Assembly: GCA_039587755.1 (NCBI GenBank)
Contig: JBDHBD010000021.1
Span: 8,027-72,026, forward strand
Length of the DNA: 64,000 nucleotides
Direction of reading: 5' to 3'
From: Gemmatimonadota bacterium
Lineage (GTDB): Bacteria > Gemmatimonadota > Gemmatimonadetes > Palauibacterales > Palauibacteraceae
In this document: positions 1-64,000 of the stretch, piece by piece
Position numbering within the stretch: position 1 is the first letter of the stretch
Layout of the letters: every line of letters begins with the position of its first letter
The notes under the pieces: model-generated
Database searches by the model: none
What the model was told of the DNA's origin: nothing
The model's input: the letters and a program-made list of their open reading frames with translations, nothing else
Position numbers and translations under genes: made by a program

Positions 1-866
<866 letters not shown>

Positions 867-1012
867 CGGTGCCTCCCTTTGTTCGGTCCAGTGCGAACAG
901 CACCCCTATTTTGAACCCGCTGCGGGCTACGGGAAAGGCGTACCCGCGGGTCGCGCGTCCGTGCACGTCTGGGAACCGAGGCTGGCCTTCGGCGGTGACG
1001 GTGCCGGGCACG

Positions 1013-1042
1013 AAAAAAGAGGCGCGGGATAACCCGCGCCTC
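1013..1042 (-). terminator. rho-independent terminator downstream of gltA copy 2
   Basis: On the minus strand: GAGGCGCGGG-ttat-CCCGCGCCTC hairpin followed by TTTTTTCG. Lies 50 nt after the stop of the 1094..2422 gene. Confidence 0.6.
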
Positions 1043-1093
1043 TTCCCTCAGTTCGACCGCGCGCGGCGGTCGGGTCAAGTAAACTTCCGCCGA

Positions 1094-2422
1094 TCAGTGG
1101 ACGCCGGCCTTGACCTCTTCGGCCTCTTCGACCTTCTTGGGTGAGCGTTCGTCGGCGCCGGTGTAGACCTGCCGTGGACGGGCGATCCGCTGGTCTCCGT
1201 CCTCCAGCATCTCCTGCCACTGCGTCAGCCAGCCCACCGTGCGCGGGATCGCGAACAACACCGGGAACATCGACACCGGGAAGCCCAGCGCCTGGTAGAT
1301 GATCCCCGAGTAGAAGTCCACGTTCGGGTACAGCTTCCGGCCCACGAAGTACTCGTCCTCCAGCGCGATCTTCTCCAGCTCGACCGCGATGTCCAGCAGC
1401 GGGTTGCGGCCGGTGACGGCGAACACCTGCTCCGCCATCTCGCGCAGGATCTTGGCGCGCGGGTCGTAGTTCTTGTACACCCGGTGACCGAAGCCCATGA
1501 GCCGGAAGTCTCCGGCCTTCACACGAGCCACGTAATCGGGGATGTTCTTCACATCACCGATCTCGCTCAGCATGCGGAGGACTTTCTCGTTCGCGCCCCC
1601 ATGCAAGGGCCCGTACAGGGCCGCTGCCGCCCCGGCTACCGCACAGTACGGATCGGAATGCGAGCTTCCGATGCCGCGCATCGTATTCGTGCTGCAGTTC
1701 TGCTCATGGTCGGCGTGCAGGATGAACAGCACCTCCAACGCCTTCTCGAGCACCGGGTTGGGCTCGTATTTCAACTCGGTTGCCTTGAACATCATGTTCA
1801 AGAAGTTGCCGGTGTAGCTGAGGTCGTTGTCCGGATGCACATACGGCATCCCGAGGCTGTTCCGGAACGCCAACGCGGCCAGCGTCGGCATCTTGCCGAC
1901 GAGCCGCTTGATCTCGAGAGCCCGGACTTCGGGATCCGCGATATCGCGCGCCTCGGGGTAGAAGGTGGATAGCGCTGCCACCGTACTCACCAGGATTCCC
2001 ATCGGGTGAGCGTCGTATCGGAAGCCGTCCATGAACTTCTTGATCTTCTCATGGACCATGGTGTGGTGCGTGATCTCCCACACCCACTCCTTTAACTCGG
2101 CCTCGCTGGGTAGGTCACCCTTCAGGACCAGGTACGCCACTTCCAGAAACGTGTAGTTCTGTGCCAGATCCTGGATCGGGTAGCCCCGGTAGCGCAGGAT
2201 TCCGCGCTCCCCGTCGACAAAGGTGATCGAGCTCTTGCACGACGCGGTGTTTCCGAACCCCGGGTCGTATGTGAGAAGCCCAAAGTCCTCTTCATCCACC
2301 TTGATCTGACGCAAGGCAGTAGCTGGAATGGTGGCCCCGTACTTCGGATAGGTGCCGTACGTGATCGGCAGCTCATAGGTTTTGCCCGTACGGTTGTCAG
2401 TAATGGTCAGGCTGTCAGGCAC
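1094..2422 (-). CDS. gltA: citrate synthase (hexameric type II)
   Basis: Full-length match to citrate synthase sequence motifs (…GYPIQDLA…HADHEQNCSTNTMR…GFGHRVYKNYDPRA…). GTG start at 2422 preceded by GGAAGGAGG; the long N-terminal extension in ORF 1094..2644 is rejected. Confidence 0.9.
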   Translation of the reverse strand: MPDSLTITDNRTGKTYELPITYGTYPKYGATIPATALRQIKVDEEDFGLLTYDPGFGNTASCKSSITFVDGERGILRYRGYPIQDLAQNYTFLEVAYLVLKGDLPSEAELKEWVWEITHHTMVHEKIKKFMDGFRYDAHPMGILVSTVAALSTFYPEARDIADPEVRALEIKRLVGKMPTLAALAFRNSLGMPYVHPDNDLSYTGNFLNMMFKATELKYEPNPVLEKALEVLFILHADHEQNCSTNTMRGIGSSHSDPYCAVAGAAAALYGPLHGGANEKVLRMLSEIGDVKNIPDYVARVKAGDFRLMGFGHRVYKNYDPRAKILREMAEQVFAVTGRNPLLDIAVELEKIALEDEYFVGRKLYPNVDFYSGIIYQALGFPVSMFPVLFAIPRTVGWLTQWQEMLEDGDQRIARPRQVYTGADERSPKKVEEAEEVKAGVH

Positions 2423-2784
2423 TTGTGCCTCCTTCCTGCAACTCGGGTCCGGTGGCCGGGGCGGGCCGGGACCCGGTCGCATACACGGGGTTGCGGCTGC
2501 CCTCGCGAGTCCGGCAGATGCGCGTGCACCACCCGGTCGCGCAGACAACCGATGGACAGAGAGGCAAGGGCCGTGCGCGCCGTCCGGTTGTTCGCCGCCC
2601 GGTGGGGCGAGCGCCGCGGTGGGCCTTTCTGCCCGTCGCATCAAGCCTTAGGCGACCCCACCCGAGGAATCTGCAACCGACCGGACACGGCCAGGGATCC
2701 CGTGCTCGGGGCAAAAAGTCGCAGCGTAGGCCAACGGGCGGGGTGGTTTTCCCCCTTGAGGGACGGGCTTCGCGACGGGGAGGG

Positions 2785-3645
2785 TCACGCGGCGTTTGCC
2801 TCGTTACTCAGGCTGTCGAGCAACGCTCGCGAGCGATCCGCGCGCGCGGTCCAGAAGCGGGCGATGTCGGCCGTGATCTCCGACCATCTCCCATGCAGCT
2901 CGACCCACCGTCGTGCCTCGGCCGCCAGCCAGCTGAGGGTGGCCGCCGCATCCTGTCCGAGGAGTGCCTCGAGCGCGTACTTCCGCTCTCCCGCACGCAA
3001 CCCCAGACCGAGCTCTTCGGCCGCCCGTCGAAGATCGGATCGCACGAGTATCAGGCCGCTCCGCACGGGGCTCAGCAGAGAAGGAACGAATTCTTCGGGC
3101 GACTCCTGGCGCGGATCGGGCAGCGCGGGCGCATCCCGAAGGTGCAGGGGCAACCGCTGCGGGCCGCCCACACGGCTCGCTTCCTCGCGCAGTGCCGCGT
3201 CCAGGACGTTGGCCCACGCGGCGTAGAACCCATCGTGGAGCTGGGAAGTCTTGGCCAAGAAAGCCGGGAGAAAGCTCAGAAGATGCTCCCACAGAAACGT
3301 GTGCCGTACGCGGCGAGCCGCCTGTTTCTCTCGCTCTGAGCCGGCTTCACTCTCCAGCTCGCACAGCTCCGCGTAGCTCGCGAGCATCACGGCCAGGTGA
3401 TCGGGCTCGGGGGGTGGTGCCTCGCCCAGCGCGCGCCAGAAGCCGGCAATTCGGTCTCGAGCCTCTCCACCCAGCATTCCTTCCAGACCGAGATATACGG
3501 AGGCGTACGGATACAGCTGGAACTCGAAAAGCTCGGTGTAGACCGTGTCGTCCGGGACGGGACCGAGGCCCAGCAGATCGGCCAGCCGCTGAGAGGCGGG
3601 CGACGGGGGCTCGACGAGATAGCCGAGCGTTCGAAACAGCTCCAT
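2785..3645 (-). CDS. TorD/DmsD-family cytoplasmic chaperone for molybdoenzyme maturation (putative)
   Basis: 286 aa, acidic helical protein with TorD-like pattern (…ELFEFQLYPYASVYLG…), located immediately downstream of the Mo-bisPGD catalytic subunit gene. Family assignment is from motif memory only. Confidence 0.5.
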   Translation of the reverse strand: MELFRTLGYLVEPPSPASQRLADLLGLGPVPDDTVYTELFEFQLYPYASVYLGLEGMLGGEARDRIAGFWRALGEAPPPEPDHLAVMLASYAELCELESEAGSEREKQAARRVRHTFLWEHLLSFLPAFLAKTSQLHDGFYAAWANVLDAALREEASRVGGPQRLPLHLRDAPALPDPRQESPEEFVPSLLSPVRSGLILVRSDLRRAAEELGLGLRAGERKYALEALLGQDAAATLSWLAAEARRWVELHGRWSEITADIARFWTARADRSRALLDSLSNEANAA

Positions 3646-3661
3646 CGTTGCGCGTCTCGCG

Positions 3662-6595
3662 TCAGTCCGCCGCCACGGGCTCGAGGCGGTAGGCCTGCTT
3701 CACCGGCTTCACCGGTCGCATCAGCCAGTGAGGGCGCCGCGTTCCGTCGGGTGATACCTGACGGGCCGAGCGTGTCTTGGCCAGCCATTTCTGGAACACG
3801 CGATGCGCCTTCTCGGTGTCGACCGCGATGTCTCCGTAGCGATCGCCCGACTCGGCGCGCCGCACCCGCACCGCCTGGTGCCAGCAATGCATCCCGGAGA
3901 TCGGGTCGGGGTGCACCGGGAAGGTGAGGTTCTGGTGCACACCCACGTCGGTCCACCAGATGCGTCGCGTGTCGGGATCGTCGGAATCATACGGACGGGC
4001 GCCGCGTTTCCGACCCATTCGCCACCCCGCCCCCTCCCGGTCGAGCTTGACCGTCGCCATCAGCTGCCGCTGGCCCTCATCCCCCAGTTTCCAGCGTCCC
4101 ATGTGATGGCTGCAGGCCACGACGCCCGGGCGGATCCCCTCTGTCACCCACGCCTTCACGACGAAGTAGCCGATCTCCGTCTCCACCCGCACCAGGCCGC
4201 CGGTCTTCATGCCCAGCGGGGCCGCGTCTTCCGGGTGGAGCCACAGCGGGTTCGTGTGGGCGATCTCGTCCAGCCATTTCGCGTTCGCGCTCCGCGTGTG
4301 GATCTGGACGGGAAGGCGGAACGTGGAGATCAGGACCTTCTGGTCCTCGGCCAGCACCTCGGGGTGGACGTGGCTCTTGATGTAGGTCGGCAGGGCGTAC
4401 TCCGGCCATCCCCAGCGCACGAGGGTCGGGGAGTAGAACTCCAGACGGCCGCTCGGGGTGGGAAAGCCGCGCACCACCTTGCCGTTCTGATGCACACCGG
4501 CCAGCCGACGCCCCTCGGCATCCGGCTCGGGGCTTCCCGTCGGGGCCAGATTCAGCGCGGCCGGTTTGGGGGCGTGCGTCCACACGCGTCCGAGTTCATC
4601 CTCCACCGCGTCCTTCAACTCGTCCCGGCCGACCTCTGCCTCGTACAGAGGTCCGATGTCGCGGGCGACCTCGAACGCGCCGTAGCGGCGCATGTAGGCC
4701 AGCGGGTCCAGTCCCTCTCGCTCGGCCGCCTCCGGAAGGCCAGGCACCGAGTTCTCGAAGATATAGCGGTAGTACTCGTCGACGCTCAACCGCTCGCCGG
4801 GGCGCTCGGCGGACTCGACGAACTCGCGGATTCCCAGCTCCCCGTCCGGATCGATGCGCCACGAGAGCTCGAGCCAGAACTCGTTCTCCTCCCACACCTC
4901 ACCGGGGTTCGTGTGGCGCGTGTCTCCGACGGCTTCACCCATGCGCTCGCGAGCCGCCCGCAGCACGGGCTGACGAAAACCGATCCACTGACCGTCGTGC
5001 GTCTCGTACGAGTGTATGTCGTGCCGTTCCGGCCCATGCCCCATGGGCAGGATGTAGTCGGCGAAGTAGGCACTCTCGTTCCACGTCGGTGTGAGAGCGA
5101 CGTGCAGGCCCACCCGTCTTTCGTCGGTCAGCATCTCGAGCCACGAGAAGCCATCCGGGTTCGTCCACACGGGGTTGTAGACGCGGGTGAAGTACACATC
5201 GAGCTTGCCTCGACCGTCCCGCACCAGATGCGGAAGCAGGAAGGAGAGCTCGTACATGGTGAGCGGGTACTCTTCGGGCCACGTGAGTCCGTTCCACGTC
5301 TCGGGGTGGCGAGGCAGACGGATTGGACGCGGTACGAACTTGTTCCACGCATTCGGATAGAGGCCGCCCGGTGTGGCCACGGCCCCCAGGAGGGCGTTGA
5401 GGAAGAAGAGGGTACGCGATACCTGCCACCCGCCCTCGTTCCCAGCGGCCGCGCTTCGCCAGTTATGGGTGGCGAACCGGGTGCCTGCCGTGGCGACGGT
5501 CTCCGCCACCTGACGCAGGACATCGGCCTCGATCCCCGATTCCTCGGCTGCATACTCGAACGTGTAGTCGGCGTACAGCCGCTTCAGCTCGTCCTCGAAT
5601 CGCTCGAAGGTTGGCTCGGCCTCCGGACGGGCCGCCTCCAGGTACTGCCGCCAGTTGAACCACCGCCGTACGTAGTCTCGGTTGTAGAGGTCGTTCTGAA
5701 TCAGGTGGTTCGCGATTGCCAGCAGCACGGCGGCCTCGGAGCCCGGGAACGTGGGCAGCCAGTAGTCGGCGTGGGTGGCGGTGTTCGAGAGACGGGTATC
5801 TAGCACGATGAGCTTGGCCCCCGCCTGCTTCGCCTCGGAGATCCGCTGCGCGTGGGGGTTGAAGTAGTGGCCCGTCTCCAGGTGCGAGCTTACCAGCAGT
5901 ATCACCTTCGCGCGGCTGTGATCGGGGCTCGGACGGTCGATCCCGCACCAGAACTGATATCCCGCACGCGCGCCGGACGAGCAGATGTTCGTGTGAGAGT
6001 TGTGGCCGTCCACCCCCCAGGCGGCCATGATCCGCTCGGTGAAGCCATCCTCCCCTGGACGACCCACATGGTACATGACCTCGCGGTGGCGACCCTCCTG
6101 AATCGCCTTTCGGATGCGCGCCGCTAGATCGTCCAGCGCTTCGTCCCAGCTCACACGGGTCCACTTCCCTTCCCCTCGCTCACCGCCTCGCTTGAGCGGA
6201 TACAGAATCCGATCCGGATCCGTGATCTGATTCCGGGTCGCGGGACCCTTAGCGCAGTTCCGCCCACGGGAGCCCGGATGTTCGGGATTGCCCTCGAACT
6301 TGCGGATCTCGAACGTCTCCCGGTCCACGTAGGCGAGAAGCCCGCACGCCGACTCGCAGTTGAAGCAGGTGGTGGGGACCAGCATGAATCGGCGCTCCAC
6401 CCGCTCGGGCCAGGCCCTGGAGTCCAGCTCGACCCAGTCGTCCCACCGCTCCCTGGGCGGGAAGGCCGCGAGGTGGACGCGGCTCGGGCCCGGATAGAAC
6501 GTCTCGCCGCGGGCCTCGGTCTCGGCCCGCGCGGCGCTCACTCTTCGGTTGACGTCGCTCAGATCCATCGCAGGTCTCCGGCGCGTTCCCGACAT
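3662..6595 (-). CDS. molybdopterin (Mo-bisPGD) oxidoreductase catalytic subunit, PsrA/PhsA/SoeA-like, no evident Tat signal
   Basis: 977 aa with the N-terminal C-x2-C-x3-C…C [4Fe-4S] motif (CFNCESACGLL…GRNCAKG) typical of complex-iron-sulfur molybdoenzymes. No twin-arginine motif with a hydrophobic h-region. Alternative start at 6568 (MDLSDV…, GGAGA RBS). Confidence 0.8.
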   Translation of the reverse strand: MSGTRRRPAMDLSDVNRRVSAARAETEARGETFYPGPSRVHLAAFPPRERWDDWVELDSRAWPERVERRFMLVPTTCFNCESACGLLAYVDRETFEIRKFEGNPEHPGSRGRNCAKGPATRNQITDPDRILYPLKRGGERGEGKWTRVSWDEALDDLAARIRKAIQEGRHREVMYHVGRPGEDGFTERIMAAWGVDGHNSHTNICSSGARAGYQFWCGIDRPSPDHSRAKVILLVSSHLETGHYFNPHAQRISEAKQAGAKLIVLDTRLSNTATHADYWLPTFPGSEAAVLLAIANHLIQNDLYNRDYVRRWFNWRQYLEAARPEAEPTFERFEDELKRLYADYTFEYAAEESGIEADVLRQVAETVATAGTRFATHNWRSAAAGNEGGWQVSRTLFFLNALLGAVATPGGLYPNAWNKFVPRPIRLPRHPETWNGLTWPEEYPLTMYELSFLLPHLVRDGRGKLDVYFTRVYNPVWTNPDGFSWLEMLTDERRVGLHVALTPTWNESAYFADYILPMGHGPERHDIHSYETHDGQWIGFRQPVLRAARERMGEAVGDTRHTNPGEVWEENEFWLELSWRIDPDGELGIREFVESAERPGERLSVDEYYRYIFENSVPGLPEAAEREGLDPLAYMRRYGAFEVARDIGPLYEAEVGRDELKDAVEDELGRVWTHAPKPAALNLAPTGSPEPDAEGRRLAGVHQNGKVVRGFPTPSGRLEFYSPTLVRWGWPEYALPTYIKSHVHPEVLAEDQKVLISTFRLPVQIHTRSANAKWLDEIAHTNPLWLHPEDAAPLGMKTGGLVRVETEIGYFVVKAWVTEGIRPGVVACSHHMGRWKLGDEGQRQLMATVKLDREGAGWRMGRKRGARPYDSDDPDTRRIWWTDVGVHQNLTFPVHPDPISGMHCWHQAVRVRRAESGDRYGDIAVDTEKAHRVFQKWLAKTRSARQVSPDGTRRPHWLMRPVKPVKQAYRLEPVAAD

Positions 6596-6653
6596 CGACG
6601 CGCCATCGCGAATCTCCTATGTGAACGCCTGCGGCTGGCTCGCAGCCTGCCCA

Positions 6654-8273
6654 TCATGCCAACGGCACCGATTGCCCTGCCTGCACGTACGCGTGCTCGA
6701 ACGCCAGCAGGCCGATGAGCGCCGCCGGGCCGGCCACGACCCCGATCCACGGTGCCGCCACGCCGACCAGCGTCAACACGATCCCGACCCAGAAGAAGCC
6801 GCGGTACCGGCCGCGAGTCATCTCGTGCGCCGCCAGGTGAGCGTGTGCCGTCGCGTGTGTGATGGTTGTCTCGCCCGCCACCATGAGGAGGTGGACGAGG
6901 CTCGCACCGGCAAGCAGCCACAGCAGTGGTGTGACTTCTGTCGGGTCGAGCCAGACGGCCACCGGCACCAGCGCGCCCGCTCCCGCCAGGACACCCTGAA
7001 CGAGCAGGTGGGGCGGAAGCAGCGGGTTTTGCCACAGATCGCGTGCTTTCGCCTGGGCGAACAGGTAGGCCGTATAGACCGCTGTGAGCGTGGCGAGCGG
7101 CAGCCCGGCGAACATGAGCCCCCACACCAGCTCGGCACGACCGAACAGGACGCCGAGCAAGTGGAGAGCCAGCACGATGCCGTATCCCCCTACGATGAAG
7201 GCGCCACGGACCAGCCAGCTCTCCCAGCGCCGCCTGGTGAAGATCATGTAGAACCGCTCGGGGTGCTCCAGATCCCAAATCAGCAAGCCACCAGTGAAGG
7301 CCAGGAAGGCGGCGCCGACCACCGGGACACCCCATCGCCAGACGGGGCTCTCCGCATTGATCCAGCCGGCCAAAAGGGCCAGTACGGCCACCAGATACGC
7401 GCCCGCCGCGACCCCCTTGGTCAGGGTGTAGAGGCTGACCCGCCAGTCCCAGGGCATCTTGTGGGGAACGTCGTAGGCCAGCACTGCCGCCGCGGCCGTG
7501 TTGGTGGGACTGACCGGGCCCGCATCGGCCACACGACCGGCCCCCGGCCGCTCGTTCTTGTCGCCGGCGTTCCGACCGTTGTCGGACCCGTGCCCGGGGT
7601 GACCGGAAACCACGTGGCGCAGACCAGTCGTCTGCTCGCTCCACATGAACAGATCGCCCGGCGGCCTGAGCGCCGCGATCGGGTTCAGCGTCGCCTCGTG
7701 CGCGCCCGTATAGAACAGCTTTGGATGCGTCTCCTTCTGGGAACGTCTGACCGAGACGGGCTGACGGTGCACGATACGCGACACCTCGGAGCCCGAATCT
7801 CCCAGATCGCCCACCAGGATCGCCTCCACGGGACACACAACGACGCACGCGGGCTCCAGGCCCATATCGATGCGGTGCGCGCAGAAGTTGCACTTCTCCG
7901 CCGAGTGGTCCTCCGGGTTGATGAAGATCGCGTCGTACGGACAGGCGGCGATGCACGCCTTGCAGCCGATGCAGATGGACTTGTCGAAGTCGACGATCCC
8001 GTCCGCCCGCCGGTACATGGCTCCGGTCGGACACGCGACCGCGCAGGGCGCGAGCTCGCACTGGTTGCAGCGTGTGACCTGGAAGGCACGGCGCGCCTCA
8101 GGGAACACGCCGATGTCCACGTACTTGACGTAGGTCCGGTTGACGGAGAGCGGGACTTCGTTCTCGGACTTGCAGGCGGTGCTACAGGCGTGGCACCCGA
8201 TGCACCGGGTATGATCGACGACCTTGGCCCAGCGCACGGGTGGGGCGCCGGCTTCGGCAGCGGTTGTCGCCAT
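6654..8273 (-). CDS. fused 4x[4Fe-4S] ferredoxin-like subunit + NrfD/PsrC-type integral membrane quinone-interacting subunit
   Basis: N-terminal ~200 aa carry four Cys clusters (CIGCHACSTAC, CNQCELAPCAVACP, CIGCKACIAACP, CNFCAHR…CVVVCP). C-terminal ~330 aa form ~8 predicted transmembrane helices. ATG at 8273 preceded by GGGAG. Confidence 0.75.
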   Translation of the reverse strand: MATTAAEAGAPPVRWAKVVDHTRCIGCHACSTACKSENEVPLSVNRTYVKYVDIGVFPEARRAFQVTRCNQCELAPCAVACPTGAMYRRADGIVDFDKSICIGCKACIAACPYDAIFINPEDHSAEKCNFCAHRIDMGLEPACVVVCPVEAILVGDLGDSGSEVSRIVHRQPVSVRRSQKETHPKLFYTGAHEATLNPIAALRPPGDLFMWSEQTTGLRHVVSGHPGHGSDNGRNAGDKNERPGAGRVADAGPVSPTNTAAAAVLAYDVPHKMPWDWRVSLYTLTKGVAAGAYLVAVLALLAGWINAESPVWRWGVPVVGAAFLAFTGGLLIWDLEHPERFYMIFTRRRWESWLVRGAFIVGGYGIVLALHLLGVLFGRAELVWGLMFAGLPLATLTAVYTAYLFAQAKARDLWQNPLLPPHLLVQGVLAGAGALVPVAVWLDPTEVTPLLWLLAGASLVHLLMVAGETTITHATAHAHLAAHEMTRGRYRGFFWVGIVLTLVGVAAPWIGVVAGPAALIGLLAFEHAYVQAGQSVPLA

Positions 8274-8337
8274 CAACGATTCTCCCGAGAACCGGGCGTC
8301 CCACCCGCGGGGTACGCCCGGTGGATGGCCGTCGAGC

Positions 8338-8916
8338 TTAGATGAAGAGCGACGACTTCGCCGTGAGAGCGCTACCCAGGAACGTGCCGACGCCGCCGTG
8401 CTCGATGTCGTCCATCAGCTCTTCGTCGCGGATCCCCATCACGTTCTGCGACATGTCGCACGCGATGAACGTGACGCCGAGATCGCGCGCTAGCTGCATC
8501 ATCTCCTCGAGCGACTGCACGTTCTCCTGCTTCATCATCGCCCGCAGCATCTTGGCTCCGACGCCGAAGTAGTTCATCCGCGACGCCGGCAAGCTCTTCG
8601 TGCTCCCGGGAGCCATAACCCCCATCATCTTCTGGAAAAACCGCTTGTCCGAGAGCACCGTGTCCTTCTTGAGCGCAGTCAGCCCCCAGAAGGTGAAGAA
8701 CATGTCCACCTTCTGCCCCATCGCGGCTGCCCCGGTGGCGAGCACGAAACTGGCTAGCACCCGGTCCAGGTCCCCGGAGAACACGACCATCGAGACTTTG
8801 TCCTCGGGTTGCGCCTCCTCGAGCTCGGAGATCCGGCTCTCGAGCGCGTCCAGCCGCTGGGCCAGGCCTGTTGTCTCCCCCGTGCCGAGTGTGGAAGCGA
8901 TGTTGTCGACTGGCAT
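8338..8916 (-). CDS. DsrE/DsrF-like (DsrE2/TusD-like) sulfur-relay family protein
   Basis: 193 aa from ATG 8916 (RBS GGGAGGAAAG). Sequence …MVVFSGDLDRVLASFVLATGAAAMGQKVDMFFTFWGL… resembles the DsrE/DsrF-like family. The N-terminal 48 codons of ORF 8338..9060 are rejected. Confidence 0.6.
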   Translation of the reverse strand: MPVDNIASTLGTGETTGLAQRLDALESRISELEEAQPEDKVSMVVFSGDLDRVLASFVLATGAAAMGQKVDMFFTFWGLTALKKDTVLSDKRFFQKMMGVMAPGSTKSLPASRMNYFGVGAKMLRAMMKQENVQSLEEMMQLARDLGVTFIACDMSQNVMGIRDEELMDDIEHGGVGTFLGSALTAKSSLFI

Positions 8917-8935
8917 GCCACTTTCCTCCCGCAGG

Positions 8936-9187
8936 TTATGCACCCTTCTTGACGTAGTGAATGTAGAGGTGGGTGCCGCTCTCGTCGACTGTCTCCTGGT
9001 CGAGCAACTCCATGTCCTTGGCCACCTTGGCCCACCCCTGGAAGTCCTTGATCGAGCCACGGTCCGTGGCTGTGATCTTGAGGATCTGGCCCGGATCGAG
9101 GGCCATGAGCTCCTTGCGCGCCATCACCACGGGCATGGGGCAGTTCATCCCACGCGCGTCCAGCTCTTTGTCGAAAGTCATCTCCAT
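8936..9187 (-). CDS. tusA: TusA-family sulfurtransferase
   Basis: 83 aa MEMTFDKELDARGMNCPMPVV… with the conserved CPxP active-site motif. RBS AAGGAG 8 nt upstream of ATG 9187; the larger ORF 8936..9571 is rejected. Confidence 0.75.
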   Translation of the reverse strand: MEMTFDKELDARGMNCPMPVVMARKELMALDPGQILKITATDRGSIKDFQGWAKVAKDMELLDQETVDESGTHLYIHYVKKGA

Positions 9188-9201
9188 CGTGTTCTCCTTG
9201 T

Positions 9202-10434
9202 CTACACTCTCGCCTCTGCCCCCGCGCCCACCAGCCCGTACGCCTGCGAGAGGGCACAGATGTTCTTTCCGAGCTCGAGCTCCGAGGCCTCGTCCTCGTC
9301 GGGCTCGAGCAGGCCGGCGTTCACCCGTTTGATTTCTACGTACTCGTCCGGGAATTTCGGCAAGCTCTCGAGGATGTACTGGACGAACGGCTCCTCGCCC
9401 TTGTGAACCATCTGCAAGCCGTCGTTGGTTTCCTTGAGCTCGCCCAGCGGGGCCGCGAACTGGCCCGCGTCGTTCGCTTCCGTGCGACCGCTGAAGTGAC
9501 CCGGCATGATCAGCGTCTCGTCCGGCAGCTCGAGCAAACGGGACAGCGACCGGTAGTGGATCGGCGCCCACGTCTCTCCCTTCCCTCCCAGGTCAGGTCG
9601 AGCGATGGAGCGGATGAAGATGGAGTCACCGGTGAACAGGAAGCGGTCGTCGAGATAGAAAACGATGTTCCCGAGTGTGTGCCCCGGGACGTGCATTGCC
9701 CTGATGGTCGCCCCTCCGACAGCGAGCTCCCAGCCCTCCTTCAGGAACTCGTAGTCCATCTCCGCCGGAAGCACGTCGAGCGGGTGGATCCCGTCGTACG
9801 GGTGCAGGAAGTACGGCACCTTCAGCCAATCCGCCAGTGTCCGACCGCCACTGATGTGGTCCGCGTGGCCATGCGTATCGAGCACGGCCGTGATCTCGAA
9901 ATTCTCGGCTTCCGCCAGCTCTGAGTACTGGTCGATGTGGCGCAACGGGTCGATCACCACGCCCCTACCGTCGCTCACCACGACGTGGCTCAGGCAGCCC
10001 CGGGCCAGCCGCTGGATCTGGTAAACGGCGAGCTTGTCCTCTTCGGCCACGGTGCGCAGCTCGTAATGGTTCCCCCACGCGAGCGTGCCGCCCCCAAGAT
10101 GACGTATGTCGTAGCCCAGCGGGCGAAGCGCGTCCACCACGAAATCGGACGTGTCGCCCTTCGCGCACACAGCCAGGATCGGCTCGTCTCTCGGCATCCC
10201 CTCCATCAAGCCGCGATCGTGGGCTTCCTTCACGGACTCTACGAAGTCGAAGCTCTCGCTGGACTCCAGCATCTCGAAGTAGGGAACGTTGATCGAGCGA
10301 AGCGGCTTTGTGCCCTCGACCGGTGCGGCCTCGGCCTCATCGCGGTTGCGGATGTCGAGGATGAAGATGTCCTCCCCGCTGTGGAGCGCGTTGTTCAGCC
10401 TCGCGACCGTCCATTCCCCAGTCGGCGCCGTCAT
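9202..10434 (-). CDS. rhodanese domain fused to MBL-fold metallo-hydrolase (persulfide dioxygenase-like)
   Basis: N-terminal ~100 aa rhodanese-like. C-terminal domain has the metallo-beta-lactamase HxHxDH motif (DTHGHADH) and later His/Asp ligands, an architecture like PDO-rhodanese fusions. RBS GAGAGG. Confidence 0.75.
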   Translation of the reverse strand: MTAPTGEWTVARLNNALHSGEDIFILDIRNRDEAEAAPVEGTKPLRSINVPYFEMLESSESFDFVESVKEAHDRGLMEGMPRDEPILAVCAKGDTSDFVVDALRPLGYDIRHLGGGTLAWGNHYELRTVAEEDKLAVYQIQRLARGCLSHVVVSDGRGVVIDPLRHIDQYSELAEAENFEITAVLDTHGHADHISGGRTLADWLKVPYFLHPYDGIHPLDVLPAEMDYEFLKEGWELAVGGATIRAMHVPGHTLGNIVFYLDDRFLFTGDSIFIRSIARPDLGGKGETWAPIHYRSLSRLLELPDETLIMPGHFSGRTEANDAGQFAAPLGELKETNDGLQMVHKGEEPFVQYILESLPKFPDEYVEIKRVNAGLLEPDEDEASELELGKNICALSQAYGLVGAGAEARV

Positions 10435-10537
10435 ATCGAACCTCTCTTCTCCGTCGTTGTTTGGGCGGTCAAGTTATCGTGGGGCCAAGGATCGTTTCAA
10501 CGTCGCGGGCATCCGTCTGGTCGCCCGAAACCGCCGC

Positions 10538-11119
10538 TCAGATCTTCCGGTTTCGACCGAACAGCAGCCCGAGGGTCGCGGCAAAGAAGACCGATAGCGC
10601 GGCAATCACTGTGAATCTTCGCCACAAGAGGCCGACGGGATCCGCGGCCGACGTCACGACGGTCGCGAAGATGCCGTGGTCCGCCATTCCGCTCAGGAAA
10701 AAGCCACCCGACAGAGCCACGAGCGCCAGGCCGACGGTCCACCCGACCGACGCTCCGCACAGCCAAGCCGTCGTCCCGGCCGCCACCGCGGCACTGGCCG
10801 GGGCTGTCAGCCACAGGACCCACACCCCGATCACCGTGCCAGGCCCGCCCAGGAGAGCACCGAGGAGTGTCCCCGCCACAGCGACTACCGCCCCGCTTGT
10901 CAAACCGAGCAGAAACGCACGGCCGGGCAGAAACGCAGGGCCGGGTGAAGGAGATGCGGGACCGTCCTCGCCGCGCGTGTCCGGCCTAGGCCGAAACAAT
11001 CGAGTAACACGCGCGCAGGAAAGCCAGGTACGGAAGGATCGCCAGCAGGCCCGCCACGATACCGATTCGACCCGGCCACCGGTCACGGGTGCGAAAACCG
11101 AAGACGAGGGCGGCCGCAC
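10538..11119 (-). CDS. hypothetical small integral membrane protein (start uncertain)
   Basis: Hydrophobic Gly/Ala-rich helices. Overlaps the next ORF by 134 nt, so the true start is probably an internal GTG (~10879). Sits directly upstream of the sulfur operon. Confidence 0.3.
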   Translation of the reverse strand: MRPPSSSVFAPVTGGRVESVSWRACWRSFRTWLSCARVTRLFRPRPDTRGEDGPASPSPGPAFLPGRAFLLGLTSGAVVAVAGTLLGALLGGPGTVIGVWVLWLTAPASAAVAAGTTAWLCGASVGWTVGLALVALSGGFFLSGMADHGIFATVVTSAADPVGLLWRRFTVIAALSVFFAATLGLLFGRNRKI

Positions 11120-11321
11120 ACAGAAAGGGCGTTCCGAACTGAAACACGAGTGCCGAGAGAACGAAACCGAACAGCCTGCCGCTCCCCTCGACCTCCGGAG
11201 GCGTCACGGTGCCGAGACCGCCGTTCAGGTACGCGAACAGGGCGGCCACGGCCAGCGCCGTTCCCCCAGCGACCATCGACAGCTGGGCCAGACGTCTTTC
11301 GGCTTCGTTCGATTCCGTCAT
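10986..11321 (-). CDS. hypothetical small integral membrane protein
   Basis: 111 aa with 3-4 predicted TM helices; no recognisable motif. Confidence 0.35.
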   Translation of the reverse strand: MTESNEAERRLAQLSMVAGGTALAVAALFAYLNGGLGTVTPPEVEGSGRLFGFVLSALVFQFGTPFLCAAALVFGFRTRDRWPGRIGIVAGLLAILPYLAFLRACYSIVSA

Positions 11322-11339
11322 GCAGGCGATCTGCGGGTG

Positions 11340-11996
11340 CTATCTCAGTTGAATTGAAACGCGGCGCGGCTGTCCGCGCTGCGGATCCGGGTTCCTGACA
11401 ATCACACGAAAGTCGGCGGGTCGCTTGTCGAGGTGCCCGGCCGCCGACTCGTCCCAGTTCATCGACATCGGGTTCTCACGCGAGCCGTAGAACAGGGGAC
11501 AATCGGCTCTCCAGCGCCGTGACCGCAGGCTGCCTCCCGATACCGGACGTACGTCCACCGCCTGGAACTGGTTTCCCTCCTCGTCCTCCACCCCGATACG
11601 CGGGTTGCAGATGGTGATCATGCCGTCGGTGCAGTTTTCGAGGAACTGGTCGAAGGTCGTGCGGTGCCGTTCCTCGTAATTGTGGAGCACCAGGTCGACA
11701 CGGATGGTCTTGACCCGGCTGCCTCCGCTGGTGGTACCCTGCGACGCCCCGCTCACCTCGAACGTCCACGGCCCCATCTCGATCGGTTGGCCCACGTCGT
11801 AGTCCTGCGTGCAACCTGCATACAGGAGGCCGAGAAGGACACCGGTTGCGACTCGTTGGACCGGGATCGTGGTCACGATCGTCGCTAGTCCAGTGACACG
11901 GCTGCGACCCGGAACCCGCCCTCCACCGGTTCTGGGTGCTCGATCTGTAGCACGAGCCCCTCGCTGTCTACCCACACTCGAAAGACCACCACCCAC
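11340..11996 (-). CDS. hypothetical lipoprotein (start probably GTG ~11876)
   Basis: Signal peptide plus lipobox LLYAGC, then soluble domain; no family recognised. Confidence 0.4.
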   Translation of the reverse strand: MGGGLSSVGRQRGARATDRAPRTGGGRVPGRSRVTGLATIVTTIPVQRVATGVLLGLLYAGCTQDYDVGQPIEMGPWTFEVSGASQGTTSGGSRVKTIRVDLVLHNYEERHRTTFDQFLENCTDGMITICNPRIGVEDEEGNQFQAVDVRPVSGGSLRSRRWRADCPLFYGSRENPMSMNWDESAAGHLDKRPADFRVIVRNPDPQRGQPRRVSIQLR

Positions 11997-12436
11997 TGGG
12001 AAGACAGGGACCGGCTCGGGCGAAGGTTGAACAGATCACTGGGCATCGCCTGCATACAGCTATATGCGTACCCCTCGGAGTCGACGATCCGCAAGCGATT
12101 GCAGAGTAACGAGTCAATGAGACTGCGGCGGGACGCGTCATCATAGTTATCCAGCCCCCGCCAGTGGACGAACACGGCCACCAGTTTCTCGCCCGCCTGC
12201 GCCTGACCGGAGAATGGGCGAGGCATCCGCTGCATCTCCTGCGATCTTCGGACCTCCAGGCTGAGAATCCCCAGCGGGATTCGCTCTCCGCGAGCGAACG
12301 AGGTGGCCGGCTCGGGTGGCGAGCCGCACGCGATCATGGACCCGCACAGAAGGCCGCCGGTCACCGCCAGGGTCTGTACGAGCCCGGCCTTGCCGGGCTT
12401 ACCGAATTCGGGCATACGCCTGCCTCGCATATGCAT
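11885..12436 (-). CDS. hypothetical lipoprotein
   Basis: Signal peptide plus lipobox (GGLLCGSMIAC) with probable start MPEFGK at 12415; same size class as its neighbours. Confidence 0.4.
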   Translation of the reverse strand: MHMRGRRMPEFGKPGKAGLVQTLAVTGGLLCGSMIACGSPPEPATSFARGERIPLGILSLEVRRSQEMQRMPRPFSGQAQAGEKLVAVFVHWRGLDNYDDASRRSLIDSLLCNRLRIVDSEGYAYSCMQAMPSDLFNLRPSRSLSSQWVVVFRVWVDSEGLVLQIEHPEPVEGGFRVAAVSLD

Positions 12437-12950
12437 GGTGCCGGGATCCCTCCTGGAGGTTGGCCCGGTTCGGACGGTTTACGGCGGACATGTACTGGGC
12501 GAAGGCGTTCCCGAGATGCAGGTTGAAAGCCCGCATCGAGCCGTCCGGCCAGCGCTCTATGTATGGGCCCGGGCTTTGGGCCCGAAGCTCTCTCCACGCG
12601 TCGGCCACGAAGCCCACGCGGTTCCGCAGGAGGCGAAGATGCCGATATGTCTTCCTGGCCTCGGGCCACACGAGCGAGTCCGCGCGGAGTACGACACGCT
12701 GCAGTTGGCGCTGCAGCGTGTCCAGGGCAGTCATCATCTCGCGGGCGCACGGCGCATACTCCTCGCGGGTGATGCCATACCGACGGTCTTCCAGCCCATC
12801 GCATGCCGTCGGCGCAGGGGGTTCACACGCAAGGCAGACCACAGCCAGGCCCACGAGGATAATTGCTCGGGGGAGGCTCGCGGGGCAGCCGGAACCGCAC
12901 CTATCTGAACTGATCATGTTCGCGACGTGCTCGCTCATGCCGTCTAGCAC
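12399..12950 (-). CDS. hypothetical lipoprotein
   Basis: Signal peptide …ILVGLAVVCLAC with probable start MISSDR ~12917; no family recognised. Confidence 0.35.
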   Translation of the reverse strand: MLDGMSEHVANMISSDRCGSGCPASLPRAIILVGLAVVCLACEPPAPTACDGLEDRRYGITREEYAPCAREMMTALDTLQRQLQRVVLRADSLVWPEARKTYRHLRLLRNRVGFVADAWRELRAQSPGPYIERWPDGSMRAFNLHLGNAFAQYMSAVNRPNRANLQEGSRHHAYARQAYARIR

Positions 12951-12980
12951 CTTCAGCCCTCGTGCATCAAGCCTCGGGCA

Positions 12981-13925
12981 TTAGCCTTCGTGCGGGAAGC
13001 GCTCCGCCATCACCGCGAGTCGCTCGAACCGCTCGCGGCACACGCGAGTGGTCGTCTCCAGGTCGATCTCGTAGTCCTTGAAGCGCCGCTGACGCTTGAA
13101 GTATTCCGCCGGTGCCGTCCAGTCGGGCAGCACGTTCAGACGGTACGTCTTACCGTTCCACACCTCGTAGAGCGGGAACAGGCCACTCGACACGGCGATC
13201 CGGACGAGCCCTACCGAGTCGGCCGGCTCCGATTTCCACCCGGTCGGACAGGGTGAGTGCATCAGCAGGAAACGGGTTCCGGTGATAGAGAACGCGGTCT
13301 CCAGCTTGCGGCGGAAGTCCACCGGGTGGGCGATCGACAGGGTCGCCGCATACGGGATTCCGTGTGCCACCAGGATGGACATGATGTCCTTCTTGTCCTC
13401 CTTCTTCCCGGTCGGCGTGGTGGTGGTGCGCGCACCGGGCGGGGTGGCCGAGGAACGTTGGCCGCCCGTGTTCCCGTAGATCTCGTTATCGTAACAGATG
13501 TAGAGGATGTTGTCGTCGCGCTCGGCCGCCGCGGAGAGCGTGGCGATGCCGATGTCGTAGGTCCCGCCGTCACCCGCCCAGCAGATCACCTGGCCGCGCT
13601 CCTCGTTCAGGTCGCGGACACAGGCCAGCCCGGACGCCACGGCCGCCGCCGATGCGAAGGTCGTGTTCACCACGGGCGCACCGTAGCTGGTGGTGGGAAA
13701 CGCGCCGGCCGTCACCGCCCCGCAGCAGGCGGGGATCGCGAGGGTGCAGACCTCTCCCGCCTCCTCCAGCGCCCTGCCCAGCATGGTGAGCCCCACGCTC
13801 ATGCCGCACCCGCCGCAGTTCGTGTTGCCGGGGCGGAGCAGGCACTCCTCGGTGCACGGAATGGACGGAACTTCGCCCAGAGCACCCGGGCTCGGCGGTG
13901 TTCTCGTCGCTGTATCGGTCGTCAT
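12981..13925 (-). CDS. 2-oxoacid:ferredoxin oxidoreductase beta subunit (TPP-binding; Por/Vor/Kor type)
   Basis: TPP-binding GDGG…NEIYGNTGGQ motif and Cys ligands for the proximal [4Fe-4S]. ATG 13925 with GGAG RBS. Confidence 0.85.
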   Translation of the reverse strand: MTTDTATRTPPSPGALGEVPSIPCTEECLLRPGNTNCGGCGMSVGLTMLGRALEEAGEVCTLAIPACCGAVTAGAFPTTSYGAPVVNTTFASAAAVASGLACVRDLNEERGQVICWAGDGGTYDIGIATLSAAAERDDNILYICYDNEIYGNTGGQRSSATPPGARTTTTPTGKKEDKKDIMSILVAHGIPYAATLSIAHPVDFRRKLETAFSITGTRFLLMHSPCPTGWKSEPADSVGLVRIAVSSGLFPLYEVWNGKTYRLNVLPDWTAPAEYFKRQRRFKDYEIDLETTTRVCRERFERLAVMAERFPHEG

Positions 13926-13947
13926 GCCTCGCGCTCCTTGCTCCCCT

Positions 13948-15123
13948 TCAGGCGGCGATCCCCATCCACACGGGCCGGTCAGCACGTTCGCGAGTCGTAA
14001 GATCCGCCAGCACCTCCTCGATCATGGCGGGCGTCACGTCGCCTCCGCACAGACCGGTCAGGTAGTCCTGGATCAGCAGATCGCTTCGGGTCGCCTGGAA
14101 GGCGGCCCGGATGTCCTGCCAGAACACGCCGCCCATGCCCGCCGCGTAGTTGCGGTCCAGCACGCCGACCCTGCCGGCGGTACGGCACGCCTCGCGGAGC
14201 GCCTCCTCGGGGAAGGGACGGAACATCTTCAGCTTGATGAGCCCCACCTTTTCGCCCGCATCGCGGCGGGCCTGCACGACTTCGTGTGCCGTCGTGGCGA
14301 TGGAGCCGATCGCGACCAGGATCGTCTCCGCGTCTTTCGTGCCCAGGGTCTGCAGCGCGTCACCCGGGTCGCGGCCAAACATCTCCATGAACTCCGCTCG
14401 AGCCTCCTGGAGAACCGTCGGGACCCTTGACATCGCCTCGTCGATCTCGAGCCGCAGCGACGTGGCCACGTCGGGCCACATCAGACCGCCCAGCGTCTTG
14501 GGATCGTCGTGCCGCATCCGGTGCGGCAGGTCCAGATCCGGAAGGTAGCGGTCCGTCTGGCTCTGATCGGCCAGGTCCGTCTCACCCTGCGTGTGCGACA
14601 GGATGAAGGCGTCGAGCGACACGAGCGCCGGCAACAGGATCCGGTGATCCTCCGCGATGCGGAACGCGAGCAGCGTCGTGTCCATCACCTCCTGATTGCT
14701 CTCGCAGTAGAACTGGATCCAGGGAAAGTCCCGCAGCATCAGCGTGTCGCCGTGATCCGCCCAGATGTTCCAGGGAGGTCCGAGCGTGCGGTTCACCGTC
14801 GCCATCACGATCGGGAGCCGATAGTAGCCGGCTACCATGATGTTCTCGACCATGTAGGCGAGGCCGTTGGACGAGCTGGCGGTGAACGCGCGCGCGCCGG
14901 CGAGCGAAGCTCCGATCGACACTCCCATCGCGCTGTGCTCGCTCTCGACCGGCACGACCCGACACTTTGTGAACGGAAACTTCGCCACGTACTCGACGAT
15001 CTCCGTCTGTGGCGTGATCGGATAGATCCCGCACGCGGCACCCCGCGCTTCGCGGTTCGCTTCCGCCGCGACGCTCAGCGCGTGACCTGCGGCGTGATTC
15101 CCGGTGACGACTTCTACAGGCAT
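13948..15123 (-). CDS. 2-oxoacid:ferredoxin oxidoreductase alpha subunit
   Basis: Typical PorA/KorA N-terminus (…VVTGNHAAGHA…GIYPITPQTEIVEY…). Start ATG 15123 with GGAG RBS. Confidence 0.85.
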   Translation of the reverse strand: MPVEVVTGNHAAGHALSVAAEANREARGAACGIYPITPQTEIVEYVAKFPFTKCRVVPVESEHSAMGVSIGASLAGARAFTASSSNGLAYMVENIMVAGYYRLPIVMATVNRTLGPPWNIWADHGDTLMLRDFPWIQFYCESNQEVMDTTLLAFRIAEDHRILLPALVSLDAFILSHTQGETDLADQSQTDRYLPDLDLPHRMRHDDPKTLGGLMWPDVATSLRLEIDEAMSRVPTVLQEARAEFMEMFGRDPGDALQTLGTKDAETILVAIGSIATTAHEVVQARRDAGEKVGLIKLKMFRPFPEEALREACRTAGRVGVLDRNYAAGMGGVFWQDIRAAFQATRSDLLIQDYLTGLCGGDVTPAMIEEVLADLTTRERADRPVWMGIAA

Positions 15124-15171
15124 GGCGGCGGCTCCTGGCTCTCGTGGCGCTGGCTGGCCCTCAGACGGCAT

Positions 15172-17547
15172 TCAGAGATGACTCATGAAGATCACGTTGC
15201 GGGGGCACTCGGTGACACAGATCCCGCACCCCTTGCAGTACGCATAGTCGAACACCAGCTGGTGCCCGACCCGCTTGAGTACCCCCTCGGGGCAATAGGT
15301 GACACAGAGATCGCACTCGTTGCACACGCCGCACGACAGGCACCGCTTCGCCTCGCTCGGATCCGTCAAGCCCATGTGGATCTCGTCGAACGTGGACTGG
15401 CGGGTCGTCATGGGCAGGCTGGCGCCCTCCTGACCCGACTGACGCTCGAACAGGTGGAGCCGCATGGCGTCGGGGCGGATCACGTCGTCGTGCCAGACGT
15501 CCACGTCCCGCCGGTCCGCGGCGTGCTCGGTGATCTCCGTCCGCTCGCCGCTCAGCGCACCATGAATGTGGATTGCAGAGCGTCGTCCGCTCCCGATCGC
15601 GCCTGCCACCGTTCCGTCGTTGGTCGCTAGGTCGCCGATCGCGAACACGGGCGTCTCCAGCAGCCCGAGCAGCTCTTCCCCTTCCCTCACCTCGGTCCCC
15701 TCCGGGAATACGCTGAGGTCGGGAGATTGCCCGAGTGCGAGGATCACGCGGCTGCACTGCAGCTCGAAGTCCGACCCAGGAATCTCCACCGGGCGACGAC
15801 GGCTGGACTTGTCGGGTTCGCCGAGCTCCATGCGCCGGCAGGTGAGCCGATAGCCAGCGCCGTCGGGGCCCGCAGCGTGGGCCGAGGCGGCTTCCGACTC
15901 CGCGACTGTCCCCTCGGCTGCGGAACCGTCCGGCTGCAGCGAGATCGGTTGGACCAGATAATCGAGCTGCACTCCCTCCTCGAGTGCCTCGTCGATCTCC
16001 TCCGCGATGGCCGGCATTTCTTCCCGCGTGCGGCGGTACACGACGCGAGCGCTGTTCGCGCCGAGACGCAGCGAGGAGCGGGCGGCATCCATCGCCGTGT
16101 TCCCGCCACCCACCACGACCACATCCTCTCCGTCCACCCGAACGCGGCCGCGTCGCACCAGGTCGAGGAAGTCGATCCCCTGATCGACGGCTGGGGTGTC
16201 GCCGATCCCCAGCCGCAGTCCGCGCAGCTCCTGCAGGCCGGTCGCGACGAGCACGGCGTCGTGCTGGCCGGCCATCTCCATGAGCCCGCGCCGATCGATC
16301 GGATGCTCGGTGACGGCCTCCACCCCGAGCGCCAGGATGCGACCGATCTCGTGGTCCAGCACGTCCTCGGGCAGCCGAAAGCGTGGAATCCCCGAGCGAA
16401 GGAGCCCCCCCAGGTCAGCCGTCGATTCGTACACCGTGACCCGATAGCCATAACGAGCGAGATGGTAGGCGGCGGTCAGCCCGGCCGGCCCCGAGCCGAC
16501 GACCGCCACCCGCTCATCGTGAACCTCCACGGGGTTGAGCGCCGCGTTCCCGTTGTCGCCGGCGTAACGTTCCAGCTGCCGCACGTTGACCGCGCCGTCC
16601 AGATCGATCCGATTGCACGAAGCCATGCACGGGGCCGGGCACACCCGTCCGCACACAGCCGGGAACGGGCTGCTCTCCAGCAGGATCTCGAGCGCTCGGT
16701 CGGGGTCGTCGTGGGCCAGGGCGTGCAAGAACCCCTGCACGTCGTTCCCGGCCGGGCAGACATGGTTGCAGGGAGGGATGTACTGCTGTCGGTGCGGCTG
16801 CTCCGTAGCCCACTGTCCCGTCTCGATCCCCGGCAGGTCGCCACCCGCCCCTTCGAGAAAGCTCGGTCCCCGTGGAACGATCGTGTACGGGGCGGCCGTT
16901 TCCGCCGACTCCTCTTGGATTCCCGCCTCTTCCGCCCCTTCCGGCACTGCTCCCCCTGGCGCGGTCGCTTCCTCCAGGCCGACGCCGGCGTCGGCCGCGG
17001 CATCTCCGGCAAGGCGCAGCGCCTCGTGCGCCTGGCTCGCCGCCGCGATGTTCGGCCCCACGAAACCCAGGTGCTCGAGAGCGTCGTGAATCTCCGTTAG
17101 CTCGAAGCCGAGCAGCCGCGCGGCGGCCCCGGCGAGCGCCGTGTTGACAATCGGCACACTTCGGGTGCCCAGCTTGTTGGCGCGGGCGATAGCGGTGGCG
17201 TCCACCGTCGCGACGGGATTGTCCGGAAACTGCTCCGCCAGATCCTGCGGCTCCTTCGTGGTGTTGATCAGGATCCAGCCGCCGGGCTTCAGGCCACCCG
17301 TGATGGCGGATCCGACCAGGGTCGGATCGAGGACGATGATGTGGTCGGGCGAGTAGATCAGGTTTCGGTTGGCGATCGGCTCGTCATCGTAGCGACAGAA
17401 GGCCTGGATGGGCGCCCCTGATCGCTCCGCGGCGTACAGACCGAAGGCCTGCACCGACTGGCCGAGCAGGAAACGGGAGGTGGCGATGATCTTGGCCAGG
17501 GTCACACCACCCTGACCGCCTCTCCCATGAATGCGGATCTCGACCAT
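15172..17547 (-). CDS. fusion protein: OFOR gamma subunit - GltD/NfnB-like NAD(P)H-dependent FAD/[FeS] oxidoreductase - OFOR delta (2x[4Fe-4S] ferredoxin) subunit
   Basis: Residues 1-~185 PorG-like. Residues ~250-690 carry GltD-type Cys clusters (CNHVCPAGNDV…CGRVCPAPCMASC) and two Rossmann GxGxxG motifs (VVGSGPAGLTAA; VVVGGGNTAMDAA). Residues ~700-791 have two CxxCxxCxxxCP motifs typical of PorD. RBS GAGGAG. Confidence 0.8.
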   Translation of the reverse strand: MVEIRIHGRGGQGGVTLAKIIATSRFLLGQSVQAFGLYAAERSGAPIQAFCRYDDEPIANRNLIYSPDHIIVLDPTLVGSAITGGLKPGGWILINTTKEPQDLAEQFPDNPVATVDATAIARANKLGTRSVPIVNTALAGAAARLLGFELTEIHDALEHLGFVGPNIAAASQAHEALRLAGDAAADAGVGLEEATAPGGAVPEGAEEAGIQEESAETAAPYTIVPRGPSFLEGAGGDLPGIETGQWATEQPHRQQYIPPCNHVCPAGNDVQGFLHALAHDDPDRALEILLESSPFPAVCGRVCPAPCMASCNRIDLDGAVNVRQLERYAGDNGNAALNPVEVHDERVAVVGSGPAGLTAAYHLARYGYRVTVYESTADLGGLLRSGIPRFRLPEDVLDHEIGRILALGVEAVTEHPIDRRGLMEMAGQHDAVLVATGLQELRGLRLGIGDTPAVDQGIDFLDLVRRGRVRVDGEDVVVVGGGNTAMDAARSSLRLGANSARVVYRRTREEMPAIAEEIDEALEEGVQLDYLVQPISLQPDGSAAEGTVAESEAASAHAAGPDGAGYRLTCRRMELGEPDKSSRRRPVEIPGSDFELQCSRVILALGQSPDLSVFPEGTEVREGEELLGLLETPVFAIGDLATNDGTVAGAIGSGRRSAIHIHGALSGERTEITEHAADRRDVDVWHDDVIRPDAMRLHLFERQSGQEGASLPMTTRQSTFDEIHMGLTDPSEAKRCLSCGVCNECDLCVTYCPEGVLKRVGHQLVFDYAYCKGCGICVTECPRNVIFMSHL

Positions 17548-17918
17548 CCCGTTCTCCTCGCCCGGTTTGCCGGCGTTTGGCCGTGTCTCGAAGGGTAAAC
17601 ATAGGGCACGATCGGGACCACGGCGCGGTACGGCGCAGAACGCGAGTTGAAGCGGCCGTTAGCCTATACAAATAAACAACTTACGAGGCCTCTGCGAACC
17701 ATCGATGCGGCCTGTGGACCCATGGGTTGGGGTAGAATGACACAGAGTAAGCGGCTCGCTGGGACACTCAGGCGATGGCTGGTGCTCCATCCCCCGAGGC
17801 AGATCGTGAACCGGGGCGTTTTGTCTCGTTTCCACGCGCTTTCCACAGTTCCATGGCCGTTGCAGCCGCGTGGAACGGCGACGAGCGGGTCGGAAGGCCG
17901 GGCGCTACGTTGTCGCCC

Positions 17919-18878
17919 ATGGACTTTCTGGGAATGTGCTGGGACGCGGCCGAGAGAATCCGTGAGAGGGTGCGCGAGACCCCAGTCGAGCCGTCGCCCC
18001 TCCTCAGCGAGCGGACCGGCGCCCGAGTCCATCTCAAACTCGAGAACTACCAGCTCACGGGCTCCTTCAAGCTGCGGGGAGCGATGAACGCGATGTGGTC
18101 TCTCGATGAGCCGAGCCGGGCCCGCGGCGTGGTGGCCGCCTCGTCGGGGAATCACGGCGCGGCCGTCGCCTGCGCGGCGCGCTCGGCGGGTTGCCCCACC
18201 CGCGTCTTCGTACCCGAGGGCTCGGCCCCCTCGAAGCTGGAGGCGATTGGCGCGTACGGCGCGGAGATTCGCGTCGTGGGGGAGGATTGCCTGCTAGCGG
18301 AGCAGGCCGCGCGTCAACACGCGACGGAGCACGCGATGGCGTACCTGTCCCCGTACAACGACGAACGGGTGGTGGCCGGTCAGGGCACGATCGGGGTGGA
18401 GCTGGAGAGCCAGCTCCCGCGCATCGATGCCGTGTGCGCCTCAATGGGGGGTGGAGGACTCATCTCCGGGATCGGCGGCTATCTGAAGTCGCTGCGGCCC
18501 GAGACGGAAGTGCTGGCGTGCTCTCCTGCCAATTCCTGTGTGATGCATGCCTCGCTCGAGGCGGGGTGCATCCTGGAACTCCCGTCGGAGCCCACCCTGT
18601 CGGACGGAACGGCGGGCGGGGTCGAAGCGGACTCGATCACCTTCGAGCTGTGCCGTGAGATCATCGACCAGTCCCTCCTCGTCTCGGAGGAGGAGATCGC
18701 AGCCGCCATGCGGTTGGTGCTGCATCACCATCACATGCTCGTCGAGGGGGCGGCCGGGGTGGCAGTGGCCGGTTTCCTCAAGGCATCTGGCGAAGCGGAT
18801 CGGTGGCGCGACCGCGACGTGGTGATTGTGCTGTGCGGAGCCAACGTCGATCCCGACGTGCTGAAGGGGATTCTCTAA
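17919..18878 (+). CDS. PLP-dependent threonine/serine dehydratase (fold-type II)
   Basis: PLP-lysine motif …TGSFKLRGA… and a glycine-rich loop SSGNHG. Start uncertain: 17775, 17853 and 17919 are all in frame. Confidence 0.7.
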   Translation: MDFLGMCWDAAERIRERVRETPVEPSPLLSERTGARVHLKLENYQLTGSFKLRGAMNAMWSLDEPSRARGVVAASSGNHGAAVACAARSAGCPTRVFVPEGSAPSKLEAIGAYGAEIRVVGEDCLLAEQAARQHATEHAMAYLSPYNDERVVAGQGTIGVELESQLPRIDAVCASMGGGGLISGIGGYLKSLRPETEVLACSPANSCVMHASLEAGCILELPSEPTLSDGTAGGVEADSITFELCREIIDQSLLVSEEEIAAAMRLVLHHHHMLVEGAAGVAVAGFLKASGEADRWRDRDVVIVLCGANVDPDVLKGIL

Positions 18879-18892
18879 GGCTGCGACGACGC

Positions 18893-21800
18893 CTACACGG
18901 GCACGAGTTCGGGTCGCGGCTCGCCCCCTCGCGGTTCGTCTCCTCGCGGCTCATCACCCCGCGGCTTCCCGGCCGGCGGCTCCCCCGGGAGTGCCTCGCC
19001 GGCCTCGCCTCCCGTCTCACCCGCTCCCACGCTCTCACCGAGCTCCTTGGGCTGGCGGCTGAAGTGACGCAGAAGGAAGGCCTCCAGATCGTCCAGTAGC
19101 GAGTGCATGACCGGCAGCAACACCAGCGTGAGGAAGGTCGCGAAGGCGAGGCCCGAGATGACCGCGATCGCCATCGGGCCCCACCAGGCCGCCTGCATCC
19201 CACCCCAGTAGAAATCGGGGTTCAGCCGCGTGTAGAAGCCGTTGAAATCGAAATTGAGCCCAATCGCCAGGGGCACGAGCCCCATGATCGTGGTGATCGC
19301 GGTGAGCGTGACCGGCCGATAACGGGTCAGGCCTCCACGCACCAGCGACTCGCGGGCCTCGATGCCATCGCGTTCCCTCAGCACGTGGATATAGTCCACA
19401 AGCACGATGGCGTTGTTGACCACCACGCCGGCCAGGCTGATCACCCCTACCCCACTCATGATCACCCCGAAAGGCATGCGGAACAGCAGCAACCCGAGCA
19501 AGACACCGATCGTCGAGAGGAGCACCGTGCTCAGGATGAGCACGGGCTTGAGCACAGAATCGAACTGGGAGACGAGGATGAAGCCGATCAGGAAGACGGC
19601 CATCAGGAACGCGCCGAACAGGAAGTCCTGCGACTCCTGCTGCTCCTCCTGTTCGCCCGTGTACTCCATCCGGTAGCCGGCCGGAAGCATTTCGGCGAAG
19701 CCGGCCAGCACCTGCTTTACCTCGGCAAGCACCGCGTTCGCGTTGTAGGACGCGCGCACATCCGACGAGACGGTGGCCATCCGCTTCAGGTCCTTGCGGT
19801 TCACACCGCTGAACCCCTCGTCGACCCTCCAGGTCGCCACCGAGGAAAGGGGCACCTGGTTCTCGAACTCGTTCGTGACCGTGAGATCCGCCAGCGCGCT
19901 CAGATCGCGCCGGTAGCGCTCAGCCAGCCGGACGACGATATCGTATTCCTCCTCGCCCTCCCTGTATTCCGACGCTTCCGTCCCGTTGATCGCGCTGCGC
20001 ACCGTGAAGCCGATGTCCATGGTGCTCAGGTCGAACAGAGCGGCCTTCTCACGATCGACCTCCACCCGCAGCTCGGGACGCGCATCGGCGAGATCGCTCT
20101 CCAGACCATCCAGCTTGACGGCCACCGGCGAGTTCGAGATCACGTCGATCGCCTCATCGGACAGCCTCTGAAGCGTCTCGGCGGCCTCACCCGAGATCTC
20201 GATGTTCACCGGTAGCCCGGTGGGCGGACCCATCGAGGGCTGCTGTACCGTGAACGTGGCCCCCGCCACGTCCCGACCGACTCGGGCTCGCATCCGCTCT
20301 ACGGTCGCGATCCCGTCGGACTCCCGGTCCTGGTAGTCCACGAAAGTGACCGCCACCGTCGCTAGATGGCTCCCGGACTGGCCCTCTCCGAACACTCCAG
20401 CGCTCGAGCCCGTGGTCGCCACGACGGATTCAAAGTCCTCGCGGCCCCCGATGATCCGCAGCTCTTCTTCGACCTCACGCACGATGCGGTCGGTGACATC
20501 GACCCGGGTCCCCGTCGGGGTCTCGATCTGGACCCATACCGTCTCGGGTGGTACGTCCTCGGGGAAGAACTCGATTCCGGCGTTGAGGGCGCCGAACGCC
20601 GCCAGAGAGAATACGAGCAGGGCCGCCACTCCGCCCATCACTCGCCCACGGTGCTGGATGCACCAGCGGAGGGACCGCTCGTACAGCCGCAGCGTCGCGG
20701 GAAGGCTCGTGTGTTGGAACCAGTGCGCGATCGGCACGAGCACCTGCCGGTGCAGATAGAACAACCCGACGCCGGTGAGCGTCAGGAGAACGGCGGCCAC
20801 AGGCTCCCGCACCAGTAAGACCAGGAACAGCACGCCGGCCACGCCCCCCAGAGCCATCTTGGTCTCACGCGTGAAGACCATGCGCGGCTCGCCCTCGGTG
20901 CGCATGAACAGAGACGTGAGGGTCGGGTTGATGACCAGCGCCACGAACAGTGAGGAGCTGAGTGTGATGATGAGCGTCTTGGGCAGGTAGGCCATAAACT
21001 CGCCCGTGATCCCCGGCCACAGCAGCATGGGCGCGAAGGCGGCCAGCGTGGTGGCCGTCGCGGCGATCACGGGGGGCGCGACCTCGGCCGTTGCGAGCTT
21101 GGACGCCTCTTTCGCGCCAAAGCCCTCCTCGCGGAAGCGGAAGATGTTCTCGACGATCACGATAGCGTTGTCGACCAGCATCCCCAGCGCGAGGATCAGC
21201 GAGAACAGCACAACCATGTTCATCGTCATCCCGAACAGCTGGATGACGGCGAACGAGATCAGCATCGAGAGTGGAATCGCCACCCCCACGAACGAGGCGT
21301 TCGTGACCCCGAGCGCGAACAGGAGGACGGCCACCACCAGGATAAGGCCCGAGATGATGTTGTTCTCGAGGCTCCCCACCATCTGGCGGACGTACTCGGC
21401 CTGGTCGGATGTGATCTCGACGACAGTGGTGGGCGGAAAGATCGGCTGCATCTCTTCGATCACAGCCTTTACGCCGTCGGACGTCTCGATGATGTTCTCC
21501 CCCGTGCGCTTGCTCACGCTGAGGGTGACCACGGCGTTTCCGTTCAGGCGGGCGTAACTCTCGCGGTCCTTGAACCCGAAGTCGACCGTCGCCACGTCGC
21601 GCACGTAGACTGGTCGACCGCCGCGGACGGCAACCACGATGTCCTCGATCGGGCGGGTCTGCTCGAACTCGCCGGGGACGCGGACCAGGTACTTCACATC
21701 GCCGACGTCGATCGTGCCGCCGGGCACGGTGATGTTCTCCTCCGCGATCGCATCGATCACGTCGTCGAACGACACGTCGTAGAACTTGAGCCGCGCCAAG

Positions 21801-22426
21801 TCGACATCGACCTGCACTTCGCGCTCCAGACCACCCGAGAGCGTCACCTCCAGCACGCTCGGGATCTGCTCGATCTCGTCCTGGACGTCTTCGGCGAGCT
21901 GCTTCAGCCGCACGAGGCTGTACTCGCCGGACACGTTCACTTGCAGGATCGGGAACTCGGACAGGTTGAACTCAACCACGGCCGGCTCTTCCGCGGCCTC
22001 CGGGAGCTCCGGTTTCGCAATGTCCACCTTCTCGCGAACCAGCTGGAGCGCCTCCGTCATATCCATCCCGGCTTCGAATTCGACGGAGATTCTCGAGAAC
22101 CCCTCCATGGAGCTGGAGAGGATCTCCTTCACGTCGGCGATCCGGTTGAGCTCCTCCTCGATCGGCCGCGTGATGAGGGTCTCGATGTCCTCGGGGGCGA
22201 CACCCGAATACGCGGTGTTCACGGCTATGAACGGGACGGTGATGTCCGGCGAGGCCTCCTTGGGCACCTGGAGGTAGGAGATCAGCCCCCAGATGATGAC
22301 GATCGTCGTCATCACCAGGACGCTCGTCGGGTGGTCTACCGCGAAGGAGGTGAGCCAGAACTGGCGGTACTGCTTGCCCTCGGGATGCTTCTCGCCGCGT
22401 CCGTCGGAACCGCCGGGCTCGGTCAC
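18893..22426 (-). CDS. RND (AcrB/HAE1-type) efflux transporter permease with low-complexity C-terminal tail
   Basis: 1177 aa with 12 predicted TM helices and two large periplasmic loops, typical AcrB/CzcA architecture. The C-terminal ~60 aa are a Gly/Glu/Pro tail containing (PRGDE)n repeats. Confidence 0.9.
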   Translation of the reverse strand: MTEPGGSDGRGEKHPEGKQYRQFWLTSFAVDHPTSVLVMTTIVIIWGLISYLQVPKEASPDITVPFIAVNTAYSGVAPEDIETLITRPIEEELNRIADVKEILSSSMEGFSRISVEFEAGMDMTEALQLVREKVDIAKPELPEAAEEPAVVEFNLSEFPILQVNVSGEYSLVRLKQLAEDVQDEIEQIPSVLEVTLSGGLEREVQVDVDLARLKFYDVSFDDVIDAIAEENITVPGGTIDVGDVKYLVRVPGEFEQTRPIEDIVVAVRGGRPVYVRDVATVDFGFKDRESYARLNGNAVVTLSVSKRTGENIIETSDGVKAVIEEMQPIFPPTTVVEITSDQAEYVRQMVGSLENNIISGLILVVAVLLFALGVTNASFVGVAIPLSMLISFAVIQLFGMTMNMVVLFSLILALGMLVDNAIVIVENIFRFREEGFGAKEASKLATAEVAPPVIAATATTLAAFAPMLLWPGITGEFMAYLPKTLIITLSSSLFVALVINPTLTSLFMRTEGEPRMVFTRETKMALGGVAGVLFLVLLVREPVAAVLLTLTGVGLFYLHRQVLVPIAHWFQHTSLPATLRLYERSLRWCIQHRGRVMGGVAALLVFSLAAFGALNAGIEFFPEDVPPETVWVQIETPTGTRVDVTDRIVREVEEELRIIGGREDFESVVATTGSSAGVFGEGQSGSHLATVAVTFVDYQDRESDGIATVERMRARVGRDVAGATFTVQQPSMGPPTGLPVNIEISGEAAETLQRLSDEAIDVISNSPVAVKLDGLESDLADARPELRVEVDREKAALFDLSTMDIGFTVRSAINGTEASEYREGEEEYDIVVRLAERYRRDLSALADLTVTNEFENQVPLSSVATWRVDEGFSGVNRKDLKRMATVSSDVRASYNANAVLAEVKQVLAGFAEMLPAGYRMEYTGEQEEQQESQDFLFGAFLMAVFLIGFILVSQFDSVLKPVLILSTVLLSTIGVLLGLLLFRMPFGVIMSGVGVISLAGVVVNNAIVLVDYIHVLRERDGIEARESLVRGGLTRYRPVTLTAITTIMGLVPLAIGLNFDFNGFYTRLNPDFYWGGMQAAWWGPMAIAVISGLAFATFLTLVLLPVMHSLLDDLEAFLLRHFSRQPKELGESVGAGETGGEAGEALPGEPPAGKPRGDEPRGDEPRGGEPRPELVPV

Positions 22427-23643
22427 GACGCGTCTCCCGGATCGGTTTCCCCGGCCTCGGCGGACCCGACGATCCGCAGCCGGTTCCCCGGGTCCACCAT
22501 CTGATGCCCGACGACGATCAGCTCATCGCCCGGCTCAAGGCCCTGCTCGATCACCACCTCGTCCTCGAAGGAAGGCCCGAGCCGGACGGTGCGCGACTCC
22601 GCAACCAGCCCGCCGTCGCGCTCCACCGCGACGAACACCTCGTAACCGAACTCGGTGCGCAGCACTACGTCCTGCGGCACGACGATCACGTTTTCCAGTC
22701 GCTGGGTGGCCACCTCGACGTTGGCCACCATCTGCGGCTTGACCACGCGTTCAGGGTTCGCAAGCACGATCTCGATCGGAAAGGTGCGGCTGGATACCTC
22801 AACGGCGGCGCCCACGTAGCCGATCCGGCCCTCAAAGGCCCGGCTTGCCAGCACGTCCAGGGTCACGCGGGCCTGGCCCCCGCTCTTCACGAAGGGTCCG
22901 AAGCGCTCTGGCACGCCACCCACCACTTTGAGACGATCGACCTCGATGACGCGGGCAACCGGGGTCCCCGGCACCACCATCTCGCCGGCGTCCACGAACC
23001 GCTGATCAAAGATACCGGAGATCGGCGCCCGCAGGACGGTGCGAGCGAGGCGGGCGTCCAGATTCTGGAGACGGGCCGTCGCAGCCTCCGAATCGTACTT
23101 GGCCTCCAAGAAAGCGATCTCCGACCCGATCTCCTCGTCCTCCCACAGCTGGCGCTGGCGCTCGAAACGCTCGGCGGCCAGGTCGGCCAGCGCCCGGGCT
23201 TCCTTCACCTGTGCCGCCAGCACGCGATCGTCGATCTTGGCGATCGGCTGGCCGGCCCGTACCCCACTGCCCTTGGGCACGTAGAAACGCTCGATCGCGC
23301 CGCTCTCCTCGGCGCTCACCACAACGTCGTTGAACGCCTCCACCGCGCCGGTAATGCTCACGAAAGTCGTGAAGTCCGTCGTCTCTACCGTGCGTGTCTC
23401 CACGTTCACGACCTGCACGAACTCGTTGGAGCGGTTGGGTGCGGGGTTCGAGCGGGCGTCGGGGTCGGAATTGCCCGCTTCGCTCCCCTCTCCGGCGGAG
23501 GGATTGCACGCAGCCGCTGCCAATCCCGCACTGAGGGCGGCCGCCATTGCGAGCACAGCTACGAAGCTCCCGTGCGGCGAGCGGCCAGCGCGAGGCCTTT
23601 GGATGTCGGACCCGTGGGTCCGCAGCTGTCTTCTATAGTTCAC
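22423..23643 (-). CDS. RND efflux periplasmic adaptor (membrane fusion protein, HlyD family), lipoprotein
   Basis: Lipobox LAAAAC, coiled-coil and beta-barrel MFP pattern; its stop overlaps the RND start by 4 nt. Confidence 0.85.
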   Translation of the reverse strand: MNYRRQLRTHGSDIQRPRAGRSPHGSFVAVLAMAAALSAGLAAAACNPSAGEGSEAGNSDPDARSNPAPNRSNEFVQVVNVETRTVETTDFTTFVSITGAVEAFNDVVVSAEESGAIERFYVPKGSGVRAGQPIAKIDDRVLAAQVKEARALADLAAERFERQRQLWEDEEIGSEIAFLEAKYDSEAATARLQNLDARLARTVLRAPISGIFDQRFVDAGEMVVPGTPVARVIEVDRLKVVGGVPERFGPFVKSGGQARVTLDVLASRAFEGRIGYVGAAVEVSSRTFPIEIVLANPERVVKPQMVANVEVATQRLENVIVVPQDVVLRTEFGYEVFVAVERDGGLVAESRTVRLGPSFEDEVVIEQGLEPGDELIVVGHQMVDPGNRLRIVGSAEAGETDPGDAS

Positions 23644-23654
23644 GGTTCACCCGT

Positions 23655-23717
23655 CTATACGTTCGCTATACGTCCGCTGTGCGTTTGTAATCCCCTGTGC
23701 GTTCGTAGATACGTTCA
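23655..23717. repeat. five tandem copies of an ~11-bp direct repeat TRTRCGTYYG in the tolC-MFP spacer
   Basis: tatacgttcgc / tatacgtccgc / tgtgcgtttgt / tgtgcgttcgt / agatacgttcac, read directly in the 78-bp intercistronic gap. Confidence 0.45.
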
Positions 23718-23721
23718 CGTA

Positions 23722-25197
23722 TCATTCGTCGCCTTCGATCGACTCGGCCGGCAGCGGCAGCTCGGCCACCGGCGGATCGACCATCGGCACCACGCCGATC
23801 GCCAGATCCAGTGCGGCCTGGGCGTTCAAGAAATCGTATACTGCCTGGGCGTAGTTCAGCTCCGACTGACGGACCGCTAGCTCGGCGTCGGTCACCTCCA
23901 GCCGCGAGCTTGTCCCCGCAAGATACTGCGCGGTGACGATCTCGAACCCACGCTGCGCCTCCGCCACCGCCTGGCGCTGCGTTTCCGCCCGCGCGCGTGC
24001 CTCGCGCAGATCTTCTGTCGCGGTCCGAATCGCAGCTCGCAGCCTCTGCTCTAAATCCATCAGACGGGTGTCCGCCTTGCGCAGGTCCGTCTGTCGCTGG
24101 TCGATGCGGTTCAGGCGACTGAAGCCCGAGAACAACGGGACTTCGACTTGTACGCCGACCGCGGTCGCTGTGGTCCGCTGGGTGGAGTTCTCGCCGAAGA
24201 AATTGAGCGACCCGTTCTCTTGCGCGATGAGGCTGAAGTTGAAGAAGGCGGAGACCCGCGGCATGAGCTCGGCGCGCTCAAGCTTCACCCGGGCGGATTC
24301 CACATCGCGCTGCAACTGCGCCTGCCTCACATCGGAGCGACGGCGCAGACCGATCTCCAGCAGACGCTCGAAGGTCGCCGTTTCAGCTTCCGAATACCCG
24401 ACGAACTCCAGCAAATCCAAGTTCTCGGCCCCGTTATCTCCCCCCAGGTCCACCGTGTAGAGCTGACCCCGCGCTCCCACCCGCCGGACTTCGTCCATCC
24501 CCATCTCAAGGCTCAGTTCGCGCTCGGTTTCCGCGATGTCGTTCGCGTTTCGCCGCAGGTTGGGCTGCAAGTTGGCGAGCTGCACCTCCAGGCGGAGCAC
24601 GTCGTAGGCGCCCGCCAACCCGGCCCGGTTCAGCGCACGGGTCTCCTCCAGCGTCTGCTCGACCCGGCGGATGCTGTTCTCGGTCACCCGCAGCTGCTCG
24701 CGCGCCAGCAACACATCGTAGTAGGCGCGCCGGATCGCCGTCACGGCGGTCTGCGCCTGGCCGCGGACGACCTCGGACTGGAGCGTCTGGACGCGGCCCG
24801 CCGCTCCGACGCCGACGAACACGCGACCGTCGAACAGAGTCTGGGTCGCTTCGAGAGTCGCCGTCCACTGGTTGTCGGCCCCAAACCGAACCGGAATCAG
24901 GTCGTCGGGACCAGCCTCCGGATCGAAGATGATCGCCGGCAGGAACGCCTCGGGAACCGTCAGGTTCCGTTGAAGCGACAGAGTCCCGTCCACTTCGGGC
25001 CACAACCCGCCGTACGCCTCGCTCACCAGCTGCTCGGTCCGTTCCAGCTCGTACTCCTGGATACGGAGCTCCCGGTTCGCACGAAGCCCTGCGGCCACCG
25101 CCTCCTCGAGGGAATAGCTGCTCTCCTGGGCGGACAGACTCCCGGCCATTGCGCCGATCGCTACGAATCCCAACAGCGCCCATCGCATGTACGTCAC
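23722..25197 (-). CDS. TolC-family outer membrane efflux protein
   Basis: Signal peptide, two repeated halves and coiled-coil-rich OEP pattern; first gene of the RND tripartite operon. Confidence 0.8.
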   Translation of the reverse strand: MTYMRWALLGFVAIGAMAGSLSAQESSYSLEEAVAAGLRANRELRIQEYELERTEQLVSEAYGGLWPEVDGTLSLQRNLTVPEAFLPAIIFDPEAGPDDLIPVRFGADNQWTATLEATQTLFDGRVFVGVGAAGRVQTLQSEVVRGQAQTAVTAIRRAYYDVLLAREQLRVTENSIRRVEQTLEETRALNRAGLAGAYDVLRLEVQLANLQPNLRRNANDIAETERELSLEMGMDEVRRVGARGQLYTVDLGGDNGAENLDLLEFVGYSEAETATFERLLEIGLRRRSDVRQAQLQRDVESARVKLERAELMPRVSAFFNFSLIAQENGSLNFFGENSTQRTTATAVGVQVEVPLFSGFSRLNRIDQRQTDLRKADTRLMDLEQRLRAAIRTATEDLREARARAETQRQAVAEAQRGFEIVTAQYLAGTSSRLEVTDAELAVRQSELNYAQAVYDFLNAQAALDLAIGVVPMVDPPVAELPLPAESIEGDE

Positions 25198-25483
25198 CTC
25201 AACGCCTCCCGGTTCGGTCGTCCTCCTGTAATTCCGTACGGGGGATACCCGTTAGCGTGTCAGTATCGCTTGCGTTGGGAAAAAGGAAAGAGGCCGGCAG
25301 CAGAAGACAGCGAGGAGGCTCTCGATGTCGGCTCGGGGTCCCGGCCTACCGACCCAATGACAGGCAGCAGATGTCGGCGGTCACAGGATGACGGGCGTCG
25401 GCAGGAAGCTGTCGGGCGGGATGGTCACCTACTGATCGAGGTCGGGCCTCAGCCGGCACGTCTCAATTCGAGGCCCAAGATGC

Positions 25484-26674
25484 TCAGAACGACTGCGACC
25501 AGGCGCGGGGTTTGATTTCGCTGAAGCCGGTCAGGGGTGCTTGCGCTGCGAGCGCCTCGTCCTGCCATACGGAGCCGGAGGAACCGACATTCAGGTTCCT
25601 GGCGGTGATTCCTCCGTAGACGGTGGCGCCACCCTCGACTACGAGGTCATCGTTCGGGGCGTAGATAACGGCGTGAACGTGGGTTGCGGCCTTCGCGATC
25701 ATCCAGGTGTCGGTGGCACCGCCGCAGCCGTAGATGATCGCGTCGCCGGCATAACCACTCCCGTGATCCCAGTTGAACTTGGAAGAGCTCCGGATCGTGA
25801 GCGGGCCGCTCACGTAGATCTCGACCTGGTCACCGGGGGCAACGGAGATCGATTTGGAATTGATAAACACGTCGCTGAACAGGTAGGTGCCGCCCGGCAG
25901 AGTCATATCGGACCCCGGGATGAACGAGGTGTACGAGCCGGGAGGACAGGGCTCGGGGTCGTACGTCAGGGGGGGTGCGCTGGAGGTCACTGTGCCCGTC
26001 ACGGTTCCGTTGACAGTCACCGTACCCGCCGCCGTCGCATCGCCCCAGATCTGCGAGTTCTTGTTCGCGACGTCGATGTTGCCGTTGGAGTACACCTGGG
26101 CGTTTTTATAGGTATTCGCCGGGTGGAACGGCCCCTCCCTCGAATCGTAGCTGCCGATCTTCATATTGCCGCTTGCCAGCAGGTAGTTCTTCGCGTGGAA
26201 TCCGGGCTTGGGGAGTGATGTTCCACCCTCCCCGAACACCAAGCGTAGCTCCGCCCGGCCACCGAACAGCCCTCCACCCGCGCCGACAGAGGTGGCGTAG
26301 TACAGCTCCTTCCCCGTCCCGCTGTCGACCCGCTGGATCGAGCCCCTGTAACGGGCGGTGCCCGACAGCATCGTCCAGCCCACAATCACGGAGTCCCCGG
26401 GCGCGAGCCCGTCGGTCAGGGAATCCGCTTGCGCCACCAGGGCCCGCAAGCCTGACTCGGCGGCGAAGAAGCTCTCGTTCCACTCGACCGCCGCCCGCGC
26501 ATCCCCACGCTGTACCTGCACGCTTCTCAGCGACGCGGCCGCCAGCGCGCCCAGGATCACGAAGGCCACGATCGCCCACACGAGGACGTAGCCGCCCTCG
26601 TCGGCCAGCACGACCCTCAGCCGCCTCGGACGTGTATGATCGTCTTCAGCGAATCGACTCGCGTGCTTCCCCAT
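25484..26674 (-). CDS. GspK/PilX-like minor pseudopilin
   Basis: N-terminal TM segment (VLVWAIVAFVILGALAAASL) followed by a large Gly/Thr-rich domain. Last gene of the H-I-J-K order. ATG 26674 with GGGAG RBS. Confidence 0.5.
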   Translation of the reverse strand: MGKHASRFAEDDHTRPRRLRVVLADEGGYVLVWAIVAFVILGALAAASLRSVQVQRGDARAAVEWNESFFAAESGLRALVAQADSLTDGLAPGDSVIVGWTMLSGTARYRGSIQRVDSGTGKELYYATSVGAGGGLFGGRAELRLVFGEGGTSLPKPGFHAKNYLLASGNMKIGSYDSREGPFHPANTYKNAQVYSNGNIDVANKNSQIWGDATAAGTVTVNGTVTGTVTSSAPPLTYDPEPCPPGSYTSFIPGSDMTLPGGTYLFSDVFINSKSISVAPGDQVEIYVSGPLTIRSSSKFNWDHGSGYAGDAIIYGCGGATDTWMIAKAATHVHAVIYAPNDDLVVEGGATVYGGITARNLNVGSSGSVWQDEALAAQAPLTGFSEIKPRAWSQSF

Positions 26675-27495
26675 GGATCTCCCCTCTCCCCACGCAGTCC
26701 GACACTGATGGCTCGCACATCGGCCGCCGTGGAGGTTGCGTTCCCGCCTTCGTCCAGATACTGAAGGCGGAGTCCGTCTTGGCCGGGCGACAGCAGTGGC
26801 CCTACCACCCGCTCCCAGCTCCCGGAGCCCGCCTGTCGCTGCAGGAACCACTCACCGCCGGACTGCCGCAGCGCGTAAGTCGTCCGCTCGAACGCGACCA
26901 CTGGCCCGCCGACGCGGATGCCGGTCGTGTCTCCGACCACCGTAACCTTGTGGGGCCCCGAGTACGTGGCACCCCATGCGCACTTGTACGAGCTGCCGGC
27001 CACCGTCGAGATCGACTGGATCGCCATCGTTCGCCAGGCGGACGCGTCGACCATGAACATGAGCAGGCTGTCGGAGCGGGCCGTGTTGAAGTCCCCTGCG
27101 GCGTTGGTGATCGTGTAGGTGGCCGGGTCGGCTCCGTCCGTGTTGCACTGTATCCCCGTTCCCACTACTCCCCGGAAGGCAATCGAGTCCTCCGTCATCG
27201 CGTACAGGTCACCGTCGGTGGGCGACAGCGGGCGCAGCTCGGAGGTCACCATCGTGGCCGCGGTCGTCAGGTTCTGTCGGACCCGGGCGTATTCCTTCTG
27301 ACGAAAGTGATCCCGCTGCTGCGTCATGATGACAGAGACGATGGCGCCGACCACGATTCCCGAAAAGGTGAGGTATATCACCATCTCGAGCAGCGTGAAT
27401 CCCGCCGTGTGGCTGCGCCGAGGCAGCTGGCGCCCCTGTCTCGCTATTTGCACCCGCATCGCCCGAGTCACCCTTCCCCGCTCGCGTCGCTTCAC
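26617..27495 (-). CDS. GspJ/PilW-like minor pseudopilin (prepilin-type N-terminal methylation domain)
   Basis: …AGFTLLEMVIYLTFSGIVVGAI… prepilin motif; GTG start overlaps the stop of the upstream gene. Confidence 0.55.
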   Translation of the reverse strand: MKRRERGRVTRAMRVQIARQGRQLPRRSHTAGFTLLEMVIYLTFSGIVVGAIVSVIMTQQRDHFRQKEYARVRQNLTTAATMVTSELRPLSPTDGDLYAMTEDSIAFRGVVGTGIQCNTDGADPATYTITNAAGDFNTARSDSLLMFMVDASAWRTMAIQSISTVAGSSYKCAWGATYSGPHKVTVVGDTTGIRVGGPVVAFERTTYALRQSGGEWFLQRQAGSGSWERVVGPLLSPGQDGLRLQYLDEGGNATSTAADVRAISVGLRGERGDPWGSTRVDSLKTIIHVRGG

Positions 27496-27860
27496 TCGGT
27501 GAGAAAAAGGAGCACGGTGTCCCTCTTGGCACCCAGCCCCGGACGCCGGGCCGTGATCACCACCTGCTTTGGGTTCGAGCCGCTCACCGTCCAGGTCATA
27601 GGAAAACCATACATGTAGCCTGACCCTGTCTTAACATTGCTGTAGCCCGCTGCCATCAGCTGCTCTGTCTGGGCCTGGACAGCGCCCCAGTACCTGGTTT
27701 CCCGGTTGGCCGACCCGAGCGAGCTCCTGGCCGCCGTTCCGGTCGTGAGAACAGCGAGCACCGCAGTACCGAACAGGAGCACGCCGACCATGACCTCGAC
27801 GGCCGACACCCCCGCCTGGCCGCGGCGAGCACGCCAGTTCTTTCTGCCCAACTTTTTCAT
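27492..27860 (-). CDS. GspI/PilV-like minor pseudopilin
   Basis: 122 aa with prepilin-like N-terminus (GVSAVEVMVGVLLFGTAVLAV); its start overlaps the stop of the upstream gene. Confidence 0.5.
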   Translation of the reverse strand: MKKLGRKNWRARRGQAGVSAVEVMVGVLLFGTAVLAVLTTGTAARSSLGSANRETRYWGAVQAQTEQLMAAGYSNVKTGSGYMYGFPMTWTVSGSNPKQVVITARRPGLGAKRDTVLLFLTE

Positions 27861-28327
27861 TTCAGCAACATTCCGGCCGAGCTGAAGCGCACGGTTCGCG
27901 TGATGTTGTTATTGCTCAACGTGATCGTCGCATCGGGCGCCTCGCACGACCCTGCCTGGGTTGGCAATCCGCGGCCATCGAAGCAAAGCACGGCCCGATC
28001 GAAGCTGAACGTCATGTAGTCGTACGAGCGGGCGAACACGTCGACGGGCGTTACCCCGTCCAGGGTCGTGTCGACCGCGACTGTCCAGGCTGATTGGCTG
28101 GCCCCGCTCGTGAACGTGAGCGTGGCCGTGCGTCCGTAGCGACGTGCCCAGGATCGTGCGGCGGCGTGGGCCGCCTCGACTTCGAGTGCAGCGCGGCGTA
28201 CCTGATTACGGCGGTTCGCCTGCACTGCGGGAGGACCCACGGCGGCGAGCGCGATCGCCATCAGGACGACGACCGTCAGAAGCTCGACCATCGTGAAGCC
28301 ACGGTCGCTACCAGCGCTCGCTCTCAT
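27857..28327 (-). CDS. GspH/FimT-like minor pseudopilin
   Basis: GFTMVELLTVVVLMAIALAAV prepilin N-terminus; 156 aa. Confidence 0.6.
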   Translation of the reverse strand: MRASAGSDRGFTMVELLTVVVLMAIALAAVGPPAVQANRRNQVRRAALEVEAAHAAARSWARRYGRTATLTFTSGASQSAWTVAVDTTLDGVTPVDVFARSYDYMTFSFDRAVLCFDGRGLPTQAGSCEAPDATITLSNNNITRTVRFSSAGMLLK

Positions 28328-28583
28328 CCACCCACTCGCTGCATTGGCTCTTTTGATATCCGTTGCGGATTGGGCCGCTGCCGGCCCTTATGCACTTTAC
28401 GCCACCTTGTGAGTAGCAAGATCCCGGCCGGCCATCTTGCGGGCCGAAGGTGGGTGATAGCACTCGAACGTGAGGGGACAAAAGCAGTTACGAGATCGAA
28501 ACCGGGGGGGACGCGGGGCCTGTGGTGCGAATTGTCGCGAAACGCGACACCCATTCGCGGCTCGCGACTCCGATCGAGGGCCA

Positions 28584-30722
28584 TCAGGCGACGGCGAAGC
28601 GCGCTTCCTCGAGCTCGTTCGCGCCCTCTGCCTCTTCCCTAATGAGGGCGATGAACTCCTCTGCGATCCGCGGATCGAAGTGCGTTCCGGCCTTCTCTCC
28701 CATCAGGCGCAGGGCGTCACCGAAAGAAAGGGCGCTCCGATACGGACGGTCGGAGATCAGGGCGTCGAACACGTCCACGACGGCCAGGATCCGGGCCAGC
28801 AGGGGAATGTCCTCGCCACGGAGCGCGCCGGGATAGCCAGTCCCGTCCCACCGCTCGTGGTGGTGAAGCACAATGGGTATCACGTGGTGGAGCGCGTCGA
28901 TCGGGGCGAGAATGTCTGCTCCGGTCTGCGGGTGCGCGCTTATCAGCTTCCAATCCTCGTCGGTCAGGGGATCGGTCTTGTCCAGCACGTGGCTCGGGAT
29001 CCCGATCTTGCCGATGTCGTGGAGCAGGGCCGCTCGGTGTAGCGTCTCGAGGTCGGGCTCGGCTACGCCGACACGCCGAGCGAGGGCGAGGGCACGGCGG
29101 GTGACCCGTTCCGTGTGTCCGGCCGTCCAGTTCGATTTCGCGTCGATGCTGCGACCCAGCGCGCGGATCGTCCCCCAATTCAGCCTGTCCAGCCGCTCCA
29201 TCAGCCGTGCGTTGCTGAGTGCGACTGCCACCTGCTCGACCAGGCGTCGTGCATGGCCGAGCGGTGCGCGAACCTCGACACTCGGGACGTGCGCGACCAC
29301 GGCCAAGCCGGCCGGGATGCCGTCCAGAAGGAGGGGGAGCAGCGCCGCGCTCTCCGACTCTTCCTGAAACTCCGGGAGCGCGAGGTAGGAGCGCTTATCG
29401 GGCAATGGCACCACGATACCATCCGGATGTTGCCCCAGCTCTGCCAGATCTTCCCGCGTGATGCTCACTTCCTTGGCCGAGCGGGGGCGCGATCCAGCCT
29501 CGGAAACGAGCACTCGGGCATCCTCGCTGCTCAAGCGAGGCAGAAAGACGAACGCCGCGGCGCGGAAGCCCAGACCCTCCACCACACCACCCAGGAAGCT
29601 GCGGCTGACCTCGTCAGTCGACATTGCACCAAGCACTTGGCGGTCGATCTCCCCGATCGCTTCCAGGGTCCCGAACTGGTTCGCGAGGTTACTGGTCATC
29701 TGATTGAACGATTCCGCCAGATCCGCGAACTCGTCCTTGCTCTCGATTGTCACCTCTGTCGCCAGATCGCCGCTGGAGACCCGCTTGGTTCCCTCGGTTA
29801 GCAATCGGATGGGCTCGAGGCTCTTGCGCGCCTCCATGCTCGTGAGGAGGAACGCCAGCACGAGAGCGGCCGCCCCCACGAGCAGCAGCAACCCACGCGC
29901 CTGGCTCAAGACGGCGGTTGTCGGCTCCGTCGTCAGCACGTGCCAGGAGGGCGAGGCATACTCGAAGCCGAGGAAGACCTCACGGCGGTGTGTCGTGTAG
30001 GGCTCTCCATCCAGGCTCCAAGTCAGCACTGAGGTGCCGGACTGGTTGGATCCGGCAAAAAGCACTTCGAAGAGCTCGTCGAACATGAGGTGGTCACAGC
30101 GGATAGGGCGCATCTGCGCGTTCAGCACACATTGACCGGTGGGTGTGACTGTGGGCGCTGTCGCTCTATCCGCCCACAGGAAATCGGACCGGACCCGAGC
30201 CCACAGGATCCGTGGGCGGCGAGACTGGGGATCGAGAGCCGTCCCAAGCCATACGGCTGCCTCGTTTCCGCCCTCCCCTATCGGGATCACCACGAGGCTT
30301 GGACGTTCCTCCCTCAAATGTTCCAGCTGCCGCCGCGAGGGAACGGGCGTCCCGGTCGAATCCGCGGCCGAATCCTCTGAACGCCCACTGTCCGACTCCG
30401 GCAGATCGGAGATGCGGAACCCGGTCAGGGTGATCGGCTGGATGTCGTGAGCCGCAGAGGGCAGCCATCCGGTTTGTTGCCAGCGCTCTTTCACAATCTC
30501 GAGCTCTTCAGTGGCAACCTGGAGACGGTGGAGGACGATGAGACCCACACCCTTGCCGTCTTGGGCCAGGTGCTCTTCATCTTCTTCGGCCCAACGATCG
30601 GACATTTGGCAATAGGTGAACAGGATGGCGGCCGCGGCCGGCAACAATGTTCCCGCCAGGAAGCGTCCCAGAGCTCGTTGGGCGAGCCTGGTCTGCAGAA
30701 AAGTGCCCTTGACCTTGAACAT
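28584..30722 (-). CDS. membrane-anchored sensor with HAMP and HD-GYP domains (c-di-GMP phosphodiesterase)
   Basis: N-terminal TM, large periplasmic region, second TM, HAMP, and C-terminal HD-GYP motifs (…LLHDIGK…HHERWDGTGYPG…). Confidence 0.8.
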   Translation of the reverse strand: MFKVKGTFLQTRLAQRALGRFLAGTLLPAAAAILFTYCQMSDRWAEEDEEHLAQDGKGVGLIVLHRLQVATEELEIVKERWQQTGWLPSAAHDIQPITLTGFRISDLPESDSGRSEDSAADSTGTPVPSRRQLEHLREERPSLVVIPIGEGGNEAAVWLGTALDPQSRRPRILWARVRSDFLWADRATAPTVTPTGQCVLNAQMRPIRCDHLMFDELFEVLFAGSNQSGTSVLTWSLDGEPYTTHRREVFLGFEYASPSWHVLTTEPTTAVLSQARGLLLLVGAAALVLAFLLTSMEARKSLEPIRLLTEGTKRVSSGDLATEVTIESKDEFADLAESFNQMTSNLANQFGTLEAIGEIDRQVLGAMSTDEVSRSFLGGVVEGLGFRAAAFVFLPRLSSEDARVLVSEAGSRPRSAKEVSITREDLAELGQHPDGIVVPLPDKRSYLALPEFQEESESAALLPLLLDGIPAGLAVVAHVPSVEVRAPLGHARRLVEQVAVALSNARLMERLDRLNWGTIRALGRSIDAKSNWTAGHTERVTRRALALARRVGVAEPDLETLHRAALLHDIGKIGIPSHVLDKTDPLTDEDWKLISAHPQTGADILAPIDALHHVIPIVLHHHERWDGTGYPGALRGEDIPLLARILAVVDVFDALISDRPYRSALSFGDALRLMGEKAGTHFDPRIAEEFIALIREEAEGANELEEARFAVA

Positions 30723-30749
30723 GCCGCCTCGAGGCTGCCTCGAAATCGC

Positions 30750-31244
30750 CTAGTAGGCGCTAGCGGGTCCGACGAAAGCTCCGTCGTTCGCGCGGACCAC
30801 GTCATCCTTGCTCACACCAGCGCTGATGTTCGCCGAGGTCGCACCGTCGGGGCCGATGGAGTAGAGGTCGTAGTACGTGTTGAGCGGGTGGAGGAATCGG
30901 TCCTTTCGGGCATTGTTGACCGCCTCCGGTGTGGTGAACGGGAGATACCGGTACGACTGGTCCCAGGGATCGACAAACGAGCCCGCGCCGGCAGTCGCCA
31001 GGGTGGCCGGCAGCTCGTCGTTGGCCAGGATGTAGTCGTCGATCAGACTCTGCATCTCGAGGACGTCAGAGGTGGCCTGCTTCACTCTGCGGCTCTCGGC
31101 CACACGGTTCGATGTGCCGACCGCGATCGTCGCCAGGATGGCGACCAGCGTGAGCACGGACAGCAGCTCCACAATCGTGAAACCCGCGCTCCGCGCGCGC
31201 AGGTACGCGCTGAAACGCATTGAGCGAGCTGACTGCCTTACCAT
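30750..31244 (-). CDS. gspG: major pseudopilin, GspG-like (type II secretion / type IV pilin superfamily)
   Basis: Prepilin leader ending …SAG|FTIVELLSVLTLVAILATIAV with Glu at +5. C-terminal DPWDQSYRY…YDLYSIGPDGA resembles the GspG signature. Start could also be 31220. Confidence 0.6.
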   Translation of the reverse strand: MVRQSARSMRFSAYLRARSAGFTIVELLSVLTLVAILATIAVGTSNRVAESRRVKQATSDVLEMQSLIDDYILANDELPATLATAGAGSFVDPWDQSYRYLPFTTPEAVNNARKDRFLHPLNTYYDLYSIGPDGATSANISAGVSKDDVVRANDGAFVGPASAY

Positions 31245-31383
31245 CGGTTGACCCCCACCTCGACCTCGTTGCCCTTCTTCACCTTGCGGCCTCTTGCGGC
31301 CGGCACCGGCTCGCTCATTCGGGTGCAAACACGGTGCCCGGTCGTGCGCGCATGCCAGGCAGGGAGGGCCGAGGGTCGGATTC

Positions 31384-31447
31384 CGTTGCGTCGCAACGTG
31401 TTGCGCAATGCGAAGCTGCGGCGTTCGCGGAACGCTTTGGCGTTCCG
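31384..31447. promoter_or_regulatory. cluster of palindromes 140-200 nt upstream of the gspG-like gene
   Basis: CGTTGCG-T-CGCAACG (31384-31398), TTGCGCAA (31402-31409) and CGGAACGC-tttg-GCGTTCCG (31428-31447), read directly. Confidence 0.3.
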
Positions 31448-31535
31448 GTGTGGATAGCCGCTCCACGCCGGCGGTTTCGATCTCAGAACGCGAGCGTTGG
31501 CGGCTTTCTGCTAGGCTCGAGAGCTATCGGCCGGT

Positions 31536-32207
31536 TCAGCGGCGGGGGGGGTCAGGAGACAGCGTCCGCGCGCGGGTCGCACAATTGATCGGCCAGGCCC
31601 CGGCGGGGGCCATCGCGCTCCGTCTCCCCGCGCGGGCGACGAGCCCGGCCTGACCGACGAGACTGTCTTGCGCGTCGAACAGGGCGATGCCGATTCGAGC
31701 GCCGGGGATCGACCCCAGGATCCACAGGGTGTCGCTTCGCGTGTACCAACGCAGTGGCCCGACCTGAAACGCACGTTCGGCCCCCTCCGAACCCAAAGCT
31801 TCCCCAGTCGAAGTCGCCAAACCCTCCGTGTCATCCTGGGGCGCGAGCGCGACGACGCGGTAGGAGCCAAGGGGACGTCCCCAAGCATCGAGCGAGTCGA
31901 GCTGAAGCATGATCGCTTCCGGGAATTCGAACGCCGTCAGCAGCAGGTCCTGCGGCGCTTCCGAGCCGCGCAATGCGACCATGCGCTCGGCATCCCACGG
32001 CTCGACCTCGAGCTCATAGCAGCCCAGCAGCGCCCATGGCTCCAGATCGCGACTTGTGAGCGTGTCGTCCGAGTGCGGTGCGGACCGCGCCCGCAGGAGC
32101 ATCGCGGCCAACGTGACCGCGCTCAGGAAGGCGAGCGTGAGGAGCCAGCGGGCGGCGGCCATCCCCGGACGGCCATGGTAACGCGCGTGCCGCTTCCGGC
32201 TGCTCAC
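31536..32207 (-). CDS. hypothetical secreted protein
   Basis: Signal-peptide-like N-terminus (MAAARWLLTLAFLSAVTLAA; probable start 32162). Its start overlaps the stop of the upstream phytase-like gene. Confidence 0.35.
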   Translation of the reverse strand: MSSRKRHARYHGRPGMAAARWLLTLAFLSAVTLAAMLLRARSAPHSDDTLTSRDLEPWALLGCYELEVEPWDAERMVALRGSEAPQDLLLTAFEFPEAIMLQLDSLDAWGRPLGSYRVVALAPQDDTEGLATSTGEALGSEGAERAFQVGPLRWYTRSDTLWILGSIPGARIGIALFDAQDSLVGQAGLVARAGRRSAMAPAGAWPINCATRARTLSPDPPRR

Positions 32208-33586
32208 GGCGACGGGACCGGGACATAGTCGCGGATCGGCTGCGGGAAGCGGACCCGGAGGAGCTCGTTCGCGTCGGGGGCTGTCGACTCCGGCCGCCCG
32301 CGCCCGAACGGGTAGTTGTTGTCGTTCAGGATTACGAGGGTGCGCGGGTCGACCAGGGCAACGGCTTCAATCGTATGAAACGGAAAACGGAACACGGTTT
32401 CTCCATCACCGTTCAGGTCGTTCGGATCTGGAACCGCCAGCAGGTCGAGCAGCTCCACCTTGCCCACAGAGCCGTCCGGCTCGGTCGTCTCCAGATCCAT
32501 CAGATACACCTTCTTGTGCCGCGCGGTCGGTCCCTGGCCGTCGTCCCGTTCGATCACCAGGTGCAGGCTACCCTCGACCGGCGCGAAGTCGCCGATCGCG
32601 GTAGCCGCAGGATCGAGTCGGTAGTGCCAGCTCCGTCCCGTGAAGCGCCTCTCGATCGGGTCGAAGGCGGCGATCAGCAACCGGCCGTCGTCTGAAAGTT
32701 CGTCGTCGGGCCCGACATCGCTCTCCGGCTCGTGGCGGCTGACGGCAACCGGCTTTTCAAGCATCGCCAGCAGGTGGCGTCCATCGGCCGTGACGCTCAT
32801 GCCTTCGAAGCCGCCGCTGCGGGGCAGCGTGGCCGGGCGTCCGAGCGGGTCCTGGGGGCTTGCTGCCCCCTCGAGCAGGGCCGGCACATCCAGCACGTGC
32901 CCGGACGCGTCGACATGGATCAGGAAGGGTCCGAACTCGTCACCGAGCCAGCACGTGCCGTCGGGCAATTTCCGGAACGACTCGACGTCCAGATCGGCCC
33001 CCGTCAGTAGCTTTCGGGCACGGATTTCGGGATCAACCGGGATCTCGCTGCCCGGGTACCGCTCGGCATCGGCTACGATCGGAAACGGGAGCCTTCGCTC
33101 AGGATCGCTCAGCTCGACCGTGGAGCGCACCTCGATCTCGCCGTGACGGCCCGGGTCGCGCGCCTCTATCACCTCGATCTCGTAAAGTGCCAGCACATAG
33201 TCGGCGCTGTTCTCCTTCGCACCGAAGCCGTTGTCGGAAAGCACCAGGAATCGTCTGGGCCCAATCGCAAGAACGGAGGAGAAGCCCTGGATTGGCTGGT
33301 TCGTGAACGGCGGTGTCCGGCCGTTCGTTTCCCGGATGAAGTGGCCTGACGCGGGCCCGGGCCGGAAGTGGTCGGCCTGGAGCACCGCCCATTCCACAAG
33401 CTCGGGCCGGTCGGCCGGTTCCTGGCCACCGGGCACGATTCGGGTAGCGGCGTGCACCGGGGGAGCCGCCTCGGTCCGACGACCGCCGCCCGGCGTCCAC
33501 AAAAGCCAGGTGCCGAGCCATACCAGCCCGGCTGCCGGCAGGATACGGCTTGCTCGTCGAATGCGTCCGCCGCGCCTGTCGATCAT
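32204..33586 (-). CDS. phytase-like esterase / beta-propeller phosphoesterase (putative)
   Basis: Signal peptide/TM (AAGLVWLGTWLLW), then motifs reminiscent of the 'esterase-like activity of phytase' family (…LSDNGFGAKENSADY…GFEGMSV…). ATG at 33586. Confidence 0.5.
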   Translation of the reverse strand: MIDRRGGRIRRASRILPAAGLVWLGTWLLWTPGGGRRTEAAPPVHAATRIVPGGQEPADRPELVEWAVLQADHFRPGPASGHFIRETNGRTPPFTNQPIQGFSSVLAIGPRRFLVLSDNGFGAKENSADYVLALYEIEVIEARDPGRHGEIEVRSTVELSDPERRLPFPIVADAERYPGSEIPVDPEIRARKLLTGADLDVESFRKLPDGTCWLGDEFGPFLIHVDASGHVLDVPALLEGAASPQDPLGRPATLPRSGGFEGMSVTADGRHLLAMLEKPVAVSRHEPESDVGPDDELSDDGRLLIAAFDPIERRFTGRSWHYRLDPAATAIGDFAPVEGSLHLVIERDDGQGPTARHKKVYLMDLETTEPDGSVGKVELLDLLAVPDPNDLNGDGETVFRFPFHTIEAVALVDPRTLVILNDNNYPFGRGRPESTAPDANELLRVRFPQPIRDYVPVPSP

Positions 33587-33662
33587 GTCATAAAGGTACA
33601 GCCACCCGGTCGGCCGGGGAGATCTTTTGGACGTTGTCGGCCACGGACCTAGTTTTCGCACC

Positions 33663-34697
33663 ATGAGCAGAAGGATCATTGACGGGGCACCCATTCGTTG
33701 GGCGCTGGCGGTATTCGCCAGCCTGGTGGTCGCCGGGCTTGCGCACCCGGCGGGCGCGCAGCCGCAGGACACCCTGTCCCAGCGGCAGGAGGCGCCGCCG
33801 CAGAAAGCGCCGCAGCAGGAGGCGCCGCAGCACAAGGGGCTGCTCGAGGAGGCGGCCAAGAAGGTCCTGCTGATCGGCATCGATGGGGTGCGTCCCGATT
33901 ACCTCGCGGACGTGCGCACACCGCATCTCGATTCTTTGATTGCGAACGGGGCCTACAGCGACTCGGCCTACACGACCCGGCCGACGATCAGCGGTCCCGG
34001 GTGGTCGAGCATGCTGACGGGCGTGTGGCCCGCGAAGCACGGCGTCGTGACCAACAACTTCCGAGGCAACCGCTACGAACAGTACCCGGACTTCCTCACG
34101 CGCATCGAGCAGGTCCGCCCGGAGCTGGAGACGTTCGTGGTCGCGGACTGGCTCCCGCTGGTAGCCGAAGAGTCCGGAGGACCGTTGTTCAGCGACGCGC
34201 CGGACGTCAAGCGGGTGTTGAACGGGTACGATCTCGGGTGGGCCGAAGCGGACGAGCAAGCGGTGGACGTGGCCGTCGAGCACCTGCGGACGGCCGACCC
34301 GGATGCGCTGTTCGTCTATCTCGGGAACCCCGACGAGACGAGCCACCACACGCGAGCAATCGGGGAGGAGTATCGCGCCGCGATCGAGGAGGCCGACCGC
34401 CAGGTGGGTCGGCTCCTGGACGCCGTTCGGGCGCGTCCCTACTACACCGACGAGGATTGGCTCATTCTCGTCTCCACCGACCACGGCCGTCGGCCGGACG
34501 GTGGACACGGCGGGGACAGTGCCGAAGAGAAGACCATCTTCGTGCTCGTGAGTGGTCCTTCAGCGGCGCGCGGCCGGATTCCGGGCACGCCCGCCATCGT
34601 GGACGTGGCGGTGACGGCTCTGGTCCATCTCGGGATCAGCCCCGATCCCGCCTGGGGTCTGGACGGAGTACCGGTCGGCCTGGCGGAACGACCCTAA
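33663..34697 (+). CDS. type I phosphodiesterase / nucleotide pyrophosphatase (alkaline-phosphatase superfamily), secreted
   Basis: Signal peptide. LIGIDGVRPDY and TRPTISGPGWSSMLTG motifs (nucleophile Thr within the TIS motif) plus DHG metal ligands, as in NPP enzymes. Confidence 0.7.
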   Translation: MSRRIIDGAPIRWALAVFASLVVAGLAHPAGAQPQDTLSQRQEAPPQKAPQQEAPQHKGLLEEAAKKVLLIGIDGVRPDYLADVRTPHLDSLIANGAYSDSAYTTRPTISGPGWSSMLTGVWPAKHGVVTNNFRGNRYEQYPDFLTRIEQVRPELETFVVADWLPLVAEESGGPLFSDAPDVKRVLNGYDLGWAEADEQAVDVAVEHLRTADPDALFVYLGNPDETSHHTRAIGEEYRAAIEEADRQVGRLLDAVRARPYYTDEDWLILVSTDHGRRPDGGHGGDSAEEKTIFVLVSGPSAARGRIPGTPAIVDVAVTALVHLGISPDPAWGLDGVPVGLAERP

Positions 34698-34754
34698 GGG
34701 CCGCTCCACCGCCTACTTCAGCCTTGCCACCTTCGGCGGCGGCTCGCTAGCCGG

Positions 34755-35477
34755 CTACACCACCTCGAAGGTGATGGGCTGCGAGAGCCACACGGCCGTC
34801 ACGCGGTCCCGGTTCATCGCCGGGGTGTAGCGCATCCCCTGGGCGACTTTCTGGGCGGCCTCATCCAGCGCCTCGTATCCGCTGGAGGTAGCGATCCGTG
34901 TCTGTGTCACCGAACCGTCGGTGTCGACGTAGATCCACAGCACCACCAAGCCCCCGATCCCTGCACTCTTCAGCGACGTCGGGTAGAGCCGCTGGAGCAA
35001 GCCAAGCGTCTCTTCCTTGTTCTTGAGCTTGGGGGCGACCGTGTAGGGGATGAACGCAGGGCGGTCGTCGGGGGTCGCCACATCGGGCGGCGGTCCCAGG
35101 TTCTCGACCGGGTTCTCCTCGAACGTCGTGGGGGCGATCGTGAGCTCCTCGTTCATCTCGACCGTTGCGACCCGCGGAGTGGCCGGTCGCGCGATCGCCT
35201 CCGGCGGCGGTGGCACCTCGACCGTCGGAGGGAGCTCGACGGCCGACATGGCTTCGCTCGCCGTCACCATATCGGCCACGCGGAAGCTCGGGACCACGCC
35301 GAACACCGCCATGTGAACGGCCACCGCGGCGGTCAGACCCACGCGAAACGTCGGCCAGAACGACTGCTTGAATTCCTCGTTGGCCGTGAGCGCCGGTTGC
35401 CTTCCGATCGCGAACGGGACCAGCCGGAACACCGGCAAACTGGTCGATCCGAGCCTGAACTTCGCTGCCATGATCAC
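34755..35477 (-). CDS. tonB: TonB-family energy transducer (C-terminal TonB domain), paralog A
   Basis: N-terminal TM, Pro-rich spacer (PPTVEVPPPPE) and a TonB C-terminal domain; GTG start. Confidence 0.7.
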   Translation of the reverse strand: MIMAAKFRLGSTSLPVFRLVPFAIGRQPALTANEEFKQSFWPTFRVGLTAAVAVHMAVFGVVPSFRVADMVTASEAMSAVELPPTVEVPPPPEAIARPATPRVATVEMNEELTIAPTTFEENPVENLGPPPDVATPDDRPAFIPYTVAPKLKNKEETLGLLQRLYPTSLKSAGIGGLVVLWIYVDTDGSVTQTRIATSSGYEALDEAAQKVAQGMRYTPAMNRDRVTAVWLSQPITFEVV

Positions 35478-35576
35478 CCCTCCTCCGATTATCGCTATCT
35501 ATGTCGAACCAGCGTCCGTGAGCGCGACGCCTACCCCTCTCGCAAGTTCACTGCTCCTATGACAACGTGAGTGGGG

Positions 35577-35589
35577 GAAACGTTGTTTC
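35577..35589. promoter_or_regulatory. GAAAC-N3-GTTTC palindrome upstream of tonB paralog A
   Basis: GGAAACGTTGTTTCAG, identical to the 16-mer upstream of paralog B; ~105 nt before the start codon. Confidence 0.45.
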
Positions 35590-35624
35590 AGGCGGGCGGT
35601 ACGGGCTGGCGTCAGGGTTCCCGC

Positions 35625-36362
35625 TCAGACGACCTCGAAGAAGATCGGCTGGGACAGCCACACCGCGGTGACCAGGTCGCGGTTCATCGCCGGCGTGAAG
35701 CGCATGCTCGCGGCGACACGCTGCGCGGCCTGATCCAACAGCACGTACCCGCTCGAGGTGTGGACCCGTGTCTCGCCCACGCGGCCGTCCGTGTCAACGA
35801 AGACCCACAACACGACCGTGCCGCCGACGCCGGCGCTCCTGAGGGAAGGCGGATACAGCCGCTCGAGGAGCGCGAGGGTCTCCTCCCTGTTCAGAAGCTT
35901 GGGGGCCGCCGTATAGGGGATGAACGGGGGACGGTCGTCCTCGTCCACGGTCACTTCGGGTGGAGGCCCGAGGCTCTCGATCGGGTTCTGCTCGAACGTG
36001 GTGGGGGCGATCGTCAGCTGCTCATCCACCGCGACTGTCGAGACGCGTGGGGTTGCGGGTCGTGCGATGCGCTCCGGCGGAGGCGGGACCTCGACGGACG
36101 GAGGCAGGTCGACGGCCGACATGGCTTCGCTGGCCCTCGCGATCTCCGCGATCTGGAAGCGTGGCACCAACCCGAAGACCGCCATGTGAAGTGCCACGGC
36201 CATGGTGAGCGTGCCGGCGAACGTGGGCCAGAACGTCCGTTTGAAGCGCTCGTTGGCCGTGGTTCCGTCCGGCTTCCCCAGGCTGCACGGCGCCAGGCGG
36301 AACACGGGAGGAGGTACGGGCCGAAACGCGACTCGGTGTCGCATCATCTTCGCCTCCGCCAT
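35625..36362 (-). CDS. tonB: TonB-family energy transducer, paralog B
   Basis: Same architecture and ~60% aa identity to paralog A over the C-terminal domain. Confidence 0.7.
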   Translation of the reverse strand: MAEAKMMRHRVAFRPVPPPVFRLAPCSLGKPDGTTANERFKRTFWPTFAGTLTMAVALHMAVFGLVPRFQIAEIARASEAMSAVDLPPSVEVPPPPERIARPATPRVSTVAVDEQLTIAPTTFEQNPIESLGPPPEVTVDEDDRPPFIPYTAAPKLLNREETLALLERLYPPSLRSAGVGGTVVLWVFVDTDGRVGETRVHTSSGYVLLDQAAQRVAASMRFTPAMNRDLVTAVWLSQPIFFEVV

Positions 36363-36430
36363 CTATGTATTGGCACATTTCGGCCCGTACCGGGCCGAGT
36401 GCTCTCTCATGTTAGATGACGGAAAAACCG

Positions 36431-36443
36431 GAAACGTTGTTTC
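36431..36443. promoter_or_regulatory. GAAAC-N3-GTTTC palindrome upstream of tonB paralog B
   Basis: GGAAACGTTGTTTCAG ~75 nt upstream of the start. Confidence 0.45.
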
Positions 36444-36474
36444 AGTCGTGGCGGGCCGGCGGCCCCAGTACCGT

Positions 36475-38283
36475 TCAGCTCGGCCAGAAGACCGGGATCA
36501 GAAGCGCCGCCGTGATCAGCAGCAGGATGTTGAGGAGCGTTCCCACTCGGGCGAAGTCGGAGAATCGGTACCCACCCGGTGTGTAGATGAGCAGGTTCGT
36601 CTGATACCCCACCGGCGTGATGAACGAGGCGGAGGCCCCGAACATCACCGCCACCAGGAGGGCGTAGGGGTTCATGCCCAGATCGGTCGCCGTGAGCAGA
36701 GCCACCGGGGTGAGTACTACCGCGGCTGCGGTGTTCGACATCACCGCCGTGAGCACTGCCGTGACCGCGTAGAAGGCGGCTATTGCCGCCGTGGGACCAT
36801 ACGGGGCAAGCCAGGCGGACACCCCCTGCCCCAGCCACGACGCAGCCCCCGAGCGGTCCATCGCGATCCCGAGCGGAATGAGTCCGGCGAGCAGGAAGAT
36901 GACCGACCAGTCGAGGTCTCGATAGATCTCTTTGAGGCGCACGCAGCCCGTGAACAGCATCACGAGCACGCCCACGAGCGCCGCCTTGAGGATCGACCAC
37001 ACGCCGATTCCCGCCACGCCGACCACGGCACCCATGATCAGCAGGGCCACGAAAGCTCGCGGCCGGTTGGTCGGCGGGTGCTCGACCTCGGCCAGCGGCA
37101 CAATCCCCGTCTGGTCGGCCAGCGAATCGAGCACGGCAGCGGGTCCGTGCACCAGCAGGATGTCGCCCACGTCGAGCTCGATCTCCGCCAGCTGGGCCGT
37201 CTCGACGGGCCGCCCGTGATGCTGGATCGCCAGCACGGTGGCGCCGTACTGCTGGCGGAAACGGACATCTCGAAGCGTACGTTTGGCGAGCGGAGAGCCG
37301 GGCGACACCATGACTTCCACCAGCCGGCCTCCCTCGTGCTCCAGCTTGAGGGACTTGCGGGCCCGCTCGGCCGGCGTGGCCAGCTTCTGCAGCCGTGCGA
37401 CGTCCAGCAGTCGGTCGCGATCACCCTGGACGAACAGGATGTCGCCCGCCTCGACGAAGCGACGCGCACCGGGAGCGGGAATCGAGCGTTCGCCACGCAG
37501 GATCCCCAGGATGGTCACACCAAACCGCTCCCTCCAGTGGAGACTTTCGACGGTGCGACCCGAGACGGGCGATCCCTCGAGCACCTCGAGCTCCGTCAAG
37601 TACCGTCGCACATCGTATTTGCGTGACAGATCTGGCGCCCCGGTGCGGCGCGGCAAGAGAAGGCGACCGACGGTGAACATGTAGACGAGTCCGACGGCCA
37701 GGTACACGAGGCCCAGCGGGGCGATCGAGAAGATGTGGAGCGCGTCCAGACCGCGGCTCTGCGCCATGCCCCACACCACCAGATTCGTGGAGGTGCCGAT
37801 CAGCGTGACCGTGCCCCCGAGAATGGCCGCGAAGGACAGAGGCATCAGATAACGGGAGGGCGCCTCCTGCGCCTGCTGGGCCAGCCCCATAAAGACCGGC
37901 AGAAAGACCACGACGACGGCCGTGTTGTTGAGAAACGGAGACACCGCTGCGACGACCACGCAAAGCACGAACAGGCGCATCACCGGGCCACCCAGCCGTG
38001 CGGTGCGGGCCCAGCGGCTGACCCCGCGCACTGCGCCCGTCTTCACGAGCCCTAGCCCCAGGATAAGCATGGCGGCGACCGTCACCGTCGCCGGACTGCT
38101 GAGTCCCGCCAGCGCATCTTCGGCCGAGATCACCCCAGTAACTAGCAGGACGACCGGGATCGCGATAGCGACCTGATCGATCGAATAGCGCTCCGTGATG
38201 AAGAGGAGGAGTGCGACCGCCAGGACCGCAAAGACCAGTGCGATCGAGAAGCTCACGGCTGCTCCTCGCTCGGGTCGACCCAC
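36475..38283 (-). CDS. SLC13/DASS-family anion:Na+ symporter with central tandem TrkA-C domains
   Basis: Two hydrophobic halves each with an SNT/SxN hairpin motif (…GTSTNLVVWG…, …GYQTNLLIYTPGGY…), separated by a ~200-aa soluble region with two TrkA-C-like repeats. Start may be an internal GTG. Confidence 0.7.
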   Translation of the reverse strand: MGRPERGAAVSFSIALVFAVLAVALLLFITERYSIDQVAIAIPVVLLVTGVISAEDALAGLSSPATVTVAAMLILGLGLVKTGAVRGVSRWARTARLGGPVMRLFVLCVVVAAVSPFLNNTAVVVVFLPVFMGLAQQAQEAPSRYLMPLSFAAILGGTVTLIGTSTNLVVWGMAQSRGLDALHIFSIAPLGLVYLAVGLVYMFTVGRLLLPRRTGAPDLSRKYDVRRYLTELEVLEGSPVSGRTVESLHWRERFGVTILGILRGERSIPAPGARRFVEAGDILFVQGDRDRLLDVARLQKLATPAERARKSLKLEHEGGRLVEVMVSPGSPLAKRTLRDVRFRQQYGATVLAIQHHGRPVETAQLAEIELDVGDILLVHGPAAVLDSLADQTGIVPLAEVEHPPTNRPRAFVALLIMGAVVGVAGIGVWSILKAALVGVLVMLFTGCVRLKEIYRDLDWSVIFLLAGLIPLGIAMDRSGAASWLGQGVSAWLAPYGPTAAIAAFYAVTAVLTAVMSNTAAAVVLTPVALLTATDLGMNPYALLVAVMFGASASFITPVGYQTNLLIYTPGGYRFSDFARVGTLLNILLLITAALLIPVFWPS

Positions 38284-39326
38284 ATGGCGAGCGCCCGGAT
38301 GCGCCAGTCACCCCCGTCCGACTTCATCACGGCCACGTAATGCCCCAGCTCATCCCGCCGCGGACCCGCCCCGCACGCGCAGACGTAGCGGCCGTACGCG
38401 TAGGCCAGCTCGCCACGCGCTGCGAAGTCCACGATCGAGGTATGGAGGTCACCGGATTCCTCGATAATGCGCTCCAGCGTCGGGTGGACCTGCGTCCGTC
38501 CGATGCGGGGCTCTTCCCCGGGGAGGAGGAGAAGCGAGTGCTCGGCGAAAGCCTCGACTGCGTCCTCCACCTCGTCGCGACGCCAGGCGTCCGTCCATTC
38601 CACGAGGGCCGTGTTCACGGCCGCAAAGGTCGCTTCCAGCCAGCCGCAGGACGGCTCCTGATCGCGGTTTCTGCTGCCTCGCCGGCGAGACGATCTCTGA
38701 CCCTGCTGACGCATCTCCCGCACACATCGGAGGGGGCCGCTCCAGATCCTGGCGGGCGTCAGCGTCCGAGCAGAGGCCCGGCCGCGCGACGCCCGAATCC
38801 CGGGGTTCGCACCAGGCTCCGGGATCACTACCTGGGCTCGAATGCCCCATTCACCGGACTTCTCGATAACAGTCAGGTGCCGTCCCGAGATCTCCGAGGC
38901 CGTGCTTCCGGCCCGGTACGGGTAGCGAAAGTCGCCGTACTGGTAGGCGATTCCCTCGCTGACATCGAAATCGGCCACACCGGCCATTGCCAACCCGGCC
39001 TTCGGCATCAAATCCTCGAAATACCACCCAATCGGACCGCGCCCCAGCAACGGGGAACCTCCATCCGGGACCAGCAGCGCTTCCTCCGCGTAGGTTTGAG
39101 CGGCCGCGTCGGCATCGTCGACCAGCCACGCAGCTCGCCAGTCGGCCATCAGTGGGCCGATCTCCTCCATGATGTAAGCGCGGTACTGAGCCTCGAGGGG
39201 GCCGACGACTCTCGCGTCGTCGCGACCCGGCACGACCTGCGCCCGGGCTGAGCCGCTCGCGAGCGGACCTGCGGCAAGGGCCATGACGACCATGACGACG
39301 AAGCCGAGCTTTCTGCCAAGCTGCAT
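38253..39326 (-). CDS. secreted protein with two NTF2-like/SnoaL-like (DUF4440-type) domains
   Basis: Signal peptide, then two repeats of a ~130-aa NTF2-like fold pattern; function unknown. Confidence 0.4.
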   Translation of the reverse strand: MQLGRKLGFVVMVVMALAAGPLASGSARAQVVPGRDDARVVGPLEAQYRAYIMEEIGPLMADWRAAWLVDDADAAAQTYAEEALLVPDGGSPLLGRGPIGWYFEDLMPKAGLAMAGVADFDVSEGIAYQYGDFRYPYRAGSTASEISGRHLTVIEKSGEWGIRAQVVIPEPGANPGIRASRGRASARTLTPARIWSGPLRCVREMRQQGQRSSRRRGSRNRDQEPSCGWLEATFAAVNTALVEWTDAWRRDEVEDAVEAFAEHSLLLLPGEEPRIGRTQVHPTLERIIEESGDLHTSIVDFAARGELAYAYGRYVCACGAGPRRDELGHYVAVMKSDGGDWRIRALAMWVDPSEEQP

Positions 39327-39549
39327 TCAGGGATCCTCCAACGAGACGACGATCGACCGGACCCACCGTTCCACGGGCTTGTCTTAATAGGTGAGCCGGA
39401 CCGGACGCGAGTCAATGACCAGCGCTGGCAGTCCGTCGTGCTCCTGGCCATGCGAACCGCCTGCAGCGGTCCGTCTTGCGGCCGTTGCCGTCCGCCCCGC
39501 AGGTTGGCGCATCTTTATAGCAGCCACACCCCAGCCACAGAGGGACGTC

Positions 39550-40029
39550 ATGCTCAAACGTACGCTGCTCGCGGCCGCCTTTGGTGCCCTGCTCACAGTC
39601 CCCGCTCCCGCCATCAGTCAGGAGGCCACCTGGGAAGTGGTTAGGCAGACGATCCGCGACCGGTACGAGTACAACAGAGACAACCTCTCGGCCGATCCGA
39701 ACGCGTACTCGAGCGAGGGAGCGATCGAGTTCTGGTCAAGTGGCGGCCTGGTCCAGTGGGTTCCGGGCGATGCCCCGGCCGATCAGTACGACGCGTTCAA
39801 CGTCTATCCGAAGCACATCTGGGTCACGATGCTGGCTGACGACCAGGTGGCCGTCGCGAACTTCTACGCGGAAGGCTCCTTCCAGCCCAAAGGCGGATCG
39901 GCGGTGACGGACTACCTGACGCGAGTGACTCAGATCTTGGTCATGGAGGATGGCCGGTGGAAGGTGCGCTCCTCGCACTTCTCACCTCTGATGGGCGGGT
40001 CGGGTACCTACCAGAGAACGCTCGACTAG
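39550..40029 (+). CDS. secreted NTF2-like/SnoaL-like protein
   Basis: Signal peptide MLKRTLLAAAFGALLTVPAPAIS; ATG 39550 with GAGGGA RBS; ~140-aa cone-shaped-fold pattern. Confidence 0.45.
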   Translation: MLKRTLLAAAFGALLTVPAPAISQEATWEVVRQTIRDRYEYNRDNLSADPNAYSSEGAIEFWSSGGLVQWVPGDAPADQYDAFNVYPKHIWVTMLADDQVAVANFYAEGSFQPKGGSAVTDYLTRVTQILVMEDGRWKVRSSHFSPLMGGSGTYQRTLD

Positions 40030-40048
40030 GACGCTCTACCTGGAAGGC

Positions 40049-40082
40049 AAAGCCCCACGTCGCTCACGCGCCGTGGGGCTTT
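40049..40082 (+). terminator. intrinsic terminator hairpin between convergent genes
   Basis: AAAGCCCCACG-N12-CGTGGGGCTTT followed by a T-rich run. Confidence 0.5.
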
Positions 40083-40102
40083 CTGCTTCGTGGCCCTGAC
40101 CG

Positions 40103-43100
40103 TTAGCTTCCGATCGCGCGACCGGGTGTCCAGGGGGCTCCGGCGGCCTCCAGGGCTTCCTCCAGGAGGCGTATTTCGTCGGTCGTCTGGCGAAGACCGG
40201 TCTCGACTTCCTCCAGCTGGTCGGCCGCGATCTCGAGGCTCGATCGGAACGTCGCTGTGGGCGGCTGGGTCGTCCTCCAGTGTCCCGTGGCCACCTGTCC
40301 GATCCGTCCGAGGATCGAGGGTCTCGAGGGCTCGTTCAGCCGTCCGCGCACGCGGTCGCCCATGAGGCGCACGGACAGATCGGCCAGTCGGTCGTCGAAT
40401 CGAGAGACCTCCGTGAGCAGGGTCGCGTCGGCGTCCGGCGTCTCCAGGACGGCCTGGCGCATGTGGGCCAGACGGGTCCGCGCTTCGCCCACCAGCTCGG
40501 ATGCCCCCATGGCCCGCCGCTGCAGCTCGGCCGTCTGTTGCTGGAACGTCAGAGTCTCCACCGGGTCGCCCGCCGGCAGGCTGTGCTCCTGGAAGTCTCT
40601 CACTTCGAATGCCCTGGGCTCCGCCAGAGCACGGAGCTCTCCGTCCACCAGGCGACTCATTTCCACGGTGTAGGTGCCCGGGGCGACCATGGGACTCGTA
40701 AAGTCGTCGGCCCAGATGGGCAACGGGCCGGGGTCCAGGTCGATGGGCCGCGGTGAGGGACCCCGAAGATTCCAGGCGACCCGGTGGATACCCGGAGTGT
40801 CGGGGCCGGCGACGCGGCGGACCACATTTCCCCGAGCGTCCCTAACGGTCAGGATCAGCGTCGGCTCGCGCTCCCGACTCTCCTCGCGGAGGGCGTCCCA
40901 GCCGGGGAAAGGCACGTCTTCTCTCGCATCCCGGAGCTCTGCTTCCCGCGCCTCCCGGCGCTCGCGGGCCGTCTGGATTTCGTCGCGCAGGAAGTACGTG
41001 AAGACGGCGCCGAAGGCCGGGTTGGGCGCCGAGTAAAGGGCGCTTCCCTGATACGCCTTGTCCCGCGCACCCAGGTCCATGGATGGGACGTAGCGCAGCG
41101 CGTCACGCACCGGAAACAGCTGGGCTTCGGTCGCCAGAACCTGAGCGCTCATCCCCCTGAGCGGGCTGTAGTCGTCGAGGACGAAGAAGCCTCGCCCGAA
41201 GGAGGCCGCCACGAGGTCGGATTCCCTTCGCTGGATCTGGATGTCCCGCAGCGGGATCACGGGCACTCCGCCCGTGAGCTTGATCCACTGATTTCCCCCG
41301 TCCGAGGTGAAGAAGAGACCGAACTCGCTCCCCACGAACAGCAGATCGGGAACCACGTGGTCCTGCTCAACGGTCCACAAGATATGCCGCTCAGGAAGGT
41401 CGCCGGCGATCGACACCCAGGTCCGTCCCCTATCGGTGCTCTTAACGAGGTAGGGTGAAGAGTCGCCTTCCTTGTGGTTGTCGAGCACGGCGAACACGGT
41501 GTTCGGATCGGTCATGGAGGCCTGGATGTCGTTCACGAACGCCCGGCGCGGGATTCCTGTGATCGCGTCGACCGTCCGCCAGGTCTGGCCACCGTCCTCG
41601 GTTATCTGGATGAGCCCGTCGTCGGTTCCCACGTAGATGAGGTCTTCCACCAGCGGTGATTCGCTGATCGTCGTCGTGTTCCCGTACCACGACATGGCCC
41701 CGTTGTCGTACAGGGCGCTCACCCCGGGCACGTGATCGATCATGGGGAGCTCGTAGCGACCGCGACCTCGAGACAGGTCGCCGCTCACCGGTCTCCAGGA
41801 GTCGCCCCGGTCGTCGCTCCGCCACAGACGCTGCGAACCGAAGTACATACGCGCGCTGGAGTGCGGGCTGATCTCCAGGGGCGCATCCCAGTTCCAGCGC
41901 TCGGGCGCATCCGCGGGAGCCGGTTGGGGTTGGATGTCCAGCACCTCCCGCGTTCTTCGGTCGTAGCGCAGCAGGCGGCCGTTCTGCCAGGTGAGGTAGA
42001 TGAGGTCCGGGTTCTCCGGGTCGATCTCGGTGTCGTACCCATCTGCCCCGTAGGCCACGATCCAGTCCCGGTTCTGTATCCCGTGCATGCTGGCGGTCCG
42101 AGAGGGTCCGTACAGGGTCCCGTTGTCCTGCGTGCCACCGATGATGTGGTAGAAGGGTTCATCGTCGTCGACGGCCATCTTGTAGATCTGGGTTAGAGGC
42201 AGGTTGGATACGAACTTCCACGACGCTCCGTGATCGTAGCTTTCGTAGAGCCCCCCATCGGAGCCGGCCAGCAGGTAGTCCGGGTCGTCCCAGACGAAGG
42301 CGAGGGCATGGTTGTCACTATGCTTGTCCGGCTCGCCCAGCTCGCGGAAACTCCGGCCCCCGTCGTCGGTCACGTGCATCCAGACGTCCATCTGATAGAC
42401 GCGGTCGAAGGTGTGGGGTGAGGCGTAGATCTCCTGGTAGTAATGGGGGCCCGTCCCGTTGCTCACGTAGGAGTTCCGCTTCTCCCACGTCTCGCCGCCG
42501 TCCTCGGAACGGTAGAAGCCGCGGTCCTCCGGTTCGGCCTCGATCGTGGCGTAGATTACCTGCGAGTCGATGGGGGAGATGGCCAGGTTGATCTTGCCCA
42601 TCGGGCCGGAAGGCAGCCCGCGCGTGAGCTCGCGCCAGGTCTCCCCTCCGTCGCTGCTCTTCCAGATCCCGGATTCGGGGCCGCCCGCCAGGTGGGCCCA
42701 CACCTTGCGCCGCCGCTGATACGTGGCGCTGTACACCACGTCCGGGTCGGTGGGATCGCGTTCGAGGTCCGTGGCCCCCGTCTCATCGCTTACCGTAAGG
42801 ACGGGCTGCCAGCTATCGCCCCCATCCGTAGTCTGGTACACGCCCCGCTCACCACCGGAGCTCCACAGCGGTCCCTCCGCTGCCACCAAGACCACGTCGG
42901 AGTCCCGGGGGTCCACGAGTATCCTCCCGATGTGCTCGGAGGTCCGGAGGCCCATGTTCGTCCAGGTCTCTCCACCGTCCAGGCTCTTGTAGACGCCGTC
43001 GCCGTATCCCACGTGGCGACCGCTCACGTTCTCGCCGGTGCCGACCCAGACGACGTCGGGATGGGCGGGGTCGAGGCTGATCTCGCCGATGGAGTACGCC

Positions 43101-43387
43101 CCCTGATCGTCGAAGATGGGAGTCCACGTCGTGCCGTTGTTCACCGTCTTCCACACACCGCCCGAGCCCGCAGCTACGTACCACATGGCACGGTCTTCAG
43201 GGTGAATCTCGACATCGGCAATCCGTCCCGACATGAGGCCCGGACCGAGGCCCCGAAATCTCAGGCCCGAGAAGGTCTCGGCTCGCATGCCGGGGGCTGC
43301 ACCCTCCTGAGCTTCTCCCGAGGCGGGCCATCCGAAGATGGAGAGAACGGAAAGGGAGGCACACAGCCATCCCGCGATCGTTGGCAT
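40103..43387 (-). CDS. BNR/Asp-box repeat protein, sortilin/VPS10-like (glycoside-hydrolase-like beta-propellers), secreted
   Basis: Signal peptide, then many S-x-D-x-G-x-T-W Asp-box repeats (SLDGGETW, TTDGGDSW, SSDGGETW, SEDGGETW, TDDGGRSF, TEDGGQTW, STDRGRTW, TSDGGNQW) over ~1090 aa. Confidence 0.7.
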   Translation of the reverse strand: MPTIAGWLCASLSVLSIFGWPASGEAQEGAAPGMRAETFSGLRFRGLGPGLMSGRIADVEIHPEDRAMWYVAAGSGGVWKTVNNGTTWTPIFDDQGAYSIGEISLDPAHPDVVWVGTGENVSGRHVGYGDGVYKSLDGGETWTNMGLRTSEHIGRILVDPRDSDVVLVAAEGPLWSSGGERGVYQTTDGGDSWQPVLTVSDETGATDLERDPTDPDVVYSATYQRRRKVWAHLAGGPESGIWKSSDGGETWRELTRGLPSGPMGKINLAISPIDSQVIYATIEAEPEDRGFYRSEDGGETWEKRNSYVSNGTGPHYYQEIYASPHTFDRVYQMDVWMHVTDDGGRSFRELGEPDKHSDNHALAFVWDDPDYLLAGSDGGLYESYDHGASWKFVSNLPLTQIYKMAVDDDEPFYHIIGGTQDNGTLYGPSRTASMHGIQNRDWIVAYGADGYDTEIDPENPDLIYLTWQNGRLLRYDRRTREVLDIQPQPAPADAPERWNWDAPLEISPHSSARMYFGSQRLWRSDDRGDSWRPVSGDLSRGRGRYELPMIDHVPGVSALYDNGAMSWYGNTTTISESPLVEDLIYVGTDDGLIQITEDGGQTWRTVDAITGIPRRAFVNDIQASMTDPNTVFAVLDNHKEGDSSPYLVKSTDRGRTWVSIAGDLPERHILWTVEQDHVVPDLLFVGSEFGLFFTSDGGNQWIKLTGGVPVIPLRDIQIQRRESDLVAASFGRGFFVLDDYSPLRGMSAQVLATEAQLFPVRDALRYVPSMDLGARDKAYQGSALYSAPNPAFGAVFTYFLRDEIQTARERREAREAELRDAREDVPFPGWDALREESREREPTLILTVRDARGNVVRRVAGPDTPGIHRVAWNLRGPSPRPIDLDPGPLPIWADDFTSPMVAPGTYTVEMSRLVDGELRALAEPRAFEVRDFQEHSLPAGDPVETLTFQQQTAELQRRAMGASELVGEARTRLAHMRQAVLETPDADATLLTEVSRFDDRLADLSVRLMGDRVRGRLNEPSRPSILGRIGQVATGHWRTTQPPTATFRSSLEIAADQLEEVETGLRQTTDEIRLLEEALEAAGAPWTPGRAIGS

Positions 43388-43468
43388 GCAGGCGCGTCGC
43401 GCGATCATCTTTCCTTTACTCCCTTGAAGGCATTGGATCTGGCAATCTGCACAGCCGAAACGTGGCGC

Positions 43469-43978
43469 TCAGGGCTCTTTGTCACCTGACCGATTCAGCA
43501 TGGAGCGCAGGAGAATTACGTCCTGCCTGTCCTGCGGTCTATCGGCTGCTTCCTTGGATCGGATAATGGCAGCCAGGCTGGCCGCTTGTAGCTCGACCCC
43601 GAAGACACTGAAAAGGACGGCGTCCGTGGTCAGTTCCTCGTAGTCCCGGATCCCGGCAGGACTGAACGCCATGTCGATCCGCCCAGCTACGGTGACGAGG
43701 TTCCAGATGTCCGATCGGGCGAGCATCTCGGCCGTACAGTCGAAGGCGAGTCCGCCCGGGACGGTTTCGGTGAACACGCGGGCGTCAAGTTCTCGCAGCG
43801 CAGCAGCCAGACGCTCCAGGTTCTCGGGCGCACGCGAAGGGGTGATGTCGGCATCGGTCGTTACACGAGGGAAACCCTGCAGACGGGCGGCCAACGCGCC
43901 GATCAAAACGTAGTCGACATCGTGCCTAGCCAGCGTGGTGACGATCCGCTCGGGATCGAACGGCGCGATCTCAGACAC
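43469..43978 (-). CDS. minimal nucleotidyltransferase-fold protein (putative toxin/AbiEii- or MNT-like)
   Basis: …VDYVLIGALAARLQG…TTDADI… resembles the hG[GS]…DxD nucleotidyltransferase core; overlaps the upstream HTH gene by 8 nt. Confidence 0.5.
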   Translation of the reverse strand: MSEIAPFDPERIVTTLARHDVDYVLIGALAARLQGFPRVTTDADITPSRAPENLERLAAALRELDARVFTETVPGGLAFDCTAEMLARSDIWNLVTVAGRIDMAFSPAGIRDYEELTTDAVLFSVFGVELQAASLAAIIRSKEAADRPQDRQDVILLRSMLNRSGDKEP

Positions 43979-44297
43979 GCTCTGCGGCCGACTCGAAGCG
44001 GCTCAGATTTCGAAGCTCGAGCAAGCGGTCTTCGGGATCCAGTCGAAGGATCCGTTCGACGTCCGTCATCATGTGCGAGTCAAAGACGGGACCCGGAACG
44101 AGCTCTGCGCGCAATTCGAATCCGGACGCCTCGACCAGTCGCCCAAGAGTTGAAACCGTTGGGCTCGTCTGCCCGGCCTCGATGCGCGCGACGACGGACT
44201 GGGCGGTTCCAGCCCGTCGGGCGAGCTCTCGTTGACTCAATCCGGCTCGTGTGCGCGCTGCCCGGACCAGCTCCGCGGCTTGGAATTCAACGTCCAT
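43971..44297 (-). CDS. XRE-family helix-turn-helix transcriptional regulator (putative antitoxin)
   Basis: …AGLSQRELARRAGTAQSVVARIEAGQ…TVSTLGRLVEASG… is a canonical HTH_XRE; 108 aa. Confidence 0.7.
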   Translation of the reverse strand: MDVEFQAAELVRAARTRAGLSQRELARRAGTAQSVVARIEAGQTSPTVSTLGRLVEASGFELRAELVPGPVFDSHMMTDVERILRLDPEDRLLELRNLSRFESAAERV

Positions 44298-44305
44298 GAC
44301 AAAAT

Positions 44306-44323
44306 GATAGCTAATTAGCTATC
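44306..44323. promoter_or_regulatory. perfect 18-bp palindrome GATAGCTAATTAGCTATC, 9 nt upstream of the HTH gene start
   Basis: Read directly; an AT-rich island in GC-rich DNA. Overlaps the stop codon of the kinase fragment. Confidence 0.5.
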
Positions 44324-44603
44324 ACCACACAATCGGCCCGGGCGCTTGGGCGTCTTCGACCGGCAGCGGCGCTTGGCTGTGGGGGTGGGTGAGCTGTGCG
44401 GCGATCTCGATCTCCCGGAGGAATCTTTCCCCCGCCAGCGTGGCCGAGAGCTCGGGGTGGACAACCTTGATCGCGACCTGGCGGCCGTGTTTCAGGTCCT
44501 CGGCCAGGTAGACAGTCGCCATTCCGCCACGACCGATCTCGCGCATCATGGCGTAGCGATCGGAGAGGGCCGTCTGGAGGCGATCCATGGGCGCTGACAT
44601 CAC
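44322..44603 (-). pseudogene. N-terminal fragment of a Ser/Thr protein kinase (subdomains I-III only)
   Basis: …YAMMREIGRGGMATVYLAEDLKHGRQVAIKVVHPEL…ERFLREIEIAAQL… is the ATP-binding lobe only. The frame terminates after ~90 aa and no kinase remainder follows. Confidence 0.55.
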
Positions 44604-44712
44604 GACACCGCCTTGTGCGAGGAGGCGTCAGCTCACACTCGGGCCTCAGGAAAGGTGTTCGAGGCCAGGGAGCGCAGCAAGACGATTCGCCGGCCCGCGT
44701 CATCGTCCGCAG

Positions 44713-46794
44713 CTACCTTCTCGGGAGTGCGAAAGCCACCAAGTAGTCACCCTCTCCATGCGACCCGCCCCCGGCCGCGGCGATGACCACGTACTGTCGC
44801 CCGCTGGGGCCCCGATACGTCATCGGTGTGGCCTGACCAATCGCCGGCAGTTCCGCCTTCCAAAGTTCCTCGCCCGTGTCGATGTCGAAGGCTCTGAGCG
44901 CGGGGTCATCCGTGGAGGCGATGAACACGAGCCCGCCGGCCGTCGCGATCGGCCCGCCGAGGTTAATCGAACCGGCGTTGTCAGGAAGTAGGCGTAGCGT
45001 CTCCGAATCGCCCACGGGCATGCGCCCCAACGGCGTTTCCCACAGCCGCTCGCCCGTAGCTAGGCTCACGGCGACTAGCGCCCCGAAAGGCGGCGGCGTG
45101 CACGGGATCCCGGAGGGTGAGCGCAGGCTGCGCCGCCGCATCGCGTACGGGGTGCCTACCATGATGTTGTACTCGTAGCCCAGACCCAGGCGGCCCGACT
45201 CCGCCTCGGCACTGTCCCGACTGAATCCTTCGGCCGGAATGAGCTGAACCATCGCGGCGTGCCGGTTGACGGGTACGACCGCGATCTGGCGCACCGGGTC
45301 AAAGGTCAGACCGCCCCAATGCGCTCCACCGATGGTCGACGGCATGACGAGAGTGCCCTGAAGACTCGGTGGCGTGAAGATCCCCTCGTTTCGGAGAGCG
45401 CCGAGGATCTCCCGACACGCTTCCCGTTCCTCTTCGGTGACTCCGAACGCGTCCTCTGGTGTCACCTGGTGAGGGCTCAAGGGGTGGATCGCCGCCGTAA
45501 AGGGCTGGGTCGGCCAGGTCTCTTCTCCCGGCACGTCACTCGCTGGCACAGGTCGCTCCTCGACCTCGAAAAGGGCCTCGCCCGTCTCTCGGTGGAGCAC
45601 GAATAGCATACCGGTCTTCGTGGCCTGGAGAACGGCTGGAATCTCGATCTCAGCCTGAGGTCCTCCGTCAGGCTCACCTGATCGGCGCAAGGTCACTAGC
45701 GCCGGCGGAGACGCGTTGTCGTAATCCCACAGGTCGTGGTGCACCGTCTGGAAATCCCACACCACTTTGCCGGTCTGGGCGTCCAGCGCCACGATCGAGT
45801 TCCCGTACCGTCCGGCTCCTTTTCGAAGACCGCCGTAGTAGTCCGGGGCCGGGCTCGAAGTCGGCGCGAAGACGAGACCCCGTTGTGGGTCCGCAGTCAT
45901 GACCGACCACACGTTCGCGCTGCCTGTCAGCGCGGGGCTACCCTCCTGCCACGTTTCGAACGCCGGATCAAGCGGAGTCTGGGGGATCGGATCCCAGCTC
46001 CATCGAAGCTGGCCCGTACGGACGTCGAACGCGCGGACCTCGCCGCTGGCCGGCGCCCGGCGGCTGTTGTCCGCAATCGCCGAGCCCGTGATCACAAGAT
46101 CGCCAACGACGAGGGGTGGCGATGTGACCTGGTACGCCGGGTACTCGAAGGGCGCTATGCGGAGTCCCCGTCGGAGGTCGATCTGCCCTGACCCGCCGAA
46201 ATCCTGACATGGCCTGCCGTCGGCCGCGTCGAGCGCGATCAGTCTCGCGTCGATCGTCGCCGCGAAAATTCGACGGTCACAGCCCGACGTAGAACGGGTC
46301 GAGGGGTCGACCCTTCCGCTCCCCGTCGAGGCCGCCGCCACGAGGGCCGGGTCGACCCATATGGACACCCCGCGACTCGCGAAATCGCCGTAACTCTCAA
46401 ACCGGTCGATTCGCGCATCGTGGACCCAGAGCTCTTCACCTGTGTCCGCGTCGAGCGCGATCACGCGACCGAGAGGTGTACTCAGGTACATGATCCCCTC
46501 GACGACAATGGGGGTTGCCTCGAGCGTGGGTTCTTCACGAGTGGCGAAACCAGGGTCTGCTTCCCCTGTTTCGTAGCGCCATGCCACGGTGAGCTGCCGG
46601 ACGTTGGAGCGGTCTACTTCGTCCAGGCGCGAATAGCGGGAGCCGAATACGTCACCGCCGTAGGCCCACCATTCCGACCCGGGGGCTCCTCTTACGCCCG
46701 CATTGTCGGTTGAGTCCGCCCCAGCGCACGCCGAGAGAACCAGGGCCAATCCCGTGGCCCCGGTAATCAGCCGCCAAGAGGAAGCGGCGCTCAC
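44713..46794 (-). CDS. PQQ-dependent dehydrogenase (quinoprotein, 8-bladed propeller), lipoprotein/secreted
   Basis: Lipoprotein signal (LALVLSACAG) and repeated W-motif propeller pattern typical of PQQ glucose/alcohol dehydrogenases. GTG start overlaps the stop of the upstream gene. Confidence 0.75.
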   Translation of the reverse strand: MSAASSWRLITGATGLALVLSACAGADSTDNAGVRGAPGSEWWAYGGDVFGSRYSRLDEVDRSNVRQLTVAWRYETGEADPGFATREEPTLEATPIVVEGIMYLSTPLGRVIALDADTGEELWVHDARIDRFESYGDFASRGVSIWVDPALVAAASTGSGRVDPSTRSTSGCDRRIFAATIDARLIALDAADGRPCQDFGGSGQIDLRRGLRIAPFEYPAYQVTSPPLVVGDLVITGSAIADNSRRAPASGEVRAFDVRTGQLRWSWDPIPQTPLDPAFETWQEGSPALTGSANVWSVMTADPQRGLVFAPTSSPAPDYYGGLRKGAGRYGNSIVALDAQTGKVVWDFQTVHHDLWDYDNASPPALVTLRRSGEPDGGPQAEIEIPAVLQATKTGMLFVLHRETGEALFEVEERPVPASDVPGEETWPTQPFTAAIHPLSPHQVTPEDAFGVTEEEREACREILGALRNEGIFTPPSLQGTLVMPSTIGGAHWGGLTFDPVRQIAVVPVNRHAAMVQLIPAEGFSRDSAEAESGRLGLGYEYNIMVGTPYAMRRRSLRSPSGIPCTPPPFGALVAVSLATGERLWETPLGRMPVGDSETLRLLPDNAGSINLGGPIATAGGLVFIASTDDPALRAFDIDTGEELWKAELPAIGQATPMTYRGPSGRQYVVIAAAGGGSHGEGDYLVAFALPRR

Positions 46795-48305
46795 ATCGTC
46801 GGCTGCACGTTGGCGTTCAGGCGGAACAGATTCTCCGGGTCGTACTCGTTCTTGATCTGCACCAGCCGACTGTGGTTTTCCCGGTAGTTGCGGCTGACGG
46901 TCGGGGCCGTATGGTCGATCTCTAGGTCGTTCACGTAGAACCCCGTGGTGAACGACTCGATGGGCGACCAGAACTGCTTGATCCAAGCGATGTGCTCGCT
47001 GCCGTCTCGACCGAAGGGCCAGTTGACGAAGCTCAACAGGTTGCCCATCGCATCGCGGTGCGCGAAAGCGGTGGCGTCGTTGGCGACGCGCCCGATCACG
47101 CCTCCGCTCTGTTGCAGAAAGACCGCGGTGCTGCGCGACGGGTGCCCCTCCAGGCCCTCGACGATCCTCGAGACCAGCCCCTCCGGCATCTCCGTGATGA
47201 ACCCGCTCTTCAGGTAGGATGCGCGGGCTCTCGGATCGTCCGTGTCACCGGAGCGCTGTAGAGCTACGTAGTCCATGGCCTGGATAGTGTCGGCAATCGG
47301 GGTGCCGATCTTGCGAATGGGCGCGAACACGCTTTCCGCGTCACTCTCCTGCCCCGAGTAACAGCAGACGAAGCCGGCGGAGCCCGGCTCACCTCCCGGC
47401 GGGTGGGACACGAAGAACCCGATATCCAGCTCGTCGGGCGCCTCGTGGCTGAACTCGGAGAAGAAGCTCAACACGTCTCGAGCTTTGTCGATCGGGAATA
47501 CGATGTTGCCGGCGACGACCTGCCGCTGCATCGGGTGGAGCTGGAACAGGAAGGAGGTGACGATCCCGAAGTTCCCGCCGCCTCCGCGGACGCCCCAGAA
47601 CAGATCCTCGTTCTCGTCGGCGCTCGCACGGAGGAGCTGGCCGTCGGCCGTCACCACATCCACGGCCAGGAGATTGTCGACCGAGAGTCCGAAGCGTCGT
47701 CCCAGTCGCCCGAAGCCTCCTCCCGTGACCAACCCGCCGGCACCCGTGTGCGACACCGTGCCCATCGTGGTGACCAGGTCGTGCGCCATTGCTTCGTGGT
47801 CCACCTGCCCCAGCAGGCTGCCTCCCGTCACTCGTGCCGTGCGAGCCACCGGATCGACTCGACAATCCCGGAAGTGTGCAAGGTCGATCTGCATACCGCG
47901 GTCGCACGTCGATTTGCCCGAGGAGCTGTGTCCTCCGCATTTCACGGCGAGCAACAGATTGTCGTGCTCGCGCGCGAAGCTCACGGCGGTTCGGACATCC
48001 GCCGCTCCGGTCGGCTGCACGACGAGTGCGGGGTGCTTGTCAAAGGACGGATTAAGGAGGAGCCGCGCCTCGTTATACCCGTCGTCTCCGGCCAGTAGCA
48101 CGCGCCCCCTCAAACGGGCGCTCAGATCTGCGATGTCCTTGCCGCTGATTGTGATTTCGCCCCCAGCTCCCGTAACCGCGTCGACGTCGGGCGGGACCTG
48201 TGGAGCTTCCTGGAACAAGGGACTGGCGCGTAACGAGCGGCCATAAGGAATCGATGCGGCCGCCGCAGCGGCGAAGGAGGAACGGATGAACGTGCGTCGC
48301 TTCAT
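46791..48305 (-). CDS. FAD-linked oxidase (PCMH-type FAD-binding, BBE/vanillyl-alcohol-oxidase-like) with Tat signal
   Basis: Twin-arginine leader MKRRTFIRSSFAAAAAASIP, FAD-binding domain pattern and a C-terminal BBE-like region. ATG 48305 with GGAGG RBS. Confidence 0.75.
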   Translation of the reverse strand: MKRRTFIRSSFAAAAAASIPYGRSLRASPLFQEAPQVPPDVDAVTGAGGEITISGKDIADLSARLRGRVLLAGDDGYNEARLLLNPSFDKHPALVVQPTGAADVRTAVSFAREHDNLLLAVKCGGHSSSGKSTCDRGMQIDLAHFRDCRVDPVARTARVTGGSLLGQVDHEAMAHDLVTTMGTVSHTGAGGLVTGGGFGRLGRRFGLSVDNLLAVDVVTADGQLLRASADENEDLFWGVRGGGGNFGIVTSFLFQLHPMQRQVVAGNIVFPIDKARDVLSFFSEFSHEAPDELDIGFFVSHPPGGEPGSAGFVCCYSGQESDAESVFAPIRKIGTPIADTIQAMDYVALQRSGDTDDPRARASYLKSGFITEMPEGLVSRIVEGLEGHPSRSTAVFLQQSGGVIGRVANDATAFAHRDAMGNLLSFVNWPFGRDGSEHIAWIKQFWSPIESFTTGFYVNDLEIDHTAPTVSRNYRENHSRLVQIKNEYDPENLFRLNANVQPTM

Positions 48306-48457
48306 GAATGCCTCCGGCTGCTGGGACCAAGCGCGGAAAGCTGCAGATATAGGTGAGGCTGGGACGTTCGGCAATCGCTTTCTAATGGCGCACGGTGGAC
48401 GTGAGGTTCACAATGTCCTGGAAGAGGTGGGTCACTATGTAGAGGGAGGCGTGATTG

Positions 48458-48883
48458 ATGAAGATTGTCGTCGGCAGTGTTTGCGCGCTGTTATGGCTCG
48501 TGTACGTCGGACAGTTTATATCATCCGTTAACTTCCCCCTGGCGCAGAGGCTCGGTTTGCAGGAGAAGGCAGACGACACCGATGCTCTGGCAAGTCGTCT
48601 CGAGCTGGGTACGGCACGCTGGGACTTGCTGTCGCTGTGGACCTTGCCGGTCGCATGCATCTTGTTGCTGATGGATCATTCCTGGTGGCCGTATATGGCG
48701 CTCATCGGCGGCGGCGTCTACGTGGATACCGGTGGACGCGAGGCGGTCAAGTGGTTGGGCCTGCGCAGCCGGGGTGTCCGGGTCGGGACCCCGCAGGAGT
48801 TCCGGCTCGCAATGGGGCTGTTCATGTTCCTGGTGGCGGTCGGCGCGATCACGATCGTTCTCGCTCTCGTCGAAGTGGCGTGA
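48458..48883 (+). CDS. hypothetical small membrane protein
   Basis: Four predicted TM helices; RBS GAGGGAGG; sits in a locally lower-GC stretch. Its stop overlaps the start of the ankyrin gene (GTGATGG). Confidence 0.45.
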   Translation: MKIVVGSVCALLWLVYVGQFISSVNFPLAQRLGLQEKADDTDALASRLELGTARWDLLSLWTLPVACILLLMDHSWWPYMALIGGGVYVDTGGREAVKWLGLRSRGVRVGTPQEFRLAMGLFMFLVAVGAITIVLALVEVA

Positions 48884-49668
48884 TGGAAGAGGCGTTCTTG
48901 ACCGCCGTCGAGCTTCACTCGATCGATGGCATTCGAGCCGTACTCGAAGCCGGCCTCGATCCGGCTTCATCCATTCGTGGCAAGTTACCGGTCGAGTGGC
49001 TGACGCAGATGTACACGCGATCACCGCGCTTCTCGGACTGCCTGAGGATGCTGCTCGAAGCGGGCGCCACGCTGGATGACCCGAGTCTGGCGGCGGTCCT
49101 CCTCGATGATGCGGAAAGTCTCGCGGCAGCGATTGGCGGCGATCGCTCCCTTCTCGAGCTACGCACGACGGTGACGTCTGCGTTCACACCGCTCGAGGGC
49201 GCGCCGCTGCTGCACGTGGCCGCCGAGTACGGGAATGCGAGGGCGGCTCGCGTGCTCATCGAGGCGGGGTGCGACGTCGAGGCCAGAGCGTCGATCGACG
49301 AGTACGGGCTGGGTGGTCATACGGCCCTGTTCCACACGGTCAATTCGAACGACAACTACGCGCAGCCCATCCTGCGCTTGCTGCTGAAGGCGGGAGCACG
49401 GACCGATGTGCGTCTCCAAGGAATCATTTGGGGCAAGGGCTTCGCGTGGGAAACAACCCTGTTCGACGTCACACCGGTCTCGTACGCGCAAGCGGGACTG
49501 CTCCCCCAGATGCACCGCGAGCCGGCGGACATCTACGACAACATCGAGTTGATGCTCCGAACCTCGCACCGACCCGTCCCACCCCGGGTCAACGTGCCGA
49601 ACGAGTACCTGACGGACGACTCCGACTCGCGAGTGGGCGGGCACACCTCCGGAGGAGCGGATGGCTGA
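48883..49668 (+). CDS. ankyrin-repeat protein
   Basis: Repeated …G(A/H)T(A/P)LH.A…N…(V/L)LLEAGA(D/T)… units (≥4 repeats) over 261 aa. Confidence 0.7.
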   Translation: MEEAFLTAVELHSIDGIRAVLEAGLDPASSIRGKLPVEWLTQMYTRSPRFSDCLRMLLEAGATLDDPSLAAVLLDDAESLAAAIGGDRSLLELRTTVTSAFTPLEGAPLLHVAAEYGNARAARVLIEAGCDVEARASIDEYGLGGHTALFHTVNSNDNYAQPILRLLLKAGARTDVRLQGIIWGKGFAWETTLFDVTPVSYAQAGLLPQMHREPADIYDNIELMLRTSHRPVPPRVNVPNEYLTDDSDSRVGGHTSGGADG

Positions 49669-50182
49669 TCGAATCGCGCAGACCGACCTGGGTCGAGGAG
49701 AGGTCGAGCTGCTAGCGGACGCGGACGGACACCGTCGACTCTTCACGACGGGGTTGGTGAAGGCGGGCGAGGTCGTCATCCGGCTCGACGGCGCAGTCTA
49801 CCCGCAGCCAAGTCGCTACAGCATTCAGGTCGGCGCGCACGCCCACCTCGATGACCTCGGCGTAGTCGAAGCCACGAACCACAGCTGCGAGCCGACGGCG
49901 TTCGTCGATTTTTCGGCCGGCGAACCCACCCACCTTCGAGCGATTCGCGACCTCCCGATCGGTACGGAGGTCACGATCAACTACTGCGCGACCGAGGAGG
50001 AGATGACCTCACCGTTTCGCTGTAATTGCGGCTCAGCGAGGTGTTATGGCGTGGTAGGCGGGTATCGGTTGCTCGAGCCTTCACAGCGAGACCGGCTGGC
50101 CAGGTGGCTCAGCCCGTATCTGGCGGCGAAGTACAGCGACGGTTACGACGCGTGGAGCAACCAGGAGAACCAGGAGAGCTGA
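49661..50182 (+). CDS. SET-domain protein (putative protein-lysine N-methyltransferase)
   Basis: NHSCEPT pseudoknot motif, …TEVTINYC… and post-SET Cys cluster FRCNCGSARCYG. Overlaps the ankyrin gene by 8 nt. Confidence 0.7.
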   Translation: MADRIAQTDLGRGEVELLADADGHRRLFTTGLVKAGEVVIRLDGAVYPQPSRYSIQVGAHAHLDDLGVVEATNHSCEPTAFVDFSAGEPTHLRAIRDLPIGTEVTINYCATEEEMTSPFRCNCGSARCYGVVGGYRLLEPSQRDRLARWLSPYLAAKYSDGYDAWSNQENQES

Positions 50183-50184
50183 TC

Positions 50185-50766
50185 ATGAACAGGCTCGGTA
50201 TCACCGCACTGGCGTTGATCGGCTTGTGCCCGGCCGTGCATGCCCTGGCGCAAGAGCCCGTCGTCGGAGCTGGAACCCGACTGAGGGTGCGAACGGCTGA
50301 GGTCGGAGCGGCAGGCGACTTAGCGGAAACGCGAGGCACACGCTTCGTGGGACATGTCGACAGAGTCTCGGCCGATTCTCTGTGGATTCACCTGGATTCG
50401 GCGGACGGCCCTCTCCTCTCGATTGACCGCGCGACGATTCAAGAGCTGGAGGTCAGTAGCGGCCGAAAGCGTAACGCCGGAAAAGGTGCACTCTGGGGTG
50501 GCGGCGTGGGGCTGGCTCTCGGGATTCTTGGCGCGATCGCCGTGGATGACTGCGGGGTGTCTATTAATGACGATTTCTTCGACTTCTGCGATGGAGAAGA
50601 GGCCACCATCATCCTGGGCAGCACGCTGACTCTTGCCGGCGTGGGTGCACTCGTCGGGCTTCTAGTAACGAGCGAGCGCTGGGTGGAGATTCCGCCCGCG
50701 AGCCTCACCCTGCGAGGCGAGGACGGACAACTCGGACTCGGAATCGAGGTGCGCTTGAGGTTGTAG
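50185..50766 (+). CDS. hypothetical secreted protein with C-terminal glycine-zipper membrane segment
   Basis: Signal peptide MNRLGITALALIGLCPAVHALA and C-terminal GxxxG-rich hydrophobic stretch. Confidence 0.4.
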   Translation: MNRLGITALALIGLCPAVHALAQEPVVGAGTRLRVRTAEVGAAGDLAETRGTRFVGHVDRVSADSLWIHLDSADGPLLSIDRATIQELEVSSGRKRNAGKGALWGGGVGLALGILGAIAVDDCGVSINDDFFDFCDGEEATIILGSTLTLAGVGALVGLLVTSERWVEIPPASLTLRGEDGQLGLGIEVRLRL

Positions 50767-50900
50767 GGCCCGCCAGGCGGTCTACGAGAAGCTGGCGTCA
50801 GAGAGCAGCACCGCTTCCTCTTGCTCGCCTGGCTCTGCGAGGGCCAGCGCGATGGCGATGGGATGCACGTAGCCGGCTTCGGGTGTCGATCTCGAGTCGA

Positions 50901-51887
50901 TCAATGCCTCGACGACGGCTTGCGCCTCTCGAATACGCCGCGCGCGGCGGGTAGCGGAGCGTCCCCATACACGTACGACTCCAGGAAGAGGCGAGCGGAG
51001 AGCGATCGCCACACGTCACCCGCGCCGAGATCGTACGGACGGCTCATCATGTCGGTGTTGGCCATTACGATGAACGTTCGTCGAACCGCGGGGGCTCGAA
51101 CGATGAGGGTCGAGGTGGCATACCAGTGTCCGTAGTGCCACTGCAGCTCGACTCCCTGCGCTGCTGGATAAACCACCCCAACCCGTACGGCAGCAGGCTC
51201 CCGCCGTTTGAGACCGCGGGGGTGAACACCGCCTGCCACGTCGCTGGCTCGAGAAACATGCCCTGATCGATTGCGCTCGCGAACGTGGCCATGTCGTGTG
51301 CGGAAGAGATCAGTCCCGCCGCCGAGCTGAACCCGATCGCATACTCGGATCGGACGACCCGTGAGCCTCTTCGTTCGTACGGCGTCGCCATGTTGGCCGT
51401 GAACTCGTCCCGATTCAGACCCGTCAGGGCGAAATTGGCCGGGTCGGAGGGGCTCGGAGCGGTGTGCCTCAACTGCACCCGGCACTCCCTCCGAGGTGTG
51501 GGTCAGAAGGTGTCGGACGAGGATGACGCCCTGGCTCGAGAGATCGATCCCGTAATCGGAGACCGGATCGTCCAAATCGAGAAGCCCCCCCTCGACGAGC
51601 TGCATGATGATGACCGAGGCAAAGGGCTTAGTGAGTGAGGCGAGGTGAAAGCATGTGGACTCCGTTACCGGCTTCCCCGCCGCGATGTCGGCGAACCCCA
51701 AGCCCCTGGTCCAAACGACTTGTGCGTCTTCCACGATGGCGGCCGACATGTCTGGGATCGCGTGCTCCACGCGGAGCGTGTCCAGGCGGGCCTCGAAACC
51801 TTGGAGACCCGGCGTGAAGTCCACTGGGAAGTTGGGTACTCCGGGCCCCGGCGCGGACGGATCGGAACCACAAGCGACCGAGACCAA
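50901..51887 (-). pseudogene. beta-lactamase-family serine hydrolase (class C/PBP-like), disrupted by two frameshifts
   Basis: SxxK active-site motif (FHLASLTKPFASVII) lies in the long frame. The central ~100 residues (…YAIGFSSAAGLISSAHDMATFASAIDQG…GLGWFIQQ) are encoded in another frame (ORF 51065..51478), and the C-terminal (…WHYGHWYATSTLIVRAP…IVMANTD) returns to the first frame. Confidence 0.55.
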
Positions 51888-52154
51888 GAACAGGGGATGA
51901 GCAGGCGGATGCGACTCATCATGTCAACCCGGTGATCAAGGAGCGTCCGCTCAACTGCATGCGCTCGGAAAAGATATGGAACTGTCCACTACGTGACTAC
52001 TCTCGAGCGAGCCCCCGTCTTGACCGGCTTCGCTGGCCCTCCGCACGTTGCTACGCGGAGCACGTATGCCGAGGGGCAGCCGCGATGGAGGAGTCGCCTC
52101 TCTATCGACGTCCGAAGGCCCGACCGACGAGAATCGAGAAGAGGAGAACCTACC

Positions 52155-52529
52155 ATGGCCCACCACGGGAAGATCCAGCTTACGCTCATCATCGTCGCCC
52201 CTCCGGAGCTGGCAGCAGAGGGTGAACGCCTCTTTCGGAGTCATGCTCCTTGGATGGAGGCTACGCATCACCGGGAAGGGGACAAAGCTCTTCTGAGCTA
52301 CAATGTGTCCAAGGCGCCAGAGCTTTCGAATCCGATGGATCCCAACTCAGCACCGACTGGAAACACGTGCTTCATCCTGACCGAGATCTATGAGACTGAG
52401 GCCGGCGTAGCCGACCACTTTCAGCAGGCAGAGACAAGTTGGGAGGACTTCCCGGCTGTCGCGGAGTGGATGGAGAAATGCTCGGTAACGGGGGTGCCGG
52501 TGGCTACGATCATCAATTCGCTTTGGTGA
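52155..52529 (+). CDS. hypothetical small protein
   Basis: 124 aa from ATG 52155 with GAGGAG RBS; no firm family. Confidence 0.4.
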   Translation: MAHHGKIQLTLIIVAPPELAAEGERLFRSHAPWMEATHHREGDKALLSYNVSKAPELSNPMDPNSAPTGNTCFILTEIYETEAGVADHFQQAETSWEDFPAVAEWMEKCSVTGVPVATIINSLW

Positions 52530-52600
52530 GCAAGCGGAGTCGGCACAGACCCGAGCCACGTACCTTGGCAACTTCTGTCACTCAACCCATGGAGGATTTC

Positions 52601-53011
52601 ATGTCCAGCACCGAGCCCGCGGCCGTCGCGGACCTGAACGCAGTCGGCCTCTCACTCAGCTTCACAGTGAACGACCTTTCGAAGAGCATTCAGTTCTACA
52701 CGGAGGGTCTCGGCTTTGAAGTCCAGGAAGAACACGAGTCCGATGGGCAACTCCGGTTCGCGCAGCTGAAGGCCGGAACCGTTCAGATCGGGCTCGGGCA
52801 GGACGATTTCGCCAAGGGACGCGACCGCGTGAAAGGTGTAGGGCACAGAACTTGGATCGCGACTTCACAGGACCTTTTCGGCCTTGCGGAGCGGGCGAAG
52901 GCAGCGGGCATCACGCTGGACAATGAACCGGAGGAGCTCCCCTGGGGGGGAATGGCGTTCGGGGTCACCGACCCCGACGGGTTCAAGGTGACCATCGCAA
53001 GCGCCGGCTGA
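52601..53011 (+). CDS. VOC-family (glyoxalase/bleomycin-resistance/dioxygenase fold) protein
   Basis: Two βαβββ half-modules (…VGLSLSFTVNDLSKSIQFYTEGLGF…, …VTDPDGFKVTI). ATG 52601 with GGAGG RBS. Confidence 0.65.
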   Translation: MSSTEPAAVADLNAVGLSLSFTVNDLSKSIQFYTEGLGFEVQEEHESDGQLRFAQLKAGTVQIGLGQDDFAKGRDRVKGVGHRTWIATSQDLFGLAERAKAAGITLDNEPEELPWGGMAFGVTDPDGFKVTIASAG

Positions 53012-53041
53012 CAGGCAGAGCGACCCTCAATGACCCGCCGC

Positions 53042-53662
53042 TTACGCTCCGCGCCTGCGGCGAACGCGCATCCCGTCCAACACCGTTCGCGTGGTGTGCC
53101 GGATGAGCCCATCGATGTCGTCCGTGGAGTGGATCTGCCCCTCGATCACCAGTGACGCCAGGCCGTGCACCGCGGCCCAGGCCGTGTAGGCCTGCGCTCG
53201 GGGATCCTGCCGTTTGATCGAGCCCGTGCGCTGGTAGGTCTGGATCACGTCGACCAGCTGTTCGAAGATGGCGGTTGCGGCCTCCCCTAACTCGGGCAGG
53301 TCTTCGCGAGTCAGCGCCTCCCTGCCGTACATCAGGCGGTAGTGCGCCGGATTCTCGATGGCGAAGCGCACGTACTCCTCGCCCATTCGCCGGAGCCGCT
53401 CGACGCTGGATCGCGGGGCACCCGCGTCGATGGTTCGCAGACGGTCTCCGAGTCGCTCGAACCCGGCCGCGGCGACCGCGACCAGAAGCGCGTTCTTGTC
53501 CGCGAAGTGGCGATACGGTGCAGCGCGCGACACGCCGAGACGACGGCCGAGCGCTCGCATCGTCACGCTCCCGGCCCCTCCCTGGTCGATCATGGCCGCG
53601 GCTTCGTCGAGCAGTGCCGCCCGAAGGTCCCCGTGATGATACGCCCTCGCCTGGTCGGTCAT
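53042..53662 (-). CDS. TetR/AcrR-family transcriptional regulator
   Basis: N-terminal HTH …SVTMRALGRRLGVSRAAPYRHFADKNALL… with the typical TetR C-terminal helical domain. Confidence 0.8.
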   Translation of the reverse strand: MTDQARAYHHGDLRAALLDEAAAMIDQGGAGSVTMRALGRRLGVSRAAPYRHFADKNALLVAVAAAGFERLGDRLRTIDAGAPRSSVERLRRMGEEYVRFAIENPAHYRLMYGREALTREDLPELGEAATAIFEQLVDVIQTYQRTGSIKRQDPRAQAYTAWAAVHGLASLVIEGQIHSTDDIDGLIRHTTRTVLDGMRVRRRRGA

Positions 53663-53664
53663 GC

Positions 53665-53731
53665 GTCAACATGGGGCAAGATGTTGACGTAGTCAACTTC
53701 TGTGGGTATGTTGTATGTTGACGTTGTCAAC
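53665..53731. promoter_or_regulatory. three palindromic TetR-type operator candidates (GTTGAC-N3-GTCAAC ×2 and GTCAACAT-N8-ATGTTGAC) in the divergent intergenic region
   Basis: Read directly at 53665-53688, 53683-53697 and 53717-53731, between the TetR start (53662) and the + gene at 53793. Confidence 0.5.
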
Positions 53732-53792
53732 ACAGCTGGCGGTTTAACCCACAGGATCAAGAGCTAGACGTCCTTAGGACGGAGAATAATGC

Positions 53793-54440
53793 ATGGCAGT
53801 CAACGAAGACCTCATAGGATTCATCCGAGAGGCCCTGAATCGGGGCCTGCCACGCGACGAGATCCGAGGCGTGCTGAGTCAGGCTGATTGGTCGGACGAA
53901 GAGGTGCAGGCAGCGCTCCGATCGTTTGCGGCGGTCGACTTCCCCATCGCCGTCCCACGGCCGCGGCCGTCGCTCTCGGCTCGAGAGGCGTTCGAGTACC
54001 TGGTCCTCTTCGGTACCCTCTATCTCAGTGCCTATGGCCTGGGAAGCCTGCTCTTCCAATTCATCAACCTCGCGTTTCCGGACCCGCTCTGGTCGCAGGA
54101 CGAAATCGACGCGATACCCGAGGTCATCCGATGGTCTATTGCATCGCTCGTGGTCGCGACGCCTGTCTTCCTCTATGCGGCAAGAACCATTAGCCGAGCG
54201 ATCGCTCTCTCACCACTGAAGAGAACCTCCCCTGTGCGCCGGTGGCTCACCTACCTGACCCTGGCGATCGCAGCAGGTATCCTTATTGGGGACTCCACCA
54301 GCCTGGTCTACAACCTCCTCGGTGGAGAAGTGACCGCCCGGTTCCTACTAAAGGCTCTGACGATCGGAATCATCGCCGGTACCGCCTTCGTCTACTATCT
54401 CCGCGATATTCGGCGAGACGAGAAGGAGGTGGGTGGATGA
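53793..54440 (+). CDS. hypothetical integral membrane protein
   Basis: Soluble N-terminal ~60 aa then 4 TM helices; divergent from TetR. Confidence 0.5.
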   Translation: MAVNEDLIGFIREALNRGLPRDEIRGVLSQADWSDEEVQAALRSFAAVDFPIAVPRPRPSLSAREAFEYLVLFGTLYLSAYGLGSLLFQFINLAFPDPLWSQDEIDAIPEVIRWSIASLVVATPVFLYAARTISRAIALSPLKRTSPVRRWLTYLTLAIAAGILIGDSTSLVYNLLGGEVTARFLLKALTIGIIAGTAFVYYLRDIRRDEKEVGG

Positions 54441-54922
54441 AACCGTCTCTCGGAAAAACCATAGTGGCGGTCGCCACAACCCTGGTTGTGGTATCGATCA
54501 TCGCTGGCGTGATCCTGGTTGGATCACCGGCCCAAGGCCGCCTCCAGCGACTTGATGCGGGCCGGGTCGAGGACCTCAGGGGGATCATGCTAGCGATGGA
54601 TCTATTCTGGACCCATCACGAGCGCCTGCCAGCATCTCTTGACGAATTGATGGAGGATCCGCGCGTCCAAGTGAACACCGTCGATCCGGGTTCAGCTGAC
54701 TCGTACGAATATTACCTGTTGGATGAGGATACCTACGAACTCTGTGCCATCTTCGATCGCGAGTCGCTCGCGCCAGCGCGCCGGGCACCAGCTGACTTCT
54801 GGAGCCACGGGGTGGGCAGGCGGTGTTTCGAGCTGAGTGTCGATACGAGTGGTCGAGGGGCGGATAGGCAGGGCATCCAGAAAGCGATATCTGCCGTCGG
54901 AGTCAGCTCTCACGAACGATGA
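54437..54922 (+). CDS. hypothetical membrane-anchored protein
   Basis: N-terminal TM anchor (TIVAVATTLVVVSIIAGVILV). RBS AAGGAGG; ATG overlaps the upstream stop (ATGA). Confidence 0.45.
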   Translation: MKPSLGKTIVAVATTLVVVSIIAGVILVGSPAQGRLQRLDAGRVEDLRGIMLAMDLFWTHHERLPASLDELMEDPRVQVNTVDPGSADSYEYYLLDEDTYELCAIFDRESLAPARRAPADFWSHGVGRRCFELSVDTSGRGADRQGIQKAISAVGVSSHER

Positions 54923-54990
54923 CCGGGGTGGGGCTCGGCATCGAAGACACTCCGAGGGCGCGCAGCACCCGCAGGAGCCATCCACGACCT
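54920..54990. repeat. 71-bp dispersed repeat, copy 1
   Basis: ~91% identical to 63197-63267 in the same orientation; begins at the stop codon of the 54437..54922 gene. Confidence 0.6.
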
Positions 54991-55019
54991 ACGGATTAAA
55001 AGTCAGTGCCTAGAAAAGC

Positions 55020-56696
55020 TCAGATACGTTGCTGGTTGGTGGTTTCGCAGAATGTCGGCGGCTCGTACGTCCAGCCCCGACGCAATCGACGCTCCTCACG
55101 CCGCAACATGAAGCCGGCGTACCGGCCGACGAGCGGACCCACCGCGCGAGCCTTGAACCCGAATTCGCGGTAGAAGTCGCGCAGGATCTGCCCGATCTTC
55201 GACTCCAAGACCGGGTCAGCACGAGCCCACCGCCGTGCCGCCCACAGCGCACCTGCGTAACTGACGGCGAGATGACGGGCCTCCCAAGCGAACCGCCTGC
55301 GTATTCGGGCCTCGGAGTGGTCCCGGTACCGCCGCCACCCCTGCAACGTGGTCCGCGCGACCCTCACGATGCTCGGCCCGTTCACCTTGAAGTCGCGTTC
55401 GAACGCCCTTCGGAGGAACTCCGTCTCCTGTCCATCCTTGATGTGGGGGTGGCGGTGGCTGAACCGGAATTGTCCGTGATGGTCCGCCTCGGGGCATTCG
55501 TCGGGATCGACGAGCGTTCCCTTCTCGAGATGCTCGCCAAACAGCGGCGTGCCCCCGACGGGCGTGTACAGCATGAACTGATGAAAGTCCGTGTCGTGAG
55601 CTACCGCGTAGTCGATGGCAGCGTCGATGTTCTCTGGCGTGTGCTCCTCGAGCCCGATGATCGTTGAGCCGAGCACGCGGATGCCGTGGCTCTGCAGCAC
55701 ACGCACCAATTCCTGGGTGTCGATCCCCCTGAGCTTGACATAGTCCGCGCCCTCGCCCTCGAGTCCCATCCAGACCCACGAGATCCCGAGCGCCACCAGC
55801 TGCTCGATCGTATATCGCTGGAGCACGTTGGCCGAGCTGAACGCGTAGAGAGCCCAGGGCTTGTCGTTCTCCGCCATGAGGTCCAGCAGTTGCAGCGCAC
55901 GCTTCCGGTACAACAGGAAGTTCTCGTCCATCACGAAGAACGACCGCACACGCATCGCGTCTTCCAGCTCGCACATTACGTCGAACAGCTCGTCTCCCGT
56001 CTCGTAGAAATGGACGAACTTCCCCTTCCCGCCGAACATCGCTGAGGTCGCGCAGAAGTTGCAGCCCATCGGACAGCCCACGGAAGGAATCAGTGTCGCT
56101 GCGGTGGCGCCGGGTCTGCGCCGGAGGGTGATTCCCATCGTGCGCGCTCCGACGCCGGAGAGGATATGGGGGTGCCTGATCGGGCGGTCTTCGTCTTCCG
56201 AGAGGAAACGCCGCATCCAGCGCACGCCCTCGCCTCGGACGATGTGGTCGGCGTCGATGCGCTCGTCCAGATCGGGCAGGTTCGCGACGTGCCCGCCGAC
56301 CACGATCGTGGCGTCGGGCAGATGCTGACGAACCAGCTCGCACATCTTCCGCACCTTCCCGACGTTGGGCTGGATCGCTCCGATTCCCACGATGTCGTAT
56401 GGGTGCGTGGCGATCTCCTCAATGAAGCGGTCCATCGTCGGGAAATCCAGGAGCGTACAGGGAGCGTCGATATTGTTCTGAATGAGCATCAGCCCCCACG
56501 AGCGGTGGAACATCCGCACGGAGAACGCTCGTTGCTCGCGGGTTACCTGGTTATGGTAGAGCTCCATCGGGTTCAGGGCCCGGCTTCCGTATTCGTCATC
56601 CTGCGCATAGGGCCCGAATACGCTCGTCAGCAACACGCGCGCGTCGGACCGCAAAGGGTGTGGATGCTCGAACGACGCGCTAGCGCTGGAGGTCAT
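55020..56696 (-). CDS. B12-binding-domain radical SAM protein (class B rSAM; DUF4070-like C-terminus)
   Basis: N-terminal cobalamin-binding Rossmann-like region (…IVGIGAIQPN…IVVGGHVANL…) and a CxxxCxxC cluster (SVGCPMGCNFCAT). Confidence 0.75.
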   Translation of the reverse strand: MTSSASASFEHPHPLRSDARVLLTSVFGPYAQDDEYGSRALNPMELYHNQVTREQRAFSVRMFHRSWGLMLIQNNIDAPCTLLDFPTMDRFIEEIATHPYDIVGIGAIQPNVGKVRKMCELVRQHLPDATIVVGGHVANLPDLDERIDADHIVRGEGVRWMRRFLSEDEDRPIRHPHILSGVGARTMGITLRRRPGATAATLIPSVGCPMGCNFCATSAMFGGKGKFVHFYETGDELFDVMCELEDAMRVRSFFVMDENFLLYRKRALQLLDLMAENDKPWALYAFSSANVLQRYTIEQLVALGISWVWMGLEGEGADYVKLRGIDTQELVRVLQSHGIRVLGSTIIGLEEHTPENIDAAIDYAVAHDTDFHQFMLYTPVGGTPLFGEHLEKGTLVDPDECPEADHHGQFRFSHRHPHIKDGQETEFLRRAFERDFKVNGPSIVRVARTTLQGWRRYRDHSEARIRRRFAWEARHLAVSYAGALWAARRWARADPVLESKIGQILRDFYREFGFKARAVGPLVGRYAGFMLRREERRLRRGWTYEPPTFCETTNQQRI

Positions 56697-56773
56697 GCTC
56701 CCGGCTCCGGATCAAGAACGCGGTACCCCGACGGCAGTGGCTCGCGAAATGGGACGAAACCACCTCAGCGAGC

Positions 56774-56992
56774 TTATCCGGTCTCTGCACCGGCGGCCAG
56801 GCACTCCCTCTCCACCGGTGTCGGAGGCGTCGGCCGGCGGTAGGTGCGGAGGACGAAGTCCCACAAAGGCGAGCTCAGCCCGTACTGGGTCGAGGCGTTC
56901 TTGAAATAGTGCTCCACATGGATCCAGAAGGGCAGCGCCAGGACCGCCCCGACGGGCCGGCCCATCACCGGGGGCGCCACCCTGGGGGCCAT
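56774..56992 (-). CDS. small hypothetical ORF upstream of the radical SAM gene
   Basis: 72 aa, same strand, 77 nt upstream of the rSAM start. No RBS was evaluated; could be spurious in GC-rich DNA. Confidence 0.2.
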   Translation of the reverse strand: MAPRVAPPVMGRPVGAVLALPFWIHVEHYFKNASTQYGLSSPLWDFVLRTYRRPTPPTPVERECLAAGAETG

Positions 56993-57098
56993 CCCGGTTC
57001 TCGCCTGCCGTTGAATGGAGTTCTGATTCCTTGCCGCCTCAGTAAGGCGACCTTCATCTTGATGGGTACGCGATGAAGCTGTCCGAAGGAGGTGAGTA

Positions 57099-57596
57099 AT
57101 GCTCTATCGACGAGCTTCTCTGTCCACCTTGACCGTATGCCTGGTCCTCGCCTGCGCTCCTGCCGACGAAGCCGTGGAAGACGTCGTCGCATCGCTGGAA
57201 GCCGATCTGGCCGCGATCGCTGAAGCGGGTCAGCAGCTGGTGGCGTCGATCGATACCGACGATGTCGACGGCATCATGGCCGGACTCACACCCGACCACG
57301 TCACTATGGCGCCGAACGTACCGGCCCTGGCCGGGGAGGAACTGCGTGCCTGGCACGAGAGCCGGGTGGCGGCGGGCACCACGGCCTTCACCCGGACATC
57401 GGAAGAAGTCACCGTGTTAGGCGACTGGGTGTGGGAGCGCTGGAGCAGCCGGATCTCTTACACGCCGCGCGAAGGCGGCGAGGCCGAGGAAGGGGTGGGC
57501 AAGGGGGTCTGGATCTGGCAACGCCAGCCGGACGGTGAATGGATGCTGGCGCGCTCGATCTGGAACAGCGATCTGCCGCGCCCGACCGGCGGATAA
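57099..57596 (+). CDS. NTF2-like/DUF4440-type lipoprotein
   Basis: Lipobox LVLACAP and NTF2-like core (…WIWQRQPDGEWMLAR…). RBS GGAGGTGAG. Confidence 0.5.
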   Translation: MLYRRASLSTLTVCLVLACAPADEAVEDVVASLEADLAAIAEAGQQLVASIDTDDVDGIMAGLTPDHVTMAPNVPALAGEELRAWHESRVAAGTTAFTRTSEEVTVLGDWVWERWSSRISYTPREGGEAEEGVGKGVWIWQRQPDGEWMLARSIWNSDLPRPTGG

Positions 57597-57603
57597 CAGC
57601 TGT

Positions 57604-58182
57604 ATGATGTCATTTCAACGCATCGCTGCAACGCTCTGCTTTGTCGCCAGCCTCGGAATCACTCCTCGGACGGCGGAGCGTGTCGTAGCGCAGGAGGTTC
57701 ACACCATGGAATTCCAGCTCACCTCGGAGGCCTTCTCGGACGGAGATCCGATCCCCGGGGCGTACACGTGTGAAGGCGACGATCTGTCACCCCCGCTGGA
57801 GTGGGAGGGATTGCCCGAGGGCACGGAGAGCCTCGTCCTCATCGTGGACGATCCCGACGCTCCGGATCCCGCTGCCCCGAGGATGACCTGGGTGCACTGG
57901 GTTCTCTATAACATTCCGCCGTCTGCGTCGGGTCTGTCTCGCGGGGTGGCTTCGGCCGATTTGCTGCCCGGCACAAAGGAGGGCCTCAACGACTGGAAGC
58001 GAACGGGCTACGGCGGGCCGTGTCCCCCGGTCGGCCGTCACCGCTACTTCCACAAGCTCTACGCGCTCGACACGAAGCTCCGCGACCTGGGAGCGGCGAC
58101 TAAGTCCGACGTCGAGCGGGCAATGGCCGGTCACATTCTGGCGGAGGCTCAGCTCGTCGGGACGTACCAGAAGGCGCGCTGA
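57604..58182 (+). CDS. YbhB/YbcL-family (PEBP/Raf-kinase-inhibitor-like) protein, secreted
   Basis: …GDDLSPPLEWEG…LIVDDPDAP…WVHWVLYNIP…GYGGPCPP…HRYFHKLYALD… is the PEBP-family signature. Confidence 0.75.
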   Translation: MMSFQRIAATLCFVASLGITPRTAERVVAQEVHTMEFQLTSEAFSDGDPIPGAYTCEGDDLSPPLEWEGLPEGTESLVLIVDDPDAPDPAAPRMTWVHWVLYNIPPSASGLSRGVASADLLPGTKEGLNDWKRTGYGGPCPPVGRHRYFHKLYALDTKLRDLGAATKSDVERAMAGHILAEAQLVGTYQKAR

Positions 58183-58317
58183 GAGGGGACGGCAAAGCCC
58201 CCCCTCTTGGGGCCACACCCCTGGGGCGACTTTCGTTCACCGGGAATTTACGGCTGCGTATCGAAGGCCGACGGTCTGCAGCGTGCCCACATCAACCCGA
58301 AACCCACGACCGTGGCT

Positions 58318-58776
58318 ATGGACATCTATCTCATCCAGCACGGACAAGCCGAGTCCAAGGACAGGGACCCTGCACGGTCTCTTACGCCGAGCGGACGCAG
58401 CGAAGCCATCAGGACCGCCACCCGGGTCGCTGAGCTTGGACTCGAGGTCGGTGCCGTCTGGCACTCAGGAAAGCTCCGTGCGCAAGAAACGGCAGTGATC
58501 TTCGCAGAATCGCTCCGCCCCACCCGGGGCGTGTTCGAACGAGAAGGGTTGGCTCCGCTGGATGATCCCGGGATCATAGCGAGGGAGATTGGAGAGCTCG
58601 AGACCCCGGTGGTGCTCGTCGGTCACCTTCCACACCTGAGCCGTCTCGCTTCGTTATTGGTCACGGGGGACGCTGACTGCGAGATTGTGGCCTTTCGCAA
58701 CGCTGGCATCGTGTGCCTCGGCAGGGAAGATCACAGTTGGCGCGTCAAATGGATAATCGCACCCGACAAGGTGTAG
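58318..58776 (+). CDS. sixA: phosphohistidine phosphatase SixA-like (histidine phosphatase superfamily)
   Basis: MDIYLIQHGQA… RHG catalytic motif; ~150 aa. Confidence 0.65.
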   Translation: MDIYLIQHGQAESKDRDPARSLTPSGRSEAIRTATRVAELGLEVGAVWHSGKLRAQETAVIFAESLRPTRGVFEREGLAPLDDPGIIAREIGELETPVVLVGHLPHLSRLASLLVTGDADCEIVAFRNAGIVCLGREDHSWRVKWIIAPDKV

Positions 58777-58780
58777 CGGA

Positions 58781-59797
58781 TTGCTGGAGATCGACGGGGC
58801 GCTGGGAGAGGGAGGCGGCCAGGTCCTGAGAACCGCGTTGTCGCTCTCCTTGGTAACTGGTCATCCCTTCTGCATTCGCAACATCAGGGCGGGCCGCCCG
58901 AAGCCGGGTTTGCGGCAGCAACACCTCACCGCCGTCAGAGCTGCCGCTCGGATAGGCGGGGCAGAGGTTGAGGGCGATCAGCTTGGCTCGCAGTGCCTGA
59001 GGTTCGTGCCAGGCACGATCCAGCCGGGAGTCTACGAGTTCTCCACGGAGGGCGCTGGCAGCACGACCTTGGTTCTGCAGACTCTTCTTCCCCCTCTGCT
59101 CACGGCAGATGGGAACTCGGCCCTCCTCCTCAAGGGGGGAACCCACAATCCTTTCGCGCCGCCGTTTGACTTCATGGCGAAGACGTTCCTCCCGGCGATT
59201 CAGTGCATGGGACCGGTTGTGCACGCGAGCCTGGAACGCTACGGCTTCTACCCTGCCGGCGGGGGCCGCGCCCGGGTGCGGATCGAACCGTCCAGTTTCC
59301 TCTCTCCACTCAGCCTGGTGGAGCGAGGCCGGGTGGTGCGCGTTGGCGCAACCGCGGTCGTGGCCAAGCTCCCGAAGCACATCGCAGAGCGTGAGCTGAA
59401 CACCCTCCGAGGGATGCTGGACATGTCGCCCGAGAATCTCACGTTGCTCGAGTTGGCCGATGCGCCGGGCCCTGGCAACGTCGTCATGGTCGAGGTCGTC
59501 TGCGAGCAGATCACGGAAGTCTTCACCGGGTTCGGTAGGAGAGGTGTACCGGCCGAGACGGTAGGCGAGGAGGTCGGCCAGCGCACCCGCCACTATCTGG
59601 ACGCCGGAGTGCCCGTCGGGGCACACTTCGCCGACCAGCTCCTCCTGCCTCTGTGCGTCGCCGGCCAGGGGGCATTTCGGACGGTGGAGCTCTCGCTGCA
59701 TGCCCGGACGAACCTGGAGGTCATCACGCACTTCCTGGACACGGATGTCCGAATCTACCCGGAGGCTCGCTCTGCGTGGGTGATCGAGGTCGGCTAG
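58781..59797 (+). CDS. rtcA: RNA 3'-terminal phosphate cyclase
   Basis: …[34 protein letters not shown]… and full-length RtcA pattern including the conserved His (…GTHNPFAPP…). Confidence 0.85.
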
Positions 59798-60003
59798 TTC
59801 CCGAGGCGAGCGAGCAGCGTGCAGAACCTCATTCTGTGACAGCCACCGTGACAGTTCGTCGCAGCCCTTTTGTAGGGTTCTTCCTCACACGCCGATGGGG
59901 TCTTTCCCGACAGGCGCTTCTCTGCCGCAGATGCTATCGTAGAGGCAAGCTGCCTAGAAGCACCCGGATCCGCCGCCCCGCATCGCAGGTGAGGAGCACG
60001 GAC

Positions 60004-60918
60004 GTGGAGATCATCCTTGCGTTGATCGCGATGGGAGGGGCCATGGCCCTCTCGACCAGCCTACGGATCATGCGGGAATACGAACGGGCCGTGGTATTCC
60101 GGCTGGGGCGTGTCCGGCCCATCCGGGGGCCGGGCCTGATCTTCCTCGTGCCCTTTGGGATCGAGCGGAAGACGCGGGTCAGCCTGCGCATCGTTGCACT
60201 GGACATCCCGCCGCAGGACGTGATCACGCGGGACAACGTGTCGGTGAAGGTGAACGCCGTCCTCTATTTCCGGGTCTCGGACCCGTTGAAGGCGATCCTG
60301 GAGATCGAGGACTACTGCTTCGCGACCTCGCAGCTAGCGCAGACGACGCTCCGCTCGGTCATCGGCCAAGCCGAGCTCGACGAGTTACTGGCCGAGCGTG
60401 AAAAGTTCAACGAGATCCTGCGTGAGATCATCGACGAGGGCACCGACGCCTGGGGGGTCAGCGTCACCGCGGTGGAGGTAAAGGACGTGGACCTTCCGCA
60501 CGAGATGAGACGGGCGATAGCGAAGCAGGCCGAGGCCGAGCGCGAACGCCGGGCAAAGGTGATCAATGCGCAAGGTGAGTTACAGGCGGCCGGAAACCTC
60601 CGGGACGCCGCTCGCCTGCTCAGCTCGCAGCCCGCGTCACTCCTGCTTCGCTTTCTTCAGACCGCGTCGCAAATCGCGGTGGAGAAGAACTCCACCACCC
60701 TCTTCCCGCTCCCCATCGATCTGTTCACGCCCCAGGGCCGTCTCTTCGGTAAAACGGAGTCCCCAGAGGCGGAGGCCATCGCGGACATTGAGGAGGAACT
60801 CGCCGAGGCGAAGTCACTGCGCGCCGGCGAGGACCACGGTGCGGTGGAAGTGGATGACCGACGCACGCTCGAGAGCGGCGTCTCTGTAGCGGAATCTGTC
60901 GACGGGGTCGACACGTAG
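60004..60918 (+). CDS. SPFH/band-7 family protein (stomatin-like)
   Basis: Hydrophobic N-terminus then …[14 protein letters not shown]…[10 protein letters not shown]… SPFH core and a coiled-coil tail. GTG 60004 with GAGGAG RBS (alternative ATG 60031). Confidence 0.8.
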
Positions 60919-61030
60919 GAGATTGACCGAGAGGGCGCGCTCGCTGGAGAAGGGAGACCTGCGCGAATAGACAGTGGGCATACTCGATGTCGGGCCGGAG
61001 AGCTCCCAACTACCTGGCCGTGGCCAGGAC

Positions 61031-61351
61031 TCAGTTTTCCCCTCCCTTCGCTGCCCGTACGGTGACCAGCGCGGCCTTACATATGGCTTCGGAGGGTGTT
61101 TCACCCTGGGCCTGGCCGAGCTTGCCATGCCGGAAGAACGTCGCCCGCCACCAGTCCCGGCCCGCGCGGACTCCCTCGTCGGCAAGCTCGAGCCGTATCC
61201 GGTCCTCGCGTAGCTTCCCCACGACCTCCCACGCGTCCTGGAGGTTGCGCGCCGGTGCCCACGTTTCGCGCCAGGCGTTCCAGCCCATGACTTCACGGGC
61301 TACGGCGTCGGTCAGCACGCGCTCCGACAGTTCGTCTAGCTCAGGGGGCAT
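61031..61351 (-). CDS. small protein with phage 'ABA sandwich'-like motif (…AREVMGWNAW…)
   Basis: 106 aa, encoded opposite to both SPFH genes and followed by an AT-richer 400-bp spacer. Family call is from motif memory only. Confidence 0.35.
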   Translation of the reverse strand: MPPELDELSERVLTDAVAREVMGWNAWRETWAPARNLQDAWEVVGKLREDRIRLELADEGVRAGRDWWRATFFRHGKLGQAQGETPSEAICKAALVTVRAAKGGEN

Positions 61352-61759
61352 TTTCTCGCTCGGTCTTAGCTGAATAGCCTGTGTATGCACACCTAATCTA
61401 AAGACTCGCCTACCGTTCAGTCCGCTCGGTGCACGTTGACTGCGTCGGTCCCAGGCCCGAGAGCTGCACTCCAAGTGGACTCGGCTCGCCCTAGCCTGCC
61501 AACCCGCTGGCCGGAGGCTGGGATGGAGGTCGTTCGGATGGGCTCGACGTGTGCTGCAATGCGGTTAGGTTCCTCAGGACCGTTGGCGGGTGTTCCGTCG
61601 TTTTCGTAACTCACAGAGGCCGAGGGGTTATCCAAGATGGAAGAAGCTGAGCTCGCCGGCGATCCCGAGTACGCTGATGACGGCTGTGTGCAGCAGCTTC
61701 ACCAGATGCTGACGGCAGAGCGGTTGTCACGAGAGTAGGCCCGGCCCAAGGGGGAGTAG

Positions 61760-62677
61760 ATGGAAGGCATAGCCGTTACAACTATCGCCCTCGGTGTGCT
61801 GGGCGCGATGCTACTCATGCTCCTGATCTGGGCCGTGCCGGTCCGGCTCTGGATCGCAGCCATCGCCTCGGGGGTGCGGGTGAAGCTCGCGAGCCTGGTG
61901 GGGATGCGCTTACGAAAGGTACGTCCGCCCAGCATAATCCTCCCACTGATAAGCGCGACCAAGGCGGGGTTGAGCCTCGACACCGACGGCCTGGAGGCCC
62001 ACTTCCTCGCGGGTGGCGATGTGGAGCGTGTCGTCAACGCGCTAATCTCGGCGGACAAGGCCAACATCGAGCTCCCATTCCAGCAGGCGGCCGCCATCGA
62101 TCTCGCCGGCCGGGACGTCCTTGATGCCGTTCAGATGTCGGTGAATCCGAAAGTGATCGAGACACCCAAGGTGGCCGCTATGGCCAAAGACGGCATCCAG
62201 CTCATCGCGCTGGCACGTGTCACCATCCGTGCGAATATCAACCGCCTCGTTGGCGGTGCGGGCGTAGAGACGGTCTTGGCGCGCGTGGGGGAGGGGATCG
62301 TCTCGACAATCGGGTCCGCCGAGTCGCACAAGGCGGTGTTGGAGAACCCGGCGGAAATCTCCACGACCGTACTTGCCAAAGGTCTCGACAGCGGGACGGC
62401 GTTCGAGATCCTCTCCATCGATATCGCCGACGTGGACGTGGGGAAGAACATCGGCGCCGAGCTGCAGACCGATCAGGCCGAAGCGGACAAGCGTATCGCG
62501 CAGGCCAAGGCCGAGGAGCGGCGCGCGATGGCCGTAGCCGTGGAGCAGGAGAACCGCGCCCGTGTGGAGGAGGCGCGGGCCGAGGTCGTGAAAGCGGAGG
62601 CCAAGGTGCCGCTGGCGATCGCCCAAGCCTTCCGTCGGGGCAATCTTCGTTTGGAGTATATGGCCGGCGAGTCGTAG
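61760..62677 (+). CDS. floA: flotillin-like protein FloA (UPF0365/YqfA family)
   Basis: Near-colinear match to B. subtilis FloA (…LVGMRLR…[52 protein letters not shown]…[24 protein letters not shown]…). Confidence 0.8.
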
Positions 62678-62757
62678 GCGAGAGACCGCTCCCCGGCCTA
62701 CGCCGTCTCCCACGCCCGGCTTTTCCTGGGCGACAGGGTTAGGATTGCCAGTAGGTC

Positions 62758-63108
62758 ATGATCGAAGGAGTCAGTGCTCTGGCGAAAACGATCTTCATCA
62801 GCGGTGATGGAGCATTCGAGATCGACGGCCGCACCTACCGGATACCCGAGCAGTTCTCGATCAGGGAGGTGCTGAGTTACCGGACACTTATTGCACCGGT
62901 CCCGGACATCCCGGGCGGGACGACACTGACCGCCAAGCAGCGGGCTGCCACAGAGACATTCCTGCTCCGGCGGGCGGTCGCTTGCGTGATCCCGGGCTTT
63001 CGGATGAGTGTCACCGAGTCGCTCTCGCCCACTCAGCTGCAGAGCATCGGCCGGTGGATCGCTCGCCATCGGCCGGCACTCTCCGACCGGCGACCGCTGC
63101 ACGCCTGA
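62758..63108 (+). CDS. hypothetical protein (weak resemblance to phage tail-assembly-chaperone-like proteins)
   Basis: 116 aa; …ISGDGAFEIDGRTYRIPEQFSIREVL… pattern; low confidence. Confidence 0.3.
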   Translation: MIEGVSALAKTIFISGDGAFEIDGRTYRIPEQFSIREVLSYRTLIAPVPDIPGGTTLTAKQRAATETFLLRRAVACVIPGFRMSVTESLSPTQLQSIGRWIARHRPALSDRRPLHA

Positions 63109-63196
63109 CAACCGACCCCCACTTCTTACCCCACCTGAGGCGAGACCGGCTGCGGGCAATGGCCGCAAGATCGGGTGACGACTTCGGTTACAGCAG

Positions 63197-63267
63197 TGAC
63201 CGCGGTGGGGCTCGGCGTCGAAGACACTCCGAGGACGCGCAGCGTCCGCAGGAGCCACCCACGACCT
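63197..63267. repeat. 71-bp dispersed repeat, copy 2
   Basis: ~91% identical to 54920-54990. Confidence 0.6.
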
Positions 63268-63645
63268 CGGGTGCAGATTCGGGGCACCCCCGCCCGGTGG
63301 GCCTCGCTCCAAGAGCGCAGGGCCTGAGGCCACATCTCAGGCGGTTCTGGCCGCTCTTCTCCCCTGTCACGCCAGAGCATCACCGCTACGAACGCGAAGA
63401 CCAAGACGACCACGACGCTCGGCCACATGGGGACGACGGTCTCGTGGACGACGAAACCCCAACCGAAGATAAGAGGGCGCAGATGTCCCAGCGTGATCAA
63501 ACCGAGCATGACTGGTTCTTCCCCTTTTCCAGCTCCCCAGATACGAACATTGCTTCTGGATCAGTTTTCGAGGGGCAGGTCAGTCGTGCGTAACCGCCCA
63601 AATGTCGGTTGACGTGAGCAGGTTATGACCCCAGTATAGTCAATA

Positions 63646-63657
63646 ATTCAATTGAAT
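63646..63657. promoter_or_regulatory. perfect palindrome ATTCAATTGAAT in an AT-rich island 30 nt upstream of the ArsR-like gene
   Basis: Read directly; flanked by partially symmetric AATA…ATTT. Confidence 0.45.
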
Positions 63658-63684
63658 ATTTTAATAGCTTGTGAGTCAGGTGCT

Positions 63685-64000
63685 TATGGCCTCCAATCGG
63701 CAGTTCAAGGACGCTGTGTACGAGCAGCTCGGGAGAATCGGGAAGGCCGTTGCCAGCCCTCGTCGCCTGGAGCTCTTGGATCTTCTCTGCCAAGGACCTC
63801 GGACCGTGGAGGCACTGGCCGGGGCCGTAGACCAGAGCCTGGCAAACACCTCGCAGCATCTTCAGGTGCTGCGCAGAGCGCGGCTTGTCGAGGCTGAACG
63901 CGACGGTGTTTTCGTGAGATACCGCCTCGCTGACGAGATGGTGTGTGACTTCTTCCGCTCGCTGCGACGGCTTGCTGAAGCGCGTCTGGCTGAGGTGGAG
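63685..64000 (+). CDS. ArsR/SmtB-family transcriptional regulator (3' end beyond window)
   Basis: Translation MASNRQFKDAVYEQLGRIGKAVASPRRLELLDLLCQGPRTVEALAGAVDQSLANTSQHLQVLRRARLVEAERDGVFVRYRLAD… shows a winged-HTH of the ArsR type. Not in the ORF table because no stop falls within the window. Confidence 0.65.

Follow-up and report, generated by a model that had tools for sequence, protein, structure and literature searches.

What does a respiratory-type molybdoenzyme do when it is encoded next to proteins that handle persulfide sulfur? The question is raised by positions 2785-10434 of the window, a stretch of 64,000 nucleotides from a Gemmatimonadota contig (JBDHBD010000021.1). An initial annotation, made from the sequence alone, described six co-directional, close-set genes on the minus strand and read them as a SoeABC-like system of unusual architecture hard-wired to a persulfide relay. 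All six open reading frames were found at the positions listed in Table 1, and Pfam and NCBIfam searches bore out the domains ascribed to each of them. From g1 to g6, the genes are separated by 14, 19, about 61-64, about 58 and 16 nt. A scan of the locus for promoters and terminators gave nothing above shuffled expectation, and the operon boundaries were therefore drawn from spacing and synteny. The annotation had proposed a search for the same neighborhood among homologs. The identical gene order is present in one identical JGI contig and in a 94%-identical Gemmatimonadota MAG, and it appears again, at 59% g5 identity, in locus L114, where a SulP gene is added. The closest relative of the window is locus L002 (isolate BHB10-38_Bin_413), and the MAG names suggest an origin in a Bohai Sea survey (PMC12345210).

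Table 1. Genes of the locus, in window coordinates
Gene	Coordinates	Strand	Product
g1	9202..10434	-	410 aa, Rhodanese + Lactamase_B, CstB-like persulfide dioxygenase
g2	8936..9187	-	83 aa, TusA-family sulfur carrier
g3	8338..8916	-	about 192 aa, DrsE_2 family, DsrE2B-like sulfurtransferase
g4	6654..8276	-	540 aa, fused Fer4_11 + NrfD, electron transfer and anchor
g5	3662..6595	-	977 aa (968), Mo/W-bisPGD catalytic subunit, about 111 kDa
g6	2785..3645	-	286 aa, TorD/NarJ-family maturation chaperone

The catalytic subunit g5 contains the Pfam domains Molybdop_Fe4S4, Molybdopterin and Molydop_binding; in public gene calls it starts nine codons later and has 968 aa. The FS0 cluster motif consists of C77, C80, C84 and C114, and the predicted molybdenum ligand is Cys205, which aligns with PsrA Cys173 and with the ligand cysteine of ArrA. 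Each of these five cysteines is kept in 85-86 of the 86 members of the family. A cofactor-less protein of the ActB/QrcB type was ruled out because all the cofactor cysteines are invariant in the family. Two more cysteines, Cys828 and Cys904, are invariant, family-specific and missing from the Tat-type outgroup, and a 70-aa N-terminal extension is conserved. The claim that neither the catalytic nor the FeS subunit has a Tat leader held, for the catalytic subunit throughout the family: g5 has no RRxFLK motif with a hydrophobic stretch, and the Tat motif was found in none of the 86 family members versus all 11 of the nearest outgroup representatives. The g5 family is the sole Tat-less clade among the proteins similar to g5. 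A periplasmic reductase of the Psr/Phs/Ttr type was ruled out by this lack of a Tat signal.

An AlphaFold model of g5 (pLDDT 86.8, pTM 0.89) has its nearest solved folds in ArrA and PsrA, at 18-22% identity; ArrA comes first, then PsrA, then Fdh/Nap. The alignment with PsrA (E 4e-40) covers mainly residues 75-415; the structural alignment gives 22% identity. PhsA is the best NCBIfam match, with 200 bits where the cutoff is 694; g5 is not claimed by any family model. Scores for Fdh-alpha (150 bits, cutoff 666), NapA (71) and NarG (14) are all under those for PhsA and DmsA. By models and by folds, g5 is nearest to the PhsA/PsrA/ArrA type, and not to formate dehydrogenase or nitrate reductase; a robust place in one of those two clades had been named by the annotation as fatal to its proposal. 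The chaperone g6 matches Pfam Nitrate_red_del/TorD (E 7.8e-13) and reaches 43 bits, under the cutoff, on the NCBIfam TorD model; only its N-terminal 155 residues or so match the TorD/NarJ family. Of 80 genome loci, 50 have a TorD/NarJ-like gene after the Mo gene.

In g4, Fer4_11 (E 1e-21) and NrfD (E 1.1e-15) lie on a single polypeptide. Its N-terminal PsrB/SoeB-like domain, which matches PDB entry 2vpw_B over the full length of PsrB (E 7e-45), has 16 cysteines, corresponding to four [4Fe-4S] clusters, and all of them are invariant in 49 of 49 homologs. This domain is followed by a linker of about 70 aa and by an eight-helix NrfD-type quinone-site domain, in an N-in topology. No signal peptide was found in g4. 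Lysine and arginine are concentrated in the N-terminal-side loops, as the positive-inside rule describes, and these loop charges predict a cytoplasmic location for the FeS domain. A single-sequence AlphaFold run of g4 was unusable (pLDDT 42.6). The fusion of the B and C subunits is kept in 65 of the 80 genome loci and in the RefSeq annotations of Thermomicrobium roseum and Rhodococcus jostii RHA1, which rules out an annotation or frameshift artefact. We found no description of a fused SoeBC in the literature. The fusion had been presented as an unusual architecture; it is instead standard in a family of thousands of clusters.

The core, formed by the FeS/NrfD, Mo and TorD genes, belongs to a family of more than 8000 protein clusters. 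Its members are 70-80% identical across Gemmatimonadota, Acidobacteriota, Actinomycetota, Chloroflexota and Binatia, mostly aerobic heterotroph lineages, and more distant ones (46-62%) are found in Bacteroidota, haloarchaea and Asgard archaea. Homolog searches with g5 and with the divergent proteins P0122 and P0123 yielded nothing but unnamed or generically named proteins; a minor fused clade and an Asgard/Bacteroidota branch came to light in this way. Representatives at about 50% identity were mostly frameshifted fragments and were discarded. A tblastn search of plasmids detected the T. roseum, RHA1 and haloarchaeal members and no proteobacterial SoeA. In databases, the enzyme is labeled only as "molybdopterin-dependent oxidoreductase" or "anaerobic selenocysteine-containing dehydrogenase".

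The three genes upstream of the core make up the persulfide cassette. g1 combines Rhodanese (E 1.7e-5) and Lactamase_B (E 1.7e-21) domains, and its motifs include the rhodanese active-site loop CAKGDTS, HxHxDH and a C-terminal ELGKNxCA with a conserved cysteine. As expected of a CstB-type enzyme, an MBL-fold PDO with its metal motif and a rhodanese with its catalytic cysteine are both present (DTHGHADH, PGHT and CAKGDTS are conserved). Among solved structures, 3tp9 and 3r2u (S. aureus CstB-type) match best, and persulfide dioxygenases from bacteria, plants and humans come next. By its sequence, g1 is a variant of the CstB architecture with reversed domain order and a single rhodanese domain; the same Rhd(N)-MBL(C) arrangement occurs in loci L003 and L072 and in R. 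jostii RHA1. g2 matches Pfam TusA (E 1.9e-18) and carries the CPMP cysteine motif within DxRGxxCPxP; its NCBIfam TusA score is 49 bits, versus an equivalog cutoff of 78. TusA adjoins Rhd-MBL in 38 of 80 metagenomic loci. g3 matches Pfam DrsE_2 (E 1e-48), with a conserved cysteine in FIACDMS, and scores 83.5 bits on the NCBIfam DsrE2 model, versus an equivalog cutoff of 210. Its PDB matches are 3pnx (E 1.6e-27) and 2qs7, the latter being of the DsrE2B type (PMC11094781). Public gene calls give g3 150 aa; the longer start agrees better with the DsrE fold alignment.

Neighboring genes were counted within 10 kb of the Mo core in the 80 homologous genome loci. PDO-like MBL genes are the commonest accessory family (29 of 80); they occur in Gemmatimonadota, Acidobacteriota, Actinomycetota, Binatia and Chloroflexota, on either side of the core and on either strand. 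TusA/DsrE genes are near the core in 13-14 loci, and SulP follows it in 12. The top ten accessory families include MBL/PDO, TusA, DsrE, SulP, an ArsR regulator and a sulfate-type ABC ATPase, as well as DUF445 and one family that is probably an antisense artefact. The core also has sulfate/thiosulfate ABC importers, transporters of the YeeE-like and SulP kinds and CstR/ArsR-type regulators among its neighbors. Locus L003 has Pyr_redox_2 (SQR-like), DsrC-like, TusA, DsrE, Rhd-MBL, FeS/NrfD and Mo genes, and locus L088 has two Sulf_transp genes, MBL-Rhd and the core. Plasmid pRHL3 of R. jostii RHA1 carries DsrE-TusA-FeS/NrfD-Mo with ArsR and MBL genes, the MBL gene being divergently transcribed, and T. 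roseum has a CstR-like CsoR regulator devoid of the copper-binding histidine. In Pyrinomonadaceae, a sulfate/thiosulfate ABC importer lies immediately upstream of g4. A molybdate transporter was ruled out for this system, whose binding protein passes the cutoff of the sulfate-binding model and not that of ModA.

Linkage to sulfur genes is thus repeated, with varying gene order, in no fewer than five phyla, so that chance does not explain it; the annotation would have been refuted by relay genes that are unlinked in homologous loci, and linked ones were found. The link is nevertheless looser than "hard-wired". More than half of the 80 core loci have no relay gene within 10 kb, and of 33 long metagenomic loci with the g1-g3 cassette, 32 lack the Mo enzyme. 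Core and relay cassette are independent modules that repeatedly lie side by side, as they do in this operon. In stand-alone cassettes the genes that come next encode transporters (YeiH-like "sulfate exporter" family, YeeE-like), which fits a Mo enzyme that fills the step of end-product disposal.

The best-supported reading is that the locus encodes a cytoplasmic pathway from sulfane sulfur to sulfate, with electrons delivered to the quinone pool by a SoeABC-like sulfite:quinone oxidoreductase; we give it a probability of about 0.55. The starting material would be a persulfide, for which thiosulfate or sulfide may be the source. The rhodanese domain of g1, the TusA protein g2 and the DsrE2-like g3 would carry persulfide sulfur on their cysteines, and the CstB-like dioxygenase domain of g1 would convert persulfide and O2 to sulfite. 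The membrane complex of g4 and g5, matured by g6, would then oxidize sulfite at a cytoplasm-facing, Cys-ligated Mo-bisPGD site, and the two electrons would pass from FS0 through the four clusters of g4 to a quinone bound at the NrfD part of the fusion, a route that has been proposed for SoeABC. That sulfite is the substrate, which way electrons flow, in what order sulfur is transferred and that g5 belongs to the characterized SoeA clade are inferences. Of the initial annotation, then, the cytoplasm-facing, SoeABC-like role is the best-supported reading, being favored by the family-wide lack of Tat motifs and by the N-in NrfD fused to the FeS domain, while "hard-wired" and "unusual" were overstatements.

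Counting against sulfite are the sub-cutoff match of g5 to PhsA, the many core loci that have no sulfur genes and the usual occurrence of the cassette without the Mo enzyme. CstB-type enzymes yield thiosulfate and not free sulfite (PMC9774590), so that the Mo enzyme could in truth act on thiosulfate or on some other sulfur species. An assimilatory role could also be indicated by the sulfate/thiosulfate ABC importers beside the core.

The likeness to SoeABC of Allochromatium vinosum, Ruegeria pomeroyi and Aquifex aeolicus is one of architecture, motifs, orientation and lineage traits, and not of SoeA sequence. SoeABC, like g4 with g5, is a three-module complex iron-sulfur molybdoenzyme whose Cys-ligated Mo-bisPGD subunit has an FS0 cluster and no Tat signal. 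SoeA is said to have been put at about 109 kDa by Dahl et al. in 2013, a size near the 111 kDa or so of g5. As in g4, a four-cluster FeS module is combined with an NrfD-type eight-helix anchor that is predicted to be inverted (N-in) (PMC8076601). SoeABC is a cytoplasmic sulfite oxidase downstream of Dsr/sHdr sulfur relays and, as proposed for this locus, acts after rhodanese, TusA and DsrE proteins that relay persulfide in the cytoplasm (PMC6397845). The bSreA/SoeA lineage, Cys-ligated and cytoplasmic, also resembles the g5 family in its large size, its nearly all-bacterial spread with few archaea and its collapse at 50% identity (PMC10100899). In contrast, SoeB and SoeC are separate proteins encoded in the order soeA-soeB-soeC, whereas here B and C are fused family-wide and encoded upstream of A, in the order BC-A-chaperone, with a dedicated TorD/NarJ-like protein. 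The proposed sulfite source also differs, being an O2-dependent CstB-like dioxygenase instead of rDsr/sHdr, and the carriers are mainly non-proteobacterial heterotrophs.

Other known systems resemble parts of the locus. PsrABC/PhsABC (Thermus thermophilus 2vpw; Salmonella PhsA) match the core best, in sequence as in family models, but PsrA and PhsA are Tat-exported, periplasmic and about 200 residues shorter than g5, which lacks the Tat signal and scores under the PhsA cutoff of 694. The NarGHI-NarJ system shares with g5 and g6 a cytoplasm-facing Mo-bisPGD site, a non-exported N-terminal tail and a NarJ/TorD-family chaperone; it differs in the Asp ligand of NarG, in the dihaem cytochrome b anchor NarI and in the mere 14 bits of g5 on the NarG model. 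The cst/yrk operons (S. aureus CstR-CstA-CstB-SQR-TauE; Bacillus yrkD-J) encode, like g1-g3, rhodanese, TusA-like, DsrE-like and CstB-like PDO functions (PMC9918477, PMC9774590), and related loci have CsoR/CstR-like regulators and YeeE/TauE-type transporters. CstB, however, is PDO-Rhd-Rhd, whereas g1 has a single N-terminal rhodanese and the carriers are separate proteins. The end product would here go to a respiratory molybdoenzyme instead of, or besides, an exporter.

The family models and solved structures nearest to the core are those of the reductases PhsA, PsrA and ArrA. In A. aeolicus, the enzyme of the bSreA/SoeA lineage was at first purified as a reductase of sulfur, tetrathionate and polysulfide, and a rhodanese, SbdP, interacts with it (PMC4378227, PMC11094781). 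Together with the thiosulfate/sulfate importers upstream of the core in Pyrinomonadaceae, this is consistent with a cytoplasm-facing, quinol-dependent bSreABC-like reductase of sulfur, polysulfide, persulfide, thiosulfate or tetrathionate, to which TusA, DsrE and rhodanese would feed sulfane sulfur for conversion to sulfide in detoxification or assimilation. We consider such a role unlikely, since the O2-dependent persulfide dioxygenase of the same operon yields oxidized products and not substrates for reduction, the carriers are mainly aerobic heterotroph lineages, and the SulP and putative sulfate-exporter neighbors point to sulfate as the product. The reduction of thiosulfate by quinol is strongly endergonic, and in PhsABC it needs proton-motive force and a periplasmic site; the predicted orientation of the g4-g5 complex is the opposite. 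A non-sulfur substrate (arsenite, selenium oxyanions, chlorate/nitrate or an organic compound), with the proximity of sulfur genes due to shared regulation or chance, is a quite improbable alternative in view of the sulfur-related genes that dominate the accessory families, the persulfide-type regulators that adjoin the core in cultured carriers and the repeated linkage across phyla and gene orders. It would agree with the lack of any curated model that gives g5 a function, with the many loci devoid of nearby sulfur genes and with the arsenic-related contexts of g5 relatives at 33-38% identity.

The Mo enzyme might also take persulfide directly from TusA, DsrE or DsrC-like carriers through Cys828 and Cys904 and oxidize it, with quinone as electron acceptor and no need for O2, to sulfite or sulfate. 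The restriction of these invariant cysteines to the family would suit this role, as would the TusA, DsrE and, in L003, DsrC-like genes immediately upstream of the core and the RHA1 operon, where DsrE-TusA is joined straight to the core and the MBL gene is divergent. Most core loci, however, have no carrier gene nearby, and the most frequent partner is the PDO, which already performs persulfide oxidation. We know of no precedent for direct oxidation of a carrier persulfide in the Mo-bisPGD family, and we regard the possibility as very unlikely. If it were true, a third, O2-independent machine for cytoplasmic sulfane-sulfur oxidation would exist beside rDsr and sHdr, in Acidobacteriota, Gemmatimonadota, Actinomycetota, Chloroflexota, Bacteroidota, haloarchaea and Asgard archaea.

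If the preferred reading, sulfite oxidation by a fused SoeABC-like complex, is true, the cytoplasmic conversion of sulfite to sulfate in heterotrophic sulfur oxidation outside Proteobacteria is carried out by an enzyme that is both very abundant and highly conserved. A KO-based survey of Bohai Sea sediments did not detect SoeABC and described direct sulfite oxidases as rare or absent (PMC12345210). Recognition of the fused form would alter sulfur-cycle gene inventories in soils and sediments, and the cultured carriers T. roseum and R. jostii RHA1 make the hypothesis directly testable.

Six minus-strand open reading frames, referred to as g1 to g6, were found where the initial annotation had placed them, and Pfam and NCBIfam upheld all of its domain calls (see table). 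The genes are separated by intergenic gaps of only 14–64 nt. Proteins identical to those of the operon are encoded on one JGI contig, and the Gemmatimonadota MAG BHB10-38_Bin_413 has the same gene order, a g5 that is 94% identical, and synteny with the window that continues into the neighboring genes for citrate synthase and 2-oxoacid oxidoreductase. These results indicated that the six-gene cluster is stably kept on the chromosome in a Gemmatimonadota lineage. The two tandem citrate synthase genes directly downstream are kept in the MAG locus (L002), and the region upstream of g1, which includes a membrane-like ORF, has no Pfam match yet shares ~83% DNA identity with L002. The 2-oxoacid:ferredoxin oxidoreductase (OFOR) genes adjoin a fusion protein of unusual OFOR architecture, whose Fer4_20/Pyr_redox_2/Fer4 part is a glutamate-synthase-small-subunit-like NAD(P)H module.

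Features of the window and of related loci, with positions in the respective sequence
Feature	Positions	Strand	Size	Content
g1	9202-10434	minus	410 aa	Rhodanese + Lactamase_B
g2	8936-9187	minus	83 aa	TusA
g3	8338-8916	minus	~192 aa	DrsE_2
g4	6654-8276	minus	540 aa	Fer4_11 + NrfD, single chain
g5	3662-6595	minus	977 aa	Molybdop_Fe4S4, Molybdopterin, Molydop_binding
g6	2785-3645	minus	286 aa	TorD/NarJ family
Citrate synthase	3-866	minus		
Citrate synthase	1094-2644	minus		
Region upstream of g1	10435-11900			
Membrane-like ORF	10986-11321	minus	111 aa	
OFOR alpha and beta	12981-15171			
OFOR fusion protein	15172-17547	minus	791 aa	POR gamma, Fer4_20, Pyr_redox_2, Fer4
L027, inserted ORFs	8935-9994		~181 and ~173 aa	
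L024, inserted ORFs	6877-8011		~181 and ~173 aa	
L085, Mo gene copy	7001-10166			Frameshift-split
L084, Psr-like locus	1-13558			
L114, chaperone	16996-18108		370 aa	TorD/NarJ-like

The first three genes encode a putative persulfide relay. The closest structures to the metallo-beta-lactamase (MBL) domain of g1 are the CstB-type proteins 3tp9 and 3r2u, followed by bacterial, plant and human persulfide dioxygenases (PDO). Its rhodanese (Rhd) loop CAKGDTS, metal motif DTHGHADH and the cysteine of a C-terminal ELGKNxCA motif are kept in homologs from Thermoanaerobaculia, Acidobacteriota and Rhodococcus. The ELGKNxCA region (g1 residues ~386–394), covered by no domain model, is common to the Rhd-MBL proteins of three related loci (L003, L072 and L083) with its cysteine invariant, and may be a flexible sulfur-carrying tail. 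The CPxP cysteine motif of TusA is present in g2, and g3 matched two DsrE-like structures, 3pnx and the DsrE2B-type 2qs7.

In g4, the N-terminal domain is a full-length match to Thermus PsrB and contains 16 cysteines, all invariant in 49/49 homologs; the C-terminal domain has eight helices. In g5, the cysteines of the [4Fe-4S] cluster FS0 and Cys205, which aligns with the PsrA Mo ligand Cys173 and with the ArrA ligand, are invariant in 85–86 of the 86 family members, indicating a cofactor-bearing enzyme and ruling out an ActB/QrcB-like relic. A confident AlphaFold model of g5 (alignment of 40 homologs, pLDDT 86.8) had ArrA and PsrA as nearest solved folds at only 18–22% identity, and none of the solved structures compared was close. 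Two more cysteines, Cys828 (VVACSHH, 84/86) and Cys904 (GMHCWHQ, 86/86), are invariant in the Tat-less family and lack conservation in the Tat-type outgroup. The chaperones of this operon and of L114, a related locus, are unusually long; the family match is limited to the first ~155 residues and the C-terminal half is without annotation.

The lack of Tat leaders on both subunits, proposed from the sequence, was borne out: g4 has no signal peptide and no twin-arginine leader was found in g5 or in any of 86 family members examined, while all 11 nearest outgroup representatives (30–45% identity to g5) start with a classical Tat motif. The Lys/Arg-rich loops of g4 lie on the same side as its N-terminal FeS domain, in the window protein as well as in the family average. 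Together with the FeS-NrfD fusion, these charges place the FeS module in the cytoplasm and, by extension, the catalytic subunit as well. The same inverted orientation has been postulated for SoeC (PMC8076601).

The family of g5 is very large, with at least 8000 clusters at 90% identity matched, and strongly conserved: identity is 70–80% between Gemmatimonadota, Acidobacteriota, Actinomycetota, Chloroflexota, Binatia, Dormibacterota and Myxococcota, and 46–62% for distant members in Thermomicrobium roseum, Rhodococcus jostii RHA1, haloarchaea, Bacteroidota, Calditrichota, SAR324 and Asgard archaea. The fused FeS/NrfD gene, initially regarded as unusual, proved to be the family norm. It precedes the Mo gene in 65/80 genome loci, nearly all of those with upstream sequence, as well as in the RefSeq annotations of T. 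roseum and RHA1 and in the most divergent subclade. Several Pyrinomonadaceae loci have other arrangements. Two (L027 and L024) carry a pair of conserved ORFs without family match between the FeS/NrfD and Mo genes, and a sulfate/thiosulfate ABC importer directly upstream. In three others (L068, L070 and L056) no FeS/NrfD gene adjoins the Mo gene, which is still followed by a CstB-like MBL gene and one for a membrane protein of the DUF445 family; in L068 and L056 it is preceded by small ORFs resembling toxin-antitoxin genes.

Functionally, the g4–g5 complex looks like SoeABC. It shares the cofactors and the cytoplasmic orientation of that enzyme, but not its separate subunits or its gene order. 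The g5 clade is the only Tat-less one among all proteins similar to g5, and the mass of g5 is about equal to that of SoeA. The bSreA/SoeA lineage has been described as a large group, almost entirely bacterial apart from a few archaea, that all but vanishes on clustering at 50% identity (PMC10100899); the g5 family reproduces this size, distribution and collapse, only a few representatives being left in a 50%-clustered library. These likenesses are suggestive of a link to SoeA. By curated NCBIfam thresholds g5 falls outside the PsrA/PhsA, Fdh, Nap and Nar families. A Tat-bearing, presumably periplasmic sister clade (P0126, 1115 aa) is ~45% identical to g5; its copy on a Sulfurovum mangrovi plasmid (L085, 38%) is split by a frameshift and unannotated. 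A plasmid locus of Azoarcus sp. KH32C (pAZKH, L084) encodes a Psr-like enzyme of the Tat type, 34% identical to g5, with separate FeS and NrfD genes. Genes for a histidine kinase, a sigma-54 regulator and a PhnD-like binding protein adjoin it, an ACR3 arsenite pump is encoded alongside, and the locus may be that of an arsenic-related oxidoreductase.

The ~1180 ORFs within 10 kb of the Mo gene in the window and 81 related loci were clustered, and neighbors of the Mo core (g4–g6) were counted by tblastn over 80 genome loci. PDO-like MBL proteins, often CstB-like MBL-Rhd-Rhd of ~470 aa, were the commonest accessory family (29/80); DsrE was present in 14 loci, TusA and ArsR-type regulators in 13 each, SulP in 12 and sulfate/thiosulfate-type ABC ATPases in 10. 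In the window and in Acidobacteriota the relay genes precede the Mo core and are read in the same direction; in Actinomycetota they come after the chaperone gene and the MBL gene is divergent, and in a Chloroflexota MAG they occupy the opposite strand. Conversely, among 80 metagenomic loci retrieved with the Rhd-MBL protein, a tight cassette included TusA in 38 and DsrE in 36, and 32 of 33 long contigs had the cassette without a Mo enzyme. There, genes for a YeiH-like transporter of the "putative sulfate exporter" family, for Sulf_transp proteins of the YeeE-like kind and for a CsoR-like regulator follow it instead. The full six-gene order, with SulP, recurs in L114 at only 59% g5 identity. 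The operon thus pairs two modules that are each self-sufficient, and this pairing has been assembled repeatedly and independently. In L003 an SQR-like Pyr_redox_2 gene and a DsrC-like gene are added upstream, and in a complete 5.1-Mb genome the Mo core is immediately preceded by a CstB-like gene and two Sulf_transp genes, with TauE nearby. On RHA1 pRHL3 the series DsrE-TusA-FeS/NrfD-Mo-Mrp has three MBL genes and genes for ArsR regulators, DUF202 proteins and thioredoxin on its flanks. The CsoR-family regulator of T. roseum has the cysteine pair and lacks the copper-binding His, as does the persulfide sensor CstR.

Most economically, the operon can be read as a pathway that takes sulfane sulfur to sulfate within the cytoplasm. 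The carriers would move persulfide, the dioxygenase would produce sulfite, and the inward-facing molybdoenzyme would oxidize it and reduce quinone; the carriers could also cleave imported thiosulfate into sulfite and persulfide. The analysis shows the cofactor motifs, the orientation and the genomic links, whereas what the enzyme turns over and which way its electrons run are inferred. With quinone as acceptor, sulfite oxidation is strongly exergonic and requires no export, and therefore suits a cytoplasmic site. The complex could conceivably act as a reductase, since the Aquifex relative was initially obtained as an enzyme that reduces sulfur (PMC4378227), but quinol-driven thiosulfate or sulfur reduction is harder to rationalize in an enzyme facing the cytoplasm.

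Soe-type removal of PDO-derived sulfite, as in the oxidative route preferred here, is not a new idea and would not astonish a specialist. Neither the BC fusion nor the six-gene operon was found described in the accessible literature, and NCBIfam, PGAP and IMG have only generic names for the g5 family. A Bohai Sea study, apparently the source of the closest MAG as judged by its name, reported SoeABC as undetected by IMG KO assignments (PMC12345210). The scale of this unannotated, highly conserved family and the cultured carriers at hand make it a worthwhile, testable lead.

Follow-up and report, generated by a model that had tools for sequence, protein, structure and literature searches.

The window, by which we mean the whole 64,000-nucleotide stretch of Gemmatimonadota DNA analysed here, carries a genuine and conserved fusion of two adjacent genes, joining a B-type four-[4Fe-4S] electron-transfer subunit and a C-type NrfD membrane subunit in one polypeptide. 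This fused state is the normal one for a large, widespread and unnamed enzyme family. With a probability of about 0.6, we propose that the fused protein acts as the electron-transfer/quinone module of a putative Soe-like sulfite:quinone oxidoreductase facing the cytoplasm.

The longest frame at the locus (6654..8276, minus strand) opens with TTG; the ATG at 8273, preceded by GGGAG, is the likely start of the fused gene (Table 1). The GC3 of this frame is 0.85 along the whole ORF, with 0.82–0.86 in the neighbouring genes, and a metagenome contig with a separate gene call is 100% identical across the fused gene. The original prediction of four Cys clusters and some eight membrane helices in a single B-plus-C reading frame is borne out by the presence of both Pfam domains, 16 located cysteines and eight modelled helices. 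The overlapping ORF that it had left unresolved turned out to be merely a shadow frame, as indicated by the GC3 of the two overlapping frames (Table 1) relative to 0.85 in the fused frame and by the 13–21% Arg in their translations.

Table 1. Features of the fused gene and its operon neighbourhood (window positions)
Feature	Position	Strand	Details
Fused FeS-NrfD gene	6654..8273	-	539 aa, 57.8 kDa; stop codon 6654-6656
PsrB/NrfC-type four-cluster ferredoxin domain, aa 14-200	7674..8234	-	PsrB 2vpw_B, 7e-45 over aa 14-191
Interdomain linker, variable, aa 227-257	7503..7595	-	Ala/Gly/Pro-rich; 1-53 aa across the family
NrfD/PsrC-type domain, aa 258-539	6657..7502	-	Eight TM helices, N- and C-termini predicted cytoplasmic; conserved C-terminal tail FEHAYVQAGQSVPLA
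Shadow ORF, not a gene	6549..8345	+	GC3 0.68, 13% Arg
Shadow ORF	6559..8061	-	GC3 0.505
Catalytic Mo/W-bisPGD subunit (A)	3662..6568	-	968 aa, 110.6 kDa; directly downstream of the fused gene
TorD/NarJ-family assembly chaperone	2785..3645	-	Pfam Nitrate_red_del, NCBIfam TorD
DsrE2-like sulfur-carrier protein	8338..8919	-	Pfam DrsE_2 1e-48; gene call on the identical contig; start uncertain, 150-193 aa
TusA sulfurtransferase	8936..9187	-	83 aa, CPMP motif; Pfam TusA 2e-18
Rhodanese + persulfide-dioxygenase-like metallo-beta-lactamase fusion	9202..10434	-	410 aa; Pfam Rhodanese plus Lactamase_B

Within the fused protein, Pfam assigns Fer4_11 to aa 64–156 (1e-21) and NrfD (PF03916) to aa 272–508 (1e-15). 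NCBIfam, which holds no Soe model, aligns NrfC/TtrB/DsrO-type models to aa 6–200, and its matches (PhsA, TtrB, NrfC) all lie far under the model cut-offs. All 16 cysteines of the FeS domain (24/27/30/34, 69/72/77/81, 101/104/107/111 and 128/131/143/147) are invariant among 121 homologues, and column identity amounts to 0.7–0.86 in this domain versus ∼0.2 in the linker. Using AlphaFold2 with alignments of 48 and 121 sequences, the NrfD part was modelled very well, its eight membrane helices (pLDDT >90) forming the two four-helix bundles of the haem-free NrfD/PsrC fold; the FeS domain reached a pLDDT of 30–85 and the linker stayed below 40. Tyr130 of PsrC corresponds to the invariant Tyr400 of the fused protein, whereas PsrC His21 and Asn18 are replaced by Tyr282 and Val279, respectively. 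Two other architectures were considered and rejected. Tat-inserted tail-anchored FeS proteins of the HybA/FdnH type (PMC10924467) combine a twin-arginine signal with a single C-terminal TM helix, while the fused protein has eight TM helices and no signal; an arrangement of the alternative complex III type is ruled out by domain order, TM count and the missing signal.

The orientation of this module was evaluated from export signals and loop charge. Tat-like signals were present in none of 118 A-subunit homologues and none of 115 fused homologues, the positive control giving 84 of 118 Campylobacterota A homologues. Furthermore, most of the divergent fused representatives that are full-length have their first Cys motif beginning at residue 12–25, too close to the N-terminus for a signal peptide to fit. 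Loops on the FeS side carry on average 13.6 Lys plus Arg residues versus 3.2 in the opposite loops, a bias seen in 106 of 107 fused sequences and reversed in the split Tat-linked anchors of Azoarcus (2 versus 10) and Sulfurovum (4 versus 12). From the missing Tat signals on both proteins together with the reversed loop charge, the FeS domain is predicted to be cytoplasmic, in agreement with the side presumed in the original prediction, and the NrfD domain to be inverted. This topology is akin to the one proposed for SoeC, the one NrfD protein predicted to be inverted in the literature (PMC8076601). Periplasm-facing Psr/Phs/Ttr/Nrf/Dms enzymes are characterized by a catalytic subunit that bears a twin-arginine signal and is co-exported with B, a trait not seen here.

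The gene order at the locus is BC-A-TorD. Among the 80 related genome loci kept for frame and neighbour comparison, an A gene lies downstream on the same strand in 75, followed next by a TorD/NarJ-family gene in 28. The A subunit contains the Pfam domains Molybdop_Fe4S4, Molybdopterin and Molydop_binding, an FS0 motif (C68-x2-C-x3-C plus C105) and a cysteine, Cys196, aligned to the Mo ligand Cys173 of PsrA; its sequence is 75–80% identical across phyla. Directly upstream of the fused gene, both here and in Rhodococcus jostii RHA1, are genes for the rhodanese-metallo-beta-lactamase (MBL) protein, TusA and DsrE2, and TusA and DsrE2-like genes also adjoin the operon in several metagenome-assembled genomes (MAGs). 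The best PDB relatives of the rhodanese-MBL protein are 3tp9 ('beta-lactamase and rhodanese domain protein') and 3r2u (metallo-beta-lactamase family protein); it also matches the ETHE1 persulfide dioxygenase 4chl as well as 4ysb, which is presumably a persulfide dioxygenase (PDO). An MBL-type gene lies inside 32 of the 80 related loci, TusA and DsrE are limited to 8, and more than half have no sulfur gene in the flanks examined. Complete sHdr-LbpA-TusA-DsrE-ArsR clusters adjoin the operon in two of them (L089 and L004). A genomic link to pathways generating sulfite in the cytoplasm, as described for sHdr and PDO (PMC11094781; PMC13047784), is present here, in RHA1 and in these two loci.

These observations are consistent with the following model of a sulfite:quinone oxidoreductase. 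The whole enzyme would face the cytoplasm, with the Mo subunit and the FeS domain inside the cell and the NrfD domain upside-down relative to the Psr, Nrf or Dms anchors, both of its termini being cytoplasmic; owing to this inversion, the face for FeS docking and quinone binding would still meet the FeS domain. Sulfite would be supplied by the neighbouring rhodanese-persulfide-dioxygenase/TusA/DsrE2 set, or elsewhere by sHdr-LbpA, and oxidized to sulfate at the Cys-ligated Mo centre. Electrons would then leave FS0, run along the four N-terminal clusters and reach a quinone held by the TM1–4 bundle close to the cytoplasmic face, a direction of flow and a quinone reduction that we infer for the fused enzyme. 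In periplasm-facing relatives, the B subunit, loaded with its cofactors, crosses the membrane by Tat together with A (for the Tat principle, see PMC10924467) and hence presumably cannot stand N-terminal to an eight-TM protein that is inserted co-translationally. The fusion may be tolerated here because nothing needs to be exported.

The same fused, cytoplasm-facing module could also serve a Mo enzyme other than a sulfite dehydrogenase, namely a distinct clade passing electrons to quinone from other sulfur species such as a TusA/DsrE2 persulfide or rhodanese-made thiosulfate. We regard this as unlikely, albeit worthy of some weight. The TusA and DsrE2-like genes next to the operon are equally compatible with a protein-bound persulfide substrate, the operon order differs from soeABC, the nearest split relatives that could be retrieved are not Soe, and the high identity of the A subunit across phyla points to a tightly constrained specific function that no curated model names. 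However, the TusA/DsrE pair is confined to a small minority of the related loci, and, where their pathways are known, these carriers supply Dsr, sHdr or PDO, from which sulfite is released (PMC11094781). Moreover, the sHdr and PDO neighbours already cover sulfane-sulfur oxidation, and what still has to be dealt with is sulfite.

It appears improbable that the enzyme is a Sre/Psr/Ttr-type reductase on the cytoplasmic side, consuming quinol for the intracellular reduction of sulfur, polysulfide, thiosulfate or tetrathionate. The carriers among Pyrinomonadaceae, Gemmatimonadota, Rhodococcus, Thermomicrobium roseum and haloarchaea, which we take to be mostly aerobic heterotrophs, fit poorly with such a reaction, as do the oxidative sulfur genes nearby (PDO-like, sHdr-LbpA). 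By our reasoning, quinol oxidation would also conserve no energy if both sites of the enzyme lay towards the cytoplasm. Nevertheless, the best solved or curated relatives are PsrA/PsrB, PhsA and TtrB, and bacterial SreA groups with SoeA (PMC10100899).

An exported FeS domain and Mo subunit, which would make the enzyme Psr-like and periplasm-facing and leave NrfD in its usual orientation, would match every structurally solved NrfD complex (PMC8076601); it is nonetheless very improbable, given that neither a Tat nor a Sec signal was detected in any homologue of either protein and that the Tat-linked relatives show the reverse positive-inside bias. In addition, we know of no route by which an N-terminal domain loaded with cofactors could be exported when eight TM helices follow it. 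That the fusion is an error of sequencing or assembly, with a stop codon lost or a frameshift introduced between separate B and C genes, has next to no chance of being true: although some database relatives are FeS-only or NrfD-only, most of these short entries run out of frame at their end or are cut off where the contig stops, the GC3 is uniform over the entire ORF, and a search for a stop or frameshift between the domains in the 80 independent related loci gave none, one unbroken HSP spanning both domains in all 80, with the same uninterrupted frame in complete genomes of the cultured carriers T. roseum, R. jostii RHA1 and Natrinema.

The fused architecture is widely distributed. The best 120 homologues are all 499–589 aa long, contain both Pfam domains and share 62–90% identity, and at least 584 matching stretches were confirmed in contigs representing one genome per species. 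Both domains were found in 101 of the best 150 representatives at 50% clustering, with identity in the NrfD part down to ∼31%. The carriers number hundreds of species spread over six or more phyla, archaea included, among them Gemmatimonadota, Acidobacteriota, Binatia, Actinomycetota, Thermomicrobia and Halobacteria. While the original prediction was correct that the fusion is real, its premise of separate B and C subunits does not extend to this family, in which fusion is the rule in hundreds of species, making the fusion less surprising than was initially judged. FeS-only database relatives were considered as natural split forms and for the most part rejected, since most show frameshift-like Arg/Gly/Pro tails, truncations or contig ends; in some of them, the tail already carries the NrfD start motif. 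A few FeS-only entries on long contigs (P0337 and P0336) may or may not belong with this majority. A tblastn search of A against PLSDB plasmids returned only fused-type, Tat-type or unrelated enzymes, and only Campylobacterota proteins came up as homologues when the A subunit of Sulfurovum was the query. Fused proteins are already present in RefSeq under generic names, and no description of a B–C (FeS-NrfD) fusion was found in the searchable literature.

As a simple union of adjacent genes, the fusion alone would not surprise a specialist. If the sulfite:quinone oxidoreductase reading is correct, the enzyme would dispose of cytoplasmic sulfite, a need of aerobic heterotrophs possessing persulfide dioxygenase or sHdr, and deliver the electrons to the respiratory chain, and surveys that require each Soe subunit to be encoded separately may register too few occurrences of it. 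Among the matches listed, the genomes nearest to the window are Gemmatimonadota MAGs whose isolate names fit the stations of a Bohai Sea study and which, judging from these names, probably stem from it; SoeABC was reported as not detected in that study. A natural single-chain inverted FeS-NrfD module would likewise be handy for studies of NrfD quinone binding and proton movement, and cultured, partly genetically tractable carriers such as R. jostii RHA1 exist. More tentatively, the fused protein and its ∼970-aa Mo partner might constitute a separate, widespread and unusually conserved cytoplasm-facing clade that is not orthologous to SoeABC: an overlooked link from sulfite (or sulfane sulfur) to quinone among the aerobic heterotrophs that inhabit soils, sediments and salterns, missed by three-subunit Soe screens and marking a rule by which B–C fusion is possible only with an inverted NrfD.

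With respect to known systems, the locus encodes the Mo subunit, 16-Cys module and NrfD fold of complex iron-sulfur molybdoenzymes with an NrfD anchor, B and C being joined instead of separate. In PsrABC of Thermus thermophilus (PDB 2VPW-2VPZ), the enzyme is Tat-exported and periplasm-facing, B and C are separate, and the A subunit is ∼200 aa shorter than the one described here. In alternative complex III, ActB fuses Mo-like and FeS modules, not FeS and anchor, and the Mo cofactor has been lost (PMC10100899); ActC spans the membrane with 10 helices, in a complex oriented towards the periplasm (PMC8076601).

The uncharacterised operons of Campylobacterota (Sulfurovum, Sulfurimonas) and Azoarcus sp. 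KH32C share the order B-C-A-TorD with the fused system. Identity to the latter is 34–46% (Campylobacterota) and 34% (Azoarcus) for A and 44–48% for B, and in the Campylobacterota A has the same N-terminal extension and C the same PLS/PLA tail at its C-terminus. They differ in the twin-arginine signal on A, the separate B and C genes and the opposite loop charge of C. A plasmid-borne Sulfurovum A gene is frameshifted, its intact relatives bearing clear twin-arginine signals. These Tat-exported systems are the only split relatives retrieved; given the shared gene order, the fused family may be closer to them than to Soe.

SoeABC consists of an NrfD-like anchor with cytoplasmic FeS and Mo subunits, the latter with a Cys ligand (PMC5114278; PMC10100899). 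The comparison with SoeABC of Allochromatium vinosum (Alvin_2489-2491), Aquifex aeolicus (aq_1231-1234) and Ruegeria pomeroyi follows published descriptions. Both systems have a Mo-bisPGD subunit that contains an FS0 motif, ligates the metal through Cys and lacks a Tat signal, together with an FeS module of four clusters and an eight-TM NrfD-type anchor whose predicted orientation is inverted and places the quinone site towards the cytoplasm. Both are also tied to cytoplasmic sulfite-producing systems. The A subunit, at ∼110 kDa, is similar in size to SoeA (∼109 kDa). In contrast to the separate B and C subunits of SoeABC, the fused system has one polypeptide; its order is BC-A-TorD compared with A-B-C in Sulfobacillus SoeABC (TPY_0113-0115; PMC5114278), and its host phyla differ from those given for SoeC in the NrfD review (PMC8076601). 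Overall, the fused FeS-NrfD protein is an architectural variant of a known enzyme type.

The fused gene joins an N-terminal B-type domain with four [4Fe-4S] clusters to a C-terminal NrfD/PsrC-type anchor (C-type) in one reading frame, hereafter BC. Pfam places Fer4_11 at residues 64-156 and NrfD at residues 272-508, and the NCBIfam models NrfC, TtrB and DsrO align at residues 6-200, all under their family cut-offs. The 16 cysteines form four cluster motifs and are all invariant among 121 homologues; among solved structures, PsrB of the Thermus polysulfide reductase comes closest to the N-terminal part (7e-45, residues 14-191), and the predicted structure model of the FeS domain is of low confidence. 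GGGAG precedes the start codon, whose neighbouring upstream codon is TTG. Two further ORFs overlap the gene (67% GC), where the original prediction had noted an unresolved overlapping ORF; based on their low GC3 (0.68 and 0.505, versus 0.85 in the real frame) and Arg-rich translations, both were rejected as genes and represent shadow frames.

Features and their coordinates (L-numbers denote related loci)
Feature	Location	Strand	Remarks
Fused FeS-NrfD ORF (BC)	8273..6654	minus	539 aa
Catalytic Mo/W-bisPGD subunit (A)	6568..3662	minus	968 aa, 110.6 kDa; downstream of BC
TorD/NarJ-type chaperone gene		minus	3' of A gene
Operon order		minus	rhodanese + persulfide dioxygenase (PDO)-like metallo-beta-lactamase (MBL) fusion, TusA, DsrE2-like, BC, A, chaperone
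Small hydrophobic ORFs	10538..11321	minus	193 and 111 aa
2-oxoacid:ferredoxin oxidoreductase genes	12981..17547	minus
POR gamma fusion ORF	15172..17547		791 aa
BC-A inserts	L014:9512-11541; L054:8519-14727
Mrp/NBP35-type ATPase	L083:8799-9968 (RHA1); L084:8897-10057 (Natrinema)
CsoR/RcnR-family regulator	L082:4084-4362 (Thermomicrobium roseum)
A gene in two frames	L086:4977-8166 (Sulfurovum mangrovi)

Among 8000 scored protein matches, the best 120 were all of 499-589 aa, contained both domains and were 62-90% identical; their sources include Gemmatimonadota, Acidobacteriota, Armatimonadota and 'Deltaproteobacteria'. Scanning one genome per species yielded at least 584 confirmed stretches. The predicted union of FeS and NrfD parts in one polypeptide persists without break in these relatives, as a single HSP ran from residue 20 or earlier to residue 536 or beyond in all 80 loci kept. 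Both domains were present in 101 of the 150 best representatives (50% clustering), and identity among the full-length fused ones fell as low as 45% in the FeS part and 31% in the NrfD part; single-domain entries were mostly truncated or ran into out-of-frame tails. Fusions also occur in cultured organisms, namely T. roseum (510 aa, annotated '4Fe-4S dicluster domain-containing protein'), Rhodococcus jostii RHA1 (506 aa, plasmid pRHL3) and the archaeon Natrinema halophilum (607 aa, annotated nrfD). The interdomain linker, flanked by the B-type tail and the amphipathic start of the anchor, both conserved, is Ala/Gly/Pro-rich, poorly conserved and 1-53 residues long across the family (31 in the window protein), a pattern expected if neighbouring B and C genes were simply joined by read-through. 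Overall, the fusion is genuine, old and found widely, and within its family it is the rule.

The A gene lies downstream of BC on the same strand in 75 of the 80 loci. The window A subunit, 75-80% identical across phyla, contains the N-terminal [4Fe-4S] motif (FS0), and its Cys196 aligns with the PsrA Mo ligand Cys173. The BC-A gap exceeds 400 nt in 31 of these 75 loci, with inserts of 0.5-6 kb in L014, L054 and ~30 other Pyrinomonadaceae/Blastocatellia loci; by eye, the L014 insert comprises a DinB-like ORF, an IS200/RAYT-type transposase ORF and a small toxin-antitoxin-like pair, and that of L054 five ORFs. The position after A is taken in RHA1 and Natrinema by an Mrp/NBP35-type FeS-cluster carrier ATPase instead of the TorD-like chaperone.

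Within the operon, the best PDB relatives of the rhodanese-MBL protein include the rhodanese-MBL protein 3tp9, and ETHE1 also matches. The RHA1 plasmid carries the same gene set together with ArsR-type regulators, and a CsoR/CstR-family regulator precedes BC-A in T. roseum. This megaplasmid-borne regulator (Pfam Trns_repr_metal) is directly upstream and, by eye, resembles the persulfide sensor CstR in having two Cys and lacking His at the copper-ligand position. Of the 80 loci, 32 contain an MBL-type gene, 8 TusA and DsrE, and 10 an ArsR-type gene (upstream of BC in eight); two loci (L089 and L004) have a complete, divergently oriented sHdr-LbpA-TusA-DsrE cluster beside BC-A, and the flanks of many related loci contained no sulfur genes. 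Elsewhere in the window, the small hydrophobic ORFs upstream of the rhodanese-MBL gene have no Pfam match and may encode membrane proteins of its transcription unit, and the 791-aa ORF is an unusual fusion of a POR gamma domain with a GltD-like flavoprotein part (Fer4_20 plus pyridine-nucleotide-disulfide) and carries a ferredoxin motif at its C-terminus.

We detected no signal peptide on the window BC or A proteins, and a heuristic for Tat-like N-termini flagged 0/118 A and 0/115 fused homologues, compared with 84/118 Campylobacterota homologues. Most full-length divergent fused representatives have their first Cys motif starting at residue 12-25. In 107 fused sequences, Lys+Arg averaged 13.6 on the N-terminal side, loops 2-3, 4-5, 6-7 and the C-terminus versus 3.2 on the other loops, a bias toward FeS-side loops that held in 106. 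The opposite bias was observed in both split relatives retrieved (Azoarcus sp. KH32C, 2 versus 10; Sulfurovum mangrovi, 4 versus 12), and clear twin-arginine signals occur on the Azoarcus A subunit and on intact Campylobacterota relatives of the frameshifted Sulfurovum copy. The latter, the A gene of a related Tat-dependent operon on a plasmid, is unannotated and represents a frameshift or pseudogene (intact relatives, 1090-1120 aa). Because signals are absent and the charge bias is positive-inside, we conclude that the FeS domain is cytoplasmic, in agreement with the original prediction, and that the NrfD domain is inverted relative to periplasm-facing enzymes, its FeS-docking/quinone face still beside the FeS domain. 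For SoeC, the same arrangement is so far a prediction (PMC8076601).

In periplasm-facing enzymes, Tat exports the FeS subunits in folded form with their cofactors in place, often piggy-backed on the catalytic subunit; insertion of polytopic membrane proteins is co-translational (PMC10924467). An FeS domain that is folded and covalently joined in front of eight TM helices would not be compatible with this export route. In a cytoplasm-facing enzyme this constraint would disappear, so adjacent B and C genes could merge, which would fix 1:1 stoichiometry and proximity. This idea fits the absence of a signal from every fused sequence examined and the Tat dependence of both retrieved split relatives with B-C-A-TorD order. 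Cytoplasmic location is permissive and not obligatory, since described SoeABC enzymes are split.

The fused architecture is already in public databases under generic names, and JGI assigns both COG names. The dedicated review of NrfD-like subunits (PMC8076601) gives Proteobacteria, Clostridia and Aquificae as the only groups with SoeC and does not include a B-C fusion, and full-text literature searches returned no description of one. The fusion is best regarded as a mechanistically sensible variation in the architecture of an already known type of enzyme; the larger interest lies in what this highly conserved enzyme family as a whole is and how much it matters ecologically. The fused family may escape screens such as that of the Bohai Sea study (PMC12345210), which reports no detection of SoeABC. 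Among the matches listed, the genomes closest to the window are Gemmatimonadota MAGs (L002, L003, L030, L057, L060, L072), whose names (BHB10- and M8- prefixes) match station names of that study.

PDO and sHdr-LbpA both turn sulfane sulfur into sulfite in the cytoplasm (PMC13047784, PMC11094781), and the T. roseum sHdr cluster is strongly induced in stationary phase (PMC6776052). A and BC likely constitute a Soe-like sulfite:quinone oxidoreductase, by analogy with published descriptions of SoeABC, in which a Mo enzyme with a Cys ligand faces the cytoplasm and is connected to quinone (PMC10100899, PMC5114278). Another sulfur substrate, such as protein-bound persulfide or thiosulfate, has to be taken seriously as an alternative; action as a reductase is less likely. 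In a Soe-like enzyme, electrons would pass from FS0 through the four BC clusters to quinone near the cytoplasmic face; the substrate would be oxidised and quinone reduced at one and the same membrane face, and a redox loop would not be expected unless the NrfD domain itself moves protons. In contrast to this enzyme, with its fused B-C and its BC-A-chaperone order, the described SoeABC enzymes are split (PMC5114278) and differ in gene order, and the closest split relatives retrieved are putative enzymes that depend on Tat.

Follow-up and report, generated by a model that had tools for sequence, protein, structure and literature searches.

A γ-flavoprotein-δ fusion in a bacterial 2-oxoacid oxidoreductase operon and its predicted coupling to NADP+

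Introduction

Four-subunit pyruvate:ferredoxin oxidoreductase (PorABCD; for example the PFOR of Methanosarcina acetivorans, PDB code 9bt4), to whose family VOR also belongs, passes electrons from a 2-oxoacid to ferredoxin, and its δ subunit is a free polypeptide of about 85 residues. Other 2-oxoacid oxidoreductases (OFORs) are joined to a flavoprotein. The pyruvate:NADP+ oxidoreductase (PNO) of Euglena and Cryptosporidium is a single-chain PFOR fused to a cytochrome-P450-reductase-like FMN/FAD module. The phenylglyoxylate:NAD+ oxidoreductase PadEFGHI and the 2-oxoglutarate:NADP+ oxidoreductase KorABC of Azoarcus/Aromatoleum are bacterial OFORs with an extra FAD subunit; they reduce NAD(P)+ directly and provide a precedent for NAD(P)+-coupled OFORs with other flavoprotein subunits.

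Two further flavoprotein groups are relevant here. Experiments have established DsrL as an NAD(P)H:acceptor oxidoreductase in the service of a partner enzyme (PMC7596348); the authors of that study noticed POR/VOR-linked homologues and deliberately excluded them from their analysis (Loffler et al. 2020, PMC7596348). NfnB-like proteins that lack both NfnA and Arg333 are simple Fd:NADP+ reductases (PMC12221290). For the OFOR-linked class itself, no biochemical study or activity data for any member were found in the literature. Here, we describe one such operon from a Gemmatimonadota bacterium, in a window of 64,000 nucleotides comprising the whole stretch of DNA analysed.

Results and discussion

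Operon organization

The operon consists of three genes on the minus strand in the order γ-ε-δ, α, β (Table 1). Owing to this orientation, the fusion gene is the first of the operon and not the third, as a sequence-only reading had placed it. It is a single unbroken ORF of 791 codons (15172-17547, minus strand) and its TGA is followed without a gap by the first in-frame ATG in the α ORF. No separate porD gene is present within the operon, and all four OFOR functions together with an NADP(H) flavoprotein are packed tightly into three genes. A ribosome-binding site (GGAGAA) lies 6-11 nt 5' of the fusion ATG; a σ70 consensus promoter was sought in the divergent intergenic region and was not found. 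The α subunit probably starts at Met17 (nt 15123), giving 391 residues, and the gene caller also starts α 16 codons later (391 residues) in a near-identical contig. The β ATG has an AAGGAG Shine-Dalgarno sequence 8-13 nt upstream; the shorter β call in a related contig (273 residues) would remove the CGGC cluster ligands.

Table 1. Features of the operon and its upstream neighbour (positions are those of the window).
Feature	Position	Strand	Evidence or remark
γ (PorC/PorG-like) domain, residues 1-180	17008..17547	-	Pfam POR, residues 10-172, 3e-26
Linker 1, residues ~181-240, low-complexity Ala/Gly/Glu/Pro tether from γ to flavoprotein	16828..17007	-	Variable length
N-terminal FeS domain (Fer4_20, NfnB/DPD type), residues ~241-335	16543..16827	-	Pfam Fer4_20, residues 258-333, 5e-18
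FAD domain with embedded NADP(H) domain, residues ~336-668	15544..16542	-	Pyr_redox_2, residues 346-641, 5e-18
Linker 2, residues ~669-730, into C-terminal cluster domain	15358..15543	-	Homologous to DsrL and StnC-type linkers
δ-like 2x[4Fe-4S] ferredoxin domain, residues ~731-791, and stop codon	15172..15357	-	Ten Cys; PorD motif
OFOR α	13948..15171	-	POR_N 4e-57, PFOR_II 2e-23 (Pfam); 407 residues from first ATG
OFOR β (TPP and proximal [4Fe-4S] cluster)	12981..13925	-	TPP_enzyme_C 8e-22; 314 residues, ATG at 13925
Divergent intergenic region, presumed operon promoter region	17548..17774	.	RBS upstream of fusion ATG
Threonine/serine dehydratase, divergent	17775..18878	+	NCBIfam PRK06815, 428.5 bits, above cutoff of 371

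The α and β subunits match their counterparts in the M. acetivorans PFOR (9bt4_B, 6e-72; 9bt4_C, 2e-52), with the CxxC, GDG...DNE.Y.NTG.Q and PCPTGW motifs of β aligned. The locus thus shares with PorABCD homologous α, β, γ and δ-like parts, the TPP motif and cluster ligands, and an operon led by γ. Against PorA_Arch α scores 368 bits, below the cutoff of 550, and α, β and γ all remain below the NCBIfam equivalog cutoffs for PorABC and VorABC. The difference from PorABCD lies in δ, which is here the C-terminus of a 550-residue NADP(H) flavoprotein that is itself fused to γ, and in the predicted acceptor, NADP+.

The fusion polypeptide

A single ORF and the Pfam and NCBIfam domain scans confirm the earlier proposal that γ, flavoprotein and δ are united in one 791-residue chain, and the boundaries then suggested (1-185, ~250-690 and ~700-791) proved accurate. 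The γ domain scores 131.6 bits over residues 1-173 with TIGR02175 (PorC_KorC), above the cutoff of 81.1 (NCBIfam), matches PFOR γ (9bt4_E) at 5e-31 and has an AF2 pLDDT of mostly 70-94. Linker 1, 67 residues long here, is poorly conserved and varies from 38 to 75 residues across 127 fused homologues; the AF2 pLDDT falls below 50 at residues 183-267, and in two unfused relatives (L027 and L029) one gene reaches its stop codon and the next one starts at this position. For the complete chain, the AF2 model is of low confidence (pLDDT 62, pTM 0.43), and its pLDDT drops under 50 in the two linkers and at the C-terminus.

The flavoprotein portion (residues 241-789) scores 459 bits with PRK12771 (NCBIfam). 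Its alignments to 9n5u_A, 9bov_A and 8oh5_C cross linker 2 and reach residues 744-746; conserved residues in the region of this linker are R716, F720-D-E722, H724, G726 and E732-A733. The δ-like domain contains a 4Fe-4S dicluster (residues 742-786; Pfam) and the motif DYAYCKGCGICVTECPRN, a PorD hallmark. Scanned alone, it gives, after PRK12771, top families that are all OFOR δ subunits; its score with TIGR02179 (PorD_KorD) is 53.6 bits, just under the cutoff of 60.05, and it matches PorD (9bt4_G) at 6e-7.

Cofactor motifs

On proper alignment, the FAD motif G351-S-G-P-A-G356, the NAD(P) motif G480-G-G-N-T-A485 and Y504-R-R506 are all present and vary little or not at all among the 127 homologues, as the sequence-only reading had anticipated for FAD and NAD(P). 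All nineteen cysteines are invariant in this set except Cys781, which is nearly so (0.99); the δ-like domain has ten (736, 739, 742, 745, 748, 752, 771, 774, 777 and 781). The presence of the NADP phosphate motif Y504-R505-R506 predicts specificity for NADP(H): in the structure of NfnB the 2'-phosphate is bound by YRR, and kinetic assays show DsrL-2 proteins with YRR to be specific for NADP(H) (PMC7596348).

Residues C260, C264, C299, C303, C307, C311 and E326 are invariant in 127/127 sequences and align with C47, C51, C86, C90, C96, C100 and E117 of NfnB. Where NfnB has C39 and C42, the fusion has A247 and Q250. The distal N-terminal cluster therefore has non-canonical ligands, with C260 and C311 as its only cysteines, and may be atypical or missing. 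The NfnB-specific Arg333 (PfNfnI-B numbering) is replaced by an isoleucine, Ile514, which is invariant.

Affiliation of the flavoprotein module

The middle module had been described as GltD/NfnB-like. Domains of NfnB/GltD type and the FeS cysteines are indeed there, but the module is neither protein proper: its score falls far short of the GltD cutoffs, GltB is absent, and assignment as NfnB was rejected on the lack of NfnA and the replacement of Arg333 by Ile514. The nearest characterized relative is DsrL-2.

With NfnB (Thermotoga maritima, 4ylf_B; 2e-62 over residues 257-668) the module shares the Fer4_20 and Pyr_redox_2 folds, the proximal-cluster ligands including the glutamate, and the YRR NADP site. 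It resembles the non-bifurcating NfnB-like Fd:NADP+ reductases of the Cac_0764 type, which likewise lack NfnA and Arg333 (PMC12221290). The fusion differs from both in its added linker, δ-like domain and γ, and in the two missing distal-cluster cysteines; its electrons would come from a tethered FeS domain and not from diffusible ferredoxin.

When OFOR operons are set aside, residues 228-788 are closest to DsrL-2 (~40% identity), and the relative in question was confirmed inside a dsrAB-dsrEFH cluster. The two share the order of FeS domain, FAD domain with embedded NAD(P) domain, linker and 2x[4Fe-4S] domain (residues 241-791 here), the YRR motif, the replaced distal-cluster cysteines and service to a partner redox enzyme. 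In DsrL-2 that partner is DsrAB, whereas the flavoprotein here is joined to OFOR subunits, by gene linkage or by fusion. The C-termini also differ: the OFOR-linked domain bears a PorD-type YCKGCGxC..ECP motif (YCKGCGxC..ECPRN here) in place of C(E/N)GC(H/K)xC...CPCGYI, and OFOR-linked proteins reach 47-60 bits with TIGR02179 compared with 28-32 bits for DsrL and relatives without adjacent OFOR genes.

Profiles for PadE, PadF, PadG and PadI match the γ, δ, α and β parts, respectively, only weakly. No PadH-type profile occurs among the best 25 of 30 matches of the flavoprotein segment, which suggests a different flavoprotein family. In PadEFGHI and KorABC, moreover, the flavoprotein is a separate subunit, and gene order and substrates are unlike those of the present operon.

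Distribution and origin

A search for the same fusion elsewhere was successful. The architecture recurs beside α and β in more than 120 protein clusters (90% identity) and in at least 26 species genomes from four phyla. The fused gene is followed by α and β in Gemmatimonadota, Gammaproteobacteria (Woeseiaceae/Chromatiales), Thermoanaerobaculia and Planctomycetota, at 61-88% identity, and a 50%-identity library holds about 20 full-length triple-fusion representatives (35-51% identity). Apart from α and β, no universally conserved neighbour of the fusion gene was found across the lineages compared. The enzyme class is widespread and common in metagenomes, and the fusion described here is no one-off.

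In distant relatives γ is encoded separately and the flavoprotein-δ gene stands alone (~550-600 residues, PRK12771-like or DsrL-like). Among 48 metagenome loci whose flavoprotein bears a PorD-like C-terminus, α and β adjoin this gene in 43; the order is γ-ε/δ-α-β in 19 loci and γ-α-β-ε/δ in 21. Since these relatives keep γ apart from flavoprotein-δ, the window protein probably arose by the joining of γ to a pre-existing flavoprotein-δ protein, and not, as had been envisaged, by insertion of a GltD module between γ and δ.

Gene neighbourhood

The divergent dehydratase is a possible, weakly associated supplier of 2-oxobutyrate or pyruvate; this gene neighbourhood is confined to the closest relatives (L001 and L160) and is not retained family-wide. 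The window also holds a citrate synthase gene (1094-2644).

Proposed function

We consider it likely that the operon encodes a TPP- and CoA-dependent 2-oxoacid oxidoreductase of the POR/VOR type with a built-in electron outlet to NADP+. As a single chain unites γ, an NADP(H) flavoprotein and δ, electrons would probably pass straight to NADP+ and not to free ferredoxin. Together, α and β would form the catalytic core, in which TPP and the proximal [4Fe-4S] cluster reside. The fusion chain would contribute γ and, on a flexible Ala/Gly/Glu-rich tether, the DsrL-2/NfnB-like iron-sulfur flavoprotein, whose C-terminal 2x[4Fe-4S] domain would stand in for the missing δ subunit. The predicted path runs from the 2-oxoacid via a hydroxyalkyl-TPP radical to the β cluster, the two δ-like clusters, the N-terminal flavoprotein cluster(s) and FAD, with hydride transfer to NADP+; the order of the clusters, the oxidative direction and the NADP(H) specificity are those that the sequences suggest. 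The net reaction would be 2-oxoacid + CoA + NADP+ -> acyl-CoA + CO2 + NADPH, which needs no soluble ferredoxin. It is strongly exergonic: standard potentials give about -35 kJ/mol for pyruvate. Pyruvate is the default candidate substrate, and 2-oxobutyrate and branched-chain 2-oxoacids are also candidates.

The internal NAD(P)+ wiring put forward in the sequence-only reading, PNO-like in function, fits all of the sequence evidence gathered. PNO shares the predicted net reaction and the covalent joining of an OFOR to an NADP+-reducing flavoprotein; here, however, the OFOR is multi-subunit and the FeS-FAD module is of the unrelated NfnB/DsrL type, so that the NADP parts are analogues and not homologues. 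Against such an outlet, donating electrons at about -500 mV to NADP+ wastes energy, something an anaerobe would not usually do. The objection carries less weight here, as Gemmatimonadota, Woeseiaceae and Planctomycetota are largely aerobic or facultative.

Flavin-based bifurcation or confurcation, in which FAD would lie between two FeS branches (the N-terminal clusters and the C-terminal δ-like clusters) and link the oxidation of the 2-oxoacid to NADP(H) and to an external ferredoxin or flavodoxin, appears improbable. Two separate FeS domains do flank the flavin, the module is a homologue of NfnB, which in Nfn is the bifurcating subunit, and its best PDB matches, with alignments that extend through linker 2, are the NfnB-like domains of multi-branch enzymes (9n5u_A, 9bov_A and StnC, 8oh5_C). 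However, the absence of an NfnA-like or other high-potential partner from the operon and its conserved neighbours, and of the NfnB arginine proposed to stabilize the bifurcating semiquinone, argues against it. The distal cluster that faces ferredoxin in Nfn lacks two cysteine ligands, and the DsrL and Cac_0764-type relatives are plain NAD(P)H oxidoreductases (PMC7596348, PMC12221290). Were bifurcation to occur, NADPH-assisted 2-oxoacid synthesis or energy-conserving ferredoxin reduction could be possible.

Somewhat less probable still is a maintenance or protective role, in which NADPH would keep the OFOR clusters reduced and active, or return them to that state, in oxygen-exposed cells and free ferredoxin or flavodoxin would be the acceptor. 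The long flexible tether, the non-canonical distal ligands, which might restrict electron throughput, and the largely aerobic or facultative hosts are compatible with this; but with no separate δ subunit in the operon, the flavoprotein's own C-terminal domain is the sole exit from the β cluster, and strict cross-phylum conservation with two gene orders better suits a stoichiometric catalytic subunit.

We regard as very unlikely a reverse role as an NADPH-dependent synthase that carboxylates acyl-CoA reductively for biosynthesis or CO2 fixation. OFORs are in principle reversible, and NADPH has been proposed as the donor for YRR-bearing DsrL-2 on account of the lower in vivo potential of its couple (PMC7596348). 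Yet NADPH at about -320 to -370 mV faces about -500 mV for acetyl-CoA + CO2/pyruvate (standard potentials), which would require an extra energy input that the operon does not encode; no reverse-TCA genes are linked, and the nearby citrate synthase and threonine/serine dehydratase point to catabolic or oxidative metabolism.

It is more doubtful again that the flavoprotein shuttles electrons between NAD(P)H and nearby sulfur enzymes in the manner of DsrL, its OFOR linkage being incidental. Its 40% identity to a bona fide DsrL and the DsrE2-like, rhodanese-MBL, PsrBC-like and PhsA-like molybdoenzyme genes a few kilobases downstream (3662-10434) would accord with such a role, but dsrAB is absent from the 64,000-nt window, the sulfur genes are not kept beside the operon in other lineages while α and β always are, the criteria of the DsrL authors leave out POR/VOR-linked genes, and the C-terminal motif is of the PorD and not the DsrL type. 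Finally, an assembly or frameshift artefact joining separate γ, flavoprotein and δ genes (relatives do have γ and flavoprotein-δ as separate genes) is refuted by the recurrence of the continuous ORF in the clusters and genomes listed above and in many independent metagenome assemblies, with a linker that varies in length and yet is always in frame.

Operon organization and core subunits

The 791-residue protein is encoded by the first gene of a three-gene operon, followed by the α and β subunits of a 2-oxoacid:ferredoxin oxidoreductase (OFOR). An initial sequence-only reading had placed it third, an orientation error on a reverse-strand operon; its account of the protein and of the domain boundaries agrees with Pfam and NCBIfam scans. 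The α subunit contains POR_N (4e-57) and PFOR_II (2e-23) domains and β contains TPP_enzyme_C (8e-22), and their closest solved relatives are chains of the four-subunit PFOR from M. acetivorans (PDB codes 9bt4_B, 6e-72, and 9bt4_C, 2e-52, respectively). Alignment of β with 9bt4_C shows that the CxxC motif, the TPP motif GDG..DNE.Y.NTG, PCPTGW and the cysteines of the proximal [4Fe-4S] cluster are conserved. The γ domain of the fusion matches POR at residues 10-172 and scores 131.6 bits against TIGR02175, above the curated cutoff of 81.1. By these tests α, β and γ all belong to the four-subunit POR/VOR family. The remaining Pfam domains of the fusion are Fer4_20 (258-333), Pyr_redox_2 (346-641) and a 4Fe-4S dicluster domain (742-786), and the NCBIfam model PRK12771 ('NAD(P)-binding protein', 566 positions) spans residues 241-789 as a single stretch.

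Features of the OFOR operon and its surroundings, in window coordinates
Feature	Position	Strand	Remarks
RND efflux system, complete	18893-25197	(-)	Upstream; AcrB-like pump (1177 aa), membrane-fusion protein, outer-membrane factor
Threonine/serine dehydratase	17775-18878	(+)	Divergent; 227-bp intergenic region
γ-flavoprotein-δ fusion	17547 to 15172	(-)	791 codons; GGAGAA ribosome-binding site upstream
NADP-domain insertion of fusion	~15847-15936		Fusion aa 538-567
OFOR α	13948-15171	(-)	First in-frame ATG abuts TGA stop of fusion gene
OFOR β	12981-13925	(-)	22 nt after α ORF; AAGGAG site
183-aa ORF, first	12399-12950	(-)	Directly downstream of β
183-aa ORF, second	11885-12436	(-)	
Sulfur/molybdoenzyme cluster	2785-10434	(-)	Downstream of operon; comprises the next five rows
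Rhodanese + metallo-β-lactamase fusion	9202-10434	(-)	Persulfide-dioxygenase-like
DsrE2-like protein	8338-9060	(-)	
FeS-NrfD fusion	6654-8276	(-)	540 aa; 4-cluster FeS subunit (Fer4_11; TtrB/NrfC/DsrO-like) + NrfD-type membrane anchor
Molybdopterin oxidoreductase	3662-6595	(-)	977 aa; best match PhsA, 200 bits, far under cutoff
TorD/NarJ-type chaperone	2785-3645	(-)	
Citrate synthase	1094-2644		

Identity of the flavoprotein segment

The best solved relatives of the flavoprotein segment are the NfnB-like domains 9n5u_A, 9bov_A and 8oh5_C (StnC), with values of 1e-69 to 1e-76; T. maritima NfnB (4ylf_B) gave 2e-62, P. furiosus NfnI-B (5jca_L) 4e-55 and GltD (2vdc_G) 4e-46. An identity with the small subunit of glutamate synthase (GltD), to which the initial reading likened the segment, has to be rejected, as the scores against TIGR01317 (156.6, threshold 447.7) and TIGR01318 (204, threshold 483) are far too low and no GltB-like gene was found, either within the operon or in the scanned set of window proteins. 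NfnB itself is also rejected. No nfnA lies upstream, where the γ domain and then the divergent dehydratase gene are found, no NfnA-type domain was detected among the window proteins scanned, and the position of the NfnB-specific flavin-side arginine (Arg333 in PfNfnI-B numbering, from the alignment with 5jca_L) is occupied by Ile514, which is invariant in the family. [quoted passage not shown] It is thus predicted to work like the Cac_0764 family, while its architecture places it outside that family.

Outside OFOR operons, the nearest relatives over residues 228-788 are found in Chlorobium and Prosthecochloris (~40% identity). In the locus checked (L030) the gene has dsrAB on one side and dsrEFH-dsrM on the other and is therefore a bona fide DsrL. 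DsrL is defined by a four-part architecture (Loffler et al., 2020, PMC7596348), the order of which is matched by residues 241-791: an N-terminal 2x[4Fe-4S] domain, an FAD domain with embedded NAD(P) domain, a linker of ~100 residues and a C-terminal 2x[4Fe-4S] domain. The same definition demands that the gene not be immediately linked to genes for subunits of pyruvate/ketoisovalerate:ferredoxin oxidoreductase, and on this point DsrL is excluded, the window gene being fused to γ with α and β directly after it; no dsrAB was found in the 64-kb window.

Cofactor-binding sites

All 19 cysteines of the fusion are invariant in 127 fused homologues, Cys781 nearly so (0.99). On alignment, the middle domain has the two nucleotide-binding motifs that the initial assignment presupposed, with the fingerprints for FAD (G351-S-G-P-A-G356) and NAD(P) (G480-G-G-N-T-A485) both invariant or nearly so. 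Residues Y504-R505-R506 align with Y310-R311-R312 of NfnB, a YRR motif that binds the 2'-phosphate in the NfnB structure and that distinguishes the NADP(H)-specific DsrL-2 (from kinetics of the Desulfurella enzyme) from the NAD(H)-specific DsrL-1 (PMC7596348). From this motif we predict that the fusion is specific for NADP(H).

The ligands of the proximal N-terminal cluster (C264, C303, C307 and E326) align with C51, C90, C96 and E117 of NfnB, so this cluster appears intact. For a putative distal cluster only C260 and C311 (C47 and C100 in NfnB) are available; where NfnB has C39 and C42, the fusion has A247 and Q250, within an EQP motif that is invariant in the fused clade, unfused OFOR-linked proteins have Arg and DsrL has Ser/Cys or Ser/Arg. 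The C-terminal domain has ten invariant or nearly invariant cysteines, including two full CxxCxxCxxxCP motifs.

The C-terminal domain as a probable δ subunit

No separate porD gene was found in any of the fused or unfused operons examined. When the last 92 residues were scanned alone, PRK12771 was followed almost exclusively by OFOR δ families, in the order PorD_KorD (TIGR02179; 53.6 bits, cutoff 60.05), PorD_Arch, OOR δ, VorD and PadF. In the same test, C-termini of OFOR-linked proteins scored 46.6-60.1 bits (L027, 60.1; P0123, 59.4; L029, 58.4; P0166, 46.6), compared with 28.0-31.5 bits for DsrL and further relatives whose fetched flanks contain no OFOR genes. The second cluster motif also differs, reading (D)Y(D)YCKGCGxC..ECPR in OFOR-linked proteins and C(E/N)GC(H/K)xC...CPCGYI in DsrL; among the 150 best representatives at the 50%-identity level, 88 have the PorD-type and one the DsrL-type motif. 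We conclude from these comparisons that the C-terminal domain is likely to replace δ functionally, although by the curated threshold alone it is a borderline member. [quoted passage not shown] The OFOR-linked proteins would thus supply an evolutionary context for DsrL.

Recurrence and origin of the fusion

The same fusion is widespread in other genomes. A word-indexed protein search gave at least 120 clusters at the 90% identity level (96-100% query coverage, 67-88% identity, 725-817 residues), the named members of which are Gemmatimonadota and Gammaproteobacteria MAGs, and full-length fusions are present in GTDB species genomes of Gemmatimonadota, Woeseiaceae/Chromatiales and other Gammaproteobacteria, Thermoanaerobaculia and Planctomycetota, always with α and β directly downstream. 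An exhaustive HMMER search of a 50%-identity library returned 27 γ-containing representatives among the best 150, some 20 of them full length (710-785 residues, 35-51% identity). A near-identical contig from another assembly contains the same ORF with one substitution, G190A, in the linker. This recurrence across independent assemblies excludes an assembly artefact, including the frameshift considered in the sequence-only reading. The linker between γ and the flavoprotein is rich in Ala, Gly, Glu and Pro and varies from 38 to 75 residues, always in frame. In two long-read Gammaproteobacteria MAGs (L024, 6001-8249, and L026, 6001-8248) the fused gene appears as several overlapping ORFs or tblastn segments that differ in frame, most likely through homopolymer or indel assembly errors rather than as true pseudogenes. 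Conserved-neighbour clustering of 24 loci identified the three operon genes as the sole universal ones. Public records carry generic annotations ('2-oxoacid:acceptor oxidoreductase gamma subunit', 'FAD-dependent oxidoreductase').

The NADP domain carries a surface insertion rich in Ala, Ser, Gly and Glu, which ranges from 7 to 42 residues in the family (median 12) and is ~29 residues long here. Together with the long first linker, it accounts for the length of 791 residues compared with the usual ~748.

Two MAGs, one of Anaerolineae (L027) and one of Calditrichaceae (L029), have a γ that stops after 183 residues; a separate gene for the flavoprotein with its C-terminal dicluster domain follows, then α and β. 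Metagenome contigs were scanned with an alignment of such stand-alone flavoprotein-δ proteins, and in 43 of the 48 loci with a complete C-terminal domain OFOR α/β genes are adjacent; among the five exceptions, the fetched locus begins with the gene in at least two cases (L121 and L155), and in another (L095) the contig is short. The scan (L080-L159) also gave one additional γ fusion (L087). This adjacency and the unfused relatives indicate a basic unit in which the δ of an OFOR is formed by the C-terminus of an NfnB-like flavoprotein, with the window protein being a secondary fusion of γ to a flavoprotein-δ protein. The initial picture of γ and δ sandwiching an inserted module is therefore right about how the parts are arranged, though probably not about their history. 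The gene order γ-flavoprotein/δ-α-β was seen in 19 of the metagenome loci and γ-α-β-flavoprotein/δ in 21, suggesting that the partnership was assembled twice or rearranged. In both L027 and L029 the γ and flavoprotein genes share a frame with a single stop between them. Loss of a stop codon is nevertheless rejected as a general route to the fusion, since only three of the 19 same-order metagenome loci have the two genes in one frame and a single stop occurs in none of them; the arrangement in L027 and L029 is probably coincidental.

Proposed mechanism and substrate

In the simplest reading, electrons would follow a linear chain from TPP through the β cluster, the two δ-like clusters and the N-terminal cluster(s) to FAD and NADP+, and the complex would act as a CoA-acylating 2-oxoacid:NADP+ oxidoreductase that does not need free ferredoxin. 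That the clusters are visited in this order, and that the C-terminal domain docks on β, are both presumed. An AlphaFold2 model of the fusion (26-sequence alignment) has a mean pLDDT of 62 and a pTM of 0.43, with pLDDT below 50 in both linkers, the FeS regions and residues 671-791, and inter-domain geometry cannot be read from it. Electron bifurcation of the Nfn type is argued against by the lack of an NfnA-like gene and of the flavin-side arginine, NfnB-like proteins without these having been shown to be plain ferredoxin:NADP+ reductases (PMC12221290). We give very little credence to a further scheme in which the OFOR-linked flavoprotein-δ proteins are ancestral to DsrL, or the reverse, and a flavin between two FeS branches couples 2-oxoacid oxidation to NADP+ and a second, external low-potential acceptor, or drives, in sediment bacteria with an aerobic or facultative life style, a reversible 2-oxoacid synthesis assisted by NADPH; such coupling, if true, would make the complex a flavin-based bifurcating OFOR of a kind not seen before.

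For the enzyme acting by the linear chain, pyruvate is the default assumption as substrate. The best models are PorA for α, VorB-type for β and PorG/PorC for γ, and all are under equivalog cutoffs (PorA_Arch, 368/550; VorA, 292/646; PRK11864 β, 304.5/405; PorB, 271/405); on these scores the complex is not assigned to any of the specific substrate classes defined by the PorABC, VorABC, Pad and OOR equivalogs. The divergent dehydratase (PRK06815, 428.5 bits, cutoff 371) yields 2-oxobutyrate and pyruvate, both of which are OFOR substrates. Its pairing with the operon is kept only in the closest relatives (L001 and L160) and is therefore only a hint.

Relation to known systems

The eukaryotic pyruvate:NADP+ oxidoreductase does the job proposed here with an unrelated flavoprotein, and the Azoarcus enzymes PadEFGHI and KorABC follow a matching logic in which an OFOR is joined by a separate FAD subunit. 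The PadH flavoprotein is presumably different from the one described here; a PadH profile is absent from the matches listed for the flavoprotein segment (the best 25 of 30). We came across no work in the openly accessible literature that characterises, biochemically or structurally, an OFOR carrying a subunit or fused module of the NfnB/DsrL type. The sole mention found is the exclusion criterion for DsrL (PMC7596348), which implies that the class of the window protein had been seen, but was left aside unstudied. What is new is a DsrL-2/NfnB-like FeS flavoprotein whose own ferredoxin domain probably replaces δ and which is here also fused to γ, as well as the breadth of such enzymes among environmental bacteria.

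If this reading holds, a 'PFOR' that makes NADPH directly would be present in Gemmatimonadota, Woeseiaceae and other Gammaproteobacteria, Planctomycetota and Acidobacteriota, with many further lineages carrying the unfused form. The job of the pyruvate dehydrogenase complex would then be done by an oxygen-sensitive enzyme type without a ferredoxin pool, and reconstructions in which OFOR genes are taken to mark ferredoxin-based anaerobic metabolism or reverse-TCA carbon fixation would be misled. The operon would also be a naturally occurring equivalent, complete in itself, of the chain of PFOR, ferredoxin and ferredoxin:NADP+ reductase that engineers put together from individual components to supply NADPH (PMC12221290). 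These enzymes should be of use in metabolic reconstruction and enzyme engineering, and in tracing the origin of DsrL.

Genomic context

A promoter scan found no promoter, terminator-like matches were no commoner than expected from shuffles, and tRNA and Rfam scans of the 64-kb window found nothing. The two 183-residue ORFs downstream of β gave no Pfam or NCBIfam match; in the neighbour clustering they are retained by the closest relatives alone. Homologues occupy the equivalent position in L001, where the first ORF occurs twice, and in L021 and L160, and in this sub-clade the two proteins may serve the operon as accessories. Within the sulfur/molybdoenzyme cluster that lies beyond them, the fusion of an FeS subunit to an NrfD-type anchor is unusual.
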